Sequence record: PZ386953.1
DNA from: a phage
Length of the DNA: 64,000 bases
Direction: 5' to 3' (one strand)
Shown: positions 1 through 64,000 of the stretch, in pieces
How positions within the stretch are numbered: the first letter of the stretch is position 1
How the letters are laid out: the number at the start of each line of letters is the position of its first letter
Program-made: the position numbers and the translations under genes
Notes under the pieces: model-generated
Database searches by the model: none
What the model saw: only the letters and a program-made list of their open reading frames with translations
Told to the model about the DNA's origin: nothing

Positions 1-1
1 T

Positions 2-226
2 AACGGTAACGGTGATGTAACAATCACTATCCCGCAGACAGGTGTGCAAGACATCAGAATCGGTGCAAGACTTGTTGACGGCGTTTCTGAATCTCCAATT
101 CGCAACGGCTACGTTGTCACAGGCTGGCATTTCGGTGACAAAAAAGAGATGCGTGGTTCAACCTACTGGGCAGGACCTTTACAAAAACTTGTAAATGGTC
201 AATGGATCACTGTTAATTATGCATAG
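2..226 (+). CDS. 3' end of tail-fibre-like gene (partial, starts upstream of window)
   Basis: Open frame from window edge to TAG 224-226; last 30 nt (about 182-211) identical to 2240-2269, giving shared C-terminus QKLVNGQWIT; NGNGDVTI motif also recurs in the giant fibre gene. Confidence 0.5.
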   Translation, partial: NGNGDVTITIPQTGVQDIRIGARLVDGVSESPIRNGYVVTGWHFGDKKEMRGSTYWAGPLQKLVNGQWITVNYA

Positions 227-240
227 ATCGGAGGACTAGC

Positions 241-825
241 ATGAAAATACTTCAAGAGTTTAAACTTTACCAACCGGGATCTGGCGAATACCACCCTAAC
301 AAGGGAACCAAGGAGCTGACCCCTCAAGAGGTTGAGGATTACACCGCATACACTGGGTATTTTTTACGTAATGATGATGGCGATTGGTATGTGCAGTCAC
401 GAACATTACGACAAGAAAATCCGGGTTGTATCTTCCTACTTGTTGACGAGAAGGGAATTCTTAAGACATCTACAGAAGAACCTGATGCCCTATGGCCTGC
501 TCCAGGTCTTCGTGTGGTTATCGCCAAAAAAGAAGAGGTACCAGAAAACATTATGCTTCACCACGACGCTTTGCGTTTAGTTGGTGATGAATTTGTCACA
601 GACAATGAATTCTTTGTTCAACAGGCAGAGGGTGTCATAGAGACAGAACTTGCTTGGGCTACTGCTAGAATTGGTGCCTATCAAGACATGATTGACCTTG
701 AATATGATCTTACTGATGACCAGAAACGTAACATCAGAGATTTGAAAATGTACAGGGTAAAACTTCTTGAAATAGATACATCTAAAGCCCCTGACATTTT
801 CTTCCCGGAGCGACCTACCCTCTAA
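241..825 (+). CDS. hypothetical protein (tail module)
   Basis: 194-aa ORF with GGAGGA SD upstream; no recognisable motif. Confidence 0.5.
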   Translation: MKILQEFKLYQPGSGEYHPNKGTKELTPQEVEDYTAYTGYFLRNDDGDWYVQSRTLRQENPGCIFLLVDEKGILKTSTEEPDALWPAPGLRVVIAKKEEVPENIMLHHDALRLVGDEFVTDNEFFVQQAEGVIETELAWATARIGAYQDMIDLEYDLTDDQKRNIRDLKMYRVKLLEIDTSKAPDIFFPERPTL

Positions 826-836
826 GAGGAGGTGTT

Positions 837-1151
837 GTGGAGTTGGATTTGGCGGCATTGTACGGTATCTGCATGGGTACCGTTGTCCCGATCTGTGTAT
901 GGGCTTTCAACCAGTGGCACACCAAATGGAAAGGCATTTCCAAGAGGTTGGATGAACTGGAGAAAGACCTCATCTTAGTGAAAAACAGTATGGTTACAAA
1001 AGATAAACTTGATTCTATTATCGAGACCCGGTTAAGCAAGCTAGAGGCCGATATTAACGACCTTAAGCAGGATGTTAGGACAGATGTCTCCGGCATCAGA
1101 GCTGATGTACAAAAGATTTTGCACATGCTTGTAGAGCATAGTAAAAGGTAA
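837..1151 (+). CDS. small membrane protein with N-terminal TM helix and coiled coil (spanin/holin-like topology)
   Basis: GTG start after AAGAGGAGG SD; hydrophobic segment LAALYGICMGTVVPICVWAF then heptad-rich C-terminus. Confidence 0.4.
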   Translation: MELDLAALYGICMGTVVPICVWAFNQWHTKWKGISKRLDELEKDLILVKNSMVTKDKLDSIIETRLSKLEADINDLKQDVRTDVSGIRADVQKILHMLVEHSKR

Positions 1152-1237
1152 ACAAAGGTCAGGACGGAAAGGACTCCGTTCTTGCATTTTGTTCACTAAA
1201 GTGTTAAAATAGTCCTAAGGAATTTTCTCAGGAGAAC

Positions 1238-2284
1238 GTGATGACTAAACCAGTTATCCCTCTTGATATTTGGGCCAATCAGGATGTTGTGCTTGAAAAT
1301 ACGGGAGAATTGAATAAGTCCCAACCAAAAAAAGAAGAGAGACTGAAAGGTTGGGATATGACACAAAGAGTGGCATGTGAAGTTGTTAACTTTGAACTTC
1401 ACATGCTTTCTGCGTGGTTAAAGCATTTAACAGAAGATGTTGTCCCAGGATGGGATAATAGATTCTTAAGGGTCACTAATAATCTGGCAGACGTTCCAGA
1501 CAAAGCTGCTGCACGTCAAGTTCTCAATGTATACTCGCCTGAAGAAATGGATGACCTTTATGTTGACAAGGCTGGAGACACAATGATCCAGACTCAAACT
1601 TTAGGTCTTCAAAGAATCGAGTTTGCATCCGCGTCAACAGACAATGCGGCGATATACACCACCATAACTTCAGACAAGACGATGATGGATTTCTGGATTA
1701 TGGACAACATCGGTGGTGCTGACGGCACAGACCTTGATGATCCCTCTCACCAAATAGACGGTTTCCGTTGGAGATTTCAACCTTCTGGTGGGCAGCCTGT
1801 GTTTTCAGCTATGAAGCTCAATGCTATAACTGCCAACCGTGCAAGACTGGCTATCCAAGGAAATCTTGAATGCAACGACGCAAAAAGTTCCTCTGCAAAT
1901 GCCAATGCAGCTACGATACCAAGAGCCACTGTTAATGGACAACAATCCTGTGGAAGCGCTCAAATAGGTGGAAGAGTTGATTGTAACGATGAAACCGTCA
2001 GGGGCCAATATGCAACAGTTGGTGGAAGAAACGTGGTCCGCAGGGTAAATGGTAACAGCGCAGACGGTAGTGGTAACCTTACTATCCCTATGCCCAGCAG
2101 AGGGGTTGATGATGTGAGGATAGCAAACCGTTTCAAAACCACCTACAGAGAGTCAAGAGTCTACCCTGGACATGTGATGTGCTCGGGTAACTACGCTTAT
2201 AAACACCCTTATCAAGGTGATTACTGGACAGGTGCTATCCAAAAACTTGTAAATGGTCAATGGATCACTATATCTTATGCTTAA
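1238..2284 (+). CDS. tail-fibre-like protein
   Basis: 348 aa; C-terminal tail identical to that of the upstream partial gene (YWTGAIQKLVNGQWITISYA). Confidence 0.5.
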   Translation: MMTKPVIPLDIWANQDVVLENTGELNKSQPKKEERLKGWDMTQRVACEVVNFELHMLSAWLKHLTEDVVPGWDNRFLRVTNNLADVPDKAAARQVLNVYSPEEMDDLYVDKAGDTMIQTQTLGLQRIEFASASTDNAAIYTTITSDKTMMDFWIMDNIGGADGTDLDDPSHQIDGFRWRFQPSGGQPVFSAMKLNAITANRARLAIQGNLECNDAKSSSANANAATIPRATVNGQQSCGSAQIGGRVDCNDETVRGQYATVGGRNVVRRVNGNSADGSGNLTIPMPSRGVDDVRIANRFKTTYRESRVYPGHVMCSGNYAYKHPYQGDYWTGAIQKLVNGQWITISYA

Positions 2285-2295
2285 AAAGAGGGTAA

Positions 2296-2562
2296 ATGAA
2301 ACTAACTCAGTTTTTATGGGGACTGGTTGCGGCATCTGATGACCCTACGAAAGTGTCCCAATCTAAGCTATGGTCAAACATAGGTATGGCGGTGATGACT
2401 GGGGTGTTTATTCATATGGGGTATAATGATACGCTTCCTGAATGGTATGCGTGGATATATGCGCCTTCGGTAGCTTGCCCCCAGCTTATTAGCAAATTCA
2501 TCTCGCTCCGGTGGGGTTGCCAGCACCCTGACCACGTTAAAAACGAAGAGCAAAAAGCTTAA
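2296..2562 (+). CDS. small membrane protein (two predicted TM segments; holin-like)
   Basis: 88 aa, hydrophobic stretches LWGLVAA and NIGMAVMTGVFIHMGY. Confidence 0.35.
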   Translation: MKLTQFLWGLVAASDDPTKVSQSKLWSNIGMAVMTGVFIHMGYNDTLPEWYAWIYAPSVACPQLISKFISLRWGCQHPDHVKNEEQKA

Positions 2563-2571
2563 GGAGAGATC

Positions 2572-4317
2572 ATGGCGCAAGACATGACAAGCTTTGAGCA
2601 GGCGGTAGATCAAGTAATTGTTGATTCTGAACGTTTGCACCTGATTGTCAACGGTAACGCTGTGGATGAGGTTGTCGTAGAGGATGGGACCACCATCCCT
2701 ACGGTACGAAAAGCCATGCTTGACACCCTTTATTTTAAAACGCCGCCGATCCCTTGGGCGTATGGTGCATCCACAACAGTTTTTAACCAGCTATATGAGT
2801 TTAAAGGGGACACAGGGCCCCAGTGGTGGTACGCTCCCGCAGCATCAAAATCTAACCCGGTTAGAATGCCAGCAGATCCTTCACAATCCCCAAACTGGAG
2901 ATTATATACTGACTCTGCAGTAATGGCAAAATACTATGCAAAACTTAACAGCCCAAGGTTCGAAGGTGACCCGCGAGTACCTACACCTCCAATGGACGAT
3001 AAGTCAGAGTCTATAGCAAACACAGAGTTTGTTGTTGACTATGTTGATAGTATATTTAAAGCCATGGAGGGGATGAAAGTTACTGTAGGATCTTTGGTGG
3101 TGAAAGGTCTTACAGAACTCGCTAACACCATAGTTGGTGGCACCCTTACCTTACATGGACCTGTTAATGGGGCAGATTCTACTGCACGCTTTAGGAATCT
3201 AATCCTCACGGCAAATACTTCTACACTTACTTTTGCGTGGAGCGATCCTAAGCATGCAGACTGGAGAAGTACAGAGCTGCAACCTCATGAAGTGTCCACC
3301 CACAGGGTTATAGCTGACACTATAACTTCTGGGAAACCAGTGGCTAATAATAACGATGTACATTTTGATGGTCTGGGTAATAACTTTTTTGACTACGTGT
3401 ACATTCGTGGTAATGCCATGAAGGCAGCAACCGAACCGACATTGCAGGTCGATGGGACCACCAGGGTTAAGAACCTTGAGGTGACAGGTACCGTTACAGG
3501 GATAACCTACTCTGTTGATGGCACCATGATCTACCCTAGCTATATTGAAAGCACGGGCGATGCATTGATAAACGGCGATTTGGAGGTTGGCGGGTCTGTA
3601 GTTATCCGAGGTACAGCCTCTATCCAAAATATAGCTCTGAATACTTTAAGAGTCAATGAGCGTGCAACTTTTGAAGGAGAAGGGCTTACAGCCAATAAAG
3701 GTACAATTACTGAGCTGACCACCACCACTTTAACTGCAACAACTGCAAACTCTGAAAACTGCAACATTACCAGAAACTTGCAGGTAAATGGAGATGTTAG
3801 TTTAAACGCCGCAGGGACTGGCACCACCTACCTTCACAATCTTGAAATATCCGGCACAGTGACCGGATGGCTGCCAGACTTCTCTAATGTCAACTTTGTC
3901 TGTAATGGTATTAACTCCAGTGGTAAGATAACCACCTCTCAAGAAATTGAGGCTGGTAAAACCATCACTGCCCCTACTTTCCACGCAGGGAAGGTAGATT
4001 TCGATTTAGAGGAGGTTGACGCGTCCAGTGGGACATGGACACCTAACGGGCAGGCCAGTATGTATGTTGTCCACGCTAAAGGGGATTTTACAATAGGGCA
4101 GTGGCCTGGGACATCAGCGGAAGATAAACCTTATCCATTTACTGCGGTTATCTATGTAATTCAGGATGCTGTAGGTCACAACGTGACTTTGCACGATAAG
4201 TATGCTATCCTGTCGGCAACACCTGTTATTAACAACAAGGCTAACAGTGTTACCTTGCTGCAATTAACGTATTGTGGTGTTGGTGATATCGTAGATGTAG
4301 TAATTGCACAACGTTAA
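2572..4317 (+). CDS. tail fibre / structural protein
   Basis: 581 aa, Thr/Gly/Asn/Val-rich repetitive beta-like composition typical of fibre shafts; SD AAGGAGAGA upstream. Confidence 0.5.
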   Translation: MAQDMTSFEQAVDQVIVDSERLHLIVNGNAVDEVVVEDGTTIPTVRKAMLDTLYFKTPPIPWAYGASTTVFNQLYEFKGDTGPQWWYAPAASKSNPVRMPADPSQSPNWRLYTDSAVMAKYYAKLNSPRFEGDPRVPTPPMDDKSESIANTEFVVDYVDSIFKAMEGMKVTVGSLVVKGLTELANTIVGGTLTLHGPVNGADSTARFRNLILTANTSTLTFAWSDPKHADWRSTELQPHEVSTHRVIADTITSGKPVANNNDVHFDGLGNNFFDYVYIRGNAMKAATEPTLQVDGTTRVKNLEVTGTVTGITYSVDGTMIYPSYIESTGDALINGDLEVGGSVVIRGTASIQNIALNTLRVNERATFEGEGLTANKGTITELTTTTLTATTANSENCNITRNLQVNGDVSLNAAGTGTTYLHNLEISGTVTGWLPDFSNVNFVCNGINSSGKITTSQEIEAGKTITAPTFHAGKVDFDLEEVDASSGTWTPNGQASMYVVHAKGDFTIGQWPGTSAEDKPYPFTAVIYVIQDAVGHNVTLHDKYAILSATPVINNKANSVTLLQLTYCGVGDIVDVVIAQR

Positions 4318-4365
4318 TATATCTAACCGCTCCTGACGGGGCGGTTTTCTTATCTGGAGAACACA

Positions 4366-7300
4366 ATGCTTCCAATCCCTTTGCTAAAACTTGGTCGTCA
4401 TTTCCTCGATAAGAGGGGTGGAATTAAGGAACTTGCTGTTCTGTCATACCCAATAGACAACAGTGATGGTACAAGCAATACAGTATCCTATGTAAATAGC
4501 TTAGCTATACTTTTTGATGATGGTCAGCTTAATATTACTGGTTATAATAGGTTCGGAGAGTGTCGGACTGGAGATCTTGATACAATAAACTATCCTAATG
4601 AGGCAGCTTGGAACGTAGACCATGTTTGGAGAGCTGACCGTGCATTTGTAATCCGCACATTCGATAATAAATTTTTCTATATTGGTTGCACAGCTGGTCT
4701 TATCGGATCGGAGGCAGCAGGTGGAAACGATGTTTGTGTCAGAGAGTGGACACCTTTGCCGGAACAGATCGTAACAGGGTTGCATTTGGACACCCATCCT
4801 GAGAGACTTGTTGAAGTAATGGGTGGCGTAAACAATACAGTGTGGGTAATTGCTGCACCAGAGGCTGATGGTATGCTTCACCTGTACGGCTCTGGCAATA
4901 ATACTTACGGCTCTCTTCATGTTGACAAAAATCAACACGCTACTCCAGTTAAGATTGGTGAAACATCTGAAAGTCCAGAGACAGGTCCTTGGAAAAACCC
5001 AAGAATTAATTGTGAAGTTCATGACAACTCGGTTATTTTTGGTGGTCCTAACGGATTCTGGATTGCAGGTTACGATTTCTTAAGAAATAACAGCAAAAAC
5101 ACACTAATTTATCCAGCCGAGCATGCGACTCTTGACCAGTTTAAAGGCATCTCGGTGGGCGAGACATGGAAAGGGTTTATGTGTGGACCTAATGGTGCAA
5201 TTATAGCCACAGAAAGGATGCACAAACCTGATGACCAACAGCTTGTTAATGTGTTTTATGGTCAGGATGTTTGGGGTGACGACACGTGGAGAAGCCTTAA
5301 CATCACCTATACCCATGAAGTAATTATGGCTCGCGGGTACGGGACTAGTGGAATTTTCTTCAATAATGGTACAAAACAGTACCGTGGTTTCTCCAGAAAC
5401 CTGTGTAACGATATTGGTGCTCAATCTGCTAATAATAATCCTAGGGCCAATTTTATTCATTACAGAGCGCTGGCAACAGCTAAGTTTGTTGAACAGACAG
5501 AGCCAGTAAGCTGGACAGAAAGCGTTTATTTTCAAGGGATCCACAGGGAAGGTTTCTTAGGCACATTCTGTGTGGTAAATGGAAAGCTTTGGTGGTCAGG
5601 TATCCCAAGGGGCAGTTTTTCAGGCTCTAATAACCTGTTCGGCGGCAGACTTAACAGCCAAGGGTTCACAGAGATTCCTGAGAATTGGTATAAAAATGTT
5701 CCGGTAGATAGCTGGAGTATCGAAGACATCTTTGATGTCAATGGTGTAAGCAGTGTTAGCAATATATACATTGGCGACACTGTCAAAATGAAGTTGAAAC
5801 CTCAACCGGAGGGTGCTACGTTCATTATTGACAAGATTGAGCTCGTGAACGCTGCAGGTACTGTTGTTACAGATGCAAACTATCAGTTCTCTACTAGCTG
5901 GAACCATGGCGGTGCTAACGAGGTTGTGGTTACCCAGCATAACCGTAACATCAACAGACGCGGTCTGTATTCTGTCAAGATCACCTATCATGATAAACAT
6001 GGCGCTGGAAGAACCCACACCACACGAAACTTAAACTGGAACATTGTAGTTCCTGCATATCCGTCAGACGGCAAATGGCACACTGTTGGCAGGAAGAAAC
6101 AGTTCCATGTAAACGATACTGTATACTTTGGGCTTAACGGCTCTCAGCCTGCTCCAGAAAGCGATACAGCATATATGGTTAGGCTTCACAGGCAAGATGC
6201 CGGATCTACCACGTATGATGTGACCCAGGAGATCTACGACCAGAGACGCAGTATCTATGACAATCTTGTGAAAACACAAGCCTTGTGGGAGTTCAACCCT
6301 AACGGCAAAGGCGGGAAGATGCTGCAGGTTAACGAGCAGAACGGAACATCGTTAACAGTGCACGAGCATGCTGATCCATGGCCTGATCCTGGTAAGCCTA
6401 ACCCAGGTGCTCGCACACTGAAAGTTGTTAGCCACAACGCAGGGTATTTCGGGATACGTTGGGAAGCTACAGTAAAATATGTTGATGGAACAACAAACAA
6501 TATAGGTATTACTCTGGGTGGTACCAGTGAAGATAGTTCTCTGAAAATTGCCTACACCCCTAGAGGCATCTCTATTGACAATATGGATATAGTTCGTAAC
6601 GGTTACGGTGATGTAAACATCAAAGTTACCCTCGGTGAACATCTTGGTGGAGAAAGGATCATCATGTATGCCTTTGACCATGATCCTCGCACCAATGGAA
6701 CCTATGCAAATCAGGCGTGGAGTTACCTGATAAATGCACCTGAGCCAAATACTAAAGAGTTTTATTATGGTATGAAGCGCGATGTGTGCAAGAAAACAGG
6801 AACACATGACTGGATCGCTATCTGCGTTAAAGATGAGCGGACAGCTTGGGACGAGCCTGTTAACAGATGGTTCATAGGAATCCCAACCAGAAGTGATAAA
6901 TATGTCACAGAATATATTGTGTGCATGGGCGGCACCAACCTGAACCTGTGTTGGAACGAAGATGCAAACAAATATTCCGATTATGACTATATGAGAGATA
7001 TCTCTTGTAATCAGTGGTTTAACCAGACTACAGGTTACCCTCCGCGTCAGGCGAGAGTAAACCCTGCAATCTTCACAGATACGCAGGTTTTCTTGACAAA
7101 ACAGGCCAACGAGGTTCAGACCTTCAAGAACAAATACGACCCTAACAAGTGGTTTTATAACTGTTATGGCGCATTTTTCTGGGGTCCGGGGGAACTACCT
7201 AACGGGGGATCTTGCTTCGAGGCTGCAACCTATGGCAGCGACTATATTATGGGGCAAGTCAAGAAATACAAAATGATCCCTGGTCCTGAAACCCTGGGTA

Positions 7301-10002
7301 ATGCTGTTGACCCGTATATAGTCTTCTCGTCTGTCCATGCAAATATGAACGGAGAGAAGTATCCGTTCGACGTTCCGGTAGCCAATGGATACAGACGTGT
7401 CGTGATGATCATTAAGTGCGACCTGATAGGTAAGCAAGTTCCTGCTGAAAACGGAACATCAACACACCCGTTTGAAATTGCTCTGCACTACCAATTTGCA
7501 GATTCTCCTTTTGCAGGGGATAAGAGAATATCTGATACAGATGCACAGCGTTGTAAGAAGGTATTGTTAGGTGCTGGATGGTGGTGGTATGAGTTTGACT
7601 TGACAGACAAACTCACAGACAACACAAAAACTCTTACAGGTATTCGTCTGGACCTTGGTGAAAACATGCACAAAAGTGTCTGCGATGGCACCTATGGTGA
7701 TCCTACAGTACACTTGAAATATGTTTCTCTTGAGCATCCGGAGGAAACTGTTATTGGCCCCAAACTGAGACTGTTTGGCAGCTGGATTGCTAAAGACAGA
7801 GTAGGAATGGGTAAAAAGGTAAGAGGATTCCTGATGGATGCGGGGACAGAAGACATGCTGGTTAATGCAGTGTGGCCTACTCTAGAGGGAACCGACTACA
7901 ACAATGCTGCAAGATCTGTCAACTGGTTTAACATCCACAGAGCCATGTGGACTACCAACTGCTATTTGTGGAGAGAGCTTAACGATAATGCCTTCGGCTT
8001 CAGCAATGGCAGAAGGATGGCTATCATTTGCTGGACAACACTGCAACGTTGCTATGACCACAACTATGAAATAGGTGGTAGAGCGTGGAAAGACACCAGG
8101 GATAGAATTGTGTACAACTTTGCAGACGACAACGGTGGTGGAGCGTATAACTTCGGCACAAGCAGACTTATCCACTTAAACGGATCCTCGGCCTACAAGA
8201 AAGAAGGTTACTCTGGATCCATGATTGAGTGGGGTCTGGTAAAAGATGCTCGCGTATTGATGGGCCAACAACTTGCTGCTGCAATAGGTCCTAACGCAGT
8301 GCAATCTGTTAAACCAGCGTGGTTCGATATTCCATTGTGGTCATCCGGCACACCAGGGACTGCTGCAATCAATCCTACCACGGGAGATCTGGAAATCTCT
8401 TGGGAAGACTTGAAGCAGGTTGGGGGCTGGGATAAGACAGGGTATCAGGTGCAGTGGTGGAAATCTGACGGATCGTTAGCAGCTGATGAGTTTGTTAAGG
8501 ACAATTTCTACACCATGTCCTCTGCAAAAGCACAGGAATTGTTCGGTCAGGCAACTCCGTCAACGATCACCATGTCCATGTGCTGTAAAGACAACAGGAC
8601 TGGAGCTTTGGGGCCAAGGGTTGCTAAGGTTTTCTCAGGTATTAAATGGAATCCCTCTGTTCAAAGTGTTTCATGGAAGCAAATAGGTGATAACAAGCTG
8701 CTAGTTACCCCCGCCTGTCAGTTCAACGCAACTCTTAACGTTGATCCTGCTGCTGCGGCAAACTCAGCTAAAGCTTCTGACTTCTCTGTGTCTAACACTG
8801 CTATGGCAGATGTGAGGAAGATTGACACACTGAACGCCAGAATTACCTGTAAAAACACTTATGGCACATTCCAAATCATCAACAACTTCACAGATGCTGA
8901 TTCTAAGGTAGTGAGGACAGCAAGCCAGACTCTGAGTTTAGGAACTCTGGCCTATGCGGCCCTGATCACCGAACAGTCGGCAACACTCCAAGGAGGTGGT
9001 GTAGGCAAGTCCATTACAACACCTGTGTGGAAGCCAAATGAGTGGGTTGTGTTTGATTTGACTGTGGACTTCTCCAGCGATAATAACTGGACATGGGTAA
9101 GGAATTGCTTGTCACAACTGATGGGTGGTCCAAGCTCCGTTAGTGATAGCTACGACTCCACTGACCCGAGTGTGTTTCAGGTGGGTAAAACTCACCCGGA
9201 GACTGGAGCAACGTTGCCTGACAGGAAGTATGCTTTGGTTTGCATCTCTTACGGGAAGGCAGATGTCACCTTCTCAGGGACACACACTTATAACGGAACC
9301 TACAACTTCTCAAGGAAGTATAGTCTCAAAGCAGGGAACATTATAGACGAGGTTGGTGTGCTGTATAATCCGGGCAACGGCATAGGGATTGTGGGTGGTA
9401 AACTGCAGATGCAGGAACCTTCTATTACCCCTTCCAACGTATCCGGGATTAGAAAGACTTGGGAAAGTAGTAATACCAACATTGCAACAGTGGATGCCAC
9501 CACAGGACTGGTAACATTTAAAGCTACTGGGAATGTCACCATAAAGTTTGTAGTTACAGATGATGCAGGGCGCAAAACGTCTTCAACATCTTTTACTGTC
9601 AAACAGATGGCACCACAGTGGAGAATGTGGATAGGTACAGCAACAAACGGGGCATACCCTAATCCGGCAGGTACTTCTGGTATGAAGACTTTCTCTACAA
9701 GCAAACCGATGGAGTACGGCAGCGGTCCTAAGGTAGGGCAGATGGTGTACTTTGGTGCGTATATTCCTGAAATTATAGGGCTTCCGAGAAGTCAGCTTCA
9801 GTTGCTGTTTGGGGCTGGTGTTGACGATCTTGCCACTTTCGGGTATAGCGACAACATCGAGGCTGCAAGGAGTTCAGGATGGGTAGGGTTCAGAATGGAG
9901 TCTGGAAAGGAAGGCAGGATTCTAGGGACAGCCTCTATAGGTGTTATGTTCCCTGGTGACCAGCAGTATCGTCTAGAAGCCTACGCAACCTTTTCTCGTT
10001 AA
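4366..10002 (+). CDS. giant tail fibre / adhesin-like protein with Ig-like (Big_2-type) domain
   Basis: 1878-aa uninterrupted ORF; C-terminal region NVSGIRKTWESSNTNIATVDATTGLVTFKATGNVTIKFVVTDDAG resembles bacterial Ig-like group 2 domains; no polymerase motifs. Confidence 0.55.
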   Translation: MLPIPLLKLGRHFLDKRGGIKELAVLSYPIDNSDGTSNTVSYVNSLAILFDDGQLNITGYNRFGECRTGDLDTINYPNEAAWNVDHVWRADRAFVIRTFDNKFFYIGCTAGLIGSEAAGGNDVCVREWTPLPEQIVTGLHLDTHPERLVEVMGGVNNTVWVIAAPEADGMLHLYGSGNNTYGSLHVDKNQHATPVKIGETSESPETGPWKNPRINCEVHDNSVIFGGPNGFWIAGYDFLRNNSKNTLIYPAEHATLDQFKGISVGETWKGFMCGPNGAIIATERMHKPDDQQLVNVFYGQDVWGDDTWRSLNITYTHEVIMARGYGTSGIFFNNGTKQYRGFSRNLCNDIGAQSANNNPRANFIHYRALATAKFVEQTEPVSWTESVYFQGIHREGFLGTFCVVNGKLWWSGIPRGSFSGSNNLFGGRLNSQGFTEIPENWYKNVPVDSWSIEDIFDVNGVSSVSNIYIGDTVKMKLKPQPEGATFIIDKIELVNAAGTVVTDANYQFSTSWNHGGANEVVVTQHNRNINRRGLYSVKITYHDKHGAGRTHTTRNLNWNIVVPAYPSDGKWHTVGRKKQFHVNDTVYFGLNGSQPAPESDTAYMVRLHRQDAGSTTYDVTQEIYDQRRSIYDNLVKTQALWEFNPNGKGGKMLQVNEQNGTSLTVHEHADPWPDPGKPNPGARTLKVVSHNAGYFGIRWEATVKYVDGTTNNIGITLGGTSEDSSLKIAYTPRGISIDNMDIVRNGYGDVNIKVTLGEHLGGERIIMYAFDHDPRTNGTYANQAWSYLINAPEPNTKEFYYGMKRDVCKKTGTHDWIAICVKDERTAWDEPVNRWFIGIPTRSDKYVTEYIVCMGGTNLNLCWNEDANKYSDYDYMRDISCNQWFNQTTGYPPRQARVNPAIFTDTQVFLTKQANEVQTFKNKYDPNKWFYNCYGAFFWGPGELPNGGSCFEAATYGSDYIMGQVKKYKMIPGPETLGNAVDPYIVFSSVHANMNGEKYPFDVPVANGYRRVVMIIKCDLIGKQVPAENGTSTHPFEIALHYQFADSPFAGDKRISDTDAQRCKKVLLGAGWWWYEFDLTDKLTDNTKTLTGIRLDLGENMHKSVCDGTYGDPTVHLKYVSLEHPEETVIGPKLRLFGSWIAKDRVGMGKKVRGFLMDAGTEDMLVNAVWPTLEGTDYNNAARSVNWFNIHRAMWTTNCYLWRELNDNAFGFSNGRRMAIICWTTLQRCYDHNYEIGGRAWKDTRDRIVYNFADDNGGGAYNFGTSRLIHLNGSSAYKKEGYSGSMIEWGLVKDARVLMGQQLAAAIGPNAVQSVKPAWFDIPLWSSGTPGTAAINPTTGDLEISWEDLKQVGGWDKTGYQVQWWKSDGSLAADEFVKDNFYTMSSAKAQELFGQATPSTITMSMCCKDNRTGALGPRVAKVFSGIKWNPSVQSVSWKQIGDNKLLVTPACQFNATLNVDPAAAANSAKASDFSVSNTAMADVRKIDTLNARITCKNTYGTFQIINNFTDADSKVVRTASQTLSLGTLAYAALITEQSATLQGGGVGKSITTPVWKPNEWVVFDLTVDFSSDNNWTWVRNCLSQLMGGPSSVSDSYDSTDPSVFQVGKTHPETGATLPDRKYALVCISYGKADVTFSGTHTYNGTYNFSRKYSLKAGNIIDEVGVLYNPGNGIGIVGGKLQMQEPSITPSNVSGIRKTWESSNTNIATVDATTGLVTFKATGNVTIKFVVTDDAGRKTSSTSFTVKQMAPQWRMWIGTATNGAYPNPAGTSGMKTFSTSKPMEYGSGPKVGQMVYFGAYIPEIIGLPRSQLQLLFGAGVDDLATFGYSDNIEAARSSGWVGFRMESGKEGRILGTASIGVMFPGDQQYRLEAYATFSR

Positions 10003-10015
10003 CAAGGGGGTAAAT

Positions 10016-10046
10016 AAAAAGGGGCCAAACGGCCCCTTTCTTTTTA
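10016..10046. terminator. bidirectional intrinsic terminator between convergent genes
   Basis: A-run, hairpin GGGGCC-AAAC-GGCCCC, T-run; sits between + gene ending 10002 and - gene ending 10050. Confidence 0.8.
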
Positions 10047-10049
10047 TAG

Positions 10050-10250
10050 TTAGTAATACTCCCAACATGCCCCATCTTCAGACGGCTTGACGCGCTTACC
10101 TTTATGGTCAACATAGGTATAGCCACAACCTTCACAAATAACAGGTGCTGCATAGCCTTCCTTCCACTGATCCTCAGTGATCAGACCTTCCAAATCTTTG
10201 CAGTCAAAGCCAAACAACTCTTCAGAGCAATCTTTACAAAAATCAGCCAT
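10050..10250 (-). CDS. small zinc-ribbon protein
   Basis: 66 aa with CxxC...CxxC (CKDC ... CEGC). Confidence 0.45.
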   Translation of the reverse strand: MADFCKDCSEELFGFDCKDLEGLITEDQWKEGYAAPVICEGCGYTYVDHKGKRVKPSEDGACWEYY

Positions 10251-10253
10251 TTC

Positions 10254-10718
10254 TCAGTCCTCGCATTTAACAAATTTTTCTATAGATCCACCAAGCACAG
10301 CTTGTTGTTTGATGGCACTTTCTTCATCATAGTGGATAGACTTATGTTCCGTACCTCCAAACTTACCTGTGTGGAAGGTGTGCACCCAAATCTCTTTAGG
10401 AAGGTATTTATTCTCTTCCTCCACCAACTCCCACATACCCCACAAGTGATCTGTGATATCTCTGATGAAATATCCCTCGCCGAGGTTTGTATTCACACTG
10501 TAAGCTGATTCGTGATCTCCGCAAATATAACGGAAGGCAGTGTACTCTTTACCTGGTGTGAAGTGAGTATCCATTAGTATGGCTGTTAAAGAATAAGGGT
10601 CTCGAAAGCCCAAGAACTTTAGTTTAACAATTTCGACATTTACATCTGCAAGATTATCCATGACGATCTCCTCTGTTTGGTTGGTGAGAATTATATATAG
10701 ATCTGGTGGTGGTGTCAA
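10254..10718 (-). CDS. hypothetical protein
   Basis: 154-aa ORF; true start may be the internal Met (MDNLADV). Confidence 0.45.
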   Translation of the reverse strand: MTPPPDLYIILTNQTEEIVMDNLADVNVEIVKLKFLGFRDPYSLTAILMDTHFTPGKEYTAFRYICGDHESAYSVNTNLGEGYFIRDITDHLWGMWELVEEENKYLPKEIWVHTFHTGKFGGTEHKSIHYDEESAIKQQAVLGGSIEKFVKCED

Positions 10719-10822
10719 GCTTAATTTTAAGAGATCTGAGAGGGTATTTTATTCAGGAAGGCAATCGCACAGGGTGGAGAAATTTATGAAGGAACAGGCC
10801 TCGTTTGAGGCCTTAAATTCTA

Positions 10823-11203
10823 TTATGACACTTTGACATAGCGCTCTGACAAAGCTGGGAAGCCAAAAGTAGTGCCGATACTACCATAGGCTATCCACCA
10901 TTGGAGTTCATCGTGACACCATTTTCCGATCAGGAAGGTGCTGGGATAGCGGGTCAGTATTTTGGCATAAGCTTTAGGATCTACATCTTCTGGGATAATG
11001 ATGCTTGGAATATCTTTGTTATGACCACAGCAGCAGTTTAGCGTTTTCAAACCTGCTGCCCACAAACTCATGATAGGCTTAGCCATACACTTATCAAGGC
11101 ACACACGTTTTTTGCCGTCACGAAGATTTTTAGGCACATCAACGATAACATTTGGATGCTTGGCACCTTTCACTTTCCAATTATAGGATTTACACTTGCA
11201 CAT
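10823..11203 (-). CDS. Cys-rich hypothetical protein
   Basis: 126 aa, CKCKS and NCCCGHNK clusters. Confidence 0.4.
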   Translation of the reverse strand: MCKCKSYNWKVKGAKHPNVIVDVPKNLRDGKKRVCLDKCMAKPIMSLWAAGLKTLNCCCGHNKDIPSIIIPEDVDPKAYAKILTRYPSTFLIGKWCHDELQWWIAYGSIGTTFGFPALSERYVKVS

Positions 11204-11429
11204 TTAATCAGTCTCCGTCTAGAAAGCCGCACTATACGTTTTTGAGGTATACTTTACTTAAAGTCTTTATCACCTGCCACGATTGCATGAATCCACTCAT
11301 TGTGATGCTCAATAGCGGTGAGATGTAACATGATGTAGTGATCGTCATTGCCAAACATGATATGATAGGCTTTGGCAGCATTTTGATATAACTTCCACAT
11401 CAGGTAATGATATCTTCGCCTCATGGCTC

Positions 11430-11900
11430 TTACTCCGGTTCAGGATCTGGGTAATCTTCAATAATAAAGGGCCATCCGTTCCGCTTAGCCTCAGACTTAT
11501 ACTCAATCTCCTTCATTGCAAACTCTAACTGATTCTTAGCCGGAATACATGCCGGAGAATCATCAATCCAGATATCTGGGTAGATATCAAACTGCGCCAG
11601 GTAGGCTGCCTTCTGAACACCACCTGTGTAGAACACACCAACATCGAGCTCCTTGCGCCAATACTCAATGTCTACATTGTCTTGAGTAATGAATCGGAAA
11701 GTCACAAGGTAGACTGTCCACCCCTCCTTCTTCAGATCCCTGATCAGGCTGGAGAAGATGAAAGGGCTCGCATTAAACGTTCCATCAAAGTCGATGGCAA
11801 TGATGTGCGTGCCGTGGCGAGTCTCATATGGATTGCTCGTGGTAAGATTGCTGTAATTAAAAGGGACTTCTTCCCCGCAGTAGCTGTAGTCCATATTCAC
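11430..11900 (-). CDS. HAD-superfamily phosphatase (possible nucleotidase)
   Basis: HAD motif I hhhhDxDGT present as IIAIDFDGT near N-terminus. Confidence 0.5.
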   Translation of the reverse strand: MNMDYSYCGEEVPFNYSNLTTSNPYETRHGTHIIAIDFDGTFNASPFIFSSLIRDLKKEGWTVYLVTFRFITQDNVDIEYWRKELDVGVFYTGGVQKAAYLAQFDIYPDIWIDDSPACIPAKNQLEFAMKEIEYKSEAKRNGWPFIIEDYPDPEPE

Positions 11901-12172
11901 ACCTTCTCGTTGATAAATTTACGGGCGGTTTGGTGAGTTGTTTCTGCTGTCTTCAGAATGATATTAATTTTATCGTCAAGATCATTCATCTCGGCAGTTA
12001 ATTCAGGAATCTCTCCGGCATGCATGGTGAAATCATACATAGACATGCCCAAGATCTCATTGATGCGGCGGTTGCATTCTGCAGCACGCTGGTTCATTTT
12101 CCAAGCTAACACCAAAGCCTCCTGCGTAGCCTCTAGTGCAAAATCTAATACGTCGGCCTCTTCTTTCGTCAT
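11897..12172 (-). CDS. hypothetical protein
   Basis: 91-aa ORF, stop-start overlap with neighbour. Confidence 0.4.
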   Translation of the reverse strand: MTKEEADVLDFALEATQEALVLAWKMNQRAAECNRRINEILGMSMYDFTMHAGEIPELTAEMNDLDDKINIILKTAETTHQTARKFINEKV

Positions 12173-12229
12173 CTTAGTCTCTCCTGTTGTATTGTTGGTA
12201 GGTGTATGAATACCTTATAACTCACCTTT

Positions 12230-12796
12230 TTATTCAAACTGCAATAGTAAGTCCACCACCGCGCTAGGTCTGTCAACAAATTCCCCAGGTCCACATGCCC
12301 ACAGAGGGTATCCGTCTACATACCGCCAAATCCAACCTGCAGTGTGGAGTTCGAGCAGGGCAGTACCGTCCTTACTGTCAACCACTCTTTCCCACAGTGT
12401 CGGGCAGCGAAGCTTGAGGATCGGATCCCCTCCCTTATACCCATCCATGTAGATACCCATTGCAAAGTTCAGCATCATCTTTTTGTGCACTGATCTTTTA
12501 CTGAGGGTACTCATCACTTCCTCTTTGTGAATGTTTGTAAGCTTCTCCTTGGCTACCCGCAGATCGTTGCAACCATTGTTCAGCAGATCTTCCAGACACT
12601 TGATCCGAAGGTCGTGAATGTCTTTGTCGTGTACCGTTGGCACAGGGTCGTAGCGGTATAGCACTGTTGATACAAGGTTGCTCGGGTGTGGGTCTGACAG
12701 CAACCCATAACCCCAATACTCTTCTGTATCTGAAAGGACAAGACACCCAATGTCTCTGTCAAGCTTTCCTGTGTTGTAAGCCACATTGACCGCCAT
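12230..12796 (-). CDS. hypothetical protein
   Basis: 188-aa ORF. Confidence 0.45.
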   Translation of the reverse strand: MAVNVAYNTGKLDRDIGCLVLSDTEEYWGYGLLSDPHPSNLVSTVLYRYDPVPTVHDKDIHDLRIKCLEDLLNNGCNDLRVAKEKLTNIHKEEVMSTLSKRSVHKKMMLNFAMGIYMDGYKGGDPILKLRCPTLWERVVDSKDGTALLELHTAGWIWRYVDGYPLWACGPGEFVDRPSAVVDLLLQFE

Positions 12797-12798
12797 GA

Positions 12799-13044
12799 CT
12801 ATAGCTCCACTAGCAAAGTGCTTTCAAAGTGCCGTTCATGCAAACCGTTGTAAGGGACCACTTCTACAACGCCATCACGGACATATGGGGCCATCATGGT
12901 GGTATAATCTCCAAACGGGTTGGTATTGTCACTAACCACAACCACCTTCTGCCCTTCCTTGGCAGAGTGCCAAATAGATCTGCACTTCATCAGGTGTTCG
13001 AGAGCTCCAGGTAAAATTTTGTTACGTTCTTTACGGGTCTTCAT
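12799..13044 (-). CDS. hypothetical protein
   Basis: 81-aa ORF tightly packed with neighbours. Confidence 0.4.
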   Translation of the reverse strand: MKTRKERNKILPGALEHLMKCRSIWHSAKEGQKVVVVSDNTNPFGDYTTMMAPYVRDGVVEVVPYNGLHERHFESTLLVEL

Positions 13045-13490
13045 AGCAGGTATAGCTCCTTATGAAAGTGATCTTTTAATTTCTCACTGAGAAACCTCTT
13101 GATACCTTCCTCTAAAGTGTTTTCGATGTAGTCCAGCTTAACTGCTTCGATGGACATATCATAGATTGCCAGCTCTAAGCTGTCAAGTCCCATCATAGCA
13201 TGAACCATAAGATTTTCATCTTCAGATACATTCAGGGGACTTCCTATAACATCTGGAGGCAGAATAGTTTCCCAATTATTCTGGGTGGTAGTTCTCCCGC
13301 CATCTACTTTACGGCGCAGTTCGAATGTGTTCTTAGTGTAGAACACTTCATAAGAAACGATACGACTGTCACTCTCATAATAAACGAAGTTCAGGTAGGA
13401 GCCTAGCCGCAGTCGGCAAACTTCCACCCCAAACCATTGTTTCTTATAAGAATTCAGGCTAATGCTGTCGCATTCACGTTTGCTCAACAC
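13041..13490 (-). CDS. hypothetical protein
   Basis: 149-aa ORF. Confidence 0.45.
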   Translation of the reverse strand: MLSKRECDSISLNSYKKQWFGVEVCRLRLGSYLNFVYYESDSRIVSYEVFYTKNTFELRRKVDGGRTTTQNNWETILPPDVIGSPLNVSEDENLMVHAMMGLDSLELAIYDMSIEAVKLDYIENTLEEGIKRFLSEKLKDHFHKELYLL

Positions 13491-13506
13491 GGCTATCTCC
13501 TTTTTG

Positions 13507-13740
13507 TTAATCTTCGTAAATCAGGATTTCTGCTTTAGGTTTTCGTGCTTTCAGGTCCAGCTCTATCCAGTGCACCATAGCTGTTTCAAGAAAAACAGCT
13601 TGGATGCATCCGTCCTCAGCGTGCCCCACCAACATAACGAGATCTTCACCTTCGTCATCTGCATCACGAACATAAAGAATCTCTCCAGATTCGAAGTCTT
13701 TCACAACCTGATTGCTAGATAATTTTCTAATTTTTGCCAT
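13507..13740 (-). CDS. small protein, possible divergent member of the adjacent tandem paralog array
   Basis: 77 aa, acidic; abuts the three 87-aa paralogs. Confidence 0.4.
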   Translation of the reverse strand: MAKIRKLSSNQVVKDFESGEILYVRDADDEGEDLVMLVGHAEDGCIQAVFLETAMVHWIELDLKARKPKAEILIYED

Positions 13741-13741
13741 A

Positions 13742-14005
13742 TCAGAAACCCTCTAAAAAGCTCTTGTAGAAAACAATCTCAGTATCCACACCAGTCACAA
13801 TCTTGTCGTTCCTGATTTCATCGGTAAGATAGGTGTCAAAACGCAGAACCTGTGTGGTGTTGTCACACATCCACTCAGCTGTGACCATTGCGAAAATCTT
13901 AGCATCTTCATTATCTGGTGTGAATGTTACCACCTCACCGCACTTAAACTTTTCGATAGGCTGAGTGTTAGCTTTCGGTTCTGCGATAGTGATTTTTGTG
14001 GTCAT
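13742..14005 (-). CDS. tandem paralog 1 (87 aa)
   Basis: Same length and shared motifs with the next two genes (CGEVVTF / CGTVVSC / APGTVVMF; all start MTT/MAT). Confidence 0.5.
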   Translation of the reverse strand: MTTKITIAEPKANTQPIEKFKCGEVVTFTPDNEDAKIFAMVTAEWMCDNTTQVLRFDTYLTDEIRNDKIVTGVDTEIVFYKSFLEGF

Positions 14006-14268
14006 TATTCTCCTCCTTCTTTTGAATAGCTTGTCTCTCCAAGGATGGTAATTTTGGTGTCAAGCTCTGTAACTTTCATGTTTGGCGGCAGATCGTACAA
14101 CTCATTATTTTCTAAATCGAACCCCCACACACAATGTTCTCCTGTTTTGACAATCATAACTATGTTTTGAATGCCGTCTCCGTCGCAACTTACCACGGTC
14201 CCACACGGAAAACTGTCTGCACGCTTTTTGTTCTTCACCTTAGAATTGAATACAATGCTGGTAGCCAT
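14005..14268 (-). CDS. tandem paralog 2 (87 aa)
   Basis: See paralog 1; ATGA start-stop overlaps. Confidence 0.5.
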   Translation of the reverse strand: MATSIVFNSKVKNKKRADSFPCGTVVSCDGDGIQNIVMIVKTGEHCVWGFDLENNELYDLPPNMKVTELDTKITILGETSYSKEGGE

Positions 14269-14531
14269 TATTGTTCCTCCACCATAACTTCGCCAAGAAT
14301 TTCTATGCAGGCATCCATTTCTGTAACAACCAAACTGTGAGGCAGTTCTACAAACACCTTTCTGAACAGGTCAAATACCCCAACATATATGTTTGCAGGA
14401 TGTGATTTTACAACAAGTGCTGTATTCACATCCCCAAGTTCATCAACAAACATCACCACAGTGCCTGGAGCTACTGAGGACAGATACTTCTTAGTTTTAC
14501 GGTTTGATGCAAATTTTAACTCTGTTGCCAT
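14268..14531 (-). CDS. tandem paralog 3 (87 aa)
   Basis: See paralog 1. Confidence 0.5.
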   Translation of the reverse strand: MATELKFASNRKTKKYLSSVAPGTVVMFVDELGDVNTALVVKSHPANIYVGVFDLFRKVFVELPHSLVVTEMDACIEILGEVMVEEQ

Positions 14532-14546
14532 AAATAACCTCCTCTC

Positions 14547-16028
14547 TTACTTAGCGTACTCGATTAATTCCACAGTTTTCCCAAAGCTCGGGATATAATT
14601 TTTATTATACCCCTCAGTGAGGACCCATAGAGTATCGTACTTTTTCCACTTGTTGTCAACAACCTTTTGTTCAAAGTTATGCTCAAAGTATAGGTCGGTC
14701 AGGACGATGACATCTTTTGCATTAGGTATGTTGGCATCCAGATACTCGAACACGCAAGCAGCTGTTGTGCCCCATGTTGAGTGGACCTCATAGTTGACCA
14801 TCTCGTCTATGTTGCCGCGAGTGTATACTTTAACCTCTCCAACCTCAGTTGACCAACAGAACATTGTAACCTTAAACTCTTTATACAGATTGCACAATCC
14901 GGTGATTTCATTGAACATTTTCTTTAAAGTTCTTTGAGAGATCGAGCCAGAAACGTCTAAAGCCACCACAATATCTATAGTGTTTTCCGGATTACGACCA
15001 GGAACAATAACGTGCTGGTTCTTGTTTATAGCCCCAACTTTTCGCATTGTGCTGGTCAAAGACCCAGATCGGCGACCAGGTTTTCTGTAGGTCAGTTCGG
15101 CCTTTCTTTTAGACAACATACGTTGCTTAATGATGTCTATATAGTTGATTACAGGCTTACCTCTGTTCTTGACAAACTCACGCACCGCCTCAGGGCAACG
15201 GCCTCCGGACGCTTGCATTGCTGCCTCCAGCATATCACCAGAGTCCTGCATGGCCTGATCTTTATCAGATTGGCTGATTACAGGTTGTGGCTGATCATAC
15301 CCCATAGCCTTTCCAAGATTATCACTGGTGCCACCGTTCCCACTCATGTGATCATCGGTTTGTCGCTTATCACTTTGAGAGTTCTCACCTTTACCGTTCT
15401 TACTTTTACCGTTATTCTGATCTCTTTGCTTATCAAGAACTGCATAAACGTTCTCAGCAATCCATCCATGAAACTTCATGTCGCAGTAGCAGCTGGCTAA
15501 GAAGCCAAAAGGCTTACCTTTCATGAACGTAGTGCTTTTCCCCTTCGGGAAGAAAACACAAGGAGGTTTGCTAAAGTCAACCACAAGGCCTGTGTTGATA
15601 ACGTGATCACAAGCAATATTGAACAGTTCCGGCTCAAAGCTTTTACCACGGACTAGGTGATCACAGATAATATGCCCCACCTCATGTGACAGAAGGAAGG
15701 CCACCTCTTTCACAGATTTTGGGGAATAGAAAACTTCAGCCATCTCAAACTGCTCGTCAGTTAGAGAAGCCTTAAGAATAGCCTTGCGTTCATCAGCCAA
15801 TCCCATAATGAACTCAGGACTGTAATAGATGCGTTTATGGTCGGTTGCCATGGTGGAGCACCATGTGTGGTTTTCTACGAACTGCAACCCTGACAGTAGT
15901 GTGCCATAAAACGGCAACTTTTCAAGGAGATACATACGTGCAGCCTGCAACATTCTCAGGGCATCATCTTTCTGCGAGGCAATGATTTCTGAACTTCTGC
16001 TATCCATTAAAACTCCAGGAGGGGCCAT
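14547..16028 (-). CDS. HExxH metallopeptidase-like + von Willebrand factor A (VWA) domain protein
   Basis: LLSHEVGHIICDH (HExxH) in N-terminal half; VWA MIDAS motif DxSxS as VVALDVSGSIS in C-terminal half; domain pairing typical of MoxR-associated VWA proteins. Confidence 0.65.
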   Translation of the reverse strand: MAPPGVLMDSRSSEIIASQKDDALRMLQAARMYLLEKLPFYGTLLSGLQFVENHTWCSTMATDHKRIYYSPEFIMGLADERKAILKASLTDEQFEMAEVFYSPKSVKEVAFLLSHEVGHIICDHLVRGKSFEPELFNIACDHVINTGLVVDFSKPPCVFFPKGKSTTFMKGKPFGFLASCYCDMKFHGWIAENVYAVLDKQRDQNNGKSKNGKGENSQSDKRQTDDHMSGNGGTSDNLGKAMGYDQPQPVISQSDKDQAMQDSGDMLEAAMQASGGRCPEAVREFVKNRGKPVINYIDIIKQRMLSKRKAELTYRKPGRRSGSLTSTMRKVGAINKNQHVIVPGRNPENTIDIVVALDVSGSISQRTLKKMFNEITGLCNLYKEFKVTMFCWSTEVGEVKVYTRGNIDEMVNYEVHSTWGTTAACVFEYLDANIPNAKDVIVLTDLYFEHNFEQKVVDNKWKKYDTLWVLTEGYNKNYIPSFGKTVELIEYAK

Positions 16029-16040
16029 TGGCCCCTGTCA

Positions 16041-17081
16041 TTATTTAACGTGTTTGAAAATACCTGCCAACTCGGTCATTGTCATGCGGGTGGTCTTCAT
16101 AAGATCTGTCATAGCTTTCTCCATAATTGGAGATACTACCATAAAGTTTCCTTTAGTGAAACCTTTATTCCAGTCGGTCACCAACAGGGGTTTAAGTCCA
16201 GCTCCAAGACGTTCACCAGTTAAAGCACAGCATTTGCGAATATACGAACTCTTAAATTGGCTGAACGACAGATCAACTTTCATACCTACATCGTAGAACG
16301 TTTGACAATAGAAAGTGTAAGCTTTGGCAATCTCAACATCATCAGGTAGTGCAGGAACCTCTTCTGTAAGCCCCTCTTCGACCTCCTGAGTCTCTTTTTC
16401 CTCTTCATGCACCTGTTGCGTCATTTCTTCAATCTCTTCTGTGATAGGCTCGTTTACAATGTCGGAAATGTGCTTCTTGGGTGCACGATAAGTAACTTTA
16501 GACATCGGTAGCATATCTTCCTCCTCTTCTTCGTCAAAGAGTGCTAGTTTATCCTCTTCCGTTCCATATTGCAAGATGAAATCTTCAAAAGTATAATCAC
16601 CTTTCAATTTCTCCATACGCTCTTCGCTCAGGTGGAGCATCATCTGCTGGACAATTTTTCGATCAGTTTCGTCTTTAATCAAGACTGCAGTCTTTTTATC
16701 TACCAGACAGTCCTTTAGAGAGTTGCATCTCAATCCCACCACACAACAGTTATCAACCGCATAAGGACCTTCATCATCTATCCGCTCCAGGGATGGGTAG
16801 AAAGGATTCCCCAGCCCGTTTTCATCTGTGTGCATGTCAAAAGGTATAAGGGTATAGTCGCATACTCCATCTCCTAAAAGTTTTTTACCAAATAGGAGGT
16901 ATTCTTCCCATGACAGGTCGAACTCTATATCTCGTTTCCGTGCGTTATTCTGTTTGCGTCTATATTTTTTGAGCAAGCGCTCTAACTCTTCTGGTGTATA
17001 ATATTTTTCAAGATTCATGAGTCGTCTCTCGTGCTCTGTAAGTGAAGAAATCGTATCAATTGTCTCAACAGATGTCAACAT
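16041..17081 (-). CDS. acidic hypothetical protein (possible degenerate HNH-like region; internal SD+ATG)
   Basis: 347-codon ORF from TTG at 17084, ATG one codon later; poly-acidic stretches; internal GAGGAGG+ATG at the MSKVTYRA motif. Confidence 0.45.
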   Translation of the reverse strand: MLTSVETIDTISSLTEHERRLMNLEKYYTPEELERLLKKYRRKQNNARKRDIEFDLSWEEYLLFGKKLLGDGVCDYTLIPFDMHTDENGLGNPFYPSLERIDDEGPYAVDNCCVVGLRCNSLKDCLVDKKTAVLIKDETDRKIVQQMMLHLSEERMEKLKGDYTFEDFILQYGTEEDKLALFDEEEEEDMLPMSKVTYRAPKKHISDIVNEPITEEIEEMTQQVHEEEKETQEVEEGLTEEVPALPDDVEIAKAYTFYCQTFYDVGMKVDLSFSQFKSSYIRKCCALTGERLGAGLKPLLVTDWNKGFTKGNFMVVSPIMEKAMTDLMKTTRMTMTELAGIFKHVK

Positions 17082-17091
17082 CAAAAACGTG

Positions 17092-17120
17092 TTGACTTTA
17101 CTCTAACTCCACAATATAGT
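17092..17120 (+). promoter_or_regulatory. sigma70-like promoter in divergent intergenic region
   Basis: TTGACT - 17 bp - TATAGT about 40 bp upstream of gene at 17161. Confidence 0.5.
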
Positions 17121-17160
17121 GCACCCATTCGAAAGAAAACTAACATAGGAGCACTTACTT

Positions 17161-18060
17161 ATGGCAAATCTTAACAGTTTTAGTACGCGGTGGAAACAGG
17201 ACATAACAACCAATCTTTCAGCTGGGGACATCCTTTCTGCAATTTACGAGGCTTTAGATGATAAAGCTACTTCAAAAGCGGTTTGTACCAACCCATTAAT
17301 TCCTATAGTGATGAAGGTTATTGAGCGTAGATTGGTATCTGGGTCTGATAAGTGGACATATTTAGATAATGAAGGACACACCTATTCCAATGGGTATGTC
17401 GATATAAAAGTAGAATACGCGGTATCATACCGCCGGAGCGGTTCTGTAACTTTCAACTTCTCTGGAGGTTTTCGATCTCTGGCTACCTCACCTTTTGTTT
17501 CCTCGGAGGAGAAGTATGAGCTGCCATTTCTTTGGATGATGGCTAACGCGACAGGAAAAACCCCCGTTAGCATCCGAGTAAAATACAACTACAACGGATC
17601 TAGTAAGATCTATGCCGAAAGTGTCTCAGCAAGTTTTTATTTTGTGATGGGGGATGGAATCCTCAAACATATAAAGATGTGCGATATGCATGATGTTATA
17701 AATGAAGTGACTGATAAGAATGTTCTAGTGAAAGACCTCAACAATTTTTATACACCTGGAGACTATTACGTCAGCCGTCCACTGTGCATCTTTAATGCCG
17801 CACACCCTCTAGGTGAGTATTTGATCGCCAATAGCGATATTGCCAATAACCGCTTCGAGGTAGCAAGAGTTCAGAATGAGGTATTGACATCTTGCAAGAG
17901 CGGTGATAAGTTTACCGAAGAAGAGATGGGTGTTTTAGAAATGATGGGATATAAGTGTAGCCTTTGGGTAGATGAGGTGTTTAATGATTGCATCTATGGA
18001 CAGGATATTTACCCATTAAAGAAGTATACTGATACAAGTTTAATTTATGCGAGGGTTTGA
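17161..18060 (+). CDS. hypothetical protein
   Basis: 299-aa ORF with AGGAG SD. Confidence 0.5.
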   Translation: MANLNSFSTRWKQDITTNLSAGDILSAIYEALDDKATSKAVCTNPLIPIVMKVIERRLVSGSDKWTYLDNEGHTYSNGYVDIKVEYAVSYRRSGSVTFNFSGGFRSLATSPFVSSEEKYELPFLWMMANATGKTPVSIRVKYNYNGSSKIYAESVSASFYFVMGDGILKHIKMCDMHDVINEVTDKNVLVKDLNNFYTPGDYYVSRPLCIFNAAHPLGEYLIANSDIANNRFEVARVQNEVLTSCKSGDKFTEEEMGVLEMMGYKCSLWVDEVFNDCIYGQDIYPLKKYTDTSLIYARV

Positions 18061-18335
18061 CTATGATGAAGGCATGTGGTAATGTATATTACGTCGGTGA
18101 ACATGTTCAGGCAGACAGTGTGTGGAAATCTATTAAGTCCACCACTGACGATGCCTTTCTGAGTGGACTATGTTTCCCCAATCCGGGAGACATCCTCCCT
18201 CATCCTGGAGATTTTGTTGTCAACAAGATGGACGGTTATACCGTGTGCCTGATGGTTGAAAAAATCTTTTTAGACACTAGACACAATCACCGTCTTGTGT
18301 TAAAATTTCAAGAATGTAAAATGACAATTGCCTAA
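18057..18335 (+). CDS. hypothetical protein
   Basis: 92-aa ORF, ATGA overlap with upstream gene. Confidence 0.4.
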   Translation: MTMMKACGNVYYVGEHVQADSVWKSIKSTTDDAFLSGLCFPNPGDILPHPGDFVVNKMDGYTVCLMVEKIFLDTRHNHRLVLKFQECKMTIA

Positions 18336-18348
18336 GGAGACCTTACCG

Positions 18349-18705
18349 ATGTCTAAAGTTACTTATCGTGCAGCTATTTACTGCAATGAACACCCAATCA
18401 ATAATGATGGTCACTGCCTTTTTAAAGAAAATCAATTGGGCTGTATTGTCCTCCCCGATGAAGGGGAAGGTTATCTGATTGCATTGACAGGGTTTGAACC
18501 TGAGGCTCTGGAAGCCAATCTGGACTACCTGGTAGAAGAGGGTGCTGCAGACCTGGTTGCCAATGGCCTCTCCATAAGCCTTGACGAAGTAGAGCGCTTC
18601 ATGGGCAATTACCGTGTAGTGCGTGAGTTTACTATCGAGGTGGAAACTCCCGAGTGGGGTAGCCATGAAACTAATGCCGAAGAAAAAGAAGAGGAGGTAG
18701 AATAA
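18349..18705 (+). CDS. acidic hypothetical protein
   Basis: AAGGAGA SD 8 nt before ATG at 18349; first 8 codons MSKVTYRA lie in the 29-bp inverted repeat shared with gene 16041-17081. Confidence 0.5.
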   Translation: MSKVTYRAAIYCNEHPINNDGHCLFKENQLGCIVLPDEGEGYLIALTGFEPEALEANLDYLVEEGAADLVANGLSISLDEVERFMGNYRVVREFTIEVETPEWGSHETNAEEKEEEVE

Positions 18706-18962
18706 TGAAAGTGCAGATCTTGACTAATGCTGAGAAGATGTTTATTGAAGATACACCTTTTGAAGCTGGTGAGCTACAGTTCGTTTATTTTGTTGACTTA
18801 GATAAGGTGTTTCCTGCACTGAATCTAGGTTTGGATGAAGTTCCTCATAAGGTTTTGTGCCGAGTTGTTCGTGCCTTAGCGGCAGAGGGGGAGTTCCACA
18901 CCCTTCAAGATGTCCAGACCTACGGGTATCTTGAACTACAACGAGAAGAAGAGGTGGACTGA
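18705..18962 (+). CDS. hypothetical protein
   Basis: 85-aa ORF, SD GAGGAGG, start overlaps upstream stop. Confidence 0.45.
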   Translation: MKVQILTNAEKMFIEDTPFEAGELQFVYFVDLDKVFPALNLGLDEVPHKVLCRVVRALAAEGEFHTLQDVQTYGYLELQREEEVD

Positions 18963-18964
18963 TA

Positions 18965-19345
18965 ATGGCTCAGTGGAAGACAACAGTTGACCTTCATGAT
19001 CAGTGGTTAGGACGCATCACTGAAGACGGGAAGCTAGTGGAGTGGGACAATAAGCATGTTAGCGAGTTGGCAAGTATTGTGGCTGGCAAGTTACGCTCCA
19101 AGTTCCCTGAACAACTGGATCCTGATAGTTCAAAGTTCGATCCTGAGTTAGAGGATGTTGTATACTACTTCGACACCGTTGATGACTACGACGCGTGGTT
19201 TGCAGCACGGGAGCTTTACCCACAAGGCTCTGCTATGCGCCAGATGGAAGAAGATTATCCTCCGTGTGAGCAATTCAATAGTGCAATGACTTGCCTCTAT
19301 GATTGGGCAGATAAGAACCTTGTCTGGATTCGGACTGCATTTTAG
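18965..19345 (+). CDS. hypothetical protein
   Basis: 126-aa ORF. Confidence 0.45.
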   Translation: MAQWKTTVDLHDQWLGRITEDGKLVEWDNKHVSELASIVAGKLRSKFPEQLDPDSSKFDPELEDVVYYFDTVDDYDAWFAARELYPQGSAMRQMEEDYPPCEQFNSAMTCLYDWADKNLVWIRTAF

Positions 19346-19389
19346 TGGGCAGGAATGGCGGCAAGGATGCTGCTTAAGGAGTAGTAGAG

Positions 19390-19659
19390 ATGTTATACCA
19401 GCAATATGAACTTCGTGCAGAAAAAGAGTTAAATTTTGACAAAGATATTCACAGATATTATTATGGGAAAGTTAGAGGGCAAGCAAGAAAGTGTACTCCA
19501 ACACTCTTTTATGCCAGCAGACGACTAGCGCCAGAAGAGGCAACAGCAGAAAGGGTTGCGTACAACTGGAGAGTCACGTATGATATTGACAGATTCGATG
19601 TGATATCTGTTTTGGAAAACTTTGAAAACACTTACACACAAGTAGAGGACTTTTACTAA
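19390..19659 (+). CDS. hypothetical protein
   Basis: 89-aa ORF with AAGGAG SD. Confidence 0.45.
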   Translation: MLYQQYELRAEKELNFDKDIHRYYYGKVRGQARKCTPTLFYASRRLAPEEATAERVAYNWRVTYDIDRFDVISVLENFENTYTQVEDFY

Positions 19660-20843
19660 TGTCAAGAAACGTATTCGAAAGTGGTCAAATCACTGTCCGT
19701 GAGTTGCCAGCTATTATTCAGTTTGCCCAACGTCATAGCCGATCTGTCCTAATTTTGGGACCAATGGGTGTGGGTAAAAGCCAGGTGATGAAGCAGATCG
19801 CTGATAATATGTTCGGTGAGCGAGATGACAACCTTGTTGACGTGCGACTGTCAGATAAAGATCCTGCCGACTTATCTGGGCTACCTATCCCTGTAGAAGC
19901 GGATGGAACTACACGTACAGTGTTTGCAATTCCAGAATTTTGGCCTGCGAATCCTGACTGGAGCGGAATTATCTTTCTGGATGAGCTCACTCATGCAGAT
20001 AACTACCTGCAAAAGGTTGCAATGCAAATTATGCTTGACCACAAGTGCGGCACCTATGCATTCCCTAAGGGCTCTGTTTTTGTGGCTGCGGGTAACCGTT
20101 CTACAGATGGTGCGGTTCTTTCGGCGCTCGAAGCCCCTCTGGCTAACCGTTTTATCATTGTAGAGGTTACAAGCAATGCAGAGGTGTTTATTGAGGACTA
20201 CGCATTCCTCAACGGGGTTCACTCCTCTGTAATTGGGTATCTGAAAAGAGTTCCATCAGCTATTGATAATTATGAGGCTATGGCTGAGATTAATTGTCCA
20301 TCTTTTGCCACACCACGATCTTGGGTTGCTGCATCTGACATCTTGCACGATTTTGACAGCGGTATTATTTCTGACGCTATGGCCCGTGTTCTTCTGCAAG
20401 GTGCTATTGGTCACACTGCAGCGGTAGAGATCTGGACTTACCACACCAAGAAACGTAATTTACCGGAAATCGGTCGGATTATGGCAGGTGGCTGCAAAGA
20501 ATATGTAGGTCCTAAGCAGCCAGACATTTTGTGGATTCTTGGATCTGAAGGTTGTATCGCTATTCGCAATATGATGGAAAATGCAAGTATCTCAGACGAA
20601 GATCTTGTCAGCTGCGTGGCAAACTTCCTCGATTTCCTTTGGGAAAACTTCAAGGACGAGAACCGAGATTTTGTATTCTCAGTCTTTATGGCGATGATGA
20701 AACCTAATGCCTTAGGAAATGCCTTGCTTATCGGTAAAGGGCGTGACAAGATTGTTGCTCAGCTGATCAAAGCATACCCAAACCTGATGAAGATTGTAAA
20801 AGAGTTTGGTGAAGAGTTTAGCGCCATTTTGGCTAAAGCTTAA
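19659..20843 (+). CDS. MoxR-like AAA+ ATPase (AAA_5 type)
   Basis: Walker A LILGPMGVGKSQV, Walker B IIFLDELTHAD, sensor region VFVAAGNRS. Confidence 0.75.
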   Translation: MSRNVFESGQITVRELPAIIQFAQRHSRSVLILGPMGVGKSQVMKQIADNMFGERDDNLVDVRLSDKDPADLSGLPIPVEADGTTRTVFAIPEFWPANPDWSGIIFLDELTHADNYLQKVAMQIMLDHKCGTYAFPKGSVFVAAGNRSTDGAVLSALEAPLANRFIIVEVTSNAEVFIEDYAFLNGVHSSVIGYLKRVPSAIDNYEAMAEINCPSFATPRSWVAASDILHDFDSGIISDAMARVLLQGAIGHTAAVEIWTYHTKKRNLPEIGRIMAGGCKEYVGPKQPDILWILGSEGCIAIRNMMENASISDEDLVSCVANFLDFLWENFKDENRDFVFSVFMAMMKPNALGNALLIGKGRDKIVAQLIKAYPNLMKIVKEFGEEFSAILAKA

Positions 20844-20853
20844 GGGGGGTTGT

Positions 20854-21234
20854 ATGGCTAAAGTAGGTAAGCGGGGAAACTACCTGGTGGTATTGACCGA
20901 GGAGCCGGAGAAGGAGTACGAATGCAGCTCCACTTGCGTGATCGATATCCGAGAAAAAGATGTAGATGAAGTCTGGTTTAAAATATTGGACGCTTGCGAT
21001 AGCAGTGATTATTTCTTCATTTATGTCAACGATAAGGCTGGATTCTTCCATGACGACGGAGAGTTGCCGTATGAAATCTATGAACTTGTAGAGGCTTGCC
21101 ATCGTGGAGATGCGGAGTTGTTTGGCCTACGGCTGAAAAGCGGTAAATTCTTCTATCAAGATGAGTGCATGAATCTTCATAACTTTGTAGAGGGAACTTG
21201 CAACGATGGAGAGATTTTGGCACACTACGATTAA
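20854..21234 (+). CDS. hypothetical protein
   Basis: ATG at 20854 preceded by AAGGGGGG SD; Cys/acidic-rich. Confidence 0.45.
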   Translation: MAKVGKRGNYLVVLTEEPEKEYECSSTCVIDIREKDVDEVWFKILDACDSSDYFFIYVNDKAGFFHDDGELPYEIYELVEACHRGDAELFGLRLKSGKFFYQDECMNLHNFVEGTCNDGEILAHYD

Positions 21235-21246
21235 TTTCTAAGACCT

Positions 21247-21273
21247 CCCCCGCTTCGGCGGGGATTTTCTATT
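21247..21273 (+). terminator. intrinsic terminator
   Basis: Hairpin CCCCGC-TTCG-GCGGGG followed by ATTTTCTATTT. Confidence 0.7.
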
Positions 21274-21283
21274 TGGAGTCATT

Positions 21284-21784
21284 GTGAAAATTAAGATCTT
21301 TGCTATTATTTTGAGCGCACTTTTATCGCTGCCTGTTGTTGCAGCACCAAAACAAAAAGTATATCATACTTGCAAGCCATCAGATACTAAGGAAAACATT
21401 CTGGCATGCAATATCTACAGGGAAGCTAGAGGAGATGGCACGATGGGTATGCTGGCATCTGGGTTTGCCACACTAAACAGGAAATCCCACCCTAAATACC
21501 CAGACACTATAAGAAAGATTGTCTACCAACCTAACCAGTTTTCGTGGACAAACCACGGCAAAACTTTTAAGGTGACAGAAAAAGATTCATGGGATCACGC
21601 TAAAAGTCTTGCAAAGATGCTTCTAAAGGTCTATAATAACAACCATGTTGCATACATGGCTATGGACATAACAGGTGGAGCAACACACTACCATACAACC
21701 AAAGTACGACCGAAATGGGCAAAAAAGATGCAGAGGACAGCTCAATTCGGGAGCCATATCTACTACAAGGAGCGCAATAAATGA
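21284..21784 (+). CDS. secreted SleB-like cell wall hydrolase (candidate signal-peptide endolysin)
   Basis: N-terminal signal peptide MKIKIFAIILSALLSLPVVAAP; SleB/Hydrolase_2-like motifs CNIYREARGD ... LNR ... QFSW. Confidence 0.6.
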   Translation: MKIKIFAIILSALLSLPVVAAPKQKVYHTCKPSDTKENILACNIYREARGDGTMGMLASGFATLNRKSHPKYPDTIRKIVYQPNQFSWTNHGKTFKVTEKDSWDHAKSLAKMLLKVYNNNHVAYMAMDITGGATHYHTTKVRPKWAKKMQRTAQFGSHIYYKERNK

Positions 21785-23763
21785 TTGTAAACAGTAATGA
21801 AACTAAAGCAGTGCTGACCGGAAATATGGAGGTCACCAGGGGCTCAATTTCTCTGAACAAAGAGACTTTTGGGCTAATCATTAAAGGGATTTACGAAGAT
21901 AAGGTGCTGGCAAGCTGCCGTGAACCAATCTTCAATGCTGTGGACTCCCATGTTGAGTCTGGACGGGGTGATGTACCGATCATCATTCACTCTCCTACAG
22001 ACCTTGAACCATACTTCTTTGTGCAGGACGTTGGATTGGGCATGTCAGAAGAGATGGTCCGCAACACTTTCATGAATCTCGGGGAGTCAACCAAGCGCAA
22101 CAGCAACGCTCTGGTAGGTAATAAAGGTGTTGGTTCAAAGGCTCCGTTCAGTATGGTGGACACTTTCGATGTTATCAGTGTGCACAATGGTGTTGAAAGC
22201 ACATATCTATTGTTCTTGGATCAGGGTATCCCAAACGTTACCAAGATCCGTGAGCGGAAGACTGAAGAGCACAACGGGGTAAAAGTTCAGTTCCATGTTA
22301 AGAAAGAGCATGTCCTGAAATATCGCACTGCTATTGCATCGTGCTTACGCTATGCGAAGTTTCCGTTCATCGTCACCGATCCTATGACCAGTAAGATGTT
22401 AGAAGGTGACAAGGTTGAGGCACAGTATCATTACGAGAAGGATGGCTGGAAAATGACCATCCTGAAAGGTTATACCAGTTCTGATGAGAGCCGTGTTGTG
22501 ATGGGTCACCAACCTTACCGCTCCAAGTTCCTGGAGACATTGACCGATTACCCTGCAATCTGCGTGGAAATTCCTATTGGGGATTGCAATATTAACCCTG
22601 GGCGTGAATGGACCATAGAGGGCCATGACGACGGTGGATTCCAGGATCGCCTGGAGGCCTTTGTCAAAGAAGGTATACGTCTTCGCGGGGCAGAAGTTAT
22701 TGCAGAACTGGAGACGGCAAAAACCTCCGCAGAAGCACGTGAAATGATGAAGAATAGTGGAGTGTTCGGACACATCTTCGGCAAAAACTTTATGTGGAAC
22801 CGTTGGGAAGAAACAGGGCTTGGCGACTTAGGCGATTGTGAAATTTTCGCTGGCGGCTTAAATAAAGGCCGCATAGGCTATGCTCGTTACGGAAAGTCGG
22901 AGTTCTTACGAGGTGTATACCTTGTATTTAACGACGGAGATGGTAAATATAACCGAAATAAGTGTAACTACTTAAGCGAAATCACCGGACGCAACGTTTT
23001 CTATTGCCGGAACACGGATCTGGTGAAAGAGTTTAAAGAGGCGGCACACCATCCGTTCTTTGCAGATACTGTCAAATTGTTATCAGAGCTCCCTCGCCGA
23101 CCTGCGAAGAAAGGTGAAACAAAAACTCATTACGAGCCAGGTTATTGGGTTAAAAAGCTTGAGAAGGATGGTTACTTCCGTCGTGAACGTATTACTAAGG
23201 CAGAGTTCAAGAAGATTAAGCACTGCATTCCTTATGAGGGTGATATCCAACGTGGAAGTTGTTGGCTGGGACAGCTGAGTAACATCTACCAGCAAAATTA
23301 TGACCGTGTGCGTGCTGCACTCCAGATTCCTGAAGGTGAAGATCTGTACTTGGTATCAGAATCTCGTCTGCTTTGGACTGATCCTGATTGCCAGTATGTT
23401 ACAGAGAAGAATGTGGAACACTTGTTGAAAGAGGATGCTTGGAAATTCTTACTGACTCGCGCAGCAAATGAAACTTCATATGACAGCTTGTATAGACAAT
23501 TAGGGAAAATTATCCCCATGCAGGATTTTGGAAATTATCGGCCACATTTCCACAAGTGGGAAGGTAACACCGCGTGGAAGCACAGTGAGCTAAATCATCG
23601 TGCCAAAATCTTAATCGCCAACCGGGTTAAGTGCGGGAAGGCCTATATTGCAAGATTGGAAAAGAAATATCCACTTTTGAAGCATGTGGGCTTGAAATAT
23701 TGGGACACCCCTGCTATGATTGAATACCGTGAGCTGATCGATACAAAGAATAACATCAAATAA
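21781..23763 (+). CDS. rIIA: rIIA-like protein with N-terminal GHKL ATPase domain
   Basis: GHKL N-box EPIFNAVDSH, G1 box QDVGLGMS, G2 box GNKGVGSKAPF; size and position before an rIIB-sized gene. Confidence 0.55.
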   Translation: MIVNSNETKAVLTGNMEVTRGSISLNKETFGLIIKGIYEDKVLASCREPIFNAVDSHVESGRGDVPIIIHSPTDLEPYFFVQDVGLGMSEEMVRNTFMNLGESTKRNSNALVGNKGVGSKAPFSMVDTFDVISVHNGVESTYLLFLDQGIPNVTKIRERKTEEHNGVKVQFHVKKEHVLKYRTAIASCLRYAKFPFIVTDPMTSKMLEGDKVEAQYHYEKDGWKMTILKGYTSSDESRVVMGHQPYRSKFLETLTDYPAICVEIPIGDCNINPGREWTIEGHDDGGFQDRLEAFVKEGIRLRGAEVIAELETAKTSAEAREMMKNSGVFGHIFGKNFMWNRWEETGLGDLGDCEIFAGGLNKGRIGYARYGKSEFLRGVYLVFNDGDGKYNRNKCNYLSEITGRNVFYCRNTDLVKEFKEAAHHPFFADTVKLLSELPRRPAKKGETKTHYEPGYWVKKLEKDGYFRRERITKAEFKKIKHCIPYEGDIQRGSCWLGQLSNIYQQNYDRVRAALQIPEGEDLYLVSESRLLWTDPDCQYVTEKNVEHLLKEDAWKFLLTRAANETSYDSLYRQLGKIIPMQDFGNYRPHFHKWEGNTAWKHSELNHRAKILIANRVKCGKAYIARLEKKYPLLKHVGLKYWDTPAMIEYRELIDTKNNIK

Positions 23764-23773
23764 GGAGACCAAG

Positions 23774-24979
23774 ATGATTTTCATCTACGAACATTTCAAA
23801 ACCCGTAAAGAAGCACGAGACCGCCGTGCAGAACTTGAGAAGAAGGGTTTCACATGTGCCGTTGAGAAAGGCGACACAACCTGGACACTGGCAGTTGGTG
23901 CCCCAGAGTTGTTCGATCCTGACCGTGACAGCGTCTGCTACACCCGTGAGGATTTTGAAACCCGCGAAGAGGCCCGTTTATTTCGATACGGTCTGGAAGA
24001 TAACGGTAAGTACGCTATGATCTTAGATTTAGGCGAAGGTTCCGTTAAACGTTGGGGCGTGGTATACCCACTGTGTGTTGTTCACGGTGTGGGGTTCACT
24101 GGGGTGGCAATCAAGTCAGAAGAACCTTTAGTAGAAGTCAAAGATCCGGTGCTGGAGGTGGTGAGCAGTGTGTCTCAGCAACAGACTCGAAACATCGAGC
24201 CTTTGGTGGTTATTTGTGGGGAACTCCTCCAGATCACCTGCAACGAAGGCATTTTTGAAATTCGCCGCAGCGAAAGTGAGGAAGTTTACCAGAAAGTCTT
24301 CGACCATATCTCTGTTCAGGAATATGACGAGGCAATTGGTGAAATCCTTGTCTGGTTGGAACGCAAGAATGAGTTCACTACACTTGCAGACAACCTGATT
24401 ATGAAAGATGGTAAGCTCTATTACTACGGTGTAGAGATGCAATCTACCATTGCAAAGAAAATTGAGGAAGATTATATAGATGGAACACTGGACGACCGAT
24501 ATGTTAAATTCCTTGTCCGTCTGCTACGCAACCCGTCTGCAAAATCTGTGAACATGCTCTACGATTTCATGCAGGCTAATGACATCCAGGTTGCAGAAGA
24601 TGGTCGAATCATTTGCTATAAGGGGGTTCAGTTTAACGGAAGCAAGTGGGTGGATTGGCACAGCGGTAAAGTTCCACAATACCAGGGTGCTTTTGTATCC
24701 ATGCCTCGTAACTTTGTAGAAGATGATCCGGAAGCTGCGTGTTCTTATGGCCTGCACTGCGCCAGCAAAGAGTATGCAGCGGGCTATGGCACCGTAATGA
24801 TGGTTATGGTTGACCCTGCGGATGTGGTTAGTGTGCCATACCAACACAACAGTGCTAAGTGCCGTGCATGCCGCTACGAAATCGTAGCAGCACCGGAATC
24901 ACGCAAAGATGGCGATCCGATTGAATACGTGGTTGACCGTGATGGTAACACTATCGACATTCTTTACGAGGAGGCGTAA
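23774..24979 (+). CDS. rIIB: rIIB-like protein (putative)
   Basis: 401-aa ORF immediately downstream of the rIIA-like gene; assignment by synteny only. Confidence 0.3.
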   Translation: MIFIYEHFKTRKEARDRRAELEKKGFTCAVEKGDTTWTLAVGAPELFDPDRDSVCYTREDFETREEARLFRYGLEDNGKYAMILDLGEGSVKRWGVVYPLCVVHGVGFTGVAIKSEEPLVEVKDPVLEVVSSVSQQQTRNIEPLVVICGELLQITCNEGIFEIRRSESEEVYQKVFDHISVQEYDEAIGEILVWLERKNEFTTLADNLIMKDGKLYYYGVEMQSTIAKKIEEDYIDGTLDDRYVKFLVRLLRNPSAKSVNMLYDFMQANDIQVAEDGRIICYKGVQFNGSKWVDWHSGKVPQYQGAFVSMPRNFVEDDPEAACSYGLHCASKEYAAGYGTVMMVMVDPADVVSVPYQHNSAKCRACRYEIVAAPESRKDGDPIEYVVDRDGNTIDILYEEA

Positions 24980-26349
24980 TGGAAAAAGGGCAGTATGATG
25001 TAGGCACAGATGCTGCCCTCGTTGCAATCATGAGCGGTGAGAATGTCTTCGTTTCAGGACCCGCAGGTTGTGGGAAGACGTACCTCATCAACATGATCCA
25101 GTCAATGTATGGAGACTCTTGCATAACGGTTGCCCCGACAGGGGTAGCCGCTTTAAACGTTAATGGAGCAACAGCACACCGAACCTTCGATCTTGCAGCA
25201 GGTGTGAGCATGGAGTCAGACTGGACCGCAATAAGGGCAAAAACAGCAAAGCCTTTGAAGAGCAAGGCATTTACCATCCTAATTATCGATGAAATCTCTA
25301 TGATCCGTGCTGATAAGTTTATAGAGATGGATAGGAAACTCCGCTTCCTTCGAAAAAATGACAAACCTTTCGGAGGCATACAGGTCATATTGTTTGGCGA
25401 TTTTTACCAGGCACCTCCTGTTGTCTCTTCTATGGAGAAGGAAGCCTACTTCAACTTCTACCATACGGACTTGTGTTGCTATACCGAATCTTGGAAAGAG
25501 CTTGACCTCCACAACATAGCCCTAATAGATCAGTTCCGACAGGAGTCTATTCGATTTGCTACAATGCTCAACTGTGTTCGTGAGGGTCGTCGTATAAAAG
25601 AGGTTGTAGCAGAACTTAATGCTCGCTGTTACAAAGGAGGTGTACCAACAGACGCTCTCACAATTTGCGCCACCAACAAACAAGCAGAGGAAGTGAACAG
25701 AAGGTTCTATGATGCCATCAACGCCCCAGAGAAGGTATACACTGGTGAAATGAAGGGTAAGTTTCCCTCTACCTTGCCAGTTGAGCAGGAGATGAAGTTG
25801 AAAATTGGCATGAAAGTTATGATAACCGCCAACGATGTTGACCCGACGCACAAAGTACCTTATTATGTTAACGGAACACGTGCCACAATTGTTAAATTTA
25901 AGAACAAGGCGGTGGTGGTGGAGCTTGAAGATGGAACACAGGTTGACATAGAACAAAGGTTGTGGGAGAATAACGAGTATAAGCCATCTCAAAGATACAA
26001 CATTGCAGAAAGGAAGATGGAGAAGTTTATAGAGAGGGTAGTGATTGGATCATACAAGCAACTCCCTCTGAAATCTGGGTACGCCGTAACATCTCATAAA
26101 AGTCAAGGACTTACGCTAGATTGTTACAACCTGGACCTTGGAAAGAACGGAGCTTTCTCTCCTGGGATGACGTATGTTGCTTTGAGTCGAGTTAAGACAA
26201 TACAAGGAATAAACTTGTTGCGTCCACTAAGAGAAGTTGACATTATTGTTGACCCGCGAGTAGTAGAGTTTTACAATACAACCTTTCCTGACTTAGACAA
26301 AATTGTCAGGAAAGATTTTGAAACCAGAGCAGAAGAGGGGGACGTATGA
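24979..26349 (+). CDS. dda: Dda/RecD/Pif1-like SF1B DNA helicase
   Basis: Walker A VSGPAGCGKTY, motif II ILIIDEISMI, motif III ILFGDFYQAPPV, motif V YAVTSHKSQGLT, motif VI YVALSRVK. Confidence 0.75.
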   Translation: MEKGQYDVGTDAALVAIMSGENVFVSGPAGCGKTYLINMIQSMYGDSCITVAPTGVAALNVNGATAHRTFDLAAGVSMESDWTAIRAKTAKPLKSKAFTILIIDEISMIRADKFIEMDRKLRFLRKNDKPFGGIQVILFGDFYQAPPVVSSMEKEAYFNFYHTDLCCYTESWKELDLHNIALIDQFRQESIRFATMLNCVREGRRIKEVVAELNARCYKGGVPTDALTICATNKQAEEVNRRFYDAINAPEKVYTGEMKGKFPSTLPVEQEMKLKIGMKVMITANDVDPTHKVPYYVNGTRATIVKFKNKAVVVELEDGTQVDIEQRLWENNEYKPSQRYNIAERKMEKFIERVVIGSYKQLPLKSGYAVTSHKSQGLTLDCYNLDLGKNGAFSPGMTYVALSRVKTIQGINLLRPLREVDIIVDPRVVEFYNTTFPDLDKIVRKDFETRAEEGDV

Positions 26350-26687
26350 GTTTGTGGAGAAATATAGTTAACTACGTGTGTGGCAATCCAACTCCTGAAG
26401 AGAAGGATGTTGTGATTCACGATTTTACTAAAAGATCTCGTGAAAAAGATCTACTGCTGACAAAGGTGACTGATAAAGATCCTGCAGTAGGGGACTGGGC
26501 AGGTTTTGCGTTTACATCGGACAAATACACCTTTAACAAAGGTGACTATCTTGTTGTGGATTTTAACGAAGACATCGAGGGTGCTGAACCTTACTATCAA
26601 ACCCTTATTGTTGCAGGGTGTGTTAATCTCTCTGCAGGTATGCACAGTTTGATTCTTTTTGAGCTTGACTCTGAAGACCTTGAGTAG
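26346..26687 (+). CDS. hypothetical protein
   Basis: 113-aa ORF. Confidence 0.45.
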   Translation: MSLWRNIVNYVCGNPTPEEKDVVIHDFTKRSREKDLLLTKVTDKDPAVGDWAGFAFTSDKYTFNKGDYLVVDFNEDIEGAEPYYQTLIVAGCVNLSAGMHSLILFELDSEDLE

Positions 26688-26748
26688 TAAGATGTGAGTA
26701 TAAAGGGGAGGCACTCCTCCCCACAAAAACTAAGGAGAGCACCAAACG

Positions 26749-28074
26749 ATGAGTAAAACCAAATTAGAACTAACCTGGATAGGTAAAAACGAGCGCAAAA
26801 AGTTAGAGCCGCACATTTTGTTAGAAGATTCTAGCAAGTCTTACCACAGCCAGAAAGTGACTGAAAACGATATTTTTGATAATAAACTGATTTTTGGAGA
26901 TAACTTATTAGCATTGAAGGCGCTAGAGCAAGAGTATGCAGGCAAAGTGAAGTGTGTTTACATAGACCCACCATTCAATACTGGAAGGGCTTTTGAGCAC
27001 TACGATGATAGCCTTGAGCATTCCATTTGGCTGGGCTTAATGAGGGATAGGTTAGAAATAATTCGTAATCTTCTAAGTGATGATGGGGTAATATTCGTTC
27101 ACTTAGATGATTGCGAAATGGCGTATTTAAAAGTTTTGATGGACGAGATTTTTGGTCGTGCAAATCAGTTAAATACCATATCGATGACCACAAATTCCCC
27201 TTCGGGATTTAAGGCAATAGGAGCCACAGTTTTCTCCACAGCAAACTTTTTGCTTGTATATGCAAAAGATCGCACCCAGAAACCGCTTAACAAAATCTAT
27301 ATACCTAAAGGGTATGATACAGGATATAACAAATACCTATTAAACCCGGATGACCATTATAAAAATTGGACGTGGTGCGGTATTGCCGATGCGTTTGCAA
27401 AGGCCAATGGCTATAAAGATGCAAAAGAGGCCAAGAAAAAACTGCCTGATACATTCGATGATGAATTAGCACAATTCGCAATTGATAATGCAGAACGTGT
27501 ATTTCAATCTGTTGCAATCGGCGGTGGTGCTAAAATAAAGAGAAAAGAAACTATCGAGAAGTCAAAGAAAGATAGGGATAAGGTTTATGTACATCCAAAT
27601 GAAGATGTTGAAGGATTTTATATCGTAAATGGTAGGCAAATGGTCTTTTACTCCAACAGGCTTTTGGAAATTGACGGTGATATGCAACCTGCGGAACTAA
27701 TAACTGATGTTTGGACAGACATTAGTTGGAATGGAATAGCAAATGAAGGCGGCGTTAGTTTCAAAAATGGGAAAAAACCAGAAGCGCTTTTGAAGCGAAT
27801 TTTCGAAATGTGTACGCGAGAAGGCGATTTGGTATTGGATTCATTCGGTGGTTCGGGAACTACTGCTGCTGTAGCTCACAAGATGAAAAGACGTTGGATC
27901 TCAATCGAGCTGGGTGATCATTGTCATACCCATATTATTCCGCGCTTGGAAAAAGTGATCGATGGTGAAGATCAAGGTGGTATTTCTAAGTCTGTAAACT
28001 GGCAAGGTGGTGGTGGCTTCAGTTATTACAAACTTGCCCCGACCTTAATTGCGAAAGATAAGTCTGATCAATAA
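26749..28074 (+). CDS. DNA methyltransferase (beta-class N6-adenine/N4-cytosine, type III Mod-like)
   Basis: Motif IV DPPF (VYIDPPFNT) N-terminal to motif I FxGxG (LDSFGGSGTT): circularly permuted beta-class order. Confidence 0.7.
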   Translation: MSKTKLELTWIGKNERKKLEPHILLEDSSKSYHSQKVTENDIFDNKLIFGDNLLALKALEQEYAGKVKCVYIDPPFNTGRAFEHYDDSLEHSIWLGLMRDRLEIIRNLLSDDGVIFVHLDDCEMAYLKVLMDEIFGRANQLNTISMTTNSPSGFKAIGATVFSTANFLLVYAKDRTQKPLNKIYIPKGYDTGYNKYLLNPDDHYKNWTWCGIADAFAKANGYKDAKEAKKKLPDTFDDELAQFAIDNAERVFQSVAIGGGAKIKRKETIEKSKKDRDKVYVHPNEDVEGFYIVNGRQMVFYSNRLLEIDGDMQPAELITDVWTDISWNGIANEGGVSFKNGKKPEALLKRIFEMCTREGDLVLDSFGGSGTTAAVAHKMKRRWISIELGDHCHTHIIPRLEKVIDGEDQGGISKSVNWQGGGGFSYYKLAPTLIAKDKSDQ

Positions 28075-28087
28075 AGAGTACAATCAA

Positions 28088-28393
28088 ATGATGAAATGTT
28101 ATAAACCATACACTTTTGAAATCGATTTCGAACTTGACGATATGTTCACTGTGGAAGCTCAGGCAGTTGTCCAGTTGCCAGACCCAGAGTGCCGTGATTC
28201 TGATGTTGACTATTACGGATTTAGACAAATTACCGATGTGCATGTTTACCACAACGGTGAAGAGGTGGACTTCCACCAATTGCCAAACGATATGCGCCAC
28301 TCAATTTACAAACGTGCAGCCCGTGAACTAGAGTCCTATCTGGATGCAGCGACGACAGCAGCTGCATTTGCTGAAGAAGTGGGAGGTTTCTGA
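28088..28393 (+). CDS. hypothetical protein
   Basis: ORF trimmed to first ATG after the methyltransferase stop. Confidence 0.4.
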   Translation: MMKCYKPYTFEIDFELDDMFTVEAQAVVQLPDPECRDSDVDYYGFRQITDVHVYHNGEEVDFHQLPNDMRHSIYKRAARELESYLDAATTAAAFAEEVGGF

Positions 28394-28788
28394 TGATTAC
28401 AGGTGTGAAGATTATCCAATACCACTTAACCAAATTGGAAGATGCTGAAAAAGAGCTTGCAGAAGTTCTAAATAGTGGATATACTTTGCTATCATGCGCC
28501 TGCTCAGACACCTACGCTGTGTGGACACTTATCCGGAAGGAGGAGCCTGCAGGGATCTTGGTGCCAAACCCTAAGATTATCAGTGAAGTGGATGACTGCT
28601 CTCAGGACGGCCTGTCAGAAGACTGGGAAGCATGGGAAGGTGGTGAAAACCCTGCACCAGGTAAGTGGGTAAAATACAAACTACGTAGCGGTGCACAGCA
28701 CGCTGGATACTCTGATAACCTGGACTGGAGTCATTCTTCACCGGAATCATTGGTAAGTGCATATGATATCGTTGCTTTTCAGGAATAA
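28393..28788 (+). CDS. hypothetical protein
   Basis: 131-aa ORF, ATGA overlap. Confidence 0.45.
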   Translation: MITGVKIIQYHLTKLEDAEKELAEVLNSGYTLLSCACSDTYAVWTLIRKEEPAGILVPNPKIISEVDDCSQDGLSEDWEAWEGGENPAPGKWVKYKLRSGAQHAGYSDNLDWSHSSPESLVSAYDIVAFQE

Positions 28789-28800
28789 GGAGAGAGTGTT

Positions 28801-29283
28801 ATGTCAGATTTTATGTGGAAAGTAGGTTATGCCTCTCCTGAAATGTGCGAGGCTTGCTTTGTAAAAATAGGCCGCGAGGATATTGACAAAGTGATCTTTA
28901 AGTTTCGTGATGTATCTGTGATCGGCAACCGAGTGCTTAAGCACTTAAAGAATCTGAAGCTCACCAAAAAGAAGTTCTTCGGACTTTTCGAAGAGAAAGT
29001 TGATGCTTGGACCCATTGCATTCAGGAAGCTAAATCTCACTACAGTGCTATCGTTACCCCAGAACGGGTAGCCAAGATGGAAGGATTCATCAACAGCACA
29101 GAGTTTGAGTGCCTAAAGGCTGCCCTTAATAGTTATCCAAAGTGCCTCAAACACCTTGACAAGTATGTAGAAAAGGATGGGGAAATGTATCTCACCCTGG
29201 ATGCATACTATGAGATGCAAGAAATTTTAAATTTAGATTTGACATTGGTATCCACCGAGTATACAATAGGTATCCGGGTTTAA
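28801..29283 (+). CDS. hypothetical protein
   Basis: 160-aa ORF with AAGGAGAGAG SD. Confidence 0.45.
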   Translation: MSDFMWKVGYASPEMCEACFVKIGREDIDKVIFKFRDVSVIGNRVLKHLKNLKLTKKKFFGLFEEKVDAWTHCIQEAKSHYSAIVTPERVAKMEGFINSTEFECLKAALNSYPKCLKHLDKYVEKDGEMYLTLDAYYEMQEILNLDLTLVSTEYTIGIRV

Positions 29284-29289
29284 CACTAG

Positions 29290-29316
29290 GCCCTGCCCGA
29301 AAGGGTGGGGCTTTTT
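29290..29316 (+). terminator. intrinsic terminator (hairpin identical to the one at 39424)
   Basis: GCCCTGCCC-GAAA-GGGTGGGGC then TTTTT; two G-U wobbles make it strand-specific. Confidence 0.75.
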
Positions 29317-29334
29317 GCATTAGGAGACAGCAAA

Positions 29335-30099
29335 TTGAAATTTATCTATAAAGAACACTACCACAAAGGTGTTGTGTGGAGTCTATTTGACGGATCTGGC
29401 GGTGCAGTCATTGACTGGGCAAAAGCTGGATATCTGTGCCTGTGCTTTAACGCAGAAGGTGCTGACCACGGCAGTTATGCAGAGGTGATCACCGATCATC
29501 CCAACATTCACTATGTGGACTATTGGATTGACCCGTGGTTCCCTCAGGAAACTTTTTGCATGTATCCGGCTCCAGATTTTATTCTTGCATTTCCTCCGTG
29601 CACGCATTTAGCGGTATCAGGTGCTGCACATTTTAAGAAAAAGCTGGCTAAGGACCCCATGATCCAAATTAATGCTGTAAAGGATGCTCGGGTTGCGGAA
29701 GAGCTGGGAGAGATTTACGATTGCCCGTGGCATGTAGAGAATCCTGTGGGTGTTATGTCCACACTGTGGCGCAAACCTGATTACCGTTTTCACCCTTCGG
29801 ATTATGGCGGGTATTTACCGGAAGATGATGTAAACCCATGGTTTCCTGAATTTATAGCTCCACGTGATGCCTATCCAAAAATAACTTGCGGCTGGATAGG
29901 TAATGGATTTATAATCCCAGCCACAAAACCTGTCCCGCAAATAGTTGACGCGGTTAGCGGGTATTCCATGCAACACGCCAAGCTGGGTGGAAAGAGTGCA
30001 AGAACGAAGATGATTCGAAGCCTCACACCACGTGGCTGGGCAAAAGCCGTATTCCTAGCAAACGAGCCTGTAGTAAGGAGCAGAATTAATGGGAAGTAA
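29335..30099 (+). CDS. C5-cytosine methyltransferase-like protein (divergent, short)
   Basis: TTG start 7 nt after AGGAGA SD; motif I FDGSGG, motif IV-like FPPCTHLAVSG (Cys retained, Gln replaced by Thr), motif VI-like VENPVG; no obvious target-recognition domain. Confidence 0.45.
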   Translation: MKFIYKEHYHKGVVWSLFDGSGGAVIDWAKAGYLCLCFNAEGADHGSYAEVITDHPNIHYVDYWIDPWFPQETFCMYPAPDFILAFPPCTHLAVSGAAHFKKKLAKDPMIQINAVKDARVAEELGEIYDCPWHVENPVGVMSTLWRKPDYRFHPSDYGGYLPEDDVNPWFPEFIAPRDAYPKITCGWIGNGFIIPATKPVPQIVDAVSGYSMQHAKLGGKSARTKMIRSLTPRGWAKAVFLANEPVVRSRINGK

Positions 30100-32167
30100 A
30101 TTTATGGCATCTGCATACAACCGTTTCGGTGAGCCAAACCCGAAAGCAACTAAGTATAAAAGTGGGGGAAGTGTGAAACGAGACTATCGTGATGAAAAAG
30201 AAGTTGAAACTGTAGAGACTGTTTTAGAAAATACTAAAATTGTCCCTGTCCCACAACAAAATATCGGTCTGATGGCTGCACAATATTTTGGTGTGCGATC
30301 AGCATTGTCCCAAGAAGACGGTGTGACAGTCACTGCAACATATTTCCCATATTACGACCGCTACGGAAATCTGTCTGGTTTCAAAAAGCGTGACTGGACT
30401 ATTCCTAAAGAGCAAAGGGGCCATTTCTCCGTTGTTGGCATCGTAAAGGCCAACTCCCAGATGTTTGGTCAAAAGCTGTGTGCATCTTCCAACAACCGTA
30501 AGCAGATTAACGTTTGTGAGGGAGAAGGTGATGTTATTGCAGCATGGCAGGCTGCATATCAGATACAAGTAAAAGGGATTCTCACCAACGCTAAAGCCCC
30601 GGCAAAGGTGAAGCAGTGGGCTAAAGAGGTCCAGGACGGGATCGACGCAGTTATCAACGGTGGTGATCTGGCAGGAAAACCCTGCCTGCCTTTTGTTGGA
30701 ATTAACTGTGGATGTGCAAACGCAGTAGATACTTTTGCAAACAATGAGAAGTTTATCCGTAGCTATGGAACAGTTGTGCTGGCAATGGATAACGATGCAG
30801 CTAACGAGGTAGAGAAGCAAAAACACGTCATTAAAGGTGTTGAGGCCACGCACAATATCGCAGCATTTTTGATGGCTGATAACGTTTACCACGTAGAATA
30901 CCCTGGTGAAGTAAATGACCCTGACGGTGTAAAAGATATCCGAGACATGCTGAAGGCTAAAAAGCTGGAAGATATTGTCAACATGTTCCGGCACCCTGTT
31001 AAATATGTGCCTGATGCTGTGTCGGATTTAGAAGACTTCTCTATCGAGTCTTTGCGGAAAAAGACTTCCAACGGGGTAGATATCAGTGCAGAGTTCCCAA
31101 AACTGCAAAAAATGCTAAAAGGCTTGCACAAAGGGACACTTGTAATGCTTACAGGTCCATCAGGCGGCGGTAAAACAACCGTGGCTAAAAAACTGGAACA
31201 CTGTATTGCAAGATACCTAATGGACCCGACATGCCCGAAGGCCGATGACTATGAAGAGGATGATCGTCTATGCATGATTCATCTTGAGGAGGACCCAGAG
31301 GAAGCAATTAACTCCTTGTATGCAAACCAGTTAGGGTTTGATGTTAAAGAGTTTGTTGAAGATCCTAGCCAGTTTTTAACTGATCAAGAACACGCAGAGA
31401 TTCACCAATCATGGGCAAAAGCTGGAAAAATCAAAGTGTTCAAACATTTCGGGTCTATTCCAGTGGACGAGTTGATTACCAAGCTTAAGCAAATGGTTTG
31501 CCTGTACCATTGTCGTTATATTGTGCTGGATCACCTGTCCATGGTAATTTCAGGGCTTAATGTTAAGGATGAGCGAAAAGAACTGGACATGGCTATGACC
31601 CAACTGGCTGCGTTTTGTAAGCAGTTTAACGTGTTTATCTTGGTGATCGCTCACCTCAAACGTACAGAGATTGTGCCCCCTAAGGACAAGGATGGTAACC
31701 CATTACCTTTCTGGTATCCTGTGCGAAAAGAGAATTTGCGAGGATCGGCTGGGCTTGAACAGTTGAGTTGGGTAGTCATAGGTGTCGAGGCCGAAGAAAT
31801 GGTGGATCGTTCTCGTGGACGTGTCCGTCTGGTAGGTCTTAAAAACCGTCCAGCAAAAACTTTAGGTATTGCTGACACTTTAGTTATGGATCCGCATACA
31901 GGTAAGTTCCATGATGCCAGTAATTGGTACTGGGACAAAGAAATGCAGATGTTTACAGACGGAGAAGGTGGGGAGGTTGTTTGGAGACCTCAGGCTATGT
32001 TTGAGGATCAGGAGCATGCAGTTGTAGAAACACCTATGGGCAAGGTTGTGGCTGATAAGGTTGTAACACCCACTGTCAAGCCTATTGACACGCAGGAAGA
32101 CCTCCAATACGATGATCCATCCTCTGATCCGGTCCCTGGTTTTGAGGATGATGAAACACCTTTTTAA
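30089..32167 (+). CDS. primase-helicase (TOPRIM primase + SF4 DnaB-like helicase, T7 gp4-like)
   Basis: TOPRIM Glu (VCEGEGD) and DxD (LAMDNDAANE); Walker A LTGPSGGGKTT; Walker B IVLDHLSMV; acidic C-terminus ...FEDDETPF. Confidence 0.7.
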   Translation: MGSKFMASAYNRFGEPNPKATKYKSGGSVKRDYRDEKEVETVETVLENTKIVPVPQQNIGLMAAQYFGVRSALSQEDGVTVTATYFPYYDRYGNLSGFKKRDWTIPKEQRGHFSVVGIVKANSQMFGQKLCASSNNRKQINVCEGEGDVIAAWQAAYQIQVKGILTNAKAPAKVKQWAKEVQDGIDAVINGGDLAGKPCLPFVGINCGCANAVDTFANNEKFIRSYGTVVLAMDNDAANEVEKQKHVIKGVEATHNIAAFLMADNVYHVEYPGEVNDPDGVKDIRDMLKAKKLEDIVNMFRHPVKYVPDAVSDLEDFSIESLRKKTSNGVDISAEFPKLQKMLKGLHKGTLVMLTGPSGGGKTTVAKKLEHCIARYLMDPTCPKADDYEEDDRLCMIHLEEDPEEAINSLYANQLGFDVKEFVEDPSQFLTDQEHAEIHQSWAKAGKIKVFKHFGSIPVDELITKLKQMVCLYHCRYIVLDHLSMVISGLNVKDERKELDMAMTQLAAFCKQFNVFILVIAHLKRTEIVPPKDKDGNPLPFWYPVRKENLRGSAGLEQLSWVVIGVEAEEMVDRSRGRVRLVGLKNRPAKTLGIADTLVMDPHTGKFHDASNWYWDKEMQMFTDGEGGEVVWRPQAMFEDQEHAVVETPMGKVVADKVVTPTVKPIDTQEDLQYDDPSSDPVPGFEDDETPF

Positions 32168-32225
32168 TGTTTAACAAAGAGTGGGAGGGGTAGTACAACC
32201 GCCTCCCCTTTAAGGAGAACTGTAT

Positions 32226-35003
32226 ATGAGCATGTGGTCGTTCGACTTTGAGTCATCCGGTTTGCTGGAAGATCCAGATCTTTATTATCACTGCGGCCTG
32301 TTTAAAGAGCTGAATAAGAACCGTTTTATGCTGTTCCTTCCTCTAAATGACCGCACACACTACTCCGAAGAGGATATAGAGAAGGCTAAGAACTTTATTC
32401 TGGCAAAGAAAACTCTTCATAAAGATTTTGAAGTTCGCATAGCAGATTTTTCGGAGTTGGAAGGTTGGCTTACAGGCAATTCCGACTGGTCACCAACAGC
32501 TTTGAACTGCCATAACTGCTACAGTTATGACTTTATGCTGATGGAAAGATTATCCGGTATTCATTTTGATATGTTCCGTGATCCTAAATGCATGGGGACT
32601 ATCAACGACCACCAGGTTAACCTGTTTGATACGTTGGCGATGAGCAGAATCTTGTGGCCTGATCGCCCTTTACCAAAAGGTTGTCCGGACTCTGTATTCA
32701 ACCCGGTTACTAAGAAAATGCAGCCTGTTGGTCCTCACGGCCTTATGGCATGGGGCTACGCCCTTGGTAACCAGAAAGTTCAAATTGATGACTGGCGCGA
32801 TCTTCCGTTGTGGAAGTATGTGGATCGTGTATTCGAGGACGTTATCATCCAGGAGCTGCTCTGGAAAGAGCTGGTAGCGGAATCAAAAGGTGTATTCTAC
32901 GGCAAATCTGACATGCAGAACTTTATGTACGATCCAGCCAAAGAGAAGCCGAAAGGGTTCAAGAAAATCACCTGGAAGAACGCATTACGCCGAGGCATGC
33001 TGCAGCACTTCCTGATGGAGCTGCAGGCCCGTCAGGGTGTATACTTCGACATAGATGGAGCTATTGCTTTACGTGACCGTTGTGATGCGTGGATGAAAGA
33101 AATCGCTGATCGTGTTGAACCTCAACTTCCTTTAAAAGAGCTGTCAATGTCTCAGCGGCCCAAGTTCCCTGAAAAGCCGTTTAACCAAGATGGGACAATC
33201 TCCAACAATGGTTGGAAATGGTTAAAAGATAAGCTTGGCTATCCTGTGGACATGAGTGCTTTGGAGTTCAAAGCCCCGCCTAAGCGAGCATTTACCTCCA
33301 CAGGAGATGTCAGCAAGATGGGGATAAAATGGTGTGAAGAGATGGGCTGCAAAGACCCTGATAAGATGGCTGATTTCTTGAGAGGCTATATTAAGGGCAC
33401 TTCCACACCACAACCTTTACCTAAAGAGCTGATGGATCAGGCAATAAGTGATCTACAGCAGAAGCGAATGCCGGACTGCAAGATACCTATGAAAATCAGC
33501 AATCAGGACGACATTAAGCGATACCTGATCAGTGCTGGTTGGCTTCCGACAATGTGGAGAACTAAGGATGTAACTAAAGACAGCAAGAAGAAAGCTCTAC
33601 CTGATGCAGATGTTGATGCACGAGTATATGCATACATGGACGAGCTTTTAGAGTCAGAGTATTGTGACCTGATTATCAACTTCTGGAACAAAACTGATGC
33701 TAAGTTTCAGACAACCGTGCACAAGTTCCGAAGCTTTCCTAACTCCGAAAGGATTAAAAAGGAAGTATTCGGGAAAATACGTAGAAAAGCCAGAGCACTT
33801 ATTACTTCTCCGCAGCTGAAAGATACGTTTGGACACCTATGCCCAAATCTTGAAAAATTGAACGGAGAGATGGCTAAAGATATCGTCTTGTGGTTATCAT
33901 TGCGAAACCGCAGATCGGTCCTTGATCCAATCAAGGAGGATAAGGTTGATACTGGTCTTCTTAATCACCCACGTTTGAAGATTGACCATAAGCTTCCTGC
34001 TAAAAGTTCTGGATTAACAAACACTTCCCGACAGAAACACAGTATTTGTGCAAACATGCCTAAACCATCTCCTAAAGTGGTTATGGGTAAAGAGATGCGC
34101 AGTCTGTGGGGTGTTCCTCCAGGATACTTTGAGATCGGTATTGACGGGTCCAACTTAGAGCAGCTTATCGGGGCTTGGGGTGCCTTTGAGTTCGACAACG
34201 GCCTGTATTACGATGTTGTAAGTAACGGGGATGCCCACCAAAACAATGCTGAGGCATATACGAAAGTAGCAGGTAGAGAGGTGTCTCGTAACGACGGTAA
34301 ACCTATCACGTACGGGGTTATGTATGGGGCACAAAAAGATAAAGTTGCAGACATGCTGGATATCTCCCCAGAGTTGGGGCAAAGGGTAATCGATGCGCTT
34401 TGGGATGCCAACCCTGGTCTTAAAGGGCGTAAAGAGGATCTGGAGAAATTCTGGGAAGCAACGGGTAAGAAGTTTATCTACTCTTTTGATGGTCATGCTA
34501 TCTGGACCCGATCTAAACACTCTTTACTTAATGCATACCAACAAAATGGTGGTGCATCGTTGTGTGACTTAGTTGGGATACTCATGCACCACCAAATGGT
34601 GAAGCGTGGGTGGTACGATGAAGGTGTTCGTCGTATTATTTATTACCATGATGAGTACCAACTTCAGGTCCCTGACACGCCTAAGTATAAGACTGTGTAC
34701 ACCTTCGACACAATTGAAGAATTGGAAGCATTTAAGGCAGAGCAGGAGGCCAAACTTCATGTGTTTGACGGTCATAAGTACAAAAAGGCACGCAAGGATG
34801 AAAACGGAAACGAAGTGGTTGACAGAGACGGAAACACGGTGTACGATCCTATCCTGAACGATGACGGAAAGCTTGAACTTATCTGGAGCCCTGTGGGTGA
34901 AATGGTGGTGCATTGCTTCTGGCAAGCTTCTAAAATGATGGGCGTTCCATTCCAGATCACAGGTGAATACTTGTGTGGTCGGAACTGGGGTGATTGTCAC
35001 TAA
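32226..35003 (+). CDS. family A DNA polymerase with 3'-5' exonuclease domain
   Basis: Exo I FDFESSGL, Exo II NCYSYDF, pol motif B K..YGVMYG, motif C YYHDEYQL. Confidence 0.8.
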   Translation: MSMWSFDFESSGLLEDPDLYYHCGLFKELNKNRFMLFLPLNDRTHYSEEDIEKAKNFILAKKTLHKDFEVRIADFSELEGWLTGNSDWSPTALNCHNCYSYDFMLMERLSGIHFDMFRDPKCMGTINDHQVNLFDTLAMSRILWPDRPLPKGCPDSVFNPVTKKMQPVGPHGLMAWGYALGNQKVQIDDWRDLPLWKYVDRVFEDVIIQELLWKELVAESKGVFYGKSDMQNFMYDPAKEKPKGFKKITWKNALRRGMLQHFLMELQARQGVYFDIDGAIALRDRCDAWMKEIADRVEPQLPLKELSMSQRPKFPEKPFNQDGTISNNGWKWLKDKLGYPVDMSALEFKAPPKRAFTSTGDVSKMGIKWCEEMGCKDPDKMADFLRGYIKGTSTPQPLPKELMDQAISDLQQKRMPDCKIPMKISNQDDIKRYLISAGWLPTMWRTKDVTKDSKKKALPDADVDARVYAYMDELLESEYCDLIINFWNKTDAKFQTTVHKFRSFPNSERIKKEVFGKIRRKARALITSPQLKDTFGHLCPNLEKLNGEMAKDIVLWLSLRNRRSVLDPIKEDKVDTGLLNHPRLKIDHKLPAKSSGLTNTSRQKHSICANMPKPSPKVVMGKEMRSLWGVPPGYFEIGIDGSNLEQLIGAWGAFEFDNGLYYDVVSNGDAHQNNAEAYTKVAGREVSRNDGKPITYGVMYGAQKDKVADMLDISPELGQRVIDALWDANPGLKGRKEDLEKFWEATGKKFIYSFDGHAIWTRSKHSLLNAYQQNGGASLCDLVGILMHHQMVKRGWYDEGVRRIIYYHDEYQLQVPDTPKYKTVYTFDTIEELEAFKAEQEAKLHVFDGHKYKKARKDENGNEVVDRDGNTVYDPILNDDGKLELIWSPVGEMVVHCFWQASKMMGVPFQITGEYLCGRNWGDCH

Positions 35004-35052
35004 TGTAAACTATCAGCACAGGGAGGTGCTGTTGAGCAAAGAGGGGATTTTT

Positions 35053-35337
35053 ATGGTAGTAGAACCAACAAAAACATTTACATCTATGACTATCCCTGTT
35101 ATTATGCAGGTGGAGTGTGTTCAGGTATCTCAAGTGTGGCCTGGCACCAAAATCCCAACAGGGCCTGATTTCTTTCAGGTTGGGAAAGTGTACAATGTCT
35201 GGAAGGCACCAGATTGTTACCCTTTCATTAAAGATGACCGTGGAATGTTGTGGTATCTTGGAAATGATTTGACACTGCACCTTGGGAATGCTATTATTGC
35301 AGTATTCAGACTTAACAAGAAGGAGACCGATCAATGA
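35053..35337 (+). CDS. small protein, paralog family P1
   Basis: ATG at 35053 after GAGGGG SD; shares G-K-Y-V ... D..G..WY core with the next two genes. Confidence 0.4.
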   Translation: MVVEPTKTFTSMTIPVIMQVECVQVSQVWPGTKIPTGPDFFQVGKVYNVWKAPDCYPFIKDDRGMLWYLGNDLTLHLGNAIIAVFRLNKKETDQ

Positions 35338-35561
35338 CAACTTTGGTTAAAGCTACTTTTGTAGAAGAAAAGATGACAGACCTGTCCTTCTTTAAAGAAG
35401 GAAAGACCTACGAGGTTTATTACGATAAAGCTCGTGCAAACAAAATGATTAAAGACGAGGAAGGGGTTGCCTGGTATATCTCTCACCTGGCAAACGGTGA
35501 GTATCATATCTACGGAACCACTTTGCTTGCCAAGTTTGTAGTTGTTGAAGAGGACCTATGA
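35334..35561 (+). CDS. small protein, paralog family P1
   Basis: 75 aa; FKEGKTYEVYYD ... EEGVAWY. Confidence 0.45.
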   Translation: MTTLVKATFVEEKMTDLSFFKEGKTYEVYYDKARANKMIKDEEGVAWYISHLANGEYHIYGTTLLAKFVVVEEDL

Positions 35562-35752
35562 AAGTAAAGTATCTTGCTGAAGGTATGAATAGGTATTTTA
35601 CCCTTGGGGAAGAATATTGGCCCTTTACAAACAACGGTGATGTCTACGTGAAAGATAATTTCGGCACGCCGTGGTTTCTGCACTCTAATGGGCTGGGATA
35701 CTCCATTTACTGCGGTGCAGTGAACAACACAACTCTTGCAGAGTTCGTTTAG
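35558..35752 (+). CDS. small protein, paralog family P1
   Basis: 64 aa; FTLGEEYWPF ... FGTPWF. Confidence 0.45.
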   Translation: MKVKYLAEGMNRYFTLGEEYWPFTNNGDVYVKDNFGTPWFLHSNGLGYSIYCGAVNNTTLAEFV

Positions 35753-35762
35753 AGGAGGTAGG

Positions 35763-36134
35763 ATGTTAGTAAAAGGTACCCACACAGTCAAACAACGTAT
35801 TGAAGTTGAGATTGATGATTGTGAGCTGAAGCATATTTTACGGTCATGCTCCAACGTTTTGCTCCTTAGTATTCTTCAGGAGCGAGCGGAGAACGAGTTC
35901 TTAAATGCATTGGCAGGCCGTCCCGGTGACTTCTGTGTGCGTAAGCGTGGTGACAACAAGTCATGGTTGTGGGAAATCGATGCCGACTGGGATTACCACA
36001 AAAATGAGGGTATAGATGAGCCTATTCGTGAACTGACTGACAAAGAGATTCAGATGTACAATGAAGTTTGTCATTGGGCAACACGCCAACAAATTTACCT
36101 AGACCCTGTGTGGCTGATTGAAAATAGCCATTGA
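35763..36134 (+). CDS. hypothetical protein
   Basis: ATG at 35763 after AGAGGAGG SD. Confidence 0.45.
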   Translation: MLVKGTHTVKQRIEVEIDDCELKHILRSCSNVLLLSILQERAENEFLNALAGRPGDFCVRKRGDNKSWLWEIDADWDYHKNEGIDEPIRELTDKEIQMYNEVCHWATRQQIYLDPVWLIENSH

Positions 36135-36210
36135 CAAGAAGTAAGATTAGATATAAGATGCTTCGCACAAACAGAGTGTTGATTTTTAAATAACTAAGGA
36201 GACTGCTAAG

Positions 36211-36465
36211 ATGAAAATTACTTTGAAGTCAGAATGCGTTGCAAATGACCGAGCTTTTAAAGATTGCACAGTCGGTGCAATTTATGAAGCAGAGTTTTGT
36301 GAGAACCCTCTGGTAAAAGCCCTCCTGGAAGAAGGGGCCCCTTTATCACAAGAAGAGATCGATGAGCTGGAAAACTCAGCACAGTGCCTTACCTTTAAAG
36401 ATGATGAAGGAGACTCTGTCTGGTGCACTGTTAATGAAGTAGTTTTTGTAAAACCTGAACATTAA
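36211..36465 (+). CDS. small Cys-containing protein, paralog family P2
   Basis: RAFKDCTVGAIYEA ... DDEGDSVWCTVNEV; paralogous to next gene. Confidence 0.5.
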   Translation: MKITLKSECVANDRAFKDCTVGAIYEAEFCENPLVKALLEEGAPLSQEEIDELENSAQCLTFKDDEGDSVWCTVNEVVFVKPEH

Positions 36466-36468
36466 TAC

Positions 36469-36497
36469 TTGACAACAGTGATGGAGCCTAATATAAT
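36469..36497 (+). promoter_or_regulatory. sigma70 consensus promoter
   Basis: TTGACA - 17 bp - TATAAT between the two P2 paralogs. Confidence 0.55.
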
Positions 36498-36528
36498 GGC
36501 CCTATCAAAACGAAAGGGGACCACAGCA

Positions 36529-36789
36529 ATGACCAAACAATACCAACGAATTAAAGCCAAGGTTAAGCCAGACTATCTGGAGAAAGACTCTGCTTTTCGG
36601 GACTGCACAGCCGACAAAGTTTACACAGGGGCTGTCCTGTTGAACGATAAACTTGAAGTAGATGTGCTGGGTAAAGAGGCCGTTATCGAGGATGACAACG
36701 GTGACTGTGTTTTCTGCACCACACGGGAGCTAGAAGTCTTAGAATACTTCGGTGAAATCTTCAACTCTTTAGACGACGAGGAAGCGTGA
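36529..36789 (+). CDS. small Cys-containing protein, paralog family P2
   Basis: Start placed at first ATG downstream of promoter (MTKQYQR); SAFRDCTADKVYTG ... DDNGDCVFCTTREL. Confidence 0.45.
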   Translation: MTKQYQRIKAKVKPDYLEKDSAFRDCTADKVYTGAVLLNDKLEVDVLGKEAVIEDDNGDCVFCTTRELEVLEYFGEIFNSLDDEEA

Positions 36790-37178
36790 TGAAAAATATT
36801 TGGGATATTGATATCTTTGAAGCCTCTAAGCTTGACGGTGCTGATGGAGTTATTATGGTGTCTGATGGCAAGGCAACACTAACTTCCGGAGATATCATCT
36901 ATGCCTTGGACGAGCTGGCGCTTCTGAAATCTACCGGTAACACTTTAGAGGAGCGTCTTCAAGGCTTCGCCTTCAAAGAAGGCACAAATACCGCCATGAT
37001 GTGCACCACACGGACAGTTCAGGTTGGTAACGGTGTCTATATGATCATTGCGGTGTGTCCTAAATTCAGCAACGTCAATAAAGATGATGCTGACGCTGTC
37101 AACGATGTGGTTGTTCTCTTCGGAGGTGACGCTATGGCAGACCTGATGAATGCAGGAGAAGCGGCAAATGAAGACTGA
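36786..37178 (+). CDS. hypothetical protein
   Basis: 130-aa ORF. Confidence 0.45.
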   Translation: MMKNIWDIDIFEASKLDGADGVIMVSDGKATLTSGDIIYALDELALLKSTGNTLEERLQGFAFKEGTNTAMMCTTRTVQVGNGVYMIIAVCPKFSNVNKDDADAVNDVVVLFGGDAMADLMNAGEAANED

Positions 37179-37470
37179 AAACATTACCCCAGCAGGGTTC
37201 TTAAAAGTATACCGTGAACTGCTATATACTACAGAGGACAGTGTTCTAGAGTATCCAGAATATCTTTTGCTGTATAAGTATCTGCAGGAGGCTGGTGAAA
37301 ATCTGCCAGTTAGTGCAGAAGGTGGTCCGAACTGGATATACAGCGCATGGAGAAAGGTTGACATTCTCCCAGATCCAGGTAAAGATATGGTAGTTTGGCA
37401 GCTTATCAACAACATTGGGATTCCAATCTTTGATGAAGCTGTTAAAATCTATTTTGAACTTGACGATTAA
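37168..37470 (+). CDS. hypothetical protein
   Basis: ATG at 37168 after GGAGAAG SD. Confidence 0.45.
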   Translation: MKTENITPAGFLKVYRELLYTTEDSVLEYPEYLLLYKYLQEAGENLPVSAEGGPNWIYSAWRKVDILPDPGKDMVVWQLINNIGIPIFDEAVKIYFELDD

Positions 37471-37487
37471 TATCAGGAGACCTTAAG

Positions 37488-37733
37488 ATGACTGAAGTAG
37501 TTGCTCGCGCAGGACAGAAAGTACGTTGTGTTGAAGTAGGTTTTGGTGGCAAAGGGTGTCAAAACTTGACTCAAGGTAAGGAATACGCTGTTATTTCTGG
37601 TGGTGGCGACGAAAGTATTGTGTTCGAGGGCCACATCCTGGATGCTGAAAACTTTGAAATCTTTGACGACGATGGGGATCCGATCACCTGCCTGCTGGAC
37701 GGGAATTGGGGAACTTTCGAAGTGATTGGCTAA
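37488..37733 (+). CDS. small Gly-rich hypothetical protein
   Basis: 81-aa ORF, SD AGGAGA. Confidence 0.45.
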   Translation: MTEVVARAGQKVRCVEVGFGGKGCQNLTQGKEYAVISGGGDESIVFEGHILDAENFEIFDDDGDPITCLLDGNWGTFEVIG

Positions 37734-37816
37734 CAAATACCTATTGTAATTTGCAGAAGGGGATGCTAAAATAGTGTCTCCTTCTATGTTGTTCAAATAA
37801 AATCGGAGATTCCATA

Positions 37817-38182
37817 ATGGAACAAATGAACGATCAAGCGTCGGTTGCGATGAACGAGCAAGAACAACCTCAAGAATTTTTCTTAGGGTTAAGTAAAGAT
37901 CAAGTGTCTCTTCTACTAGTGCTTTCTTCTTTCATGGGAAGACTTCAGGAGCTCACACAACAACCAGAGGCTGAACAATTATTTCAAGCTCTGCGTGAAG
38001 AAGAAAAATATCGTCGTTTGGACTATGCCTTAGGTTGGGTAGCTCAACAACGAGATATGCTGATGGCCCTCTCTGGGACCACAAGTTTTGCAATGGGGCT
38101 GTTGGCTCAAGTTCAGGACAAATTAATTCAAGCAGGGTTTGCACACACGGCAAACACTAACGAAGAACAAGGAGACAAATAA
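37817..38182 (+). CDS. hypothetical protein
   Basis: 121-aa ORF, SD CGGAGA. Confidence 0.45.
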   Translation: MEQMNDQASVAMNEQEQPQEFFLGLSKDQVSLLLVLSSFMGRLQELTQQPEAEQLFQALREEEKYRRLDYALGWVAQQRDMLMALSGTTSFAMGLLAQVQDKLIQAGFAHTANTNEEQGDK

Positions 38183-39408
38183 TGAGCGTTATTCAACAAT
38201 TCGCTAACCCGATGAATCCGCGTGAAACTGTTTTACTGGCTCACGGCATGATTAAACGTGTCAGCATCAAGCCTATCAAAGGTGCTGATCCTACAACAGG
38301 TATTAAAACCACTGTGTGGCAAGGTAAGAAAATTGAATCCAGCCACACCATCTCTTTACTGATTTCTGAACTGGATTCCTCTGATAACCTGCTTCAAGGT
38401 GGTGAAGAAGTTTGGATCAGCATGGGTGATAAGCTGCTTAAACCTGGTCATCAAGACTCTGTCTCTGTTAAAATTGATGACAAGTGGGAAACCGTAACGC
38501 CGGGATGGATCGTAAATATTCCTTTGAAGGCAAACGAGCATAACGGTAAGACCTATTACAAAGGCTCACTGGCTAAGATGGTCAAGCTGGGTGCAGGAGA
38601 GGCTCCAGCAGCGACTCAGCAGCAAAAACAGCAACAAGGTGCACAATCACAAGGCCAGAAGCAGAAACCTCAGCAGAATGCCAATCAGGACGTTTTACGC
38701 ATCTATGGTGATGTGACTCAGATTGTTGGCAACGTGGTTACTGTTAATGACCACAAGATTGGCGAAGGTGCTATGGTTGTAACTGATGAGCAGCTTAAAG
38801 ACCTGGTGGTAGGTGGTCGTGTTGCAGCCATTGTTGACAAAGACACCGGAAACATTATCAGTGGTTTCAAGGCCTATCCTCCTAAGGCAGAGAACGGCAC
38901 TCAAGGCTCTGGTGGCAAGCGTAAATCCTCTTACGACCCTATCGGTGTGGAAACGGGGCATAGCATCAATGCGTTGCAGATCATCCTGGATCGCGGGTTT
39001 AAGGTAGACGACCCACTGGGCGTGGCTAAAACACTGCACGTAGTCACCATTGAGCTTAAGAAAGAGTATGCTCAAGCCACCAACCGAACTGAAGATGAAG
39101 TAGGTGCCAGTGTCGGTAATGCGGTGTTGAACGCTTGTCGCCGTATTGACAAGAAAACGAAAGTTGATGATTTTGCAGTGGCAATTACTGCAGAAGCAAA
39201 AGATGTCTTGACTAATCTAGCTGAGCCGTTGTACGATTGGATCAAGAACGGTGCTGAGTCCACTGACCATCAAGAACCTCAGGCTGCCAAACAGGAAGCA
39301 GCTCCACAGCAAAACACTGTAGACGCTCCTCCTGTAAATGATGCGGAAGATGACCCAATGGATCAGAATCCAGCACAGTACGTCTTTGATGATGACATCC
39401 CATTTTAA
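38182..39408 (+). CDS. ssb: single-stranded DNA-binding protein-like (SSB C-terminal tail)
   Basis: C-terminus ...VFDDDIPF matches the conserved acidic SSB-Ct tip (DDDIPF); Gln/Gly-rich linker precedes it; follows polymerase and primase-helicase. Confidence 0.55.
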   Translation: MSVIQQFANPMNPRETVLLAHGMIKRVSIKPIKGADPTTGIKTTVWQGKKIESSHTISLLISELDSSDNLLQGGEEVWISMGDKLLKPGHQDSVSVKIDDKWETVTPGWIVNIPLKANEHNGKTYYKGSLAKMVKLGAGEAPAATQQQKQQQGAQSQGQKQKPQQNANQDVLRIYGDVTQIVGNVVTVNDHKIGEGAMVVTDEQLKDLVVGGRVAAIVDKDTGNIISGFKAYPPKAENGTQGSGGKRKSSYDPIGVETGHSINALQIILDRGFKVDDPLGVAKTLHVVTIELKKEYAQATNRTEDEVGASVGNAVLNACRRIDKKTKVDDFAVAITAEAKDVLTNLAEPLYDWIKNGAESTDHQEPQAAKQEAAPQQNTVDAPPVNDAEDDPMDQNPAQYVFDDDIPF

Positions 39409-39423
39409 CATTTAGTTAACATA

Positions 39424-39451
39424 GCCCTGCCCGAAAGGGTGGGGCATTTTT
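39424..39451 (+). terminator. intrinsic terminator (same hairpin as 29290)
   Basis: GCCCTGCCC-GAAA-GGGTGGGGC then ATTTTTG. Confidence 0.75.
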
Positions 39452-39470
39452 GTATAAGGAGATCTAAAAA

Positions 39471-39887
39471 ATGACATTAGAAGATATCATTGTTAAACCT
39501 GAGAACTATGACCAATACAACCTGTCAACTCAATCTGTAGACCTTGGATGCGCCACGGTCAGTGCGTGGCTGGTTAACGGAAAAGAGCTGGATAAATGCT
39601 TAGAAGCTCACATGTCTATTAACAAGTTTCTGGATGAAAATACTCACTGGCTTGAGGGTGCAGGAGTATATGCTTCATGGTTGGAAAGTATGGGATTCGA
39701 CTACCAATCTGAAGAAGGGTGGTGGAGCTATTTAGCTATCTGCCCAGAGACGCTGCAATGCTTCATGAAATATTCTGAAGATTTGGAGTACCGGGCGGTG
39801 GTTGATAGTGCTATTGCCCGTTATAGCCGTAAACCTTTTTCCCACGACATTAAAACTGTGGAAGAGTTTGTTGAAGTTTTCTGTTGA
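39471..39887 (+). CDS. hypothetical protein
   Basis: 138-aa ORF with AAGGAG SD. Confidence 0.5.
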   Translation: MTLEDIIVKPENYDQYNLSTQSVDLGCATVSAWLVNGKELDKCLEAHMSINKFLDENTHWLEGAGVYASWLESMGFDYQSEEGWWSYLAICPETLQCFMKYSEDLEYRAVVDSAIARYSRKPFSHDIKTVEEFVEVFC

Positions 39888-39983
39888 CACAGGTGGAAAG
39901 GTGTGCAATTATAACTTCATAGAACGGGAGGACGTGATGAACGAAGAAAACTGGGATGTATAACTAACAGGAGGCCACTGCCC

Positions 39984-40181
39984 ATGATTTATCGAATCCG
40001 TGTAAGAGAAGATGCACCAGGCTGTTACTTTGACTGGCGTGGGTGGTGGTTTCTCCACCCAATGGATGGACTCACGGATAGAATGCTGGATGCTGCCCTT
40101 TATACAGATACCGACATAGAATATAATCTCTATCTGAAGGACGGTATAGATAACGGCCTGTTTGAAGCAATTCCTGTGTAA
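39984..40181 (+). CDS. hypothetical protein
   Basis: 65-aa ORF, SD AGGAGG. Confidence 0.4.
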   Translation: MIYRIRVREDAPGCYFDWRGWWFLHPMDGLTDRMLDAALYTDTDIEYNLYLKDGIDNGLFEAIPV

Positions 40182-40246
40182 GAGACTGTGATAGCTATGT
40201 TTTATGATCTTCCTGTAACACCACCTGTTGAACCCGGAGAACTAAG

Positions 40247-40672
40247 ATGATCTATGAAATGCCAAAACTGATTCGTGACGATGCCCAAAACGCCCACACC
40301 TTTATCATGGGCAAGCGCATGGATATTATTTGTCATAAAGATTTCTGGGAAGGTAGTTACTTCACAGAATATTTTGGTAAACTGGATAATGGTCTGCTGA
40401 TCCAGTTCTACACCGATGCGGAAAACAATATCTGCTGGGAGTTCGAAACTGAAGATATCCATAAACTTTTCACCTTCCTAGGTATTAAGGTTGAGGCCAA
40501 GTTTGAAGAAGGCGAGTGCGACGATTGTGGATTCTACGAGGTAACAGATTTCTATCTCCCAAGTGGTGAGAACCTTTACTATGAAAGCCACTTCGGCAAC
40601 TCAAATATGCCACAAGGTTGGGATGAGTTTTTTGAAATTGCGGAAGAGGAGCTGACATACCGTGATTATTGA
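40247..40672 (+). CDS. hypothetical protein
   Basis: 141-aa ORF. Confidence 0.45.
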   Translation: MIYEMPKLIRDDAQNAHTFIMGKRMDIICHKDFWEGSYFTEYFGKLDNGLLIQFYTDAENNICWEFETEDIHKLFTFLGIKVEAKFEEGECDDCGFYEVTDFYLPSGENLYYESHFGNSNMPQGWDEFFEIAEEELTYRDY

Positions 40673-41120
40673 TACTGTAGCGGGAGATTTAATCTCCCTT
40701 TTTAAGAGCGGTGCTGGTCACCTGATCCACGGTTGTAACTGCTTTCATACAATGGGTGCAGGCATAGCGAAAGATATTGCCCGTGAGTTCCCTCAAGCAC
40801 TGGCAGCCGACAAAGAGACTGCCTATGGTAATCTGGACAAGCTGGGTATGTTTTCTTGTTGGGAGCATTTTGCCAAGAACAGGGTCGTATATGGAATCAA
40901 CCTGTATACCCAGTTCTACCCAGGGCCCAATGCTGAATACTTCTCAATAATGAAAGGTTTTGAGCGAGTCAACGAGGTATTCAAAGGTGTGTCATTGCCG
41001 TTCTACATTCCTAAAATTGGATGCGGTATTGGCGGTCTAAAGTGGGAACATGTAGAAGATGTAATTAATCTTGCAACCACAGATATTGATGTGGTTGTAG
41101 TAGAGTACAAAAAGTGTTGA
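40662..41120 (+). CDS. macro domain protein (DarG/TARG1-like ADP-ribosyl hydrolase fold)
   Basis: GTG start; LIHGCNCFHTMGAGIAKDIAREFP matches the NC..MG.GIA...FP signature of DarG/TARG1-type macro domains; C-terminal GCGIGG glycine motif. Confidence 0.55.
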   Translation: MIIDTVAGDLISLFKSGAGHLIHGCNCFHTMGAGIAKDIAREFPQALAADKETAYGNLDKLGMFSCWEHFAKNRVVYGINLYTQFYPGPNAEYFSIMKGFERVNEVFKGVSLPFYIPKIGCGIGGLKWEHVEDVINLATTDIDVVVVEYKKC

Positions 41121-41371
41121 CGACCATCTTCTGAGGTGATATAGTTTCCACAACAACTAAGAGAGGAGAGCACTGTGGAGACTAAAATCTTAATTCTTGC
41201 TGTGGTAGATACAACCGAAGGAGCTATATTCGAATCTGCAGGGGGGTATTTCTACCTACCATACGGAAAAAGAACTTCCGAGCCAAGTAAAGATTCAATC
41301 CTCAAGGTGTTCCCGTGTGCTTTCTGGCTGGAGATTTTGGTATAAGATTGCAGAGGATTTGGGAGAGAATT

Positions 41372-41566
41372 ATGAGAAACAAGAAAGAGCTTTACTCTGG
41401 TGAGTGGATCAACGATCAACAGGTGGGAGAGGTAACCTGCTTCCGATGTTTTACCAGGTACAATCTTAAAACTGCACCAAAAAGTGTTCCAAAGACTGAT
41501 GGTTATTACATAAAAGAACCTCATTGCCCAAAATGTAAATGCCGATTATACTGGAGTAACCTATAA
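41372..41566 (+). CDS. small zinc-ribbon protein
   Basis: CxxC ... CxxC (CFRC ... CPKCKC); start at internal ATG with GGGAGAG SD. Confidence 0.4.
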   Translation: MRNKKELYSGEWINDQQVGEVTCFRCFTRYNLKTAPKSVPKTDGYYIKEPHCPKCKCRLYWSNL

Positions 41567-41629
41567 AAGATTGACATCTGAAAACTGCAGTGTATAATAT
41601 ATGCATAAACTAACAGAGAGTGATGTATT

Positions 41630-41821
41630 ATGGTAATTTTTAACCGGGATGGTATCATAGTTAGACAGCACCCCTTCCTTGAATACTATCAAATTGAGCA
41701 ATGGTGCTACGGGGATTGCAGTCACTCCTACGGGCAAAGTTGGGGATATCGCACAGTTTTTGAATCAACAGATCTTGATAAAGTAAAACAGAAAGTTTTA
41801 GAACTTCTTAACAACAAGTGA
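41630..41821 (+). CDS. hypothetical protein
   Basis: 63-aa ORF. Confidence 0.4.
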   Translation: MVIFNRDGIIVRQHPFLEYYQIEQWCYGDCSHSYGQSWGYRTVFESTDLDKVKQKVLELLNNK

Positions 41822-41831
41822 GTATCGTGCC

Positions 41832-42164
41832 ATGGTAACTTTGGAAAGACGTAAAGCTATCGCCGCCACACTGGCAGACATCTTTTGGGATTGCAACTTA
41901 AAAGATACCCGAAATTGTGGCGCATCTGTAGATGTATTATTCCCACGGCCCACCATTGTTGCAATGGGAAACCTGTTAAACGTAGTGTACGGAGCATGGG
42001 ACAAAGAAGGTGGATTCTATATCTGGCAACCTGACTACGGAGCCTGGAAAGAGGTAAGGGGTGCGGATGACTTTGGGCCTACAGTTGCTAAGATGGATGG
42101 CTGGGAAATTTATGTTGGAAACGACATGAAGCTGAAAGGCGAGATTGTTTACTGGTTACCTTAA
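41832..42164 (+). CDS. hypothetical protein
   Basis: 110-aa ORF. Confidence 0.45.
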   Translation: MVTLERRKAIAATLADIFWDCNLKDTRNCGASVDVLFPRPTIVAMGNLLNVVYGAWDKEGGFYIWQPDYGAWKEVRGADDFGPTVAKMDGWEIYVGNDMKLKGEIVYWLP

Positions 42165-42184
42165 GAAAGTGCAGGAGATAAAGT

Positions 42185-42430
42185 ATGAACAAAGGGTGGA
42201 CATTTGTAGACGGCGTTAAAAACATGCCTCTAGGAAAGTATATCGTAGCCATGGCTGATGAGGATGGCAATGTAGATTTCGGAGCTTGCGAGGTTGTTCT
42301 TGCAGGATCTGGTAACTATGTGAGTAAAACCGGGATAATTAACGGTCAGTTCTACTTTGATCACAACCCTGTTGTAGCGTATATGGCTATGCCAGAGTTC
42401 AAGTTCCCAAAGGAGGGTGCAGATGTTTAA
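42185..42430 (+). CDS. hypothetical protein
   Basis: 81-aa ORF, SD AGGAGA. Confidence 0.45.
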   Translation: MNKGWTFVDGVKNMPLGKYIVAMADEDGNVDFGACEVVLAGSGNYVSKTGIINGQFYFDHNPVVAYMAMPEFKFPKEGADV

Positions 42431-42620
42431 GCTTAAATCTGCATGGAACATCGCTGTGGGGGACGAGATCCGTATCCCAGGTGGAAAGACCATTATGAAG
42501 ATATCTCGTATTGAGTACGAAGGTGACCGTGTATTCCACATCTTCGCAGAAGATGGTCGAGAAATTTATATACAGGCAGGTTCTCACATCTATATCCGTA
42601 AGAAAGGGGACGACAAATGA
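42417..42620 (+). CDS. hypothetical protein
   Basis: 67-aa ORF overlapping neighbours by a few nt. Confidence 0.4.
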   Translation: MQMFKLKSAWNIAVGDEIRIPGGKTIMKISRIEYEGDRVFHIFAEDGREIYIQAGSHIYIRKKGDDK

Positions 42621-42946
42621 CAGAGATCATCATTTCAACTGCAGGGTATGTGTTCCTGACAATCATTGCACTGACTATTTTGGTGACAGTGTATGGGTTT
42701 GTTATCCTTCCTATCCTTGAGACATTTAGTTTGTGTCGGTGTTGGAGAAAAGCTTACGGTCCACAACCATGGAAGGACTGGCCCCACCTGGTGCGCTTAG
42801 CGTTCTCTTATGCTTACGATCACTACAGTAGTGCATGCATAACCGGATACCACGCCCACAACTGGAGCTGGGAAGGGTTGAGGAAATGGAATGTTACAAA
42901 GACCATACCTCTGCGCATGTACAAACCTAAAAACAAAGACAACTGA
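42617..42946 (+). CDS. small membrane protein
   Basis: N-terminal TM helix IIISTAGYVFLTIIALTILVTVYGFVILPIL. Confidence 0.45.
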   Translation: MTEIIISTAGYVFLTIIALTILVTVYGFVILPILETFSLCRCWRKAYGPQPWKDWPHLVRLAFSYAYDHYSSACITGYHAHNWSWEGLRKWNVTKTIPLRMYKPKNKDN

Positions 42947-43254
42947 TACTTGAAAATTCCTGGCATATCAAGTATAAGGGGGATTTCTAAAATGGATTTC
43001 CTCCTTTTGATATTTCACCGGGCTGGATATTTTAAAATTCTTAGAAAATCAGAAAATGGATCGAAAACTAAAATGTATTTTTCAGAGTAGGCGCGACAAG
43101 CTGAATAACTCATCCTATCGTTTGCACCATATTCCAGGCCACCATTATAGATTTTCCCACACATGCTCACATCCTTCTACCAGAACTTTCCCACTCGCCC
43201 TTGGCCTTTTATGGCAATAATCCAGCCACTATCTTGAAGTTGCGGTACAGCTTT

Positions 43255-43345
43255 CCAAGTACTCGATCTGTTTTTCGTTTCAAAGATTGAATTTTCTGAA
43301 AATTTTTCTCGATAAATTTCCAAGTACTCGATCTGTTTTTCGTTT
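43255..43345. repeat. pair of 26-29 bp direct repeats
   Basis: CCAAGTACTCGATCTGTTTTTCGTTT at about 43255 and 43320, with further GAAAATGGAT-like short repeats around them. Confidence 0.6.
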
Positions 43346-43551
43346 TCTGAATCGGATTTTCTGGAAATCGTTCCAGCTCTCTACCTGAAATTTTTGGGGA
43401 CGAAATCGATTTTTCGTTTTCAGAAATGGATTTTTAAAATTTCTATATGGGAATATTTTATGGGATACTGTTTTATAGGAAATTGTTACGGAGGGTAATT
43501 AGCATGCTAATTAAATTTATTAAATGCGAGGAGTTCTCATTTAGAATTTTG

Positions 43552-43765
43552 AATGATAATCATTCTCGTTTGCAGAATAACGGGCAGGCCCGGTGATTGT
43601 CTCCCGGCCCCTGTTGCCCCGGCTTGTTATTATAGTATCACACAGGACAAAGAAGGCAAGGATTTTTTGCATAAATTTTTAAATGATAATGATAACCGTT
43701 CTCATTTTATGCAGCGCCCATCCCCGGTGGTTGTCTCCCCCGTCACCGGTGCCTGCCGTCCTTTC
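43552..43765 (+). repeat. two tandem diverged copies of a GC-rich structured element
   Basis: AATGATAAT ... GCAG ... CCGGTG(A/G)TTGTCTCCC units at about 43552-43640 and 43682-43765; core GGCAGGCCCGGTGATTGTCTCCC recurs inverted at about 53185. Confidence 0.5.
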
Positions 43766-43962
43766 GATAGGTATATTGTGCCCCCCCTGGCGGGGCCGCT
43801 GTCAACACCTTTTCAAAAAATTTTTCTAACCTGATGCGCTAACCGTTGCAACCTGGCGGGGCCAGCCTGGCAGGACCTAACTGACCAGGTGGGAGAGGGT
43901 GAAATCTTGCAAACCTGGTAGGCCCATGCTGTAGGGTAAACAATTGAAGAGGAGGTACAAAA

Positions 43963-44103
43963 ATGAAAGGTAATGCTACTCACCTGGGAAATGTAGTGAT
44001 TAATGATACAGAAGCGCGGGAACATAAAGAAGAGTACGAAAAAATGGTGGTTAACCTGGCGGGGGCGGCAGGTGGATTCTATCATAAAAATAATTTAAAA
44101 TAA
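43963..44103 (+). CDS. small ORF (46 aa), uncertain
   Basis: Strong SD AGAGGAGG before ATG; lies in a repeat-rich region. Confidence 0.3.
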   Translation: MKGNATHLGNVVINDTEAREHKEEYEKMVVNLAGAAGGFYHKNNLK

Positions 44104-44106
44104 TCG

Positions 44107-44135
44107 TTGACAACAAGGTTAATCATGGTATTATT
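44107..44135 (+). promoter_or_regulatory. sigma70-like promoter
   Basis: TTGACA - 16 bp - TATTAT. Confidence 0.5.
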
Positions 44136-44184
44136 ACCCTACAAGGTGAACAACACCGCACTAACCAGTAAAGAGGATAAAATC

Positions 44185-44382
44185 ATGAACGCATACGGGA
44201 TCAAAGTACGTCGCAACACTCGCCAGGTGGTCACCGATCAAATGGTTTGCCAGGTGGACGTAACCATCAACAACGGGCAAGGCCTTTATAAATTCCGTCG
44301 CGGTCAGAGCTATACCCGGCAACAGCTTAATCGTTGCGCCCTGACAAAAGGACAGATCAACCACTGGTTTAATAAAAAATAA
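44185..44382 (+). CDS. small basic early protein
   Basis: ATG preceded by AAGAGGATAAAA SD; 65 aa. Confidence 0.5.
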   Translation: MNAYGIKVRRNTRQVVTDQMVCQVDVTINNGQGLYKFRRGQSYTRQQLNRCALTKGQINHWFNKK

Positions 44383-44385
44383 GTA

Positions 44386-44414
44386 TTGACATATAGTCCG
44401 ACACCAAATACACT
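44386..44414 (+). promoter_or_regulatory. sigma70-like promoter
   Basis: TTGACA - 17 bp - TACACT. Confidence 0.5.
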
Positions 44415-44446
44415 AAAAGCACAAAAGACACTAAGAGGATAAAATC

Positions 44447-44845
44447 ATGAAAACCACCACCTTTAATTTTGATAATGCGGACTTTTCTTTTTCTGATGTC
44501 AAGAACTGCCGCCGTGATCGTGGATTTTACAAGGCTTATAATCTGGTGGGCCTGGACGATGACAATAATTTGCACGAAGTAGCTGAGATCCGGTATTATG
44601 CCGCCGCCAGCGGGAACACTCACTACTGCGTGTTTTGGATTCACGACAACAAGAACAATAAGTACGGTTATACTGGCGGCAAGGCGAGCGGTCACGGTTA
44701 CGATAAAGCTAACGCAGCACTTGAGAGCGCATTAAATGCTATGGGGATCACTGCCGACGGCTGGATCTACGAAGAAGAGTTTTTGTCGGCACTTGCTGAC
44801 CACCTGGGCTATAAAAAACACATTGTAACATGCGCCCACGAATAA
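44447..44845 (+). CDS. hypothetical early protein
   Basis: 132 aa; SD AAGAGGATAAAA. Confidence 0.5.
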   Translation: MKTTTFNFDNADFSFSDVKNCRRDRGFYKAYNLVGLDDDNNLHEVAEIRYYAAASGNTHYCVFWIHDNKNNKYGYTGGKASGHGYDKANAALESALNAMGITADGWIYEEEFLSALADHLGYKKHIVTCAHE

Positions 44846-44927
44846 AAATCATTGACACGCTGCAAAATTTAAGTAAACTAGACACAAAAGGCGGGAATGT
44901 TTCCCGCCAGCACAAAGGAAAAAGATC

Positions 44928-45323
44928 ATGAATAAGAACGTACGCCGCATCATGAACGAACTGGCAAACGATGAAAAAATTATTGATATGCATTTGGTCA
45001 ACATTTGCCGCCGTTGTGTAACATATAACAACCGCGCCGCAAAAGCGCGTGAGATGAACGCAAAAGGCACCTTAAAGCCCTTTCAGGTGGTTGTAAAATC
45101 TATAACTAGCGCAGCAGGCCAGGCGCAGGACCACAACAACGAGAGCGCTAATATTGATCCGTCTTACGTAATGAAACGGATCCGGACTTGCAAGAATAAA
45201 GAGCAGGTATATAACGTCATAGATTGGCTGGACTCCCTGGGCGATGTGGTTTACAATAGGTTTTCTGCAGCTATCGAGATCCAGCTTGACAGATTGGACG
45301 GGAAAGTACTAAAAACTTATTGA
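44928..45323 (+). CDS. hypothetical early protein
   Basis: 131 aa; preceded by promoter TTGACA and 5'UTR hairpin GGCGGGAA-TGTT-TCCCGCC. Confidence 0.5.
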   Translation: MNKNVRRIMNELANDEKIIDMHLVNICRRCVTYNNRAAKAREMNAKGTLKPFQVVVKSITSAAGQAQDHNNESANIDPSYVMKRIRTCKNKEQVYNVIDWLDSLGDVVYNRFSAAIEIQLDRLDGKVLKTY

Positions 45324-45325
45324 GT

Positions 45326-45370
45326 TTATTTTTAGATGGCCTTGACACCAGGGCCATCAATAAAGTAAAC
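45326..45370 (+). promoter_or_regulatory. conserved 45-bp element, copy 1 (TTGACA held in hairpin loop)
   Basis: TTATTTTTAGATGGCCTTGACACCAGGGCCATCAATAAAGTAAAC; identical copy at 45947, near-identical at 49662. Confidence 0.6.
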
Positions 45371-45403
45371 TAACCACAGTTGAGCGGAAAAGGAGGCTTA
45401 AAG

Positions 45404-45523
45404 ATGAGCACTACACGCCAGCACACAAAGGTAACCATCATCGTTTGCATCATTGGGTACATCCTGGCGCAAATGTTGATGGGTAGCGCCAACGGTGTCG
45501 CAAAATTTTTCTTAAACTTTTAA
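45404..45523 (+). CDS. hydrophobic micropeptide (39 aa)
   Basis: AAGGAGG SD then ATG; sequence MSTTRQHTKVTIIVCIIGYILAQMLMGSANGVAKFFLNF; below the 60-aa ORF cutoff. Confidence 0.35.
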   Translation: MSTTRQHTKVTIIVCIIGYILAQMLMGSANGVAKFFLNF

Positions 45524-45602
45524 TTGACAAGCTAACTTAAATCGATATAATAAGCACATAAACGGGAAAACTTCCCAGAACACACAAAAGGAGAAAAACA
45601 CC

Positions 45603-45944
45603 ATGACTACTATGACCGCCTCAGAAAAAGCTATGCAGATCGCTGAACTGAAAAAACAGATCGCAGACCTTGAGAATAAGATCGATAACTTTGAAATCGA
45701 CGAGGACAAGTACGACGAAAACTATGATGAATGGTTAGACGAGATCTACGGCGAAATTATGATCGGAAACATTTCTTTTCTTCCGTCGCGTATCCTCAAG
45801 GAGCTAGATCCTATCGCTTACCGCTGCGGATTTAGCGACTACATCGACAGCCTGGATATTGAGAACGATGAAGAATACCAGGAATTACAGACAGAGTTAG
45901 AAGAAGCAAAAGAAGAGCTTGCGGAGCTGGAAGAAAACGAGTAA
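45603..45944 (+). CDS. acidic coiled-coil early protein
   Basis: Promoter TTGACA/TATAAT, 5'UTR hairpin GGGAAAACTTCCC, SD AAAGGAG; 113 aa. Confidence 0.5.
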   Translation: MTTMTASEKAMQIAELKKQIADLENKIDNFEIDEDKYDENYDEWLDEIYGEIMIGNISFLPSRILKELDPIAYRCGFSDYIDSLDIENDEEYQELQTELEEAKEELAELEENE

Positions 45945-45946
45945 GC

Positions 45947-45991
45947 TTATTTTTAGATGGCCTTGACACCAGGGCCATCAATAAAGTAAAC
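45947..45991 (+). promoter_or_regulatory. conserved 45-bp element, copy 2
   Basis: Identical to copy 1. Confidence 0.6.
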
Positions 45992-46033
45992 TTTATACTG
46001 TTAACACTGAACGAATGCATAGGAGTTAAAACC

Positions 46034-46279
46034 ATGGCAGCACTAATCACCAAATATTATGCCCCTACCAATACCAAAAGCGCCCGTATCATGGTAAAAG
46101 GCTTCGGACGTAAAAAGGTGTACACCTGGGATTATGCCTTAGACACGGAAGACAACTACACCAACGCAATGACCGATTTTATTAATGAACTAAATAAGCA
46201 GATCTTGACAAGTTATAAAGTGACCGATATTGCTTATATAGGTGAAGGCGGGATCTGTTTTGTAGGCATTGTGAAATAG
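46034..46279 (+). CDS. hypothetical early protein
   Basis: 81 aa; translation initiation region ATAGGAGTTAAAACCATGGC shared with gene at 50624. Confidence 0.5.
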   Translation: MAALITKYYAPTNTKSARIMVKGFGRKKVYTWDYALDTEDNYTNAMTDFINELNKQILTSYKVTDIAYIGEGGICFVGIVK

Positions 46280-46353
46280 TTATTTTTTCGGTGGTCCTGG
46301 TTGCAGGGCCATCTATAAAGATAATTTATTAACACCATGAAAGGAGAAAGTAC

Positions 46354-46707
46354 ATGATCAGCGGGGCAAGTTTTATTATTGGCGCTATTGCTACGGCTTT
46401 AATTGTAAATAAGATCCAGGATAAAAAGGAAAGAGGAAGTACCGCCCTTGCAGAATATCCATTTTGGGCATTCAACGATAACGAAGATTATATTATAAAG
46501 TATAAAAATAAAGAAGGTGACCAAGTAACACCGCGACCGATCCCGGCTTACAAAATGCAGGAAACACTATACCGCCTGAAGGCGGGGGGCGCAAAAATTG
46601 TAGACTTTTGGGGATACGACCACACAGATCAGGAAGTTATAAAGCGCCGTATCCGGGCTATTCAGGCCAATATTGAAGTTAGCAAGGGGGGAATATATGA
46701 AAATTAA
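46354..46707 (+). CDS. early protein with N-terminal TM helix
   Basis: MISGASFIIGAIATALIV; SD AAAGGAG. Confidence 0.5.
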   Translation: MISGASFIIGAIATALIVNKIQDKKERGSTALAEYPFWAFNDNEDYIIKYKNKEGDQVTPRPIPAYKMQETLYRLKAGGAKIVDFWGYDHTDQEVIKRRIRAIQANIEVSKGGIYEN

Positions 46708-46894
46708 TTTCGAGAAAATTGTAAAGCGCCCTCATGATTCCGAAGAGCTGCCAGAACGCCGCCAGCGTAACAATAAACTGAATAAGCCAAAAAGGTTTGG
46801 GAAGATCTGGCGTAATCATTATGATCGTAAATTGCCCGGCCTACTTTTGGAACGTGAACGACAGGCAGAACGATACCGCCATAAAGACAAATAA
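46697..46894 (+). CDS. small basic protein
   Basis: In-frame ATG inside track ORF 46673-46894; Arg/Lys-rich. Confidence 0.4.
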   Translation: MKINFEKIVKRPHDSEELPERRQRNNKLNKPKRFGKIWRNHYDRKLPGLLLERERQAERYRHKDK

Positions 46895-46903
46895 CAACCA
46901 ACT

Positions 46904-46930
46904 CCCCGCCATTGTGCGGGGCTTTTTATT
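46904..46930 (+). terminator. intrinsic terminator
   Basis: CCCCGC-CATTGT-GCGGGG then CTTTTTATTT. Confidence 0.7.
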
Positions 46931-47053
46931 TCTATCCTACGAATAGCGCCCCTGGTTGGCCCTGTAAGCGCCAAAAAGGCCCCCACCTATGCAATCGCCC
47001 CCCTTTAACCTGAAAACATCGCCCATGGCCGTTTCATGGCGTTAAAAATATCA

Positions 47054-47081
47054 TTGACATCGTCAACAGGTTAGCTATACT
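47054..47081 (+). promoter_or_regulatory. sigma70-like promoter
   Basis: TTGACA - 16 bp - TATACT. Confidence 0.55.
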
Positions 47082-47113
47082 AACCACATCAAAGAGAGAA
47101 AGGAGTAAACGCC

Positions 47114-47374
47114 ATGCGTAAATTAAAAAATTTTGATAAAGTTGATGTTATCCTGAATAATTTTTACTACTGCAACAACAAGGCTATTTGGTGGCGTGAT
47201 AGTTCCACCGATAAAGTTAAGGCGCGCTTTCTTCAAGGGCACTGGCAAGGCCGCCCAGTGATTAAAATCATGGGGCAATTGGTAGCTTTCAAAAATTGCC
47301 GCCGTGCTGATGATATCGAAGATATCTTGAACGTTTTACGCTACAACAATTTTAAAAATAGTGTTGACAAGTAA
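47114..47374 (+). CDS. hypothetical early protein
   Basis: 86 aa; SD AAAGGAG. Confidence 0.5.
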   Translation: MRKLKNFDKVDVILNNFYYCNNKAIWWRDSSTDKVKARFLQGHWQGRPVIKIMGQLVAFKNCRRADDIEDILNVLRYNNFKNSVDK

Positions 47375-47391
47375 GATTAAACAAGTATACT
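47364..47391 (+). promoter_or_regulatory. sigma70-like promoter followed by 5'UTR hairpin
   Basis: TTGACA - 16 bp - TATACT; hairpin GGCGGGAAAAATTCCCGCC at about 47402-47420. Confidence 0.55.
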
Positions 47392-47448
47392 TAATCACAT
47401 AGGCGGGAAAAATTCCCGCCACCGCCGAAGAAAATAGGAGAAAATATC

Positions 47449-48072
47449 ATGACTACCGTTAACATTACCGCAGGTTACAATTTATCTTTCGACGTGCTGA
47501 CCGACGAACAAAAAGAAAAAGCCGTTGAAATGGTCCGCGAAAGAGAGGAAAACAGCGGTGATAACTTTTTCGCAGAAAGCGTAATTGAATACTATAAAGA
47601 ATATGTTTTTCCAGAGTATGGCCTTGAAGATACCGAAGTACATTGGTCAGGCTTTTGGTGCCAGGGTGACGGCGCGTCAATCAGTGCTGAAAACGTGGAT
47701 TTAGAAAAATTTTTGCGTAAAGTAAAGGCCCTGACCAAGTTCCGATCAATTCGTCACTTGTTCGGCACAATGCACGATGGCGAGTTATCAGCCAGTGTTG
47801 AACGCGACAAGTACAGCCATTACAGCCATGAAAACACTGTAAGCGGGTACATTGATACCACTTGGCTAGATCTGACCGCCAAACAAGAAAACAAAGTGGA
47901 AGACCTGGAAGAACTGATCACCGAGACGGTACGGGAGCTATCCCGCAAGGTTTACGTAGACCTGGAGGAGGCCTATCTAGAACAGTTCACCGCAGAAAAC
48001 CTGATCGGCCTTATCGAGGCCAATAACTGGCGGTTTGATGTCGATGAATATGGTGAGATGACTTTTTCATAA
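47449..48072 (+). CDS. hypothetical early protein
   Basis: 207 aa; SD ATAGGAGAAAA. Confidence 0.5.
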   Translation: MTTVNITAGYNLSFDVLTDEQKEKAVEMVREREENSGDNFFAESVIEYYKEYVFPEYGLEDTEVHWSGFWCQGDGASISAENVDLEKFLRKVKALTKFRSIRHLFGTMHDGELSASVERDKYSHYSHENTVSGYIDTTWLDLTAKQENKVEDLEELITETVRELSRKVYVDLEEAYLEQFTAENLIGLIEANNWRFDVDEYGEMTFS

Positions 48073-48080
48073 ATAAAGTG

Positions 48081-48108
48081 TTGCAATAACCTAAAAACCT
48101 GCTATATT
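48081..48108 (+). promoter_or_regulatory. sigma70-like promoter
   Basis: TTGCAA - 16 bp - TATATT; 5'UTR hairpin GGGGGCAAGACGTTTGCCCC follows. Confidence 0.45.
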
Positions 48109-48162
48109 AAAACTCAAGGGGGCAAGACGTTTGCCCCAACACAAAACAAAGAGGATAACATC

Positions 48163-48543
48163 ATGAAAAACACTACCAAGGCTATTGACACCGTTATGTT
48201 TAACCTGGTTACATTCCGTGAAGATATGAAAGATCTTCCTCGTGAAACAGTGTGCGACCATATCGAAAACTATCGCAAACTAATCAAAGAGTTGCCTTTA
48301 AAACGTGATCAATATGCGGCTAACGCCATGCTTAATGCCATGATCAAAAAGATGATCCAGTGTGATTTAACCCTGGCCTATGATTATGCAGGCGGTCGTT
48401 TTGCAGTATACAATCAGCCCGTGCCCGGTATGAGCACCACCGAAGAATTGCACGCGCTCAATCTAAAACAAGACGTGTGGGATAGTATGCCTCGCGTGGT
48501 GGTATGGGTAGAAAGCGGAAAGATTTACGGCGATAATTTTTAA
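48163..48543 (+). CDS. hypothetical early protein
   Basis: 126 aa; SD AAGAGGATAACA. Confidence 0.5.
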   Translation: MKNTTKAIDTVMFNLVTFREDMKDLPRETVCDHIENYRKLIKELPLKRDQYAANAMLNAMIKKMIQCDLTLAYDYAGGRFAVYNQPVPGMSTTEELHALNLKQDVWDSMPRVVVWVESGKIYGDNF

Positions 48544-48552
48544 TCAGGTAGC

Positions 48553-48580
48553 AGGCGGCATATTTGCCGCCTTATTGTTA
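48553..48580 (+). terminator. intrinsic terminator (weak T-tract)
   Basis: AGGCGGCA-TATT-TGCCGCCT then TATTGTT. Confidence 0.5.
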
Positions 48581-48607
48581 ATCAGAACTGTAAAAGAGGT
48601 ACATAGA

Positions 48608-48979
48608 ATGGAATTTATTATTTTGGCTGTATTGGTTGCCTTGTTTAACGCCTGGATCGCTGGCAAGATGGGAAGATCCGCCTTTTTATGGTTTATTATA
48701 TCTATTTTCCTGGGGGTGGTTGCAACTATTGTATTGGTTATCCTTGCAATTGTTGACAAGGGGAATAATAGAAAGGGTAAAGTATTTTCAGACCTGTACG
48801 ACGCTCAAACGTTTGTCAACGCCTATTATAGTGATCTTCCAGTCTCCCTACGCTGCAGCCTGGCACAACAGGTTTTTGATGAGGCTAAAACCAGAGATCA
48901 AGCCCATGAGATATGTTTAACTGAGGCGGATCGCCTATTTGAGAGGAATAGAAAATATGTGGGCCAACCGTTTAAATAA
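48608..48979 (+). CDS. small inner-membrane protein (two TM helices)
   Basis: ATG after AAAGAGG SD; MEFIILAVLVALFNAWIAG ... LWFIISIFLGVVATIVLVILAIV. Confidence 0.5.
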   Translation: MEFIILAVLVALFNAWIAGKMGRSAFLWFIISIFLGVVATIVLVILAIVDKGNNRKGKVFSDLYDAQTFVNAYYSDLPVSLRCSLAQQVFDEAKTRDQAHEICLTEADRLFERNRKYVGQPFK

Positions 48980-49089
48980 TGCCACGTTAATTAATCCCTT
49001 TAGTGAAGATTTGAAGCCAGCCGCCTGGCGTGACGGATTCAATAACGAACGCTTTATTTTCAGGCCTGATCTTGAGGAATTTTATAACA

Positions 49090-49215
49090 ATGGATCGAAC
49101 AACAGCGGAGATAATTTTTCTTGTGGTGTGCGTGGTGATGGTACTCCTGGGGGCCATTGTAAACCACGTCACTACTACCAGAAGGAAAGGGGGAGACGAT
49201 GACAACCAAGGATAA
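49090..49215 (+). CDS. hydrophobic micropeptide (41 aa), uncertain
   Basis: Internal Met of track ORF 49030-49215; TM segment IIFLVVCVVMVLLGAIV. Confidence 0.3.
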   Translation: MDRTTAEIIFLVVCVVMVLLGAIVNHVTTTRRKGGDDDNQG

Positions 49216-49318
49216 GCCATGTACCGATAAGGTGCGCCGCGTTATGGTATGGCTTGAGATTATCGCCCTTGAAATATTGCTAGGCGTAGGGATGTACTTT
49301 ATCGCTGTAAGTAACTAA
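49199..49318 (+). CDS. hydrophobic micropeptide (39 aa)
   Basis: GGGGGAG SD; ATGA overlap with upstream stop; TM segment VMVWLEIIALEILLGVGMYFIAV; terminator immediately downstream. Confidence 0.35.
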   Translation: MTTKDKPCTDKVRRVMVWLEIIALEILLGVGMYFIAVSN

Positions 49319-49322
49319 GAAC

Positions 49323-49350
49323 GGCCCCCGATCATGGGGGCCTATCTTTT
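49323..49350 (+). terminator. intrinsic terminator
   Basis: GGCCCCC-GATCAT-GGGGGCC then TATCTTTT. Confidence 0.7.
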
Positions 49351-49457
49351 AAAAAAATTTTTCTTCCGTGGTGTTGCAATCCGATCCGGAATGTGGATAA
49401 TAACAATCAACGGGGAGCTAATCCCCACCACCACAAAAACCAGAAAGGAGAAACAAA

Positions 49458-49658
49458 ATGAGCAACAATATCCGCGTTATTAACTTCAAAAAAGAAGAAA
49501 AAATTGCCGTGCTGATTGACGGTCAAGAAATCTTCAAGGGCGACTATGAAGATCATCAAACGGCGATTAGTATCACTCGCGTGATTGGTTACCATAATTT
49601 CTACCCCCAAGGCGCTGAGGCAGCAGTTAAACGAATCAAAGAGATTGTAGGCCTGTAA
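49458..49658 (+). CDS. hypothetical early protein
   Basis: 66 aa; SD AAAGGAGAAA. Confidence 0.5.
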   Translation: MSNNIRVINFKKEEKIAVLIDGQEIFKGDYEDHQTAISITRVIGYHNFYPQGAEAAVKRIKEIVGL

Positions 49659-49661
49659 AAT

Positions 49662-49706
49662 TTATTTTTAGATGGCCTTGACTTCAGGGCCATCAATAAA
49701 GTAAAT
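49662..49706 (+). promoter_or_regulatory. conserved 45-bp element, copy 3
   Basis: TTATTTTTAGATGGCCTTGACTTCAGGGCCATCAATAAAGTAAAT (3 mismatches to copy 1). Confidence 0.55.
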
Positions 49707-49749
49707 TTAAACCCTGTTAAAATAATCAGTGCAAAAAGGAGTAATGGTC

Positions 49750-50049
49750 ATGTTTATACCCGCCAATAATCTTTATTTCTTTGATGGTCAGATCGTAGAC
49801 GGTGTGGAAGTGGAGATCACTGGGTGCCCTGGTGGTCAGGCTATGACTTTTCGGAATAATGCCTTTGATGATTCTCGTATCGTTATGAGAATGGAAGTTA
49901 CAAAGCTGGACGACAAGAAAACACTCATTGACTATTCCGTGAAAGATCATCCAGACCACCACATGATCTATGGTGATTTGTGCATTGTTGACCGTGACAA
50001 GGTGAGCGGCATTGTGATCGCTATTGTGAACGATGTTTTCTCAAACTAA
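49750..50049 (+). CDS. hypothetical early protein
   Basis: Start chosen 8 nt after AAGGAG SD inside track ORF 49729-50049. Confidence 0.45.
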   Translation: MFIPANNLYFFDGQIVDGVEVEITGCPGGQAMTFRNNAFDDSRIVMRMEVTKLDDKKTLIDYSVKDHPDHHMIYGDLCIVDRDKVSGIVIAIVNDVFSN

Positions 50050-50066
50050 TTTCAGCAGGTGATTTT

Positions 50067-50417
50067 ATGAAAGTTAAATTATATTACCTCAATGAGCTTA
50101 ACCCGCTTGCACAAGTCCACGCCCTGGATAACGCTGTTTATTGTGAAAAGTCTATATACAGTGTTGAGCTTAACGCTATGCGTGAACGCCTTAAAGGCGG
50201 TTACTTTGACATCCATGCTGCAATCAACGGCCTGAATATAGAATTTATCCGCTTACGTAACAGCCGCCAGAATCTGGCAAGAATGGAACAAGATCCGGCC
50301 CACCTTCGTAAGCTGGTTATTGAAAATCATCTGATGTTTAATGCCGATGGTGATTATTACCATTTTCACCGTAAACGCTGGTACCGTAGCGGCAATATAG
50401 GAAAGAATGCAAAATAA
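50067..50417 (+). CDS. hypothetical early protein
   Basis: 116-aa ORF. Confidence 0.5.
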   Translation: MKVKLYYLNELNPLAQVHALDNAVYCEKSIYSVELNAMRERLKGGYFDIHAAINGLNIEFIRLRNSRQNLARMEQDPAHLRKLVIENHLMFNADGDYYHFHRKRWYRSGNIGKNAK

Positions 50418-50452
50418 GGCCCCTGGCAGGGCCTGCAGCGATATAATCACAT

Positions 50453-50486
50453 AAAGGCTATGCGGTTGCATAGCCTTTATTATTTT
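50453..50486 (+). terminator. intrinsic terminator
   Basis: AAAGGCTATGC-GGTT-GCATAGCCTTT then ATTATTTT. Confidence 0.7.
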
Positions 50487-50623
50487 GGCGTTACAGCGGC
50501 CCCCAAGGCGCTTAAAAAATTTTTAAAGAAGTACTTGCATCAAGTCCTACAATATGGATAATAAAGGGTGTCGGGGGGCGGTGAGGCCTCCAATCATTAA
50601 CCGGATAGATAGGAGTTAAAACC

Positions 50624-50908
50624 ATGGCTATTGTTACCGTTGGCGATGTAGTAGAAATGGAAGCCAAATACTTAAAAGCTGGTATGCATATCATACGGAA
50701 TGATCAAGAATTGTTATTAACCATGGTTGAATATAATCCCGGTCAGGATTATCCAAGCATTGACTACTTTTTCCAGTATGTTGATGAAGAATTAAAAGAG
50801 GATGAGGCTTATCAGGGTGAATTTTGTAATTTCTTTTGCTCTGATGAGGTTGTAAAAGTTATCTATCAACCTGGCGTACCTTTCCCGCTGCACGCTATCA
50901 ATAAATAA
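50624..50908 (+). CDS. hypothetical early protein
   Basis: 94 aa; initiation region identical to that of gene 46034. Confidence 0.5.
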   Translation: MAIVTVGDVVEMEAKYLKAGMHIIRNDQELLLTMVEYNPGQDYPSIDYFFQYVDEELKEDEAYQGEFCNFFCSDEVVKVIYQPGVPFPLHAINK

Positions 50909-50964
50909 ACCTGGCGGGGCCGAAAAGGCCCCCCAATTATGAAAATAAAGAGAGGCAAATCATC

Positions 50965-51198
50965 ATGATGGAACAAATTAAACGCGCCGAGGCTATTAAT
51001 GGCAACGTGATCTATTTTGTCAGCAAAAACGAAAAAGGCGTACCCTATGCGGCGGTAATAGTACAGCCTGACGGCGATTATTGGTGCACTGTGTACGGCG
51101 CTTATTCTTTTGGGCGTCCGGTGCATGATAAAATTTTGAAAGTAGCGAACCCTACCGGGAAAAATATTACAGCAGAAAAATTTTTTGAAAATAGTTGA
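50965..51198 (+). CDS. hypothetical early protein
   Basis: 77 aa; SD AAGAGAGG. Confidence 0.5.
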   Translation: MMEQIKRAEAINGNVIYFVSKNEKGVPYAAVIVQPDGDYWCTVYGAYSFGRPVHDKILKVANPTGKNITAEKFFENS

Positions 51199-51274
51199 CA
51201 TGACTATATAAAACTGTAGTATATAAATCAAAGGGGGCAACAAGCCCCACCAACCACAAAGAGGATAAAAAATC

Positions 51275-51454
51275 ATGGCTATTATTGCAAAGACCGAGAT
51301 CGTAGGCTTAGATTCTATTCTCCTCGCATATGAGGAAGCTATAGAAATGTATGTGGTTTCCTATGGTGAGTATATCCGTGAATATGAATCTATTGATCTA
51401 GCTTTTGAATGTTATATTCGCCAGGTTAATAAAGCGTACGATGATTATCGTTAA
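51275..51454 (+). CDS. small acidic protein (59 aa)
   Basis: Promoter TTGACA at about 51195, 5'UTR hairpin GGGGGCAACAAGCCCC, SD AGAGGATAAAAAA; just below ORF cutoff. Confidence 0.4.
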   Translation: MAIIAKTEIVGLDSILLAYEEAIEMYVVSYGEYIREYESIDLAFECYIRQVNKAYDDYR

Positions 51455-51545
51455 AATAGTTTGACAACAAACAACCATCTAACAAAGCATAATACATAAG
51501 GTGGTAGAATGATCCGCCACCCGGAACAAAGAAGAGGTAAACACC

Positions 51546-51791
51546 ATGAAAAGCAATAAAGGTTATAACGGTTACAAAAACAAAACTCATTGGAATGTAA
51601 GCCTTTGGATTAATAACGATGAGTCATTGTACCGGTTGGCCCAAGGATTTATTAACGCTAATGCTAATCGTAATGATGCGGCGCGGGATATGATGCTTTT
51701 TCTGGAGCTAACCGGACAAGATAAGACCCCGGACGGCTTCAAGTACAGCACTACGGCGATCCGTGCCGCGATGGTTGGAATGAAACACTAA
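51546..51791 (+). CDS. hypothetical early protein
   Basis: 81 aa; 5'UTR hairpin GGTGG...CCACC then SD AGAAGAGG. Confidence 0.5.
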   Translation: MKSNKGYNGYKNKTHWNVSLWINNDESLYRLAQGFINANANRNDAARDMMLFLELTGQDKTPDGFKYSTTAIRAAMVGMKH

Positions 51792-51868
51792 AAGCACATA
51801 GCCGCCTTACCCTGGGGCTGTAGTAGCGGCCCCATGAATAAGGTTACTAACAGAAGAGAATAAACACT

Positions 51869-51973
51869 ATGAAACAGAAATTAATCGATGCAGTGATCTT
51901 GGTTATTGCCCTGGGTATTGGCCTGATTGCAACCATGTCTAATATGATCTTGTCTTCCAACGGTATCGGGTGA
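51869..51973 (+). CDS. hydrophobic micropeptide (34 aa)
   Basis: SD AGAAGAGAA; MKQKLIDAVILVIALGIGLIATMSNMILSSNGIG. Confidence 0.3.
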   Translation: MKQKLIDAVILVIALGIGLIATMSNMILSSNGIG

Positions 51974-51982
51974 GGTTGGCAA

Positions 51983-52198
51983 ATGATCACTAACAAAACA
52001 GGCAAAACAGAATTTTTACGCAACTTACAGATCGGCAAGCCTGAGATCTGGTACTGCACTAAAACACCGCGTGACGAAATGAAAGACTTCACCGCCACGC
52101 TGCAACGGGTAAAGATATCTATCACGCAGAAAAAGGCCTTACTAGTGGTGGAAGGGGAGATCCCCCAAACCGTTGTTATAGTTGAGCGTACAGCATAG
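51983..52198 (+). CDS. hypothetical early protein
   Basis: 71-aa ORF. Confidence 0.45.
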   Translation: MITNKTGKTEFLRNLQIGKPEIWYCTKTPRDEMKDFTATLQRVKISITQKKALLVVEGEIPQTVVIVERTA

Positions 52199-52289
52199 TT
52201 TAATTTATACCGATACCCGAAAATTAACCAACAAAGCATAAACAGGCGGTTACCGCCGCCTTAAACGTAGCAGAAAGAGGATAGACACA

Positions 52290-52580
52290 ATGAAAAAGAT
52301 GATCGCAGTGGTTGCCCTGGTTGTTGGACTTAGTGCGCCTGCAATGGCTAATGAGCTGGCAAAAGAGGTTAATCTAACGGATATTCATGCCGTCAATCGA
52401 ATCGGGGTTACTTATCGCTTATGCCTTGCCACTAAAACTTTTAATGACGGTACAACAGAGTACTACGGGTTTGAGGGTATCCGGTGCGGTGAGCTTGCTC
52501 GCGACCTTAAGGAAGATCCAGACCTGGAAGATCTGCCCATCACCGTAAACGGTAAAGCTTACGTAAACCGCCAACAATAA
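52290..52580 (+). CDS. small secreted/periplasmic protein
   Basis: Signal peptide MKKMIAVVALVVGLSAPAMA; SD AGAAAGAGGA; 5'UTR hairpin GGCGGTTACCGCC. Confidence 0.5.
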   Translation: MKKMIAVVALVVGLSAPAMANELAKEVNLTDIHAVNRIGVTYRLCLATKTFNDGTTEYYGFEGIRCGELARDLKEDPDLEDLPITVNGKAYVNRQQ

Positions 52581-52596
52581 GTAAGGGAGATGTAAA

Positions 52597-52788
52597 ATGA
52601 ATACTGAACAAGTTAGAAAGGTATTGGCGGTACTGCGTTATCATAATCATAGAAAGGTCATAGACGATCCTGATTATGTAGATTCAAGCCTGGAAGAAGA
52701 CACGCTACAAGCTATCAGCCATATGCAAGAATTGCTTAAGCGCATGACAGAGAAAAACCGACCGGACTACATAGGGGGTAAAATATGA
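52597..52788 (+). CDS. hypothetical early protein
   Basis: 63 aa; SD AAGGGAGA. Confidence 0.45.
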   Translation: MNTEQVRKVLAVLRYHNHRKVIDDPDYVDSSLEEDTLQAISHMQELLKRMTEKNRPDYIGGKI

Positions 52789-53096
52789 TCGCTATTACGC
52801 CAACCGTTTTAGATTGGTATCGGCAACGCATAGCTCCTCCGCTGGCTATCTTCAAAGATGCGGAATCAAAACAACGCCGGATCTCAATACATGAGATCAT
52901 CAACCTTAACGCTGGAGGCACACCATACCGCCCAGGGCCTGGCCGTGAGATGGACAATACGTTAGCGATCCTGAAGATACGCCGTAAACGGTCCTCCCTT
53001 ACGCTGGACTCCTTACACACAATGCAGTCTCCGTTCCAGGTGACCGGGAAACGGATCGCCAGGTCCTGGACAAAGGCCAATGATCGGACCGTATAA
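52785..53096 (+). CDS. hypothetical early protein
   Basis: 103 aa, ATGA overlap. Confidence 0.45.
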   Translation: MIAITPTVLDWYRQRIAPPLAIFKDAESKQRRISIHEIINLNAGGTPYRPGPGREMDNTLAILKIRRKRSSLTLDSLHTMQSPFQVTGKRIARSWTKANDRTV

Positions 53097-53184
53097 ATAA
53101 AAAGTGCTTTGGTACTGATTTTGGGGGTTGACTTGTTCGGCCCCTTTTGCTATTCTTATTAAACGGGCGGCACTTGGGAACAGG

Positions 53185-53207
53185 GGGAGACAATCACCGG
53201 GCCTGCC
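53185..53207 (-). repeat. inverted copy of the 43.58-kb structured element core
   Basis: GGGAGACAATCACCGGGCCTGCC is the reverse complement of GGCAGGCCCGGTGATTGTCTCCC at about 43583-43605. Confidence 0.55.
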
Positions 53208-53315
53208 TGTCATATAAGAACTATAAAAACCGTTGACATCTGCCAGGTGGTGGGGTAACATTTATCTTGAAGGGGCAAAAGTGCCCACACAACAACCAGA
53301 AGAGAGGAAAACATT

Positions 53316-53588
53316 ATGTCAAGCTGGATTAATCAAGAAGTCGAATCACGTTTTAATGCTATTTGGGATCTCATCGAAAAAGAGGACGGAACATCAAGCC
53401 CTTATCTCAATAATCTTGAATTCCATTTCGTGGAAGCGATGAACGCAGAACATGATCACGAAGGTGGTGCGGATGAGTTCGCTAAAGGGTATGGCTTCAA
53501 CAATGCCAACGAAATGATCGAGGCGGTTGTACTCCAGGCTGAGGAAGATTATCAATTAAAAACGCTTGAATTCTGCCGCCGTAAGTAA
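53316..53588 (+). CDS. hypothetical early protein
   Basis: 90 aa; promoter TTGACA at about 53233, hairpin GGGCAAAAGTGCCC, SD AGAGAGGAAAA. Confidence 0.5.
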   Translation: MSSWINQEVESRFNAIWDLIEKEDGTSSPYLNNLEFHFVEAMNAEHDHEGGADEFAKGYGFNNANEMIEAVVLQAEEDYQLKTLEFCRRK

Positions 53589-53650
53589 TAAGATAATGAC
53601 ACGGGCCAAAAGGCCCACTAAACAAAAACCACATAAAGAGGAAAAACATC

Positions 53651-53914
53651 ATGAAACGTCTTGACCAGCTCAAACTAGTTCAATATATGGCTTATCGTGT
53701 TCTGGAAGTCCAGAAAGGTAGCAAAAAAGAGGTTTGCGAGAAAGCTTATAAGATCTTTACCCGCAAAAAAGATGACTGGATGCTACGCCAGACCAAAAAG
53801 GCTGACATCTTGGGGTACCTGGAAGAAGAGATCCGACTTGAAGAACAAGAAGAGATCCGCCGTAGTGAGGCAGATTATCAGGCAGCTTGGGAAAACTGGA
53901 TGAGCAACAAATAA
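53651..53914 (+). CDS. hypothetical early protein (charged, coiled-coil-like)
   Basis: 87 aa; hairpin GGGCCAAAAGGCCC then SD AAAGAGGAAAAA. Confidence 0.5.
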   Translation: MKRLDQLKLVQYMAYRVLEVQKGSKKEVCEKAYKIFTRKKDDWMLRQTKKADILGYLEEEIRLEEQEEIRRSEADYQAAWENWMSNK

Positions 53915-53980
53915 TACAACAAGTTACATGGTCAGGGGCAATAAAGCCCCTTGATCACATAAAAATTATGCTATCCTTGG

Positions 53981-54009
53981 TTGACAGGGATCGGCAGTTT
54001 TGCTATATT
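53981..54009 (+). promoter_or_regulatory. sigma70-like promoter
   Basis: TTGACA - 17 bp - TATATT. Confidence 0.55.
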
Positions 54010-54059
54010 CTTTTTTGAAGGGAAGTTGTAAGAAAATTAACTGAGAGGTAAAAAACACC

Positions 54060-54479
54060 ATGAACATTAAATCTGATAATCCGGCATATAGCTTTGATAA
54101 CGCTTTTTGTCACGGTCCGGCGGCGAAAGGATTCGAAATCGATGGTAAACTAATTATTGTCAATGTTGACGGGGAAGAGGTTGCAGTATATCCGGTGGCG
54201 GACGTTAAAAGCCGTCTACAATGCCGCATGGATGTTACCGCCTATCAGCTTGATCCGGTCCGCGTAGTTGCCCTGGTCCTGGAGGAAGAGATCAAAGCCA
54301 TGCATCATAGCAACAAGTTTATCGGTGACGCGCAAGATAATATGAAGGTATGCCGCCATAAAGTTAACGAAGTTCTTAAAGAATACGGCTTCAAAGATCT
54401 GATGATCAAGCGTGATGAAAAATTCCGCTATCGTAATGACCTGGCAAATCGAATCTATCAAATATACGAATCATTATAA
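54060..54479 (+). CDS. hypothetical early protein
   Basis: 139 aa; SD GAGAGG. Confidence 0.5.
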   Translation: MNIKSDNPAYSFDNAFCHGPAAKGFEIDGKLIIVNVDGEEVAVYPVADVKSRLQCRMDVTAYQLDPVRVVALVLEEEIKAMHHSNKFIGDAQDNMKVCRHKVNEVLKEYGFKDLMIKRDEKFRYRNDLANRIYQIYESL

Positions 54480-54497
54480 TTTCTTAACTGAACTATC

Positions 54498-54526
54498 AGG
54501 GGCTTTAAAAGGCCCCTTTCTTTTTG
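54498..54526 (+). terminator. intrinsic terminator closing the + strand early block
   Basis: GGGGCTTT-AAAA-GGCCCC then TTTCTTTTT. Confidence 0.7.
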
Positions 54527-55129
54527 TCTGTATTTCTCCTACCACAAACGGCCCCACCTGGCAAGTGGAATAATTGACTAGCCATCAATCCCACACACTG
54601 TACAAATATACATGTAAAATAGCTATTGCATAATCTTTCATTGTGTGGTAGCAGGGCCATTTTTACACGTTTTTCCTTCCAAAATTGCACGTAATGCCGC
54701 TATTGCACAAAATTTAACCTGATGCATATCTTCAGTGTCTTGTCAACAACTAAAAATCTTTATAAGTCATACACTTACACACTCACAAAAGCGTGTTCTA
54801 CGTGAAAAATCGAGTATAACTATAGCCGCCAGATCTCAGAATTTACGTACGTTCACCATTCTATAGTCTGCTAAGTATTTATTCCAACCATAGAATAATG
54901 GAATAGTCAATACCTGCATAAAATAATTATTCGTGTAAACTGCATAACATAAATCAGCTTAGGTGTCAACATTTTTCGTAAACAGCCTGAAATTATCACG
55001 GTGAGTTATCATAAACAGAGAAATCTTTAGTCGTCTAATGTTTACTGTACATTACTATACTTACTGGAATCATTAGATGACTAAGAGAAAGATAAGAAAT
55101 AATTAACAATACAATTATTTTATCTGTAA

Positions 55130-55570
55130 CAATAAGGCAACTATGCAAACGAATGGCATGGCGCGACGGAGTCGCGACATAATATAAAAGCAGTAACCAT
55201 CACCCCCGTGATAGTTTGTCTGCAAACTATTAATCAGATCATAGTTGCCTTGTATTTAGTTAATCATGACATAACAAGCAAGGCAACTATAGATCTGCTA
55301 ATAGTTGCCCTGCTTTTATATTATGTCATATATTATTAACCTGTTAATTGTCAGCTTATTGGCTGTTAGCTTGTCAATTGTTAACTTGTTAATTGTTATC
55401 ATGCAAACGAATGTCATGGCTTATCATCTTTGTGTAAACAGTCAATCATGTAAATGATAAGTATGTGAACAGTTATCCATGTAAACTATTAGACATGTAA
55501 ACAATCAGGTGTGCAAAAGTGTCATAGTATGTCACTATTGTGTCTAAAGTGTCACCAGTATGTCAGACAA
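55130..55570. repeat. iteron-like repeat array (candidate origin / regulatory hub)
   Basis: GGCAACTAT x4 in both orientations incl. a 29-bp palindrome around AGATCT; 20-mer ATGCAAACGAATG(G/T)CATGGC x2; TTAATTGT x4; ATGTAAAC x4; TGTCA x5 phased at 9-11 bp. Confidence 0.6.
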
Positions 55571-56125
55571 GTTTTTCTCCTCTTTGTCAAGTGCTGCATG
55601 AAAAATTTACAAACTGGTATGGTAGCATTTTTGCGGCCCTGTTTACATTCAGCGATGTATGTATAAACCTTGCTGTGTGGGCGTTTAGACGTCTAGACGG
55701 TTGGAAGTCTGCAGGTCAATATCTAATCTATTGGCTGCTAACCATATCCCACACAAATAGTAATAAATATAATTGTTATATGCGTAAACAGTAACTCATG
55801 TTATCAATCCCTGTATGTATCGCCAGTGGTGCGCATAATGGGTATTATGTTAAATTGCCCGTAATGATAACTATTCTCACAATGATAGGTATTCTCATTC
55901 ACCCCCACAAGATAGGTTGCAAATGTTGTGCCACTGTGTGAACGGCCTAGCCTATTAATTTGCCTCACTGCCTTGATATTTGAGAATTGTTATAAGAATG
56001 AGAAGTATTCCCATTTCGTCCGCTTGGCAGCACTCCAGTCGCTACCGGCTCCTGACAGGGCAGCACTCCTGTCGGTCAGGTCAAAATCGTGGTATAACTG
56101 GACCTGTTCAGATATTTCTGGCTGA

Positions 56126-56664
56126 CTCTTCAGGCCTGTGTGGGAAAAGCCGACCCCTCCGGCGGCGGGGAGGGGGTCAATTAAAAAATTTACGGGGTAT
56201 ATGAAGCGCTCTTCAGGTAAGGCAGGTATTATGGGATGAAACCCTCTTCAGGTAATGATATTTGTGGGTGTGATATTTGCTGGAAAGCCAGATATTACGG
56301 GACTCCCGGCGGGGCAGGGGTGGTACAGACAGGGAAAATATGGGGATGTAGTTGGGTAAATTGATCAGACAGGTAGGGTATAGGATATGTTACAAGTATG
56401 TTAAATATGGAGGTTGAATATCTGTAAGATTTGTGTGTAAAATCAAAGACTTAAGTGGTGTTGTGGTATTTTCTATAAATAATTCAAGTTTAATAGGTGA
56501 TATTTGTCCCTATCTACTTTGTGTGGTAAACAGATTCAGATGAGATTGGTTTACGAGTGTATACATAATATACAAATTAAAGATACAAGAAACCCCCTCC
56601 CCCTTCGGCTACCATTCACCTTTTCCTCTGACTGGTACTTAAACACTTATTCAGACTCTTCAGG
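56126..56664. repeat. CTCTTCAGG motif repeats and GC-rich hairpins in ORF-free region
   Basis: CTCTTCAGG at about 56126, 56209, 56245, 56656; inverted repeat GACCCCTCC-GGCGGC-GGGGAGGGGGTC at about 56152-56178. Confidence 0.5.
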
Positions 56665-57013
56665 TTATCACCCATATATCATATGGCAGTGACTGGTGTC
56701 CTCCGGCCCCTCTTTCGTCACCCGTCCGCTTCGCCATGCTAATGCCATAGCCAAATGTTCGGTTGTTCACCATGTTCACTCAGGTGTATCTCCATACCCC
56801 TTCAAACCGAAGAGAACAGAAAACCCGAATTACTCGGTAAAAGAAAAGAGAAGAACTTAATTTTATCAGGATAGGCAAGAATGTCAAGGCATGACTGCTC
56901 ACTAAACAAGCAAACAGTCATGTGTGGAAGGTAAGTGATTGTGGTGGTGGGAAATTTAGTTGAAAGATGTATTGTAGGTGCTCCAGCACTTTAGCCGGGC
57001 AGCTAATTGTGTG

Positions 57014-57229
57014 TCAGTCCAGCGGTTCATCCTCTACTTCACTGAAATCAATGTTCATGGTCTCTTCCCAACCATCGATCTCAGCACAAGAGTGGAGTTC
57101 TTTAGGGTTTACTCCCAAAGCCTCAGCAACAGAGTCTATATTTAACACCTCTGGCAGGTATGATTCATCGAATTCCAGGTAAATCAGGCCACGAGTGTTG
57201 TCAGCTCCACCAAATATTTCTATCTTCAT
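57014..57229 (-). CDS. small acidic protein
   Basis: 71 aa, Asp/Glu-rich; SD GGAGA. Confidence 0.45.
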   Translation of the reverse strand: MKIEIFGGADNTRGLIYLEFDESYLPEVLNIDSVAEALGVNPKELHSCAEIDGWEETMNIDFSEVEDEPLD

Positions 57230-57349
57230 AAAATCTCCTCTGGAAATGAGAGTGTGAACGGGTTTTATACGTCACAATGCACAGGAATTATGCACGTTTG
57301 CCTCTTCAGGCCATGCTTTAGCATGAGGAACCTGTGTGGGCTCGGTGCT

Positions 57350-57562
57350 TCATAGTCTACCACCTCTGAACTCTTCGTGCTCAGGCATAATAGAGAACCA
57401 GATATCTACGATGTCCTCCCACGTCAGGTCATCAGCCTCAGGATCTGTCTGGGACGAAGATGAAGAGTCCTCAGAATCTAAGTTTTCCTCTTTAACTGGC
57501 TCATCCAAGGGACATATGGTCACTCCTTCGGATGTCTCTTCAGATGCATGTGTGTTGATCAT
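57350..57562 (-). CDS. small acidic Ser-rich protein
   Basis: 70 aa, poly-Ser and acidic stretches. Confidence 0.4.
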   Translation of the reverse strand: MINTHASEETSEGVTICPLDEPVKEENLDSEDSSSSSQTDPEADDLTWEDIVDIWFSIMPEHEEFRGGRL

Positions 57563-57922
57563 GTTCCACCCGTGAGTATTCCGGCAACAGCCGCTATGGA
57601 AGTAATGATCATCAGGATCACCACTAAAACTTCAGACAATGTTCTCATTGTGTATTCCATATTCTCCAAACTGTGTGTGGATACTATCACGGGAGCGGTA
57701 ATGTGTCAACAGCAACGCCGCGAGGGTTTGGTTAAAATCCGAGCGTATGGTGATTTTGGTCAAAACGGACGTGCGTTCTCGCTACGCTCGAAAGAGAGAC
57801 TTGTTTGTAGAAAGCTCTTAAACGCTCTGTAACGAGATTATCTGTCCAAGGTATGCAATCGTGCACCAGATAAAGAAAAGGACGCCACAGAGCGTCCTAG
57901 GTGTCTTAAATTTGATATTTTG

Positions 57923-58234
57923 CTATACCCATGAGGGCTTATCAAGGTTGGAGTAGCTGAAAGGTGTCAAAAGGTGACTGTCAAAATCCCTCAAACTATC
58001 CAAATCTTTTTCCTCGTCCTGACACCATCTGTGCCTACATTTATTGTTGTAGTGCATAGAATGCATAGCGTTCTGCAACTTAACAGGTACAAGTGATTCA
58101 GGAGTAGATAGTATTGTTGGGTATGCCAGAATCACCTCAAACAGTGGAAACACATCGAAACTAAAGTCTACCTCTGCAGAGGTTGATGGCATATAGGAGT
58201 ATTTAGCCGCCTTTGTAGACATAATCCACCTCAC
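57923..58234 (-). CDS. hypothetical protein
   Basis: 103-aa ORF, start overlaps upstream stop. Confidence 0.4.
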   Translation of the reverse strand: MRWIMSTKAAKYSYMPSTSAEVDFSFDVFPLFEVILAYPTILSTPESLVPVKLQNAMHSMHYNNKCRHRWCQDEEKDLDSLRDFDSHLLTPFSYSNLDKPSWV

Positions 58235-58557
58235 ACAGGTTTGATAATACCTTTACCGAATAATTCTTCGTATCTAATCTTATCCGGATCCCACTCTTGG
58301 ATAATTTCGAAGACAATATCCAACCCAGGGATAATCACTTCTCCAGTGTCAAGTTTGGCAAGAACAAAACCAGAAGGCTGAATGGTTTCCCAGTTGCGCC
58401 GATTGGAATAGAAGACCTCGAAAATATCGCCGACCTTTATCTGTTGATCAAGATGTTCAAGATTCTCTTTCATATAGACGCAGCGGATTTTTCGTGCAGG
58501 CCATAGACCACCTGCATCACGTTCATTTAGCTCTTTTACAGTAATCGGTATACCCAT
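58231..58557 (-). CDS. hypothetical protein
   Basis: 108 aa; SD AAGGAG upstream on - strand. Confidence 0.45.
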   Translation of the reverse strand: MGIPITVKELNERDAGGLWPARKIRCVYMKENLEHLDQQIKVGDIFEVFYSNRRNWETIQPSGFVLAKLDTGEVIIPGLDIVFEIIQEWDPDKIRYEELFGKGIIKPV

Positions 58558-58580
58558 CTCAAATCTCCTTCATAGATAGT

Positions 58581-58610
58581 AAAAAGAGGGGCCCAAGCCC
58601 CCCTCTTTGT
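58581..58610 (-). terminator. intrinsic terminator (- strand)
   Basis: Read on - strand: AGAGGGG ... CCCCTCT hairpin followed by TTTTT. Confidence 0.5.
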
Positions 58611-58612
58611 CA

Positions 58613-58918
58613 TTATTCTACAGAGCGTTTGAACAGAATGTCTGCCTCAGACATGTGCTCAACCTCTTCTTCGATTTTAGCGCGACGTTTTTCAGCCTCA
58701 TAGCGAATATCGAACTCGGTAGCCACCAGAGATTTGATGAATTTAGGAGAATACAGGTGATCCTGCTTCTCAACGAGAATGATATCCTTAATGGCATCTT
58801 TCAGATCTTTAATCTGAAGTTGGAGTTCTACCAGTTCTTCGATTGTTTTGCGAAGGCGATCACGCTCTGCAGTGTCAGAAGGAAGAGAGGTGAACAGTTC
58901 AACTTTAGATTTAGCCAT
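58613..58918 (-). CDS. charged coiled-coil protein
   Basis: 101 aa; SD AGGAGA. Confidence 0.5.
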   Translation of the reverse strand: MAKSKVELFTSLPSDTAERDRLRKTIEELVELQLQIKDLKDAIKDIILVEKQDHLYSPKFIKSLVATEFDIRYEAEKRRAKIEEEVEHMSEADILFKRSVE

Positions 58919-58946
58919 AGTGAGAGTCTCCTTATGTTGTTTTAAA

Positions 58947-59198
58947 TTAACGTTCTACAAAAATACCGTTCAGTTCAATAACCAGGAATTTCTGGTCTTC
59001 ACTATCGTCTCGTGCCAGCACCTCACAGACGTATCGGTCATCCACATCATCATCGCAGTCAAATACAAGACTGAGGACTTTATCATGGTAAACCTTCGCC
59101 ACTACCGCCTCGTAAGTATTGCCGATTGTGAATCCAAGATAATCTCCGATGCATTTGACAACAACATGGTCTCCAGCATTTAAGTCAATCTTCGTCAT
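58947..59198 (-). CDS. small acidic protein
   Basis: Start set to internal Met (MTKIDL) preceded by AAGGAG SD; track ORF extends to 59264. Confidence 0.45.
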   Translation of the reverse strand: MTKIDLNAGDHVVVKCIGDYLGFTIGNTYEAVVAKVYHDKVLSLVFDCDDDVDDRYVCEVLARDDSEDQKFLVIELNGIFVER

Positions 59199-59353
59199 TA
59201 CTGCGCTCCTTGGGTAATAATACTGTATGTAAAACTTTAACCAGAGATGTGAATAACGCCCCAAAACACACCGATAGCGCTAAAACAGACAAGGCCATCA
59301 TTAAAGCTTCAGTAAAATCAGTCATTCCTCACCTCTTGTTAGTCACTATACTA

Positions 59354-59617
59354 TCATTTATCCTTGTCGTCAAGAACTTTTTTAAATCTTTCAGGGATAT
59401 CTCCCGTTCTTAGATAGTTCATGACCTCGCAAGGTTCCCACTTGAATTTCTTACAGAGCAGGGCGGCTGAGATTGTTTCATTGCGAAAAGAAAGGATATT
59501 AATATCCCACTCTGAGAACCCCAACTTCCGAAGGGTAGCTACAGAAATCCTCACCGCAACCCAGCAGCAAAAACATGCAACAAACGCCACTGCTACAACC
59601 CACATCAGGATGTTCAT
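59354..59617 (-). CDS. small membrane protein
   Basis: N-terminal TM helix ILMWVVAVAFVACFCCWVAV. Confidence 0.45.
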   Translation of the reverse strand: MNILMWVVAVAFVACFCCWVAVRISVATLRKLGFSEWDINILSFRNETISAALLCKKFKWEPCEVMNYLRTGDIPERFKKVLDDKDK

Positions 59618-59706
59618 ATAAGCACCTTACTGAAATACAAGACACAGTGTTAAGGTTACTGACCAGCAAATAATTAACAGTGCCGTTGCAACCTTGGCAA
59701 GATTTA

Positions 59707-59994
59707 TCATAGTGCCTCTAAGATTTCATATCCTTCGGGTCGGAATACAAGCCACTCCGTGGCTCCGTTTGGTCGATACGCTTTATACAGAACAACCTGG
59801 TCTCGGCACATGCACATGGCTACATAGTTTTCATCCACACCTGCAGCCTGCATTGCATCTTCTTCTCCGGCAACTGCTTTGCTTACAACTTCCTTGGTAG
59901 GCAGGTGTGCGATCAGCTCGTCACCATCATTAATTCCAAAATGGCTGAGTTCGCCGTTGGTATCTTTAATCTTAATCTTAACCAGATCTTTCAT
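59707..59994 (-). CDS. small acidic protein (MK.K family)
   Basis: 95 aa; N-terminus MKDLVKIKIKD, acidic, ends YEILEAL. Confidence 0.5.
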   Translation of the reverse strand: MKDLVKIKIKDTNGELSHFGINDGDELIAHLPTKEVVSKAVAGEEDAMQAAGVDENYVAMCMCRDQVVLYKAYRPNGATEWLVFRPEGYEILEAL

Positions 59995-60323
59995 TAGTCT
60001 TCCCCCAGGTTCAAAGGTCCTAAGATTTCATATGCCAGATTAGAAGTTACAAGAGGGTCTTCTGCGTCTTTAGTATTATACCACCCGTGAATAACCAGAG
60101 TCCCACTTTGTTTCATGTCCAACTGGAACTCTTCTGCCGTTTCCTCATCCAGCTCCAAGATTTCCATAAGGTATTTGATGTTAGGGAGGTATGCAGCTGT
60201 TACAGTCCCCTCTACCAGACCTTCAGGCCAACCTACATCTGGATGACAAGTAGGAACCAGGTTGGTCAGCTTAATGGTGTACGCTTTTTCTGCACGAGCC
60301 TTCAGTAACGGGTCAATCTTCAT
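59994..60323 (-). CDS. small acidic protein (MK.K family)
   Basis: 109 aa; starts MKIDP; ATGA overlap. Confidence 0.5.
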   Translation of the reverse strand: MKIDPLLKARAEKAYTIKLTNLVPTCHPDVGWPEGLVEGTVTAAYLPNIKYLMEILELDEETAEEFQLDMKQSGTLVIHGWYNTKDAEDPLVTSNLAYEILGPLNLGED

Positions 60324-60673
60324 TATTCGTCCTCCTCTTCGGTACCTGCTTCCAGTAATAAGTTAAGAATATCTTCTGCACAAGGTTCATAGAACTCTTG
60401 GCCTTCATTATCGATGATTTTGTAGTCATCTCCACGAATAATCAGGGGATCACTCTCAAAATTATCGAGACCTTTAACAACGACAACACGATCGATTGCC
60501 ATCATTGTAAGAACTTTATCGACATCTTCCTCTGCTACACCATACTGCAGCAGAATGTCTTTGGTAGGAGGAACAGCATCCACCACAACGCCGTTACCAA
60601 AACCTTCTGGAAGTTTAGCTAAAATATCTTCCGGAACCACATTCACATCAAAACCGGTAATTTCTACTTTCAT
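60323..60673 (-). CDS. small acidic protein (MK.K family)
   Basis: 116 aa; starts MKVEITGFDV; very acidic C-terminus. Confidence 0.5.
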   Translation of the reverse strand: MKVEITGFDVNVVPEDILAKLPEGFGNGVVVDAVPPTKDILLQYGVAEEDVDKVLTMMAIDRVVVVKGLDNFESDPLIIRGDDYKIIDNEGQEFYEPCAEDILNLLLEAGTEEEDE

Positions 60674-60934
60674 TTACAGCACCTCTTCGTCAACTACTTC
60701 ATAAAAATGGCCTGGGATTGCAATAGCGTTCTCACCTTCACCTACAAACACAGTTCCGTCAAGAATCAACATCATAAGAATTTCTGTAATATCCTCTTCC
60801 GGAACGTTGCCAAAACCTTTAATCAGCTCGTAGGTTGGAATATTTACCTCTAAGATGTCACCATCTTTAGAACGGAAATCAACACCGTCCTGAATCTCTG
60901 CCGTTTCAAGGTTTTTCAATTTAATCTTCATCAA
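60674..60934 (-). CDS. small acidic protein (MK.K family)
   Basis: 86 aa; starts MMKIKLKNLE; ends YEVVDEEVL. Confidence 0.5.
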   Translation of the reverse strand: MMKIKLKNLETAEIQDGVDFRSKDGDILEVNIPTYELIKGFGNVPEEDITEILMMLILDGTVFVGEGENAIAIPGHFYEVVDEEVL

Positions 60935-61010
60935 TCGGTCCCCTGTCTTGTTAAGATGAAGGTATTATTTCACACAGGGTTGGCGTTGTCAACACCTGTG
61001 TGCAAGAAAA

Positions 61011-61406
61011 TTACTGAAACAGTGCGGATAAATTACCTTCTGGTGGGAACTTATCTGCCAAAAACGGTGTTAGCACAGTAGCCTTCTGAAGATCTGGGGT
61101 CCACTCGTTGTTCAGAACATCCCAGTAGTACGCAATGTTGCTGTGTGGGTGCCGCATTACGAACTTTTTCCCTTCGTAGTCATCTGAAACCTCTACAGAA
61201 GAAATAACAACAGAATCTTCAAGGGTTTCTTCATAGAAAGATCCACCTTCAAATTTCCAACGAGATGCAAGAGCCCCTGCCTTGAACGCTGCAGATAACG
61301 GACTGTCGGCAAGAACATACATTTCTTGCACTCTGTCGCTGCGATCTTTGCTTCTTACGTTGTATACAGTATCTGAGCTATACTCAACACGGTATAGGCT
61401 TACCAT
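61011..61406 (-). CDS. family B paralog (131 aa)
   Basis: HPHSNIAYYWDVLNNEWTP aligns with HPDSRVKHYWNARTKTWTP of gene 63218-63616. Confidence 0.5.
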   Translation of the reverse strand: MVSLYRVEYSSDTVYNVRSKDRSDRVQEMYVLADSPLSAAFKAGALASRWKFEGGSFYEETLEDSVVISSVEVSDDYEGKKFVMRHPHSNIAYYWDVLNNEWTPDLQKATVLTPFLADKFPPEGNLSALFQ

Positions 61407-61765
61407 TACCGCACCTCCTCAATAACTTCCACATCTGAACCTACCACAAATGCAAAAGGACAGGTTTCATGAAAGATATCCGGATCGCCGCCAAGCTTGC
61501 TAACAATTTCTCCACCACTAATAAACACAAGCTCACCGATATTCATCAGATTGCTGAAATAGTACCCATAATGATTAAAGAATGCAGCAGGGTCAGGTAG
61601 ACTAGTAGCCTCAAGCACTACATCGGTTGAGGTTACTTTCTTATCATAACCTCTCGCCTTTTGAGATGCAAGATCTGCAGAATCCTCAGGCGACCGGAGA
61701 TGCACAGGAATTGTTTCACCAATAAAGCGTACTTTCATATTATCACCCAACAACCATAGCTTCAA
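61406..61765 (-). CDS. family A paralog (119 aa)
   Basis: C-terminal PFAFVVGSDVEVIEE aligns with YAFGVGSDADIVEL (63629-63883) and the partial gene at the window edge. Confidence 0.5.
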   Translation of the reverse strand: MKLWLLGDNMKVRFIGETIPVHLRSPEDSADLASQKARGYDKKVTSTDVVLEATSLPDPAAFFNHYGYYFSNLMNIGELVFISGGEIVSKLGGDPDIFHETCPFAFVVGSDVEVIEEVR

Positions 61766-62006
61766 AAGGAGTCATGAACGAATAAACGGCATCATCATCT
61801 GCTTCAGGGAATGCTCCCAAAGACTTCATATCTGAGCCCTTGACAAATACAAGGTTTTGATCAAAGGCTTCTTGGGGGTCAATCCGATACATATTTCGTA
61901 AAATATCGCTTACCTCCTCATCAAGAGGTGAGTATGCTGTGCACGTTTTTCCGATCAAGCTTTGAGAATCAGGGTATCCACCTGAAGTTTTAAAATAAAC
62001 AATCAT
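61743..62006 (-). CDS. hypothetical protein
   Basis: 87-aa ORF. Confidence 0.45.
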   Translation of the reverse strand: MIVYFKTSGGYPDSQSLIGKTCTAYSPLDEEVSDILRNMYRIDPQEAFDQNLVFVKGSDMKSLGAFPEADDDAVYSFMTPFEAMVVG

Positions 62007-62097
62007 ATAGTATCACCTCTGGTAAGAGATTGGGACTCCTTTCCCACAAATAATTACAAATCTTCCTTAGCGAGGAAGTATGCTAATCCAAGCAGGA

Positions 62098-62367
62098 TTA
62101 TTCCTCTACAATCTCATACACATCAGGAGTTACAATCAACTCTTCTCCGTTACCCGGTGCAACAAACACCACCAAACCTTCAGGTGTGTGCTTTTTAGCC
62201 ATCTCGATAACATCTTCTCGCAGAGCTGGCTCCATCAGATCAAAACCTTCACCTAGGGCATCACGAACCACCTTCATATAGTCCACTGGTTGTGCTTCAA
62301 CAATCATGCCTTCAACCAGTCCACAATTTTTGTCTGCCAGCTCAGTTTGGAATAATTTAATTTTCAT
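62098..62367 (-). CDS. small acidic protein (MK.K family)
   Basis: 89 aa; starts MKIKLFQTE; ends VYEIVEE; about 22 percent Asp+Glu. Confidence 0.5.
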   Translation of the reverse strand: MKIKLFQTELADKNCGLVEGMIVEAQPVDYMKVVRDALGEGFDLMEPALREDVIEMAKKHTPEGLVVFVAPGNGEELIVTPDVYEIVEE

Positions 62368-62504
62368 TTAGAGGTCTCCTCAATTATTTGATATTAATAG
62401 CCGTAACCTAACACATTAACTACAACTGCGATTGCAAACATAATTTCAAAGCATGCAATCTCTACATTTGGGACTAATTTCTTAATCACACCCATTGTAG
62501 CACC

Positions 62505-62825
62505 TCATTCTCCAAAGTCAATCTTTACTTTGCCTTTCCCCTTACCTTTCTTTCCACCGCATTTAGCCAGCTGACGTGCTGCAACATCTACCATACGGTC
62601 AGTTGCCTCGTAAGCATCACTGCCTTTAGCCTTGGCAATAACTTCTTTTCCAGAATTGTCAAAAATGAACGCCATAACTTCCTGGTGATCATTTTCAACT
62701 TTTACACTCACACGTGCATAGTTAACAGAGGGATGTAAACGCTCCAGCTTGGACATTTTGCGGGAAATAAAAGATACCATACCTTCTGTGATTTCTACAT
62801 TGTTGCCAGTGATTTCAATTTGCAT
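62505..62825 (-). CDS. hpf: ribosome hibernation promoting factor / RaiA (YfiA) family homolog
   Basis: N-terminus MQIEITGNNVEITEG nearly identical to the start of enterobacterial HPF as I recall it; AARQLAK motif; about 106 aa with basic KKGKGKGK tail. Confidence 0.75.
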   Translation of the reverse strand: MQIEITGNNVEITEGMVSFISRKMSKLERLHPSVNYARVSVKVENDHQEVMAFIFDNSGKEVIAKAKGSDAYEATDRMVDVAARQLAKCGGKKGKGKGKVKIDFGE

Positions 62826-62909
62826 AACGTGTTCCTTTTAAGGAAGAGGGAATAACTATCTCTCTTTGAAAACAATGATACTAAATCTGAAGCGTTGTGT
62901 CAACAGTTT

Positions 62910-63200
62910 TTACAGCTTGTTGTCGATAGTTTTTAAAATATCCACAGCAAGATCTGCCATTTTTCGAACATACTCTGCAAACTCAACAGGATCCTTGATC
63001 AAAGAATTCACAGGGTCGTACCCTAGAGCGTTTAAAATGGCTGCAGCATCTACAACCTTCTCATCATTTGCGAAGATCTCTCCGTCAAACTTGTAGGTCC
63101 ATTTTGAGTCAACCTTAGCAGAGCAGGGTTTGTCCATGCTTGTTACACCATCGTCTTTAAACTCTCCTGCGTTATCAATATTTAGAATTAAATCCATCAT
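62910..63200 (-). CDS. hypothetical protein
   Basis: 96-aa ORF. Confidence 0.45.
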   Translation of the reverse strand: MMDLILNIDNAGEFKDDGVTSMDKPCSAKVDSKWTYKFDGEIFANDEKVVDAAAILNALGYDPVNSLIKDPVEFAEYVRKMADLAVDILKTIDNKL

Positions 63201-63217
63201 GGTGACACCTCACTGTT

Positions 63218-63616
63218 TCAGTTTAGCTTTTCTTCAACAACCCCATAACTTGGGGCAGAGTCAAGAGCTTTCTGGTTTAAAAGTGGCGTAGCAGAATCTG
63301 CAAACGGTGTCCAAGTTTTTGTTCTGGCATTCCAGTAATGCTTCACTCTGGAATCTGGATGCACTATAACAAAAACTTTTTCACTTGTCAACACATTAAT
63401 TTCTTCTACACCCTTGCTGATAATTTCTCCGTCATAGCCCCCAGTCTGGTATCCTTCGTACCAGGTTCTTGCATAGGCATAGCCAGCCTGCCAGCATGCA
63501 GCCTCCTCCGAGGTGGAGACTACGTAGAAGTCTTTCTCAAATTCTGGAATACGCCCTTGCTTTACGCTCCAAGCCCCGCGAATTTTCATTGTAACTTTAA
63601 ACAGTTTATTTTTCAC
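63218..63616 (-). CDS. family B paralog (132 aa)
   Basis: Paralogous to 61011-61406. Confidence 0.5.
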   Translation of the reverse strand: MKNKLFKVTMKIRGAWSVKQGRIPEFEKDFYVVSTSEEAACWQAGYAYARTWYEGYQTGGYDGEIISKGVEEINVLTSEKVFVIVHPDSRVKHYWNARTKTWTPFADSATPLLNQKALDSAPSYGVVEEKLN

Positions 63617-63628
63617 AACGGTTACCCA

Positions 63629-63883
63629 TCACAGCTCTACAATATCTGCATCTGACCCTACCCCAAAGGCATAGTAGGACTCTTCCCCGAAATAATATTC
63701 AGGTGCACCAGCGGTGATCAGGTCTGATCCCAAGATAAACACCACGTTGTGGCCTACATAACTGTGATGTTGCCGCACAGGATCATCCCACGGCAACCCT
63801 TCAAAGTATACCGCAGGAACGACCTTTCCATTCAGGAAGGATTGTCCCAAGTAGACGTTAGAATCAAGAATTTTAACCTTCAT
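63629..63883 (-). CDS. family A paralog (84 aa)
   Basis: Paralogous to 61406-61765. Confidence 0.5.
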   Translation of the reverse strand: MKVKILDSNVYLGQSFLNGKVVPAVYFEGLPWDDPVRQHHSYVGHNVVFILGSDLITAGAPEYYFGEESYYAFGVGSDADIVEL

Positions 63884-64000
63884 GATCGTCCTCCACTACC
63901 TCTACATCCTCACCTAGGGCAAAGTTATAGGTCCACTGACTGTCAAAGCATTCCTGAGATGCACCAGCGGCAATAAGATCTGCTCCTTTTATTTTTAAAA
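63873..64000 (-). CDS. family A paralog, 3' end (partial; start beyond window edge)
   Basis: Frame open to window edge; C-terminus ADLIAAGASQECFDSQWTYNFALGEDVEVVEDDHEG aligns with SDLITAGAPEYYFGEESYYAFGVGSDADIVEL. Confidence 0.4.
   Translation of the reverse strand, partial: LKIKGADLIAAGASQECFDSQWTYNFALGEDVEVVEDDHEG

What the first reader, a model, noticed from the sequence alone, without database searches (positions are those of the whole stretch)
38182..39408. SSB-Ct-like acidic tails ending in Phe on both the SSB-like protein and the primase-helicase
Seen: 38182-39408 ends VFDDDIPF and 30089-32167 ends GFEDDETPF. Established: the DDDIPF tip of bacterial SSB is the docking motif for SSB-interacting proteins, and in T7 both gp2.5 and gp4 carry acidic C-terminal tails ending in Phe that contact the polymerase. 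Inference: a T7-type replisome built on tail-mediated contacts; the 408-aa protein shows no obvious match to bacterial SSB outside the tail and has a long Gln-rich linker, so it may also compete for the host SSB interactome.
Basis: partly seen in the sequence, partly recalled or inferred. Interest (0 to 1): 0.45.

Follow-up and report, generated by a model that had tools for sequence, protein, structure and literature searches.

The report
Phage SSB-like protein with host-type tail
An rV5-like E. coli phage gives both its single-stranded-DNA-binding protein and its T7-type primase-helicase acidic tails ending in Pro-Phe, and the SSB-like tail copies the docking tip of the host SSB; a 2026 preprint already reported the SSB-like part for a 99%-identical protein.

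Summary
ORF 38182-39408 ends VFDDDIPF and the primase-helicase (30089-32167) ends GFEDDETPF. They are the only 2 of 259 ORFs in the window with such an ending.

The window is a Vequintavirus (99.9% identical to phage Murica). The 408-aa protein is predicted to have two OB folds, a four-helix domain and a disordered acidic tail. It has no sequence relationship to bacterial SSB outside the tip, and I found no other SSB in the genome.

Its neighbours are homologs of T7 gp4 and T7 gp5. Both tails are family hallmarks: 84 of 118 SSB-like representatives and 112 of 120 helicase homologs end in a free acidic ...PF.

The SSB-like part is not new. A bioRxiv preprint of April 2026 describes Bas52_0087, 99% identical, as an SSB-like trigger of the DRT10 defence system with an FDDDIPF tip. 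The conserved helicase tail is not in that paper.

I also found something unreported. A recurrent 15-aa "cap" (AP[IV]GLQYG...) follows the terminal Phe in many phage SSBs, SSB-like proteins (including rV5 gp209) and primase-helicases. It sometimes sits beside a homing-endonuclease gene. Tail contacts with the polymerase or with host proteins remain inferred.

The parts
38182..39408 (+). Gene for the 408-aa SSB-like protein. It belongs to PHROG 4477 and is the ortholog of Bas52_0087 and rV5 gp209.
   Evidence: PHROG 4477 at E=7.5e-173. 403/408 residues identical to Bas52_0087.
38182..38595 (+). OB fold 1 (aa 1-138), the presumed ssDNA-binding domain. Net charge +3, 7 aromatic residues.
38596..38691 (+). 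Gln-rich disordered linker (aa 139-170).
   Evidence: pLDDT 25-35. Length varies between homologs.
38692..38877 (+). Small second beta-barrel (aa 171-232) with the OB topology b1-b2-b3-helix-b4-b5. It is absent from the short (~270-300 aa) family members.
   Evidence: Secondary structure. Alignment gaps in P0052-P0056. The preprint calls it OB-fold-2.
38938..39246 (+). Family-specific four-helix domain (aa 253-355) and the most conserved part of the protein (invariant G255, G259, H260, N263, G312, L316). The DRT10 escape substitutions D252V and Y351C map to its edges.
39247..39405 (+). Disordered acidic C-terminal tail (aa 356-408, net charge -12).
   Evidence: pLDDT below 50. Charge.
39382..39405 (+). 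C-terminal tip VFDDDIPF, identical in its last 7 residues to the tip of the host-type SSB.
   Evidence: Canonical phage SSBs carry ...PPMDFDDDIPF. The preprint makes the same comparison with E. coli SSB.
39424..39455 (+). Intrinsic-terminator-like hairpin and T-run directly after the stop codon. In relatives, the cap and the homing-endonuclease gene sit exactly between the Phe codon and the stop.
   Evidence: Junction alignment.
37817..38182 (+). Upstream 121-aa ORF whose stop overlaps the SSB-like start (ATGA). It is co-conserved with the SSB-like gene; function unknown (PHROG 7310).
   Evidence: Found directly upstream in loci L001-L018, at 23-100% identity.
30089..32167 (+). Primase-helicase homologous to T7 gp4, with a DnaB_C domain at aa 331-589.
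   Evidence: Pfam DnaB_C and AAA_25. PHROG 239 'DNA primase/helicase' at E=6e-160. PDB T7 gp4 6n7i at E=4e-16, and Twinkle.
32138..32164 (+). Primase-helicase C-terminal tip GFEDDETPF.
   Evidence: An acidic ...[TSE]PF ending occurs in 112 of 120 homologs.
32226..35003 (+). Family-A DNA polymerase, homologous to T7 gp5 and the candidate partner for the tails. K748/K749 (nt 34467-34472) align with T7 R590/R591 of the front basic patch.
   Evidence: The only PDB hits are T7 gp5, at E=7e-16. Conservation of TGK[KRQT] in relatives.

Best explanation
The 408-aa protein is most likely the phage's own ssDNA-binding protein and works within a T7-type replisome made of a gp4-like primase-helicase and a gp5-like polymerase.

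Shown or predicted here: an N-terminal OB fold, a second small OB-like barrel, a family-specific four-helix domain, flexible Gln/Pro-rich linkers, and a disordered acidic tail whose last residues (FDDDIPF) copy the tip of the host SSB.

Inferred:
- The OB fold(s) coat ssDNA.
- The helical domain mediates self-association or partner binding.
- The tail is a docking peptide that inserts its terminal Pro-Phe into a pocket beside a basic surface.
- Two sets of partners are likely and need not exclude each other. One is the phage polymerase, as for T7 gp2.5 and gp4; the related helicase tail FEDDETPF would use the same site. The other is host proteins that read the SSB tip, such as ExoI/SbcB, RecQ, PriA and chi.
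- The exact host-type sequence, rather than merely 'acidic plus Phe', points to the host partners. Published genetics link this protein to ExoI and to the DRT10 defence system.
For: - No other SSB was found. None is annotated in the Bas52 regions examined (1-50 kb and 62-130 kb of 137 kb), and tblastn with canonical SSBs finds only this tail.
- The gene lies in the replication module, 3.2 kb downstream of the polymerase.
- The helicase and polymerase are homologs of T7 gp4 and gp5.
- The tail is conserved across the family, with 84 of 118 representatives ending in a free acidic PF. The helicase tail is conserved in 112 of 120 homologs.
- The same 15-aa cap is appended after PF on both protein families. 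This suggests evolution treats the two tails as the same kind of element.
- Genetics on the 99%-identical Bas52_0087: DRT10 escape mutants D252V and Y351C; wild-type protein supplied in trans enhances restriction; SbcB overexpression weakens restriction.
- T7 precedent: the gp5 front basic patch anchors the gp2.5 tail, and PDB 6P7E contains the gp4 tail peptide DTDF (PMC12339929).
Against: - No ssDNA binding or partner binding has been measured for any member of this family.
- Only 2 of the 6 basic positions of the T7 patch align with basic residues in this polymerase. That segment is conserved in family-A polymerases anyway.
- Capped alleles are common in viable isolates, including rV5 and three BASEL phages. 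A free terminal Phe is therefore dispensable for plaque formation, unless the cap is processed.
- Expressing Bas52_0087 alone is neither toxic nor sufficient to trigger DRT10. This argues against strong titration of host SSB partners.
- More distant relatives keep the SSB-like tail, yet their DnaB-like helicases end in non-acidic ...GSY or ...MKF. The helicase tail is therefore not universal.
Confidence: 0.7

Rival explanations
1. The protein is mainly a host-takeover or counter-defence factor, not the replicative SSB. It would use an SSB-tip mimic to sequester or redirect host ExoI, RecQ, PriA and similar proteins, or to protect phage recombination intermediates, while the host SSB serves phage replication.
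For: The tip is exactly the host sequence, and relatives carry PPMDFDDDIPF. There is a genetic link to SbcB/ExoI and DRT10. The protein has an extra helical domain with invariant polar residues that no known SSB has. Canonical phage SSBs with the same tip sit in recombination modules.
Against: The gene sits in the replication module next to gp4- and gp5-like genes. The family is conserved across more than 200 large virulent phages with no other SSB detected. Expression alone is not toxic. Capped alleles would disable such mimicry, yet they are frequent.
Confidence: 0.2
2. The tails act mainly within their own protein. The acidic tail would occupy the DNA-binding groove as a DNA mimic and tune ssDNA affinity, as described for T7 gp2.5 and E. 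coli SSB. The terminal Pro-Phe would be conserved for that self-contact, not for partner docking.
For: The tail has net charge -12 and the OB domain +3. Precedents come from my own knowledge of gp2.5 and SSB. Tolerance of a cap after the Phe fits a contact that does not need the free carboxylate.
Against: The primase-helicase has no SSB-type groove, yet it carries the same tail in 112 of 120 homologs. Conservation of the exact DDDIPF sequence goes beyond what charge mimicry needs.
Confidence: 0.07
3. The shared endings are a coincidence of composition or an annotation artefact.
For: None found.
Against: Only 2 of 259 ORFs have this ending. It is conserved down to 30-40% identity in two unrelated protein families. 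Clean stop codons are followed by a terminator.
Confidence: 0.01

Closest known systems
Bas52_0087 of Escherichia phage RudolfGeigy (bioRxiv 10.64898/2026.04.29.721553)
   Same: It is the same protein: 403/408 residues identical, in the same genomic position. The preprint predicts two OB folds, a four-helix bundle and a disordered tail with an FDDDIPF C-tip. It proposes interplay with SbcB/ExoI.
   Different: The preprint reports only genetics (DRT10 escape and trans-complementation) and structure prediction, with no biochemistry. It does not mention the primase-helicase tail, the T7 relationship of the replisome, the wider family, or the capped alleles.
Bacteriophage T7 gp2.5 / gp4 / gp5 replisome
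   Same: The helicase and polymerase here are homologs of gp4 and gp5. In both systems the SSB and the primase-helicase carry acidic C-terminal tails ending in Phe. In T7 these tails bind basic patches on gp5 (PMC12339929).
   Different: The SSB-like protein has no sequence match to gp2.5 and only weak fold-level hits to gp2.5/Enc34-type families. It is larger, with a second barrel and a helical domain. The tips are ...IPF and ...TPF (host-SSB-like) rather than T7's ...DF. The T7 basic patch is only partly retained. A thioredoxin-type processivity factor was not examined.
Bacterial SSB (E. coli SSB, Pfam PF00436) and canonical phage or prophage SSBs
   Same: OB fold, Gly/Gln/Pro-rich disordered linker, and an identical C-terminal tip DFDDDIPF.
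   Different: No detectable sequence or profile homology in the OB domain. The domain architecture differs. The oligomeric state is unknown.

Membership tests
PHROG 4477 / Bas52_0087 orthologous group | Full-length sequence match | tested here: met
   E=7.5e-173 over residues 1-408. 99% identity to Bas52_0087.
Bacterial SSB family (PF00436) | Sequence or profile match of the OB domain | tested here: not met
   No Pfam hit at E<=0.01 or E<=10. hhalign probability 0.2%. No PDB sequence hit.
Bacterial SSB family (PF00436) | OB fold of the ssDNA-binding type | tested here: met
Bacterial SSB family (PF00436) | Disordered linker followed by the acidic tip ...DDDIPF at the very C-terminus | tested here: met
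   Conserved family-wide.
Bacterial SSB family (PF00436) | ssDNA binding and homotetramer formation | not testable with these tools
   This needs EMSA or fluorescence titration, plus SEC-MALS.
T7 gp2.5 / Enc34-type phage SSB (DUF2815-like) | Sequence or profile match | tested here: not met
   No Pfam hit, even at relaxed thresholds.
T7 gp2.5 / Enc34-type phage SSB (DUF2815-like) | Fold similarity | tested here: inconclusive
   Foldseek against BFVD gives weak hits to DUF2815, 'phage ssDNA-binding domain' and 'DNA helix destabilizing protein' (E 4e-3 to 7e-2).
T7-type replisome | gp4-like hexameric helicase fused to a primase region | tested here: met
   The helicase domain matches T7 gp4 at E=4e-16. 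PHROG 239 'DNA primase/helicase' covers residues 18-677. The primase (Toprim) part was not confirmed by Pfam.
T7-type replisome | gp5-like family-A DNA polymerase | tested here: met
   The only PDB sequence hits are T7 gp5, at E=7e-16.
T7-type replisome | Acidic C-terminal tails ending in Phe on both the SSB and the primase-helicase | tested here: met
T7-type replisome | Tails bind a basic patch on the polymerase | tested here: inconclusive
   K748/K749 align with T7 R590/R591. K587 and K589 lie in a T7-specific insertion. K594 and R599 are Y and H here, though relatives have DGRK. Binding itself cannot be tested with these tools.

The most novel reading that the evidence does not exclude
Phages may have a so far undescribed 'capped' form of the SSB C-terminal tip. 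A conserved 15-aa peptide (AP[IV]GLQY[GA]xxx[IL][YH]x[LIF]) is fused directly after the terminal Phe. It occurs on canonical SSBs, on this SSB-like family and on primase-helicases, in unrelated phages of Escherichia, Klebsiella, Salmonella and Vibrio. It could work as a switch: by burying the Phe carboxylate it would shut off host SSB partners, or defence systems that sense or depend on the tip, while phage-internal contacts remain. In Vequintavirus the cap travels with a homing-endonuclease gene inserted exactly at the stop codon, so a selfish element could toggle the state.
Probability: 0.3. Interest if true: 0.7.

Novelty: new member of a known kind. Interest (0 to 1): 0.4.

Why it matters
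This protein family is annotated 'hypothetical' in almost all of about 240 phage genomes. Identifying it as the SSB of a T7-type replisome fills a gap in the replication module of a large group of therapeutic-candidate phages: the rV5-like and phi92-like phages and their relatives on Klebsiella and Salmonella.

The host-identical tip gives a concrete, testable route by which these phages could tap or disturb the host SSB interactome. It also explains why a defence system tied to ExoI (DRT10) responds to this protein.

The natural polymorphism between free and capped tails among near-identical isolates offers ready-made isogenic material. It could be used to test how much the free terminal Phe matters for replication and for immune sensing.

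Tried and rejected
- PDB sequence searches with the SSB-like protein and with a profile of its helical domain gave only chance hits.
- Pfam at relaxed thresholds on 16 N-terminal domains found nothing.
- A profile-profile comparison with canonical SSB OB domains found nothing.
- I first read the post-Phe extension as a mere scar of homing-endonuclease insertion. I rejected that as the whole explanation. The same peptide occurs with no endonuclease gene nearby in L022 (a 149,506-bp contig, the same length as phi92-like phage PD211, whose relatives also gave cap hits), in Mydovirus helicases, and in the canonical SSBs of BUCT618, HK75 and Vibrio phage BT-1011. Its codons also differ synonymously between lineages.
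- An apparent cap on a ribonucleotide reductase beta subunit was a mis-annotated helicase gene.
- Read-through of the window's own stop codon does not produce the cap.
- Text searches for the cap peptide in the literature found nothing relevant.
- I looked for per-phage DRT10 data to correlate with cap status. Only figure legends, primers and plasmid tables are held.
- The attempt to find the T7 basic patch in this polymerase was inconclusive.

Full report
**Observation.** The two ORFs and their endings are exactly as described. ORF 38182-39408 encodes 408 aa ending ...YVFDDDIPF. ORF 30089-32167 encodes 692 aa ending ...GFEDDETPF. Of the 259 six-frame ORFs of at least 60 aa in the window, only these two end in PF, and both have at least 3 acidic residues in the last 8. 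The gene's TAA stop is followed by a hairpin and T-run terminator.

**Context.** The window is a Vequintavirus (rV5-like myovirus). The 9.5-kb replication region is 99.9% identical to Escherichia phage Murica, and 126 phage records match it. Nearly all records call the 408-aa protein 'hypothetical'; one record calls it a putative SSB. It belongs to PHROG 4477, of unknown function, and has no Pfam hit.

**What the protein is.**
- An AlphaFold2 model built on 34 homologs shows five parts:
  - a confident all-beta domain (aa 1-138);
  - a disordered Gln-rich linker;
  - a small barrel with OB topology (aa 171-232);
  - a confident four-helix domain (aa 253-355);
  - a disordered tail with net charge -12.
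- A viral fold library returns family members, then weak hits to phage ssDNA-binding families.
- There is no sequence-level link to bacterial SSB: hhalign probability is 0.2%, and relaxed Pfam thresholds find nothing.
- The helical domain, modelled alone at pLDDT 91.7, has no informative structural relative.
- No other SSB is annotated in the parts of the Bas52 genome I examined, and none is detectable there or in the window.

**The replisome is T7-type.** By sequence, the helicase's closest solved relatives are T7 gp4 (E=4e-16) and Twinkle. The polymerase's only solved relatives are T7 gp5 (E=7e-16). In T7, the gp5 front basic patch (K587, K589, R590, R591, plus K594 and R599) anchors the acidic tail of gp2.5, and PDB 6P7E holds the gp4 tail peptide (PMC12339929). 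In this polymerase only K748/K749 align with R590/R591, and relatives keep TGK[KRQT]...DGRK. This is suggestive, not decisive.

**Tail conservation.**
- The D[FW]DDD[IV]PF tip is retained in homologs down to about 30% identity. This includes short forms of about 270-300 aa that lack the second barrel.
- A profile of the N-terminal domain, searched against 1.84 billion proteins, found 118 representatives. Of these, 84 end in a free acidic ...PF. Most of the rest are fragments, spurious long proteins, one-residue extensions (IPFN or IPFS) or capped forms.
- The helicase tail (acidic ...[TSE]PF) occurs in 112 of 120 homologs, down to about 42% identity and including Vibrio phages.
- More distant DnaB-like helicases (about 21% identity) in phages that still have the SSB-like family end in non-acidic ...GSY or ...MKF.

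**Prior art.** A bioRxiv preprint (10.64898/2026.04.29.721553, 30 April 2026) studies Bas52_0087, which is 403/408 identical to the window protein.
- Phages escaping the DRT10 reverse-transcriptase defence carry D252V or Y351C.
- Wild-type protein supplied in trans enhances restriction. Expression alone is neither toxic nor sufficient to trigger the system.
- SbcB (ExoI) overexpression weakens the defence.
- The authors predict two OB folds, a four-helix bundle and an FDDDIPF C-tip like that of E. coli SSB, and they suggest competition with SbcB.
- They do not mention the helicase tail, the polymerase or homing endonucleases.

**An unexpected polymorphism: the cap.**
- Some alleles continue 15-16 residues past the Phe, for example rV5 gp209...DFCDDIPF-APVGLQYGKSRIHAL.
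- In Vequintavirus this comes with a 0.6-kb insert placed exactly between the Phe codon and the stop. The insert carries an endonuclease VII/HNH-type gene.
- 32 phage records have the cap plus the endonuclease gene. About 23 have the endonuclease gene after a normal IPF-stop. The rest, like the window, have neither.
- The peptide is not just an insertion scar. It follows the tip with no endonuclease gene nearby in:
  - an SSB-like protein of the short form, L022, on a contig the same length as phi92-like phage PD211; phi92 and its relatives also gave cap hits;
  - the canonical SSBs of BUCT618, HK75 and Vibrio phage BT-1011;
  - the primase-helicase of Klebsiella phage KpS8.
- Another capped helicase is followed by an HNH_3 gene, from a different endonuclease family.
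- Codons of AP[VI]GLQY differ synonymously between lineages. This points to selection on the peptide.
- A tblastn search found the peptide in 230 phage records, always after PF-type tails. An apparent NrdB case was a mis-annotated helicase.
- I found no literature on it.

**What the cap means for the finding.** First, the same module attaches to both the SSB-like tail and the helicase tail. This independently suggests the two tails are the same kind of functional element. Second, to my knowledge host SSB partners bind the free carboxylate of the terminal Phe. Capped alleles in viable lab phages therefore show that host-partner docking through a free Phe is not essential for growth, unless the cap is removed or has its own function.

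**Verdict.** The protein is best read as the SSB of a T7-type replisome, with a host-identical docking tip, and the helicase carries a related conserved tail. This makes it a new member of a known kind. A 2026 preprint already describes the SSB-like part, while the helicase tail and the cap are additions. Whether the tails contact the phage polymerase, host proteins or both remains untested.

Noticed in passing
Relatives of window 39403-39408 (the Phe codon/stop junction): L003:4228-4272, L035 (rV5 gp209), L011, L004, L014, L022. Canonical SSBs in L032, L033, L034. Helicases in L031 and L040.: A conserved 15-aa peptide (AP[IV]GLQY[GA]xxx[IL][YH]x[LIF]) is fused after the terminal Phe of SSB-type tails. 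It occurs on SSB-like proteins, canonical phage SSBs and primase-helicases, in 230 phage records. The window itself has the uncapped allele. I found no literature on it.
   Followed up: partly
L003:4244-4867, L035:1665-2288 (rV5 gp208), L036:1543-2121. The insertion point corresponds to window 39405/39406.: A free-standing endonuclease VII/HNH-type homing-endonuclease gene (phrog_1035, E=6e-40) is inserted exactly at the stop codon of the SSB-like gene. It is present in about 55 Vequintavirus records, in two 5' variants: one adds the cap and one does not. It is absent from the window.
   Followed up: partly
window 37817-38182 (+): A 121-aa ORF (PHROG 7310, function unknown) overlaps the SSB-like start codon (ATGA). 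It is co-conserved directly upstream across the family down to about 23% identity. One GenBank record labels it 'putative SSB'. It could be a partner subunit.
   Followed up: partly
window 38938-39246 (aa 253-355 of the SSB-like protein): The four-helix domain has invariant or near-invariant polar residues (D252, H260, N263, H286, T289, K293, N317, C319, R320). That pattern looks more like a functional site than a simple oligomerisation surface. There is no structural relative in the PDB.
   Followed up: partly
Helicase homologs P0062-P0064 and P0103-P0151 (974-1025 aa, against 692 aa here). Polymerase in L001 (split CDS), L016 (1253 aa) and L030 (joined CDS).: Many relatives have helicase genes about 300 aa longer, and polymerase genes that are interrupted or enlarged. 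These are probably inteins, introns or homing-endonuclease insertions in the replication genes. The window's copies are uninterrupted.
   Followed up: no
Phage records MG0656xx ('Campylobacter phage' C12, C5, C15, A12a and others): Sixteen records labelled as Campylobacter jejuni phages are 97-99% identical to E. coli rV5-like phages across the replication region. The host labels are probably wrong, or the records are contaminants.
   Followed up: no
L038:30822-31910 (-) (Bas52 NrdB). Also OY978796.1 around 36.7-37.8 kb (L039).: The phage's class I ribonucleotide reductase beta subunit also ends in an acidic aromatic tail (...NDAEEEIWEF), as expected for docking to the alpha subunit. Separately, record OY978796 annotates the primase-helicase 3' end as 'ribonucleoside diphosphate reductase small subunit', which looks like shifted annotation.
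   Followed up: yes
window 40662-41120 (+), 29305-30099 (+), 26749-28074 (+): Near the replication module there is a Macro-domain protein (PHROG 335 'phosphatase'), a Dcm-like cytosine methyltransferase, and what is probably an N6-adenine methyltransferase.
   Followed up: no

What the first reader, a model, noticed from the sequence alone, without database searches (positions are those of the whole stretch)
40662..41120. DarG/TARG1-like macro domain protein: candidate ADP-ribosylation reversal (anti-defence) enzyme
Seen: a 152-aa ORF with LIHGCNCFHTMGAGIAKDIAREFP and a C-terminal GCGIGG motif. Established: the NC..MG.GIA...FP signature marks DarG/TARG1-type macro domains, which remove ADP-ribose from DNA or protein. 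Inference: a stand-alone phage copy could neutralise host ADP-ribosyltransferase defences such as DarT-like toxins. It lies just downstream of the replication module.
Basis: partly seen in the sequence, partly recalled or inferred. Interest (0 to 1): 0.65.

Follow-up and report, generated by a model that had tools for sequence, protein, structure and literature searches.

The report
Phage macrodomain, likely anti-DarT2 DNA-repair enzyme
This rV5-like E. coli phage gene encodes a small ADP-ribose-removing enzyme related to phage T4 Tk.4/AdfM, which T4 needs to grow on cells carrying the DarTG2 defence, so it is a sound but largely anticipated counter-defence candidate.

Summary
The ORF is real: 40662..41120, + strand, GTG start, 152 aa, with both quoted motifs. 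It is a macro domain by Pfam score and by a high-confidence predicted structure, and it falls in the structural class that holds TARG1, DarG, SCO6735, BT1257 and Poa1p.

The window is a Vequintavirus about 98.7% identical to phage Murica. There the gene is already annotated as a macro-domain "phosphatase", and as "tk.4" in phage V5. It is 39% identical over its full length to T4 Tk.4. A 2025 preprint named Tk.4 AdfM because deleting it makes T4 sensitive to DarTG2.

One refinement matters. The catalytic lysine of DarG (K80) and TARG1 (K84) is an invariant glutamine here (Q84), and TARG1's D125 is a glycine. This matches SCO6735, a lysine-less enzyme whose Gln85 is essential and which removes ADP-ribose from thymidine in DNA faster than DarG. 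PhiKZ gp104, also called AdfM, keeps the lysine and is much closer to DarG.

No ADP-ribosyltransferase or NADAR partner was found among the window ORFs tested. The rV5-type protein itself has not been tested experimentally.

Verdict: a new member of a known kind, of modest interest.

The parts
40662..41120 (+). CDS of the 152-aa stand-alone macro domain protein, a homologue of T4 Tk.4/AdfM (GTG start, TGA stop)
   Evidence: ORF and sequence. Pfam Macro is above its gathering score and PHROG 335 gives 1.4e-59. It is 39% identical to T4 Tk.4 with E = 1e-43. The AF2 model has pLDDT 94.2 and a macro fold.
40647..40651 (+). Shine-Dalgarno sequence AGGAG, 10 nt upstream of the GTG start. It lies inside the 3' end of the upstream ORF 40247..40672, which overlaps the macro ORF by 11 nt.
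   Evidence: Read from the sequence. A ribosome-binding site is annotated at the equivalent position in phage Murica.
40728..40742 (+). Codons for H23-G24-C25-N26-C27. N26 corresponds to DarG N22, PhiKZ AdfM N23 and SCO6735 N27. H23 corresponds to SCO6735 H24 and Poa1p H23.
   Evidence: N26, G24 and C27 are invariant and H23 is at least 90% conserved across 55 family members. Column equivalences come from the joint alignment. Mutating this Asn reduces activity in DarG, SCO6735 and PhiKZ AdfM.
40755..40769 (+). Codons for G32-A33-G34-I35-A36, the GxG ADP-ribose-binding loop of macro domains
   Evidence: G34 and A36 are invariant and G32 is nearly so. The stretch aligns with MGAGIA of TARG1 and MGKGIA of DarG.
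40899..40913 (+). Codons for N80-L81-Y82-T83-Q84. Q84 occupies the catalytic-lysine column (TARG1 K84, DarG K80, PhiKZ K78) and matches SCO6735 Q85.
   Evidence: N80, Y82 and Q84 are invariant in the family alignment. NxY[T/S]Q is present in 116 of 120 retrieved homologues and none has PTK. SCO6735 Q85A and Q85E are inactive.
41019..41036 (+). Codons for G120-C121-G122-I123-G124-G125, the phosphate-binding loop. G124 sits where TARG1 has its catalytic D125.
   Evidence: G120 and G122 are invariant. They align with SCO6735 G126 and G128 and with GCGLD of TARG1. SCO6735 G128E and DarG G119E reduce activity.

Best explanation
The gene encodes a stand-alone enzyme that removes ADP-ribose from other molecules. 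It belongs to the ALC1-like class of macro domains (TARG1, DarG, SCO6735) and to the phage family typified by T4 Tk.4/AdfM. Its most likely role is to undo damage from the host toxin DarT2. When DarT2 of a DarTG2 system attaches ADP-ribose to thymidines in the phage's single-stranded replicating DNA, the enzyme would bind the ADP-ribosyl-thymidine and cut the ribose-thymine bond. That releases free ADP-ribose and lets replication continue. Catalysis is probably lysine-independent, as in SCO6735: Gln84, held in place by Asn26, positions the distal ribose, a bound water does the chemistry, and the G32-x-G34 and G120-x-G122 loops grip the diphosphate. Shown here: the ORF, the macro fold, class membership, full-length homology to T4 Tk.4, the invariant Gln, and the absence of a DarT-binding domain or an adjacent transferase. 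Taken from the literature: the DarTG2 phenotype of T4 tk.4 and the SCO6735 mechanism. Inferred: that this protein has the same substrate and role.
Against: Neither this protein nor any Vequintavirus homologue has been tested. The Bas54 (Vequintavirus) transposon library was not reported on DarTG2. For T4 AdfM only genetics is available, and enzymatic removal is inferred by the authors. At 39% identity, substrate specificity could differ. The family is as similar to Poa1p, a small-molecule ADP-ribose-1''-phosphatase, as it is to DarG. SCO6735's Lys34 and its longer mobile loop with Lys89 and Lys93, which help bind DNA, have no counterpart here: A33 and a short loop. The protein is net acidic by my own residue count, 17 D/E against 14 K/R. 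A bacterial family member is an orphan gene with no DarT nearby.
Confidence: 0.6

Rival explanations
1. The enzyme acts on small soluble ADP-ribose derivatives and not on DNA. Candidates are ADP-ribose-1''-phosphate (as for Poa1p), O-acetyl-ADP-ribose, or ADP-ribose-based immune signals or toxins made by host TIR, RES or sirtuin defence systems.
Against: The only functional data for this family is a DarTG2-specific phenotype of T4 tk.4. The 'phosphatase' label comes from the old name of the domain and not from an assay. The nearest mechanistic match, SCO6735 with its Gln, prefers DNA substrates. The two roles are not mutually exclusive.
Confidence: 0.2
2. The enzyme removes ADP-ribose from proteins or RNA. 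It would either reverse host ADP-ribosyltransferase defences that target proteins or mRNA, or tune the phage's own ADP-ribosylation of host proteins.
For: TARG1 and SCO6735 also hydrolyse Glu/Asp-linked protein ADP-ribosylation, and TARG1 is the top Foldseek and profile hit.
Against: No transferase domain was found in the 20 larger window ORFs scanned, and none is annotated in this part of Murica or JLBYU08. The TARG1 Lys/Asp dyad used for protein substrates is absent. SCO6735 strongly prefers DNA in competition assays.
Confidence: 0.12
3. The protein does not hydrolyse anything. It only binds ADP-ribose or blocks DarT, acting by sequestering ADP-ribosylated sites or the toxin itself, because the catalytic lysine has been lost.
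For: The catalytic Lys of DarG and TARG1 is replaced. Catalytically dead SCO6735 Q85A still inhibits DarT through interaction.
Against: The Gln is invariant, as are N26 and the glycine loops, which is the pattern expected of a conserved active site. The same Gln is catalytically essential in SCO6735. The protein has no counterpart of DarG's C-terminal DarT-binding domain. The DarG macro domain alone carrying K80A did not inhibit DarT.
Confidence: 0.05

Closest known systems
T4 Tk.4 = AdfM (anti-DarT factor Macrodomain), bioRxiv 10.1101/2025.11.20.689424
   Same: Both are stand-alone proteins of about 150 aa, alignable end to end at 39% identity (E = 1e-43). They share the HGCNCFHTMG, NLYTQ-x-PGPN-x-EY and IG-x-GIG blocks and the same PHROG family.
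   Different: They come from different phage families (Vequintavirinae against Straboviridae) and different neighbourhoods: T4 tk.4 sits between vs and tk.3, while this gene sits among small genes after the SSB gene. The DarTG2 phenotype is shown only for T4.
Streptomyces coelicolor SCO6735 (PDB 5E3B), PMC9411070
   Same: Both are stand-alone ALC1-like macro domains with Gln in the catalytic-lysine column. Both also have the partner Asn, the preceding His and the two loop glycines. SCO6735 hydrolyses thymidine-linked ADPr-DNA.
   Different: Identity is about 26%. SCO6735 has a mobile loop five residues longer, carrying Lys89 and Lys93, and also has Lys34; this protein has the short TARG1/DarG-length loop and A33. 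SCO6735 is a chromosomal bacterial gene, not a phage gene.
DarG antitoxin macro domain (T. aquaticus 5M31/5M3E, M. tuberculosis 5M3I)
   Different: DarG K80 is Gln here. This protein has no C-terminal DarT-binding domain and no adjacent darT. It scores 47 bits on the NCBIfam DarG equivalog against a cut-off of 250.
PhiKZ gp104, also named AdfM (Cell Rep 2026, PMC13309987)
   Same: Both are phage-encoded stand-alone macro domains. PhiKZ gp104 is shown in vitro to remove DarT2-added ADP-ribose from DNA and to rescue cells from DarT2 toxicity.
   Different: Identity is only 22%. PhiKZ gp104 keeps the DarG-type FPTK lysine (K78) and scores 133 bits on the PADLOC DarG model, against 49 bits here. 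The two 'AdfM' proteins are separate lineages.
Human TARG1/OARD1 (PDB 4J5R/4J5S)
   Same: It is the best Foldseek and profile-HMM hit (E = 1.7e-9 and 8.9e-14) and has the same size and topology.
   Different: Both residues of TARG1's catalytic dyad are replaced: K84 by Q84 and D125 by G124.
Yeast Poa1p (PDB 6LFQ), ADP-ribose-1''-phosphate phosphatase
   Different: Poa1p is longer (about 177 aa, with insertions). Its middle region could not be aligned residue by residue here, and its substrate is a small molecule.

Membership tests
Macro domain superfamily (Pfam PF01661) | Score above the Pfam gathering threshold | tested here: met
   25.9 bits against a cut-off of 22.
Macro domain superfamily (Pfam PF01661) | Three-layer alpha/beta macro fold with a GxG loop | tested here: met
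ALC1-like / TARG1-like macro class (TARG1, DarG, SCO6735, BT1257) | Closer in structure to class members than to the MacroD, viral nsp3 or PARG classes | tested here: met
TARG1 | Catalytic Lys84/Asp125 dyad | tested here: not met
   K84 aligns with Q84 and D125 aligns with G124.
DarG antitoxin (DarTG2) | Catalytic lysine (Taq K80) | tested here: not met
   This column holds Gln84, which is invariant in the family.
DarG antitoxin (DarTG2) | C-terminal DarT-binding domain (full length about 330-340 aa) | tested here: not met
   The protein is 152 aa and matches only positions 4-144 of the 338-position NCBIfam DarG model, scoring 47.3 bits against a cut-off of 250.
DarG antitoxin (DarTG2) | Encoded next to a darT toxin gene | tested here: not met
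   The neighbours are small phage genes of unknown function. No transferase is annotated or detected.
SCO6735-type lysine-independent dT-ADPr hydrolases | Gln in the catalytic-lysine column, plus the Asn that positions it and the two phosphate-loop glycines | tested here: met
   Q84, N26, G120 and G122 align with SCO6735 Q85, N27, G126 and G128, and all four are invariant in the family.
SCO6735-type lysine-independent dT-ADPr hydrolases | Mobile loop five residues longer than in TARG1 or DarG, with DNA-contacting Lys89 (and Lys34) | tested here: not met
   The loop after Q84 has the TARG1 length (YTQFY-PGP against IGQHGMKTGSKGA), and SCO6735 K34 aligns with A33.
Phage Tk.4 / AdfM family (PHROG 335) | Full-length homology to T4 Tk.4 with the family-invariant residues | tested here: met
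   39% identity with E = 1e-43 and PHROG 335 at 1.4e-59. The invariants G24, N26, C27, M31, G34, A36, D50, N80, Y82, Q84, P117, G120 and G122 are shared with T4.
Phage Tk.4 / AdfM family (PHROG 335) | Protects the phage from DarTG2 | not testable with these tools
   This is shown only for T4 tk.4. It was not reported for the Vequintavirus Bas54.
Poa1p-type ADP-ribose-1''-phosphatase | Poa1p residues probed by mutation (H23, S30, F152) and phosphatase activity | tested here: inconclusive
   H23 aligns with H23 and S30 with T30. The F152 region and the central part could not be aligned with the data available. The Poa1p paper is not in the library, and activity cannot be tested here.

The most novel reading that the evidence does not exclude
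The T4/rV5-type 'AdfM' proteins form their own lineage of lysine-independent DNA de-ADP-ribosylases. They combine the essential glutamine of SCO6735 with the short loop of TARG1 and DarG, and add family-specific invariant residues (D50, K60, Y82). Phages would have recruited them from orphan bacterial macro proteins and not from DarG antitoxins, independently of the lysine-type PhiKZ AdfM. If so, phages arrived at DarT2 reversal at least twice with different chemistry, and the Gln-type enzymes may have a different or wider substrate range, for example other DNA or RNA ADP-ribosylating toxins or soluble ADPr signals.
Probability: 0.4. Interest if true: 0.45.

Novelty: new member of a known kind. 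Interest (0 to 1): 0.3.

Why it matters
The finding extends a recently identified phage counter-defence, AdfM against DarTG2, to the rV5-like Vequintavirinae. These are broad-host-range E. coli phages used in typing and considered for therapy, so knowing their anti-defence genes helps predict host range. The Gln-for-Lys difference shows that proteins now sharing the name AdfM belong to at least two lineages that probably use different chemistry. It also gives a clear target for mutagenesis (Q84, N26). Neither AdfM paper, in the passages and term searches I ran, mentions the Gln or SCO6735.

Tried and rejected
I re-ran it without that row.

2. I looked for a partner transferase, NADAR or other NAD/ADPr gene. 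Pfam scans of 20 window ORFs of 125 aa or more found only a tail-fibre assembly protein, a cell-wall hydrolase and a weak AAA hit. Smaller ORFs and the rest of the genome were not scanned.

3. I tested the idea that the gene is an orphan antitoxin captured from a DarTG operon. The one bacterial family member examined (Pelagimonas) sits among housekeeping genes with no DarT, and another contig looks like phage. This gives no support for DarTG ancestry of the lineage, but it rests on a single bacterial example.

4. The hairpin with a T-run at 40682-40698, inside the ORF and annotated as a terminator in Murica, is not distinguishable from chance: 4 terminator-like sites were found against 3.6 expected. 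It also overlaps the conserved GDL-x-x-LF coding stretch.

5. The Poa1p structural paper is not in the library, so only part of the Poa1p residue mapping could be done.

6. A full-text search for 'AdfM' returned mostly unrelated hits.

7. I could not superpose the model on the ADPr-bound structures 5M3E or 4J5S, because model coordinates are not exposed. Active-site geometry therefore rests on sequence columns alone.

8. The pairwise HMMER alignment to SCO6735 misplaces the Gln by five columns because the loops differ in length. I relied instead on the multiple alignment, the TARG1 profile alignment and the published structure-based equivalence.

Full report
**Observation.** It runs from 40662 to 41120 on the + strand, with a GTG start, 152 codons and a TGA stop. 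LIHGCNCFHTMGAGIAKDIAREFP is residues 21-44 and GCGIGG is residues 120-125. An AGGAG Shine-Dalgarno sequence lies 10 nt upstream of the start. The start overlaps the end of the preceding 141-aa ORF (40247..40672) by 11 nt. The gene lies on the same strand as, and a few small genes downstream of, a DNA polymerase (32226..35003) and an SSB-like protein with a DDDIPF tail (38182..39408). It is clearly a real gene. Pfam Macro scores 25.9 bits against a gathering score of 22, PHROG 335 ('phosphatase') gives E = 1.4e-59, and database homologues reach E = 9.6e-97.

**Where the window comes from.** The 5 kb around the gene is 98.7% identical to Escherichia phage Murica and 96-98% identical to many other rV5-like phages (Vequintavirus). 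In all, 122 phage records match this stretch. The gene is already annotated in these records: 'phosphatase; contains Macro domain' in Murica RefSeq, 'putative macro domain-containing protein' in JLBYU08, and 'tk.4: phosphatase' in phage V5. A tblastn search finds relatives in 2,742 phage records. About 119 of these are at least 80% identical. The T4-like relatives, at about 39-45% identity, lie next to the vs gene, which is the position of T4 tk.4.

**Fold and class.** An AlphaFold2 model built from a 54-sequence alignment is confident, with pLDDT 94.2 and pTM 0.90.
- The best Foldseek hits against the PDB are TARG1 (1.7e-9), Poa1p, the T. aquaticus and M. tuberculosis DarG macro domains, BT1257 and SCO6735.
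- A family profile scores TARG1, BT1257, DarG, SCO6735 and Poa1p almost equally, at 9e-14 to 2e-12.

The PADLOC DarG model gives 49 bits, against 133 bits for PhiKZ gp104. The NCBIfam DarG equivalog gives 47 bits against a cut-off of 250, and only its N-terminal 144 positions are matched.

**What is known about the family.** T4 Tk.4 (NP_049723, 155 aa) aligns end to end with the window protein at 39% identity, E = 1e-43. A November 2025 preprint (10.1101/2025.11.20.689424) screened a T4 transposon library on E. coli expressing DarTG2. It found tk.4 as the single significant hit and showed that a clean tk.4 deletion sensitises T4 to DarTG2. The authors renamed the gene adfM. They inferred enzymatic removal of ADP-ribose from DNA but did not demonstrate it. 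The same study built a library in the Vequintavirus Bas54 but did not report testing it on DarTG2. Separately, PhiKZ gp104 was also named AdfM (PMC13309987). It removes DarT2-added ADP-ribose from an oligonucleotide in vitro and rescues cells from DarT2 toxicity.

**The catalytic site differs from DarG and TARG1.** In a 55-sequence family alignment that includes T4, the invariant residues are G24, N26, C27, M31, G34, A36, D50, N80, Y82, Q84, P117, G120 and G122.
- The profile alignment to TARG1 places Q84 on catalytic K84 and G124 on catalytic D125.
- A joint alignment places window Q84, T4 Gln, SCO6735 Q85, TARG1 K84, Mtb DarG Lys and PhiKZ Lys in one column.
- Of 120 retrieved homologues, 116 carry NxY[T/S]Q and none has PTK. 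The other four are truncated or rearranged.

In DarG, the K80A change abolishes activity. However, SCO6735 is a member of the same class with Gln85 in that column, and its biochemistry removes the objection (PMC9411070). It hydrolyses thymidine-linked ADPr-DNA faster than DarG or TARG1 and rescues cells from DarT toxicity. Q85A and Q85E abolish its activity and N27S nearly does. The authors propose a water-mediated mechanism in which the Gln positions the distal ribose. The window protein has equivalents of SCO6735 H24, N27, Q85, G126 and G128, namely H23, N26, Q84, G120 and G122. It lacks K34 (A33 here) and the five-residue-longer mobile loop that carries K89 and K93. It is therefore SCO6735-like in its catalytic centre and TARG1/DarG-like in loop length, with family-specific invariant residues (D50, K60, Y82) that remain unexplained.

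**Two lineages share the name AdfM.** PhiKZ gp104 translates to ...MFPTKDNW..., and its authors name N23 and K78 as active-site residues. It is only 22% identical to the window protein (hhalign probability 96.8%) and is far closer to DarG. Neither AdfM paper mentions the Gln or SCO6735 in the passages and term searches I ran.

**Context.** Pfam scans of 20 larger window ORFs found no transferase, NADAR or other ADP-ribose or NAD-related domain, and none is annotated in Murica or JLBYU08 for this part of the genome. Some other Vequintavirinae (Bas60-62) carry a NADAR-type AdfN against DarTG1. The region has more sigma70-like promoter matches than shuffled sequence: 15 against 8.1 ± 3.1. One lies at 40099-40127, upstream of the preceding ORF. 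This fits expression by host RNA polymerase early in infection, but these are consensus matches only. A bacterial family member (Pelagimonas) is an orphan gene among housekeeping genes with no DarT.

**Mechanism and confidence.** The most likely role (about 0.6) is hydrolysis of DarT2-made ADP-ribosyl-thymidine in phage single-stranded DNA, using Gln-assisted, lysine-independent chemistry and acting on the product of the toxin and not on the toxin itself. The rivals are:
- a hydrolase of small ADP-ribose derivatives or immune signals, Poa1p-like (about 0.2);
- a protein or RNA de-ADP-ribosylase (about 0.12);
- a non-catalytic binder (about 0.05).

These roles are not mutually exclusive. That the protein is a catalytically competent macro-domain ADP-ribosyl hydrolase of the ALC1-like class is much more certain, above 0.9.

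**Verdict.** The finding is a new member of a known kind: a homologue of T4 AdfM in rV5-like phages, already annotated as a macro domain. Interest is modest. The useful additions are the Gln-type active site, the split of 'AdfM' into two lineages, and a direct experiment that existing resources allow: the Bas54 library on DarTG2, plus Q84 and N26 mutants.

Noticed in passing
window 54480-56890: A stretch of about 2.4 kb has no sizeable ORF, tRNA or Rfam match. It lies where + strand genes (on the left) meet - strand genes (on the right). GC content falls to 0.33-0.39 and AT skew changes sign. Short direct and inverted repeats cluster at 55127-55501, including a perfect 18-nt inverted repeat (55176-55193 / 55310-55327) and three copies of a 21-nt repeat. 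The HIDEN-SEQ preprint reports that the equivalent ~2 kb intergenic region of Vequintavirus Bas54 tolerates no transposon insertions. This could be a replication origin or another essential cis-acting element.
   Followed up: partly
window 40247-41120 (protein P0017 from a 135.5-kb contig): One related phage contig encodes a fusion of the N-terminal part of the upstream ORF (MIYEMPKLIRDD...) to the C-terminal half of the macro domain. This is an internal deletion that removes the HGCNC and NLYTQ motifs. Three other homologues are truncated or frameshifted. The gene is therefore dispensable and is occasionally lost.
   Followed up: partly
window 40682-40698: A 7-bp hairpin followed by a T-run (GGGAGATTTAATCTCCC TTTTTAAG) lies 20 nt inside the macro ORF, just after the upstream ORF ends. 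Murica annotates it as a terminator. The number of such sites in the region is no higher than in shuffled sequence, so it may be chance.
   Followed up: partly
window 41571-41598 and 41117-41145: A perfect sigma70 consensus promoter (TTGACA, 16-nt spacer, TATAAT) lies about 450 nt downstream of the macro gene. A second good match with an extended -10 TG lies right at the gene's stop codon. The region as a whole is enriched in such sites.
   Followed up: no
window 38182-39408: A 408-aa protein annotated as SSB in JLBYU08 has a long Gln-rich low-complexity linker and ends in DDDIPF, the classic bacterial SSB C-terminal tip that recruits host replication and repair proteins. It is preceded by a second small SSB-annotated ORF.
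   Followed up: no
window 38000-43000 (phage records MG065646, MG065647, MG065659 and others): Sixteen GenBank records labelled 'Campylobacter phage', with host Campylobacter jejuni, are 96-98% identical to this E. coli Vequintavirus region. This suggests mislabelled or contaminating phages in those deposits.
   Followed up: no
BFVD hit A0A481YV05 (Marseillevirus LCMAC103) to the protein at window 40662-41120: The best viral structural match is a 302-aa giant-virus protein named 'SNF2 subfamily protein'. Its macro domain is 40% identical (TM-score 0.93). Several phage Tk.4-type proteins in BFVD are 240-260 aa long, so this domain also occurs fused to extra sequence.
   Followed up: no
phage record PP418985.1 (Escherichia phage UPWr_E1, 168 kb), 163175-163627: A phage with a T4-sized genome carries a copy 69% identical to the rV5-type protein, whereas T4 itself is 39% identical. 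This hints at exchange of the gene between rV5-like and T-even-like phages, or at two subfamilies within T-even-like phages.
   Followed up: no
residues D50 and K60 of the protein (window nt 40809-40811 and 40839-40841): D50 is invariant and K60 is at least 90% conserved in the Tk.4 family, within the A-D-K-x-T-xx-G-xx-K-L-G segment. They have no counterpart in DarG, TARG1 or SCO6735, and their role is unknown.
   Followed up: no

Follow-up and report, generated by a model that had tools for sequence, protein, structure and literature searches.

A candidate non-coding module with host-type promoters, repeated in the early region of an rV5-like phage and shared with unrelated freshwater phages

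The window, that is, the whole 64-kb stretch of phage DNA analysed here, represents an rV5-like Vequintavirus. It contains the 23-mer GGCAGGCCCGGTGATTGTCTCCC at 43583-43605 on the plus strand and its exact reverse complement at 53185-53207, the inverted repeat reaching 29 nt at 93% complementarity. The 23-mer is non-palindromic, with no dyad symmetry, and no other match at ≤3 mismatches was found in the window, where shuffles expect 0. A diverged tandem copy, CCGGTGGTTGTCTCCC, is located at 43724-43739; both tandem copies are preceded upstream by AATGATAAT, and the region has direct repeats and palindromes. The original prediction of a GC-rich element present twice in tandem, with similar flanks, and once inverted thus holds, and a sequence-only covariance model (R1), trained on 53 copies from many phages, located exactly three copies (c1, c2 and c3) in the window. 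The features are as follows.

43522-43542: degenerate second Fur-like box near c1
43549-43567, no strand: Fur-box-like palindrome by c1, TTGAATGATAATCATTCTC, 15/19 to the consensus GATAATGATAATCATTATC
43572-43606, minus: copy c1, exact 23-mer (model R1, 39 bits, E = 1e-10)
43592-43603, minus: invariant 12-mer of c1, the sense RNA reading ...GGGAGACAAUCACCGGGCCUGCCCGUUAUUC
43632-43659, minus: predicted sigma-70 promoter of c1, TTGCCT (43659-43654)-16-TACTAT (43637-43632), from sequence reading and score
43685-43703, no strand: Fur-box-like site by c2, GATAATGATAACCGTTCTC, 16/19, the sole match at ≤3 mismatches in the window (0.05 expected)
43713-43742, minus: copy c2, diverged, GGGGGAGACAACCACCGGGGAUGGGCG (model R1, 25 bits, E = 3e-6)
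43726-43737, minus: 12-mer of c2
43775-43805, minus: predicted promoter of c2, TTGACA (43805-43800)-19-CACAAT (43780-43775), from sequence reading
53123-53156, plus: cassette in which a terminator hairpin (53123-53145) overlaps the -35 of the c3 promoter, from sequence
53128-53156, plus: predicted c3 promoter, TTGACT-17-TATTCT, by consensus match
53182-53219, plus: copy c3, co-oriented with the early genes (model R1, 38.6 bits, E = 1.6e-10)
53187-53198, plus: 12-mer of c3, GAGACAATCACC
53233-53261, plus: predicted second promoter, TTGACA-17-TAACAT, with CCAGGTGG in its spacer, by consensus match

Since the copies in the window, when read as GAGACAANCACC, each follow a sigma-70-type promoter (consensus match) at a distance of approximately 23-44 nt, they most likely function in the opposite orientation to that first described. 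Among 59 non-redundant copies from many phage lineages, an upstream promoter scoring ≥10 was found for 35 in this (GAGACAA) sense and for three in the opposite (GGTG) sense, the frequency in background windows being 1.25%. With the orientation reversed, c3 would share the sense of the early genes. Copies c1 and c2, which face away from the early block and have no downstream gene, would be transcribed outward from it. The c1 promoter carries an extended -10 (TGaTACTAT), and across the window, rV5 and L126 its sole variable base is the n of the extended -10 TGn. The c2 promoter of relatives has a 17-nt spacer (score 12.5 in L106); the window has a 2-nt insertion in this spacer at 43781, so the promoter may be weakened here. 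The same spacer contains CCCCGCCAGG, which is the ACCTGGCGGGG motif at 43786 on the other strand. Recurrence of this motif had been noted previously, and CCTGGCGGGG does occur exactly four times on the plus strand (43786, 43852, 44055 and 50910), each within a few bases of the position first noted, the expectation for this exact 10-mer in the window being about 0.1 copies by simple calculation. Where inspected, the ACCTGGCGGGG motifs belong to other features, one lying within the minus-strand promoter spacer and another forming a hairpin arm, and are separate from the element.

Because of the second promoter at 53233-53261, which would serve gene 53316-53588 (a match to phrog_7287), c3 lies between two promoters without an ORF of its own. 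No terminator was called after c1, c2 or c3 in the window, where there is only a C-rich arm plus a broken U-tract (GUUAUUC). In two copies belonging to another lineage, L190 (position 605) and L186, TTGACA/TTGACT-17-TATAAT is followed by the element and, approximately 25-30 nt further on, by a canonical terminator; owing to this terminator the module there resembles a stand-alone small RNA gene, the RNA predicted from promoter and terminator being about 110-130 nt. The freshwater contigs show the order gene, terminator, promoter 1, element, promoter 2, gene, with the element in the direction of the gene. The early region of the window is itself packed with terminator-promoter cassettes, and no sigma-70 promoter of its own was found for the first early ORF (43963). 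Other early mRNAs of the window phage likewise start with small GC hairpins.

Two ORFs, 43553-43834 (+) and 43813-44085 (-), exist as open frames in this region. The start ATG over the element lies inside the palindrome and has no Shine-Dalgarno sequence; the variable N of the element falls in a second codon position (D/V/G), with invariant neighbouring third positions; a frame-shifting 2-nt indel separates the window from all five aligned relatives, and there are further indels whose lengths are not multiples of three. No Pfam match was found for the overlapping ORF, and its PHROG match (phrog_14993, "hypothetical protein") merely mirrors the automatic annotation of the same DNA. Based upon the codon pattern, the missing Shine-Dalgarno sequence and the frame-breaking indels, a protein-coding gene over the element was rejected, in agreement with the earlier suspicion that these ORFs are spurious.

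Far from being absent from related genomes, the block is kept in approximately 250 phage records of the Vequintavirinae and Stephanstirmvirinae, and the module also occurs in IMG/VR and metagenomes, environmental phages included. Model R1 revealed outward-facing pairs of copies in rV5, Seunavirus and Mydovirus. The conserved stretch of about 36 nt consists of GGAGACAA-N-CACC, a C-rich arm (..CCUGCC.G) and a U-rich tail (YUAUUC or GUUUUUC), with a constant 13 nt between 12-mer and tail. Invariance of the 12-mer is partly an ascertainment effect, since the search patterns included it as fixed, and the Mydovirus 12-mer is a variant with an indel. Freshwater phages of 42-47 kb carry at least 5-6 copies each, the element preceding nearly every transcription unit in the order promoter 1-element-promoter 2-gene. 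When representative genomes of 185,579 species of bacteria and archaea were scanned, three matches emerged, one being phage DNA binned into a MAG and two being due to chance, and no E. coli homolog of the motif was found. Nor was any protein family found to be shared near the element between the enterobacterial and freshwater lineages. The module appears to be previously undescribed and phage-specific, its conservation reaching from rV5-like coliphages to freshwater phages unrelated to them, and the comparisons support a genuine non-coding feature kept by selection.

The element had also been called structured, which folding and covariation analysis upheld only weakly. For the local hairpin, 45.9% of cells were paired versus 45.1% in shuffles, and covariation was no higher than in slid controls. 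Fold z-scores for c1, c2 and c3 were weak, at -0.7, -2.3 and -1.2 on the promoter-driven strand and -0.6, -1.7 and +0.6 on the strand first described, and a duplex test against shuffles gave a mean z of -0.5. What stood, marginally, was a closing helix in which cognate 5' arm/3' arm duplexes were 1.4 kcal/mol stabler than non-cognate ones on the sense strand (p = 0.035); on the other strand the cognate advantage was not significant (p = 0.15), and the helix is confined to some lineages, being missing from the freshwater one. RNA secondary structure of the module is thus weakly supported. Searches of Rfam 15 gave no match at gathering thresholds in the whole window, c3 included, and none at E ≤10 with permissive filters in 43200-44150.

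Measured against the 19-bp Fur consensus GATAATGATAATCATTATC (7-1-7, TGATAATnATTATCA), the window has just two sites of 15/19 or better, which flank c1 and c2; at a looser 14/19, seven sites were observed versus about two per window in Markov simulations. Box and element form a block kept across genera at apparently about constant spacing, relatives bear tandem Fur-like boxes, and phiTE has an 18/19 site. Relative to the strong promoter, the boxes lie downstream and do not cover it. We regard the palindromes adjoining the module in enterobacterial phages as probable, though putative, host Fur sites. Fur-like boxes cluster in terminal non-coding DNA too, and so their role, or the protein that they bind, may be a different one.

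We propose, with moderate confidence, that each copy is a small non-coding module in which a host-type promoter and the stretch of about 36 nt would specify a short early RNA. Its conservation, its orientation relative to predicted promoters, its copy number and its lack of an ORF are direct observations. The conserved stretch begins 23-44 nt past the -10 of a strong predicted sigma-70 promoter, and early in infection host RNA polymerase would transcribe the module, giving a short G-rich RNA. This RNA would most likely act through the invariant, largely unpaired 12-mer, which a highly conserved partner would recognise, be it a host protein, RNA polymerase or the ribosome, or else a conserved RNA; such a partner is suggested because the 12-mer is the same despite very different flanking genes, and because no phage protein was found to be shared nearby. 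In the window, c1 and c2 would be stand-alone leftward RNAs, since no gene follows either copy, and c3 would either stand alone too or form a leader upstream of the last early genes. In enterobacterial phages, host Fur at the adjoining palindromes would probably modulate the module, and might do so by stopping read-through of the leftward RNA or by repressing a weak promoter that faces the other way, TTGAAT-18-CAGAAT, and would make the antisense strand. This is the most speculative step.

Known phage small RNAs and short promoter-proximal transcripts (such as lambda oop, 6S/pR' RNA, P1/P7 c4 and prophage DicF) are likewise short non-coding units with a host-type promoter. They are expressed from early or regulatory regions, as is predicted for the module, and some copies of the module, as predicted from sequence, also have their own terminator. 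In contrast to oop, pR', c4 and DicF, to which it has no sequence or Rfam relationship, the module is multi-copy per genome, common to unrelated virulent phage lineages and not antisense to any recognisable gene. Fur-regulated loci such as that of RyhB, a Fur-controlled sRNA, offer a parallel in that Fur-consensus sites (15/19 and 16/19) adjoin an apparent sRNA unit; however, the module has no similarity to RyhB, and its Fur-like boxes lie downstream of the promoter and not over it.

Alternatively, though this we consider unlikely, the element may be a cis-acting leader in which the 12-mer is a loading, pause or attenuation site, as in ops/RfaH, nut boxA or HK022 put, so that the many early-region terminators would no longer stop polymerase from promoter 1 (or would stop it more readily). 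Its orientation-specific position at roughly +16 to +45 downstream of promoters would suit such a role, as would the freshwater order before nearly every transcription unit and the wealth of terminator-promoter cassettes in the early region. HK022 put and lambda nut also lie directly downstream of early promoters in a terminator-rich region, are orientation-specific and occur, like putL and putR, in two or three copies in divergent directions; put, however, works through two conserved stem-loops, whereas structure in the module is weakly supported. Both ops and boxA are non-palindromic, invariant motifs of about 12 nt, and the 12-mer resembles them in this. The ops (JUMPStart) element, GGCGGTAGNNTG, which recruits RfaH, is also strand-dependent and found in 5' leaders, but the module differs in sequence and is absent from bacterial chromosomes; no similarity to boxA, boxB or Rfam leaders was seen. 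Against a leader, too, c1 and c2 have no co-oriented gene, hence no operon to antiterminate, and run antisense to the operon upstream, in every genus of the Vequintavirinae and Stephanstirmvirinae that was examined, and two copies of one lineage end in their own terminator. PeSL-type promoter/stem-loop cassettes were reportedly described by Arbiol and colleagues in 2010 in plastic regions of T4-type phages. These repeated intergenic cassettes, a terminator hairpin plus early promoter flanking small ORFs, share their form with a 49-nt repeat family of the window (45323, 45944, 46278 and 49659) and with the 53123-53156 cassette, whereas the module is an extra conserved segment, predicted to be transcribed, downstream of such a cassette, and its conservation spans phage families instead of a single genome.

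A continuous, non-palindromic motif of 31-36 bp with fixed internal spacing speaks against the proposed RNA, in that it would fit a DNA-level recognition site equally well. A duplex-DNA operator or roadblock, by which a phage or host protein would switch off particular early promoters, is slightly less probable than a leader: the conserved block shows no convincing RNA covariation and has Fur-box-like operators as neighbours, but a duplex operator does not need the strong strand bias relative to promoters, the motif lacks the palindromic form, the c1 and c2 promoters would transcribe nothing else, and enterobacterial and freshwater lineages share no protein family nearby.

It is improbable that the element in its GGTG sense is a promoter, either a Fur-repressed sigma-70 promoter (TTGAAT-18-CAGAAT) or one for an alternative, ECF-like sigma factor with the conserved GAAT/AAC box as -35 and the GTC of TTGTCTC as -10, so that c1 and c2 would drive transcription of the early block when iron runs short or under stress. 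In favour, the motif has two parts separated by a fixed 13-nt spacer, the putative -35 is overlapped by Fur-like boxes in the classic position of a repressor, ORF 43963, the first of the block, has no sigma-70 promoter of its own, and AAC-N17-GTC has the spacing of E. coli sigma-E promoters. However, c3 and all freshwater copies would then be antisense to genes and meet a terminator within approximately 60-90 nt, the critical -11 A is not conserved (CAGAAT, CGGAAT, CTGAAT, TTGAAA), sigma-70 scores in this sense are at background (3/59), and the "spacer" is conserved too, with GCA at -8 to -6. The rV5 paper also reports homologs of the T4 late-transcription factors to be absent (PMC3606486).

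Transcription-primed replication origins, with a strong promoter and a G-rich RNA-like strand forming an R-loop, are very improbable. Many copies do have such a G-rich strand beside the promoter, and direct repeats and palindromes at c1/c2 recall origins, but G-runs are missing from the Seunavirus and Phapecoctavirus copies, at least 5-6 copies per 42-47-kb phage are too many, and an R-loop leaves the invariant 12-mer unexplained.

Least credible of all is the notion that the copies delimit a special or invertible 9.6-kb segment, as crossover sites or as mobile or terminal-repeat edges, which is largely refuted: apart from the exact 23-nt inverted repeat and a c1-c3 type pair held approximately 8-10 kb apart in several genera, nothing supports it, since the predicted inversion junction (covered ≥80%) occurs in 0/122 related genomes, c1 and c3 are collinear in all relatives compared, the c1 locus is unbroken, in a single piece, in 113 records, and the freshwater copies are oriented along their genes. 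A terminal-repeat or packaging boundary was rejected, for the elements do not coincide with mapped genome ends; the 459-bp terminal repeat of Gotham maps by homology to 55566-56023 in the window, 2.8 kb from c3 and approximately 12.4 kb from c1/c2.

Returning to the short early RNA, a broader reading, quite unlikely but worth stating, is that the GAGACAANCACC module represents a class of early phage RNAs or leaders that is both new and widespread and acts on a universal host machine (RNA polymerase, Nus factors or the ribosome). The tandem leftward copies of rV5-like phages, together with their host Fur boxes, would then lie where a T5-like first-entering segment, 9% of the genome, has its inner boundary, and the switch from early to later expression might there be coupled to host iron status or to DNA entry driven by RNA polymerase.

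Escherichia phages ime and rV5_ev146 share 99.4% identity with the window region, which gave megablast-level matches to 122 rV5-like (Vequintavirus) records. The GC-rich repeats of the original prediction were all located: the 23-mer GGCAGGCCCGGTGATTGTCTCCC lies at 43583-43605 (+), its exact reverse complement at 53185-53207, and a diverged tandem copy, CCGGTGGTTGTCTCCC, at 43724-43739, with AATGATAAT sequences upstream of both tandem copies when these are read on the plus strand (GGTG sense). No further copy of the 23-mer with up to three mismatches was found in the window (0 expected by chance). The inverted repeat is 29 nt long at 93% complementarity. Using a sequence-only model built from 53 copies of the module, exactly three copies were discovered in the window, two in tandem (c1, c2) and one inverted (c3):

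43572-43606, minus strand, c1, match to the sequence-only model
43713-43742, minus strand, c2, match to the sequence-only model
53182-53219, plus strand, c3, match to the sequence-only model

With the same model, outward-facing module pairs were also found in rV5, Seunavirus and Mydovirus.

The invariant core of the module (the 12-mer), when taken from the other strand than that originally quoted, is GAGACAANCACC; we call this the GAGACAA sense. The orientation was tested on 59 non-redundant copies by scoring the 85 nt upstream of each for its best sigma-70-type promoter. A score of at least 10 was reached by 35 of the 59 in the GAGACAA sense (for example TTGACA-17-TATAAT and TTGACA-16-TATTAT), as against 3/59 in the GGTG sense and 1.25% of random windows from the same loci. 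The end of the -10 lies 23–30 nt ahead of the core in most copies and 40–44 nt ahead in one lineage. The functional sense of the module is most likely the opposite of that originally read, and this is the key correction to the prediction. The promoters predicted for the window copies are all sigma-70-type matches:

43659-43632, minus strand, predicted c1 promoter, TTGCCT-16-TGaTACTAT
43805-43775, minus strand, predicted c2 promoter, TTGACA-19-CACAAT
53128-53156, plus strand, predicted c3 promoter, TTGACT-17-TATTCT, nested in a terminator hairpin

The c1 promoter is the same in the window, in rV5 and in a metagenomic relative of 139 kb except at the n of the extended -10 (TGn), a base that is not constrained. 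The c2 spacer is 17 nt in relatives versus 19 nt in the window, which has a 2-nt insertion. Since the orientation test has c1, c2 and c3 all driven in one sense, their RNAs would be homologous rather than complementary. An earlier reading, in which the tandem copies were sRNA genes repressed by Fur in the GGTG sense and c3 gave their antisense partner, was dropped on this result.

Copies c1 and c2 face leftward into non-coding DNA and then run antisense to the upstream plus-strand genes, so that their predicted promoters would transcribe nothing recognisable but the element. c3, which has no ORF of its own, is flanked by the cassette (53123-53156) and the promoter that follows (53233-53261). 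Because the promoter has the element as its only product, the simplest account is that the element acts as a transcript or through being transcribed. In freshwater phage contigs the order is constant: gene, terminator, promoter 1 (TTxxxx-16-TGnTATAAT), about 20 nt, the element (GGGGGAGACAAWCACCGGGG…GTGTTTTTCAAATG), promoter 2 some 60–110 nt past it, and the next gene. The sense strand of the element is there that of the flanking genes, even where the strand switches. For an element so placed, a cis-acting role like that of ops, nut or put is a live alternative. Two copies of another lineage, L190 (605) and L186, lie behind a TTGACA/TTGACT-17-TATAAT promoter and have a canonical terminator (AAAAAACCCAAC…GTTGGGTTTTT) some 25–30 nt past the element, the layout of a stand-alone gene for a predicted RNA of roughly 110–130 nt. 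Two side features of the freshwater contigs are paired TGTAAC/TGTAAT motifs between each element and promoter 2 (L158, L163 and L173), and an apparent common start of the promoter 2 transcripts, TATAAT-GAACACATCAAGACAAC, which itself contains AGACAA.

Other early mRNAs of the window phage open with a small GC hairpin, after which comes a CA-rich leader, and the element resembles an enlarged, ORF-less version of such a leader. Such leaders, with a GC-rich start hairpin (e.g. GGCGGGAAtgtTTCCCGCC), a CA-rich stretch and then a Shine-Dalgarno sequence, occur across 44852-53300, preceded by promoters at 44852, 45524, 47364, 48081, 51195 and 53233; the arrangement probably serves to stabilise the 5' end and enhance translation. 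Promoter spacers and leaders repeatedly contain CCAGGTGG and CCTGGCGG, as at 53243 within TTGACA-17-TAACAT. A 49-nt repeat family lies between small early ORFs (45323-45371, 45944-45992, 46278-46326 and 49659-49707; 71–98% identical to the reference copy). Each repeat has a terminator-like hairpin with TTGACA in the loop and then a -10 (TAAACT), a compact terminator-promoter cassette similar to the PeSL elements of T4-type phages.

Sensitive blastn revealed a block of about 80 nt in some 250 phage records, made up of the GC-rich element and a palindromic box, AATGAnAATCATTCTC; conservation of the element thus reaches well past rV5. The carriers include Vequintavirus, Seunavirus, Certrevirus (phiTE, CR8, PBES02), Mydovirus and Stephanstirmvirinae (phAPEC8-like, phi92-like), and the sequence surrounding the block has diverged throughout. 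Each genus examined has a copy in the GGTG orientation and an inverted copy, with about 8–10 kb between them. Degenerate-pattern scans of IMG/VR and metagenomes recovered more copies, with carriers that include contigs of 88–94 kb and freshwater phage contigs of 42–47 kb that hold at least 5 or 6 copies apiece. The same pattern, run on representative genomes from 185,579 species of bacteria and archaea, had three matches: one lies in a MAG, on a phAPEC8-like contig binned there, and the other two are chance matches in coding DNA. Nothing similar was found in E. coli chromosomes or plasmids. No Rfam family matched anywhere in the window at gathering thresholds or in the c1/c2 region at E-values up to 10, nor did tRNA/tmRNA scans give a match, and a full-text literature search for the 12-mer found no phage paper on it.

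The first IMG/VR scan, with a 16-mer, was dominated by an exact match in an enterobacterial prophage capsid-like gene (…GLPVIVSQYVG…). Over 100 prophage contigs from enterobacteria (IMG/VR loci L002-L121) have a stretch identical to this 16-mer, CCGGTGATTGTCTCCC, inside that gene (…GLPVIVSQYVGDQLVLVN…), and the sense RNA of the module would be perfectly complementary to its mRNA. We put the identity down to chance, in a single gene family that has been sampled heavily. The idea of an anti-prophage sRNA was considered and set aside.

In the GAGACAA sense the conserved block reads GG-AGACAA-N-CACC, then GG.CCTGCC.G, then YTATTC or GTTTTTC, with the tail at a fixed distance of 13 nt from the core. 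The invariance of the 12-mer is partly an ascertainment effect, as it was imposed by the search patterns; all true IMG/VR matches nevertheless have the hexamer and the arm's GCA, neither of which the pattern of that scan required. The Mydovirus core variant carries an indel (CCCGG-TGTTTTGTACT-CCGG). Support for the structured RNA originally proposed is weak. In a local hairpin (CCGG/CCGG around AGACAANCA), 45.9% of cells were paired versus 45.1% in shuffles, and covariation was no better than in slid controls. Many enterobacterial and Ga0315903-lineage copies show a closing helix between a conserved C-rich 3' arm and a G-rich 5' arm close to where the RNA is predicted to start:

phiTE, closing-helix arms AUAGCGGG/CCCGCUAU
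L125 (a module-bearing locus), closing-helix arms GCGGGCA/UGCCCGC
L056 (a module-bearing locus), closing-helix arms GGCAGGCA/UGCCUGCC

The helix was not significant against composition-matched mononucleotide shuffles (mean z -0.5). On the sense strand, cognate arm pairs were 1.4 kcal/mol more stable than non-cognate ones (p = 0.035); the difference was not significant on the other strand (p = 0.15), and the effect was not present in the freshwater lineage. Fold z-scores of the window RNAs c1, c2 and c3 were -0.7, -2.3 and -1.2. We take the module to be conserved chiefly in its primary sequence, and the pairing around it to be lineage-specific. That the element is a duplex-DNA operator is a live alternative. 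Several look-alikes were rejected as too short or inconsistent across copies, namely the ToxI repeat (GGTGATT), the T7 initially transcribed sequence (GGGAGAC), SRP RNA (CAGGUCCGG), 16S rRNA helix 34 (GAGACA..CUGC), CsrA GGA motifs, CRISPR repeats, the elemental pause consensus, sigma-32/sigma-54 promoters and DnaA/IHF/Ter sites.

Our preferred reading is that the module would be a short early non-coding RNA or leader made by the host polymerase, and that a host partner (a protein, RNA polymerase, the ribosome or a conserved RNA) would recognise a largely unpaired motif. No protein family shared near the elements was found between the enterobacterial and freshwater groups; the same 12-mer persists despite unrelated flanking genes, and we therefore favour a conserved host partner.

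The AATGATAAT sequences are matches to the E. coli Fur consensus, GATAATGATAATCATTATC, and those by c1 and c2 are the only sites in the window reaching 15/19, with similar boxes clustered in the terminal non-coding DNA:

43549-43567, Fur-like box by c1, 15/19 to the E. coli Fur consensus
43685-43703, Fur-like box by c2, 16/19 to the E. coli Fur consensus
55859-55905 and 55975-56015, terminal clusters of Fur-like boxes, within about 10–50 bp of the inferred genome end

Other genera have one to four boxes at an apparently constant distance from the element, with the consensus AATGAGAATCATTCTCATT, akin to the 7-1-7 Fur dimer site, and some inverted copies have one too; the freshwater lineages have none. 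Terminal non-coding clusters also occur in phiTE, anhysbys and the locus L153, that of phiTE including an 18/19 site (GATAATGAGAATCATTATC). In phiTE (21345-22813), the phage known for its pseudo-ToxI RNA locus, and in anhysbys (22439-24049), 1.4–1.6 kb of non-coding DNA with clusters of near-consensus boxes lies beyond the inverted copy. From these matches we infer that Fur may bind the boxes; nothing relevant was found in the literature on Fur boxes or transcriptomes in these phages. The boxes are downstream of the element in the GAGACAA sense. In the GGTG sense there is a weak promoter, TTGAAT-18-CAGAAT, whose -35 overlaps them, and the element as a promoter in that opposite sense is a live alternative.

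Both ORFs called over the tandem copies are spurious, as suspected. ORF 43553-43834 starts inside a palindrome, has no Shine-Dalgarno sequence and no Pfam match, and is broken by indels that are not multiples of three, among them the 2-nt indel at 43781 that sets the window apart from all five relatives aligned. In its frame the sole variable core base is a second codon position (D, V or G) beside invariant third positions, and its PHROG match only mirrors repeated automatic annotation of the same DNA. The minus-strand ORF 43813-44085 belongs to no family and likewise has frame-breaking indels. The second motif, CCTGGCGGGG, does recur, with four exact plus-strand copies (43786, 43852, 44055 and 50910), but those looked at are parts of other features: the first sits in the spacer of the predicted c2 promoter and the last is one arm of the hairpin GGGGCCgaaaaGGCCCC. 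CCWGG (Dcm/EcoRII-type) sites are about three times denser across 42–54 kb, at 7–12 per 2 kb versus about 3 elsewhere in the window. A perfect 29-nt inverted repeat, TGCACGATAAGTAACTTTAGACATCGGTA (16482-16510 and 18344-18372, 1.8 kb apart), encodes ATGTCTAAAGTTACTTATCGTGCA reading outward, and from its sequence looks like the identical 5' end of two divergent paralogous genes.

The repeats had been taken to delimit a 9.6-kb segment that might invert. Not one of the 122 related genomes covered 80% or more of the junction that a c1/c3 inversion would create, the c1 locus is a single unbroken piece in 113 records, and the copies are unlikely to be inversion sites. Vequintavirus terminal repeats are short, at 458–459 bp (PMC6563267, PMC7471380). 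The ends of phage Gotham map onto the window as a 459-bp terminal repeat at about 55566-56023, so the early genes (43.96–54.48 kb) would be transcribed toward the physical end, with c3 about 2.8 kb and c1/c2 about 12.4 kb (9% of the genome) from it. On this mapping we rejected a terminal-repeat boundary at c1, an idea prompted by several assemblies breaking nearby. The last 1.5 kb or so, 54480-56023, matches a Gotham region without annotated genes and stops at the inferred end. Just left of c1, non-coding DNA holds three direct repeats of 47–57 nt with a period of 65–74 nt (TTTCCAAGTACTCGATCTGTTTTTCGTTT…, 43249-43434), which look iteron-like, and between these and the first Fur-like box lies a perfect 18-bp palindrome, TAATTAGCATGCTAATTA (43496-43513); the module copies themselves are unlikely to be replication origins. 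The c1/c2 site recalls the first-step-transfer and injection-stop regions of T5, a parallel that we offer as a speculative lead. Vequintavirinae and T5-like phages have daunorubicin sensitivity in common, according to a 2026 study (PMC13250531).

If the RNA is real, the module is a candidate new non-coding RNA family, common to therapeutic-type coliphages (rV5, phAPEC8 and PVP-SE1 relatives) and uncultured freshwater phages, and would be the product of some of their strongest predicted early promoters, though now annotated as 'hypothetical protein'. In practical terms, the spurious gene calls (phrog_14993 and relatives) can be corrected, and RNA-seq and mutagenesis gain a precise target. Near-consensus Fur boxes in strictly virulent phages would be unusual, a lytic phage wired into host iron sensing, and the invariance of the 12-mer suggests that early takeover has a conserved target in the host.
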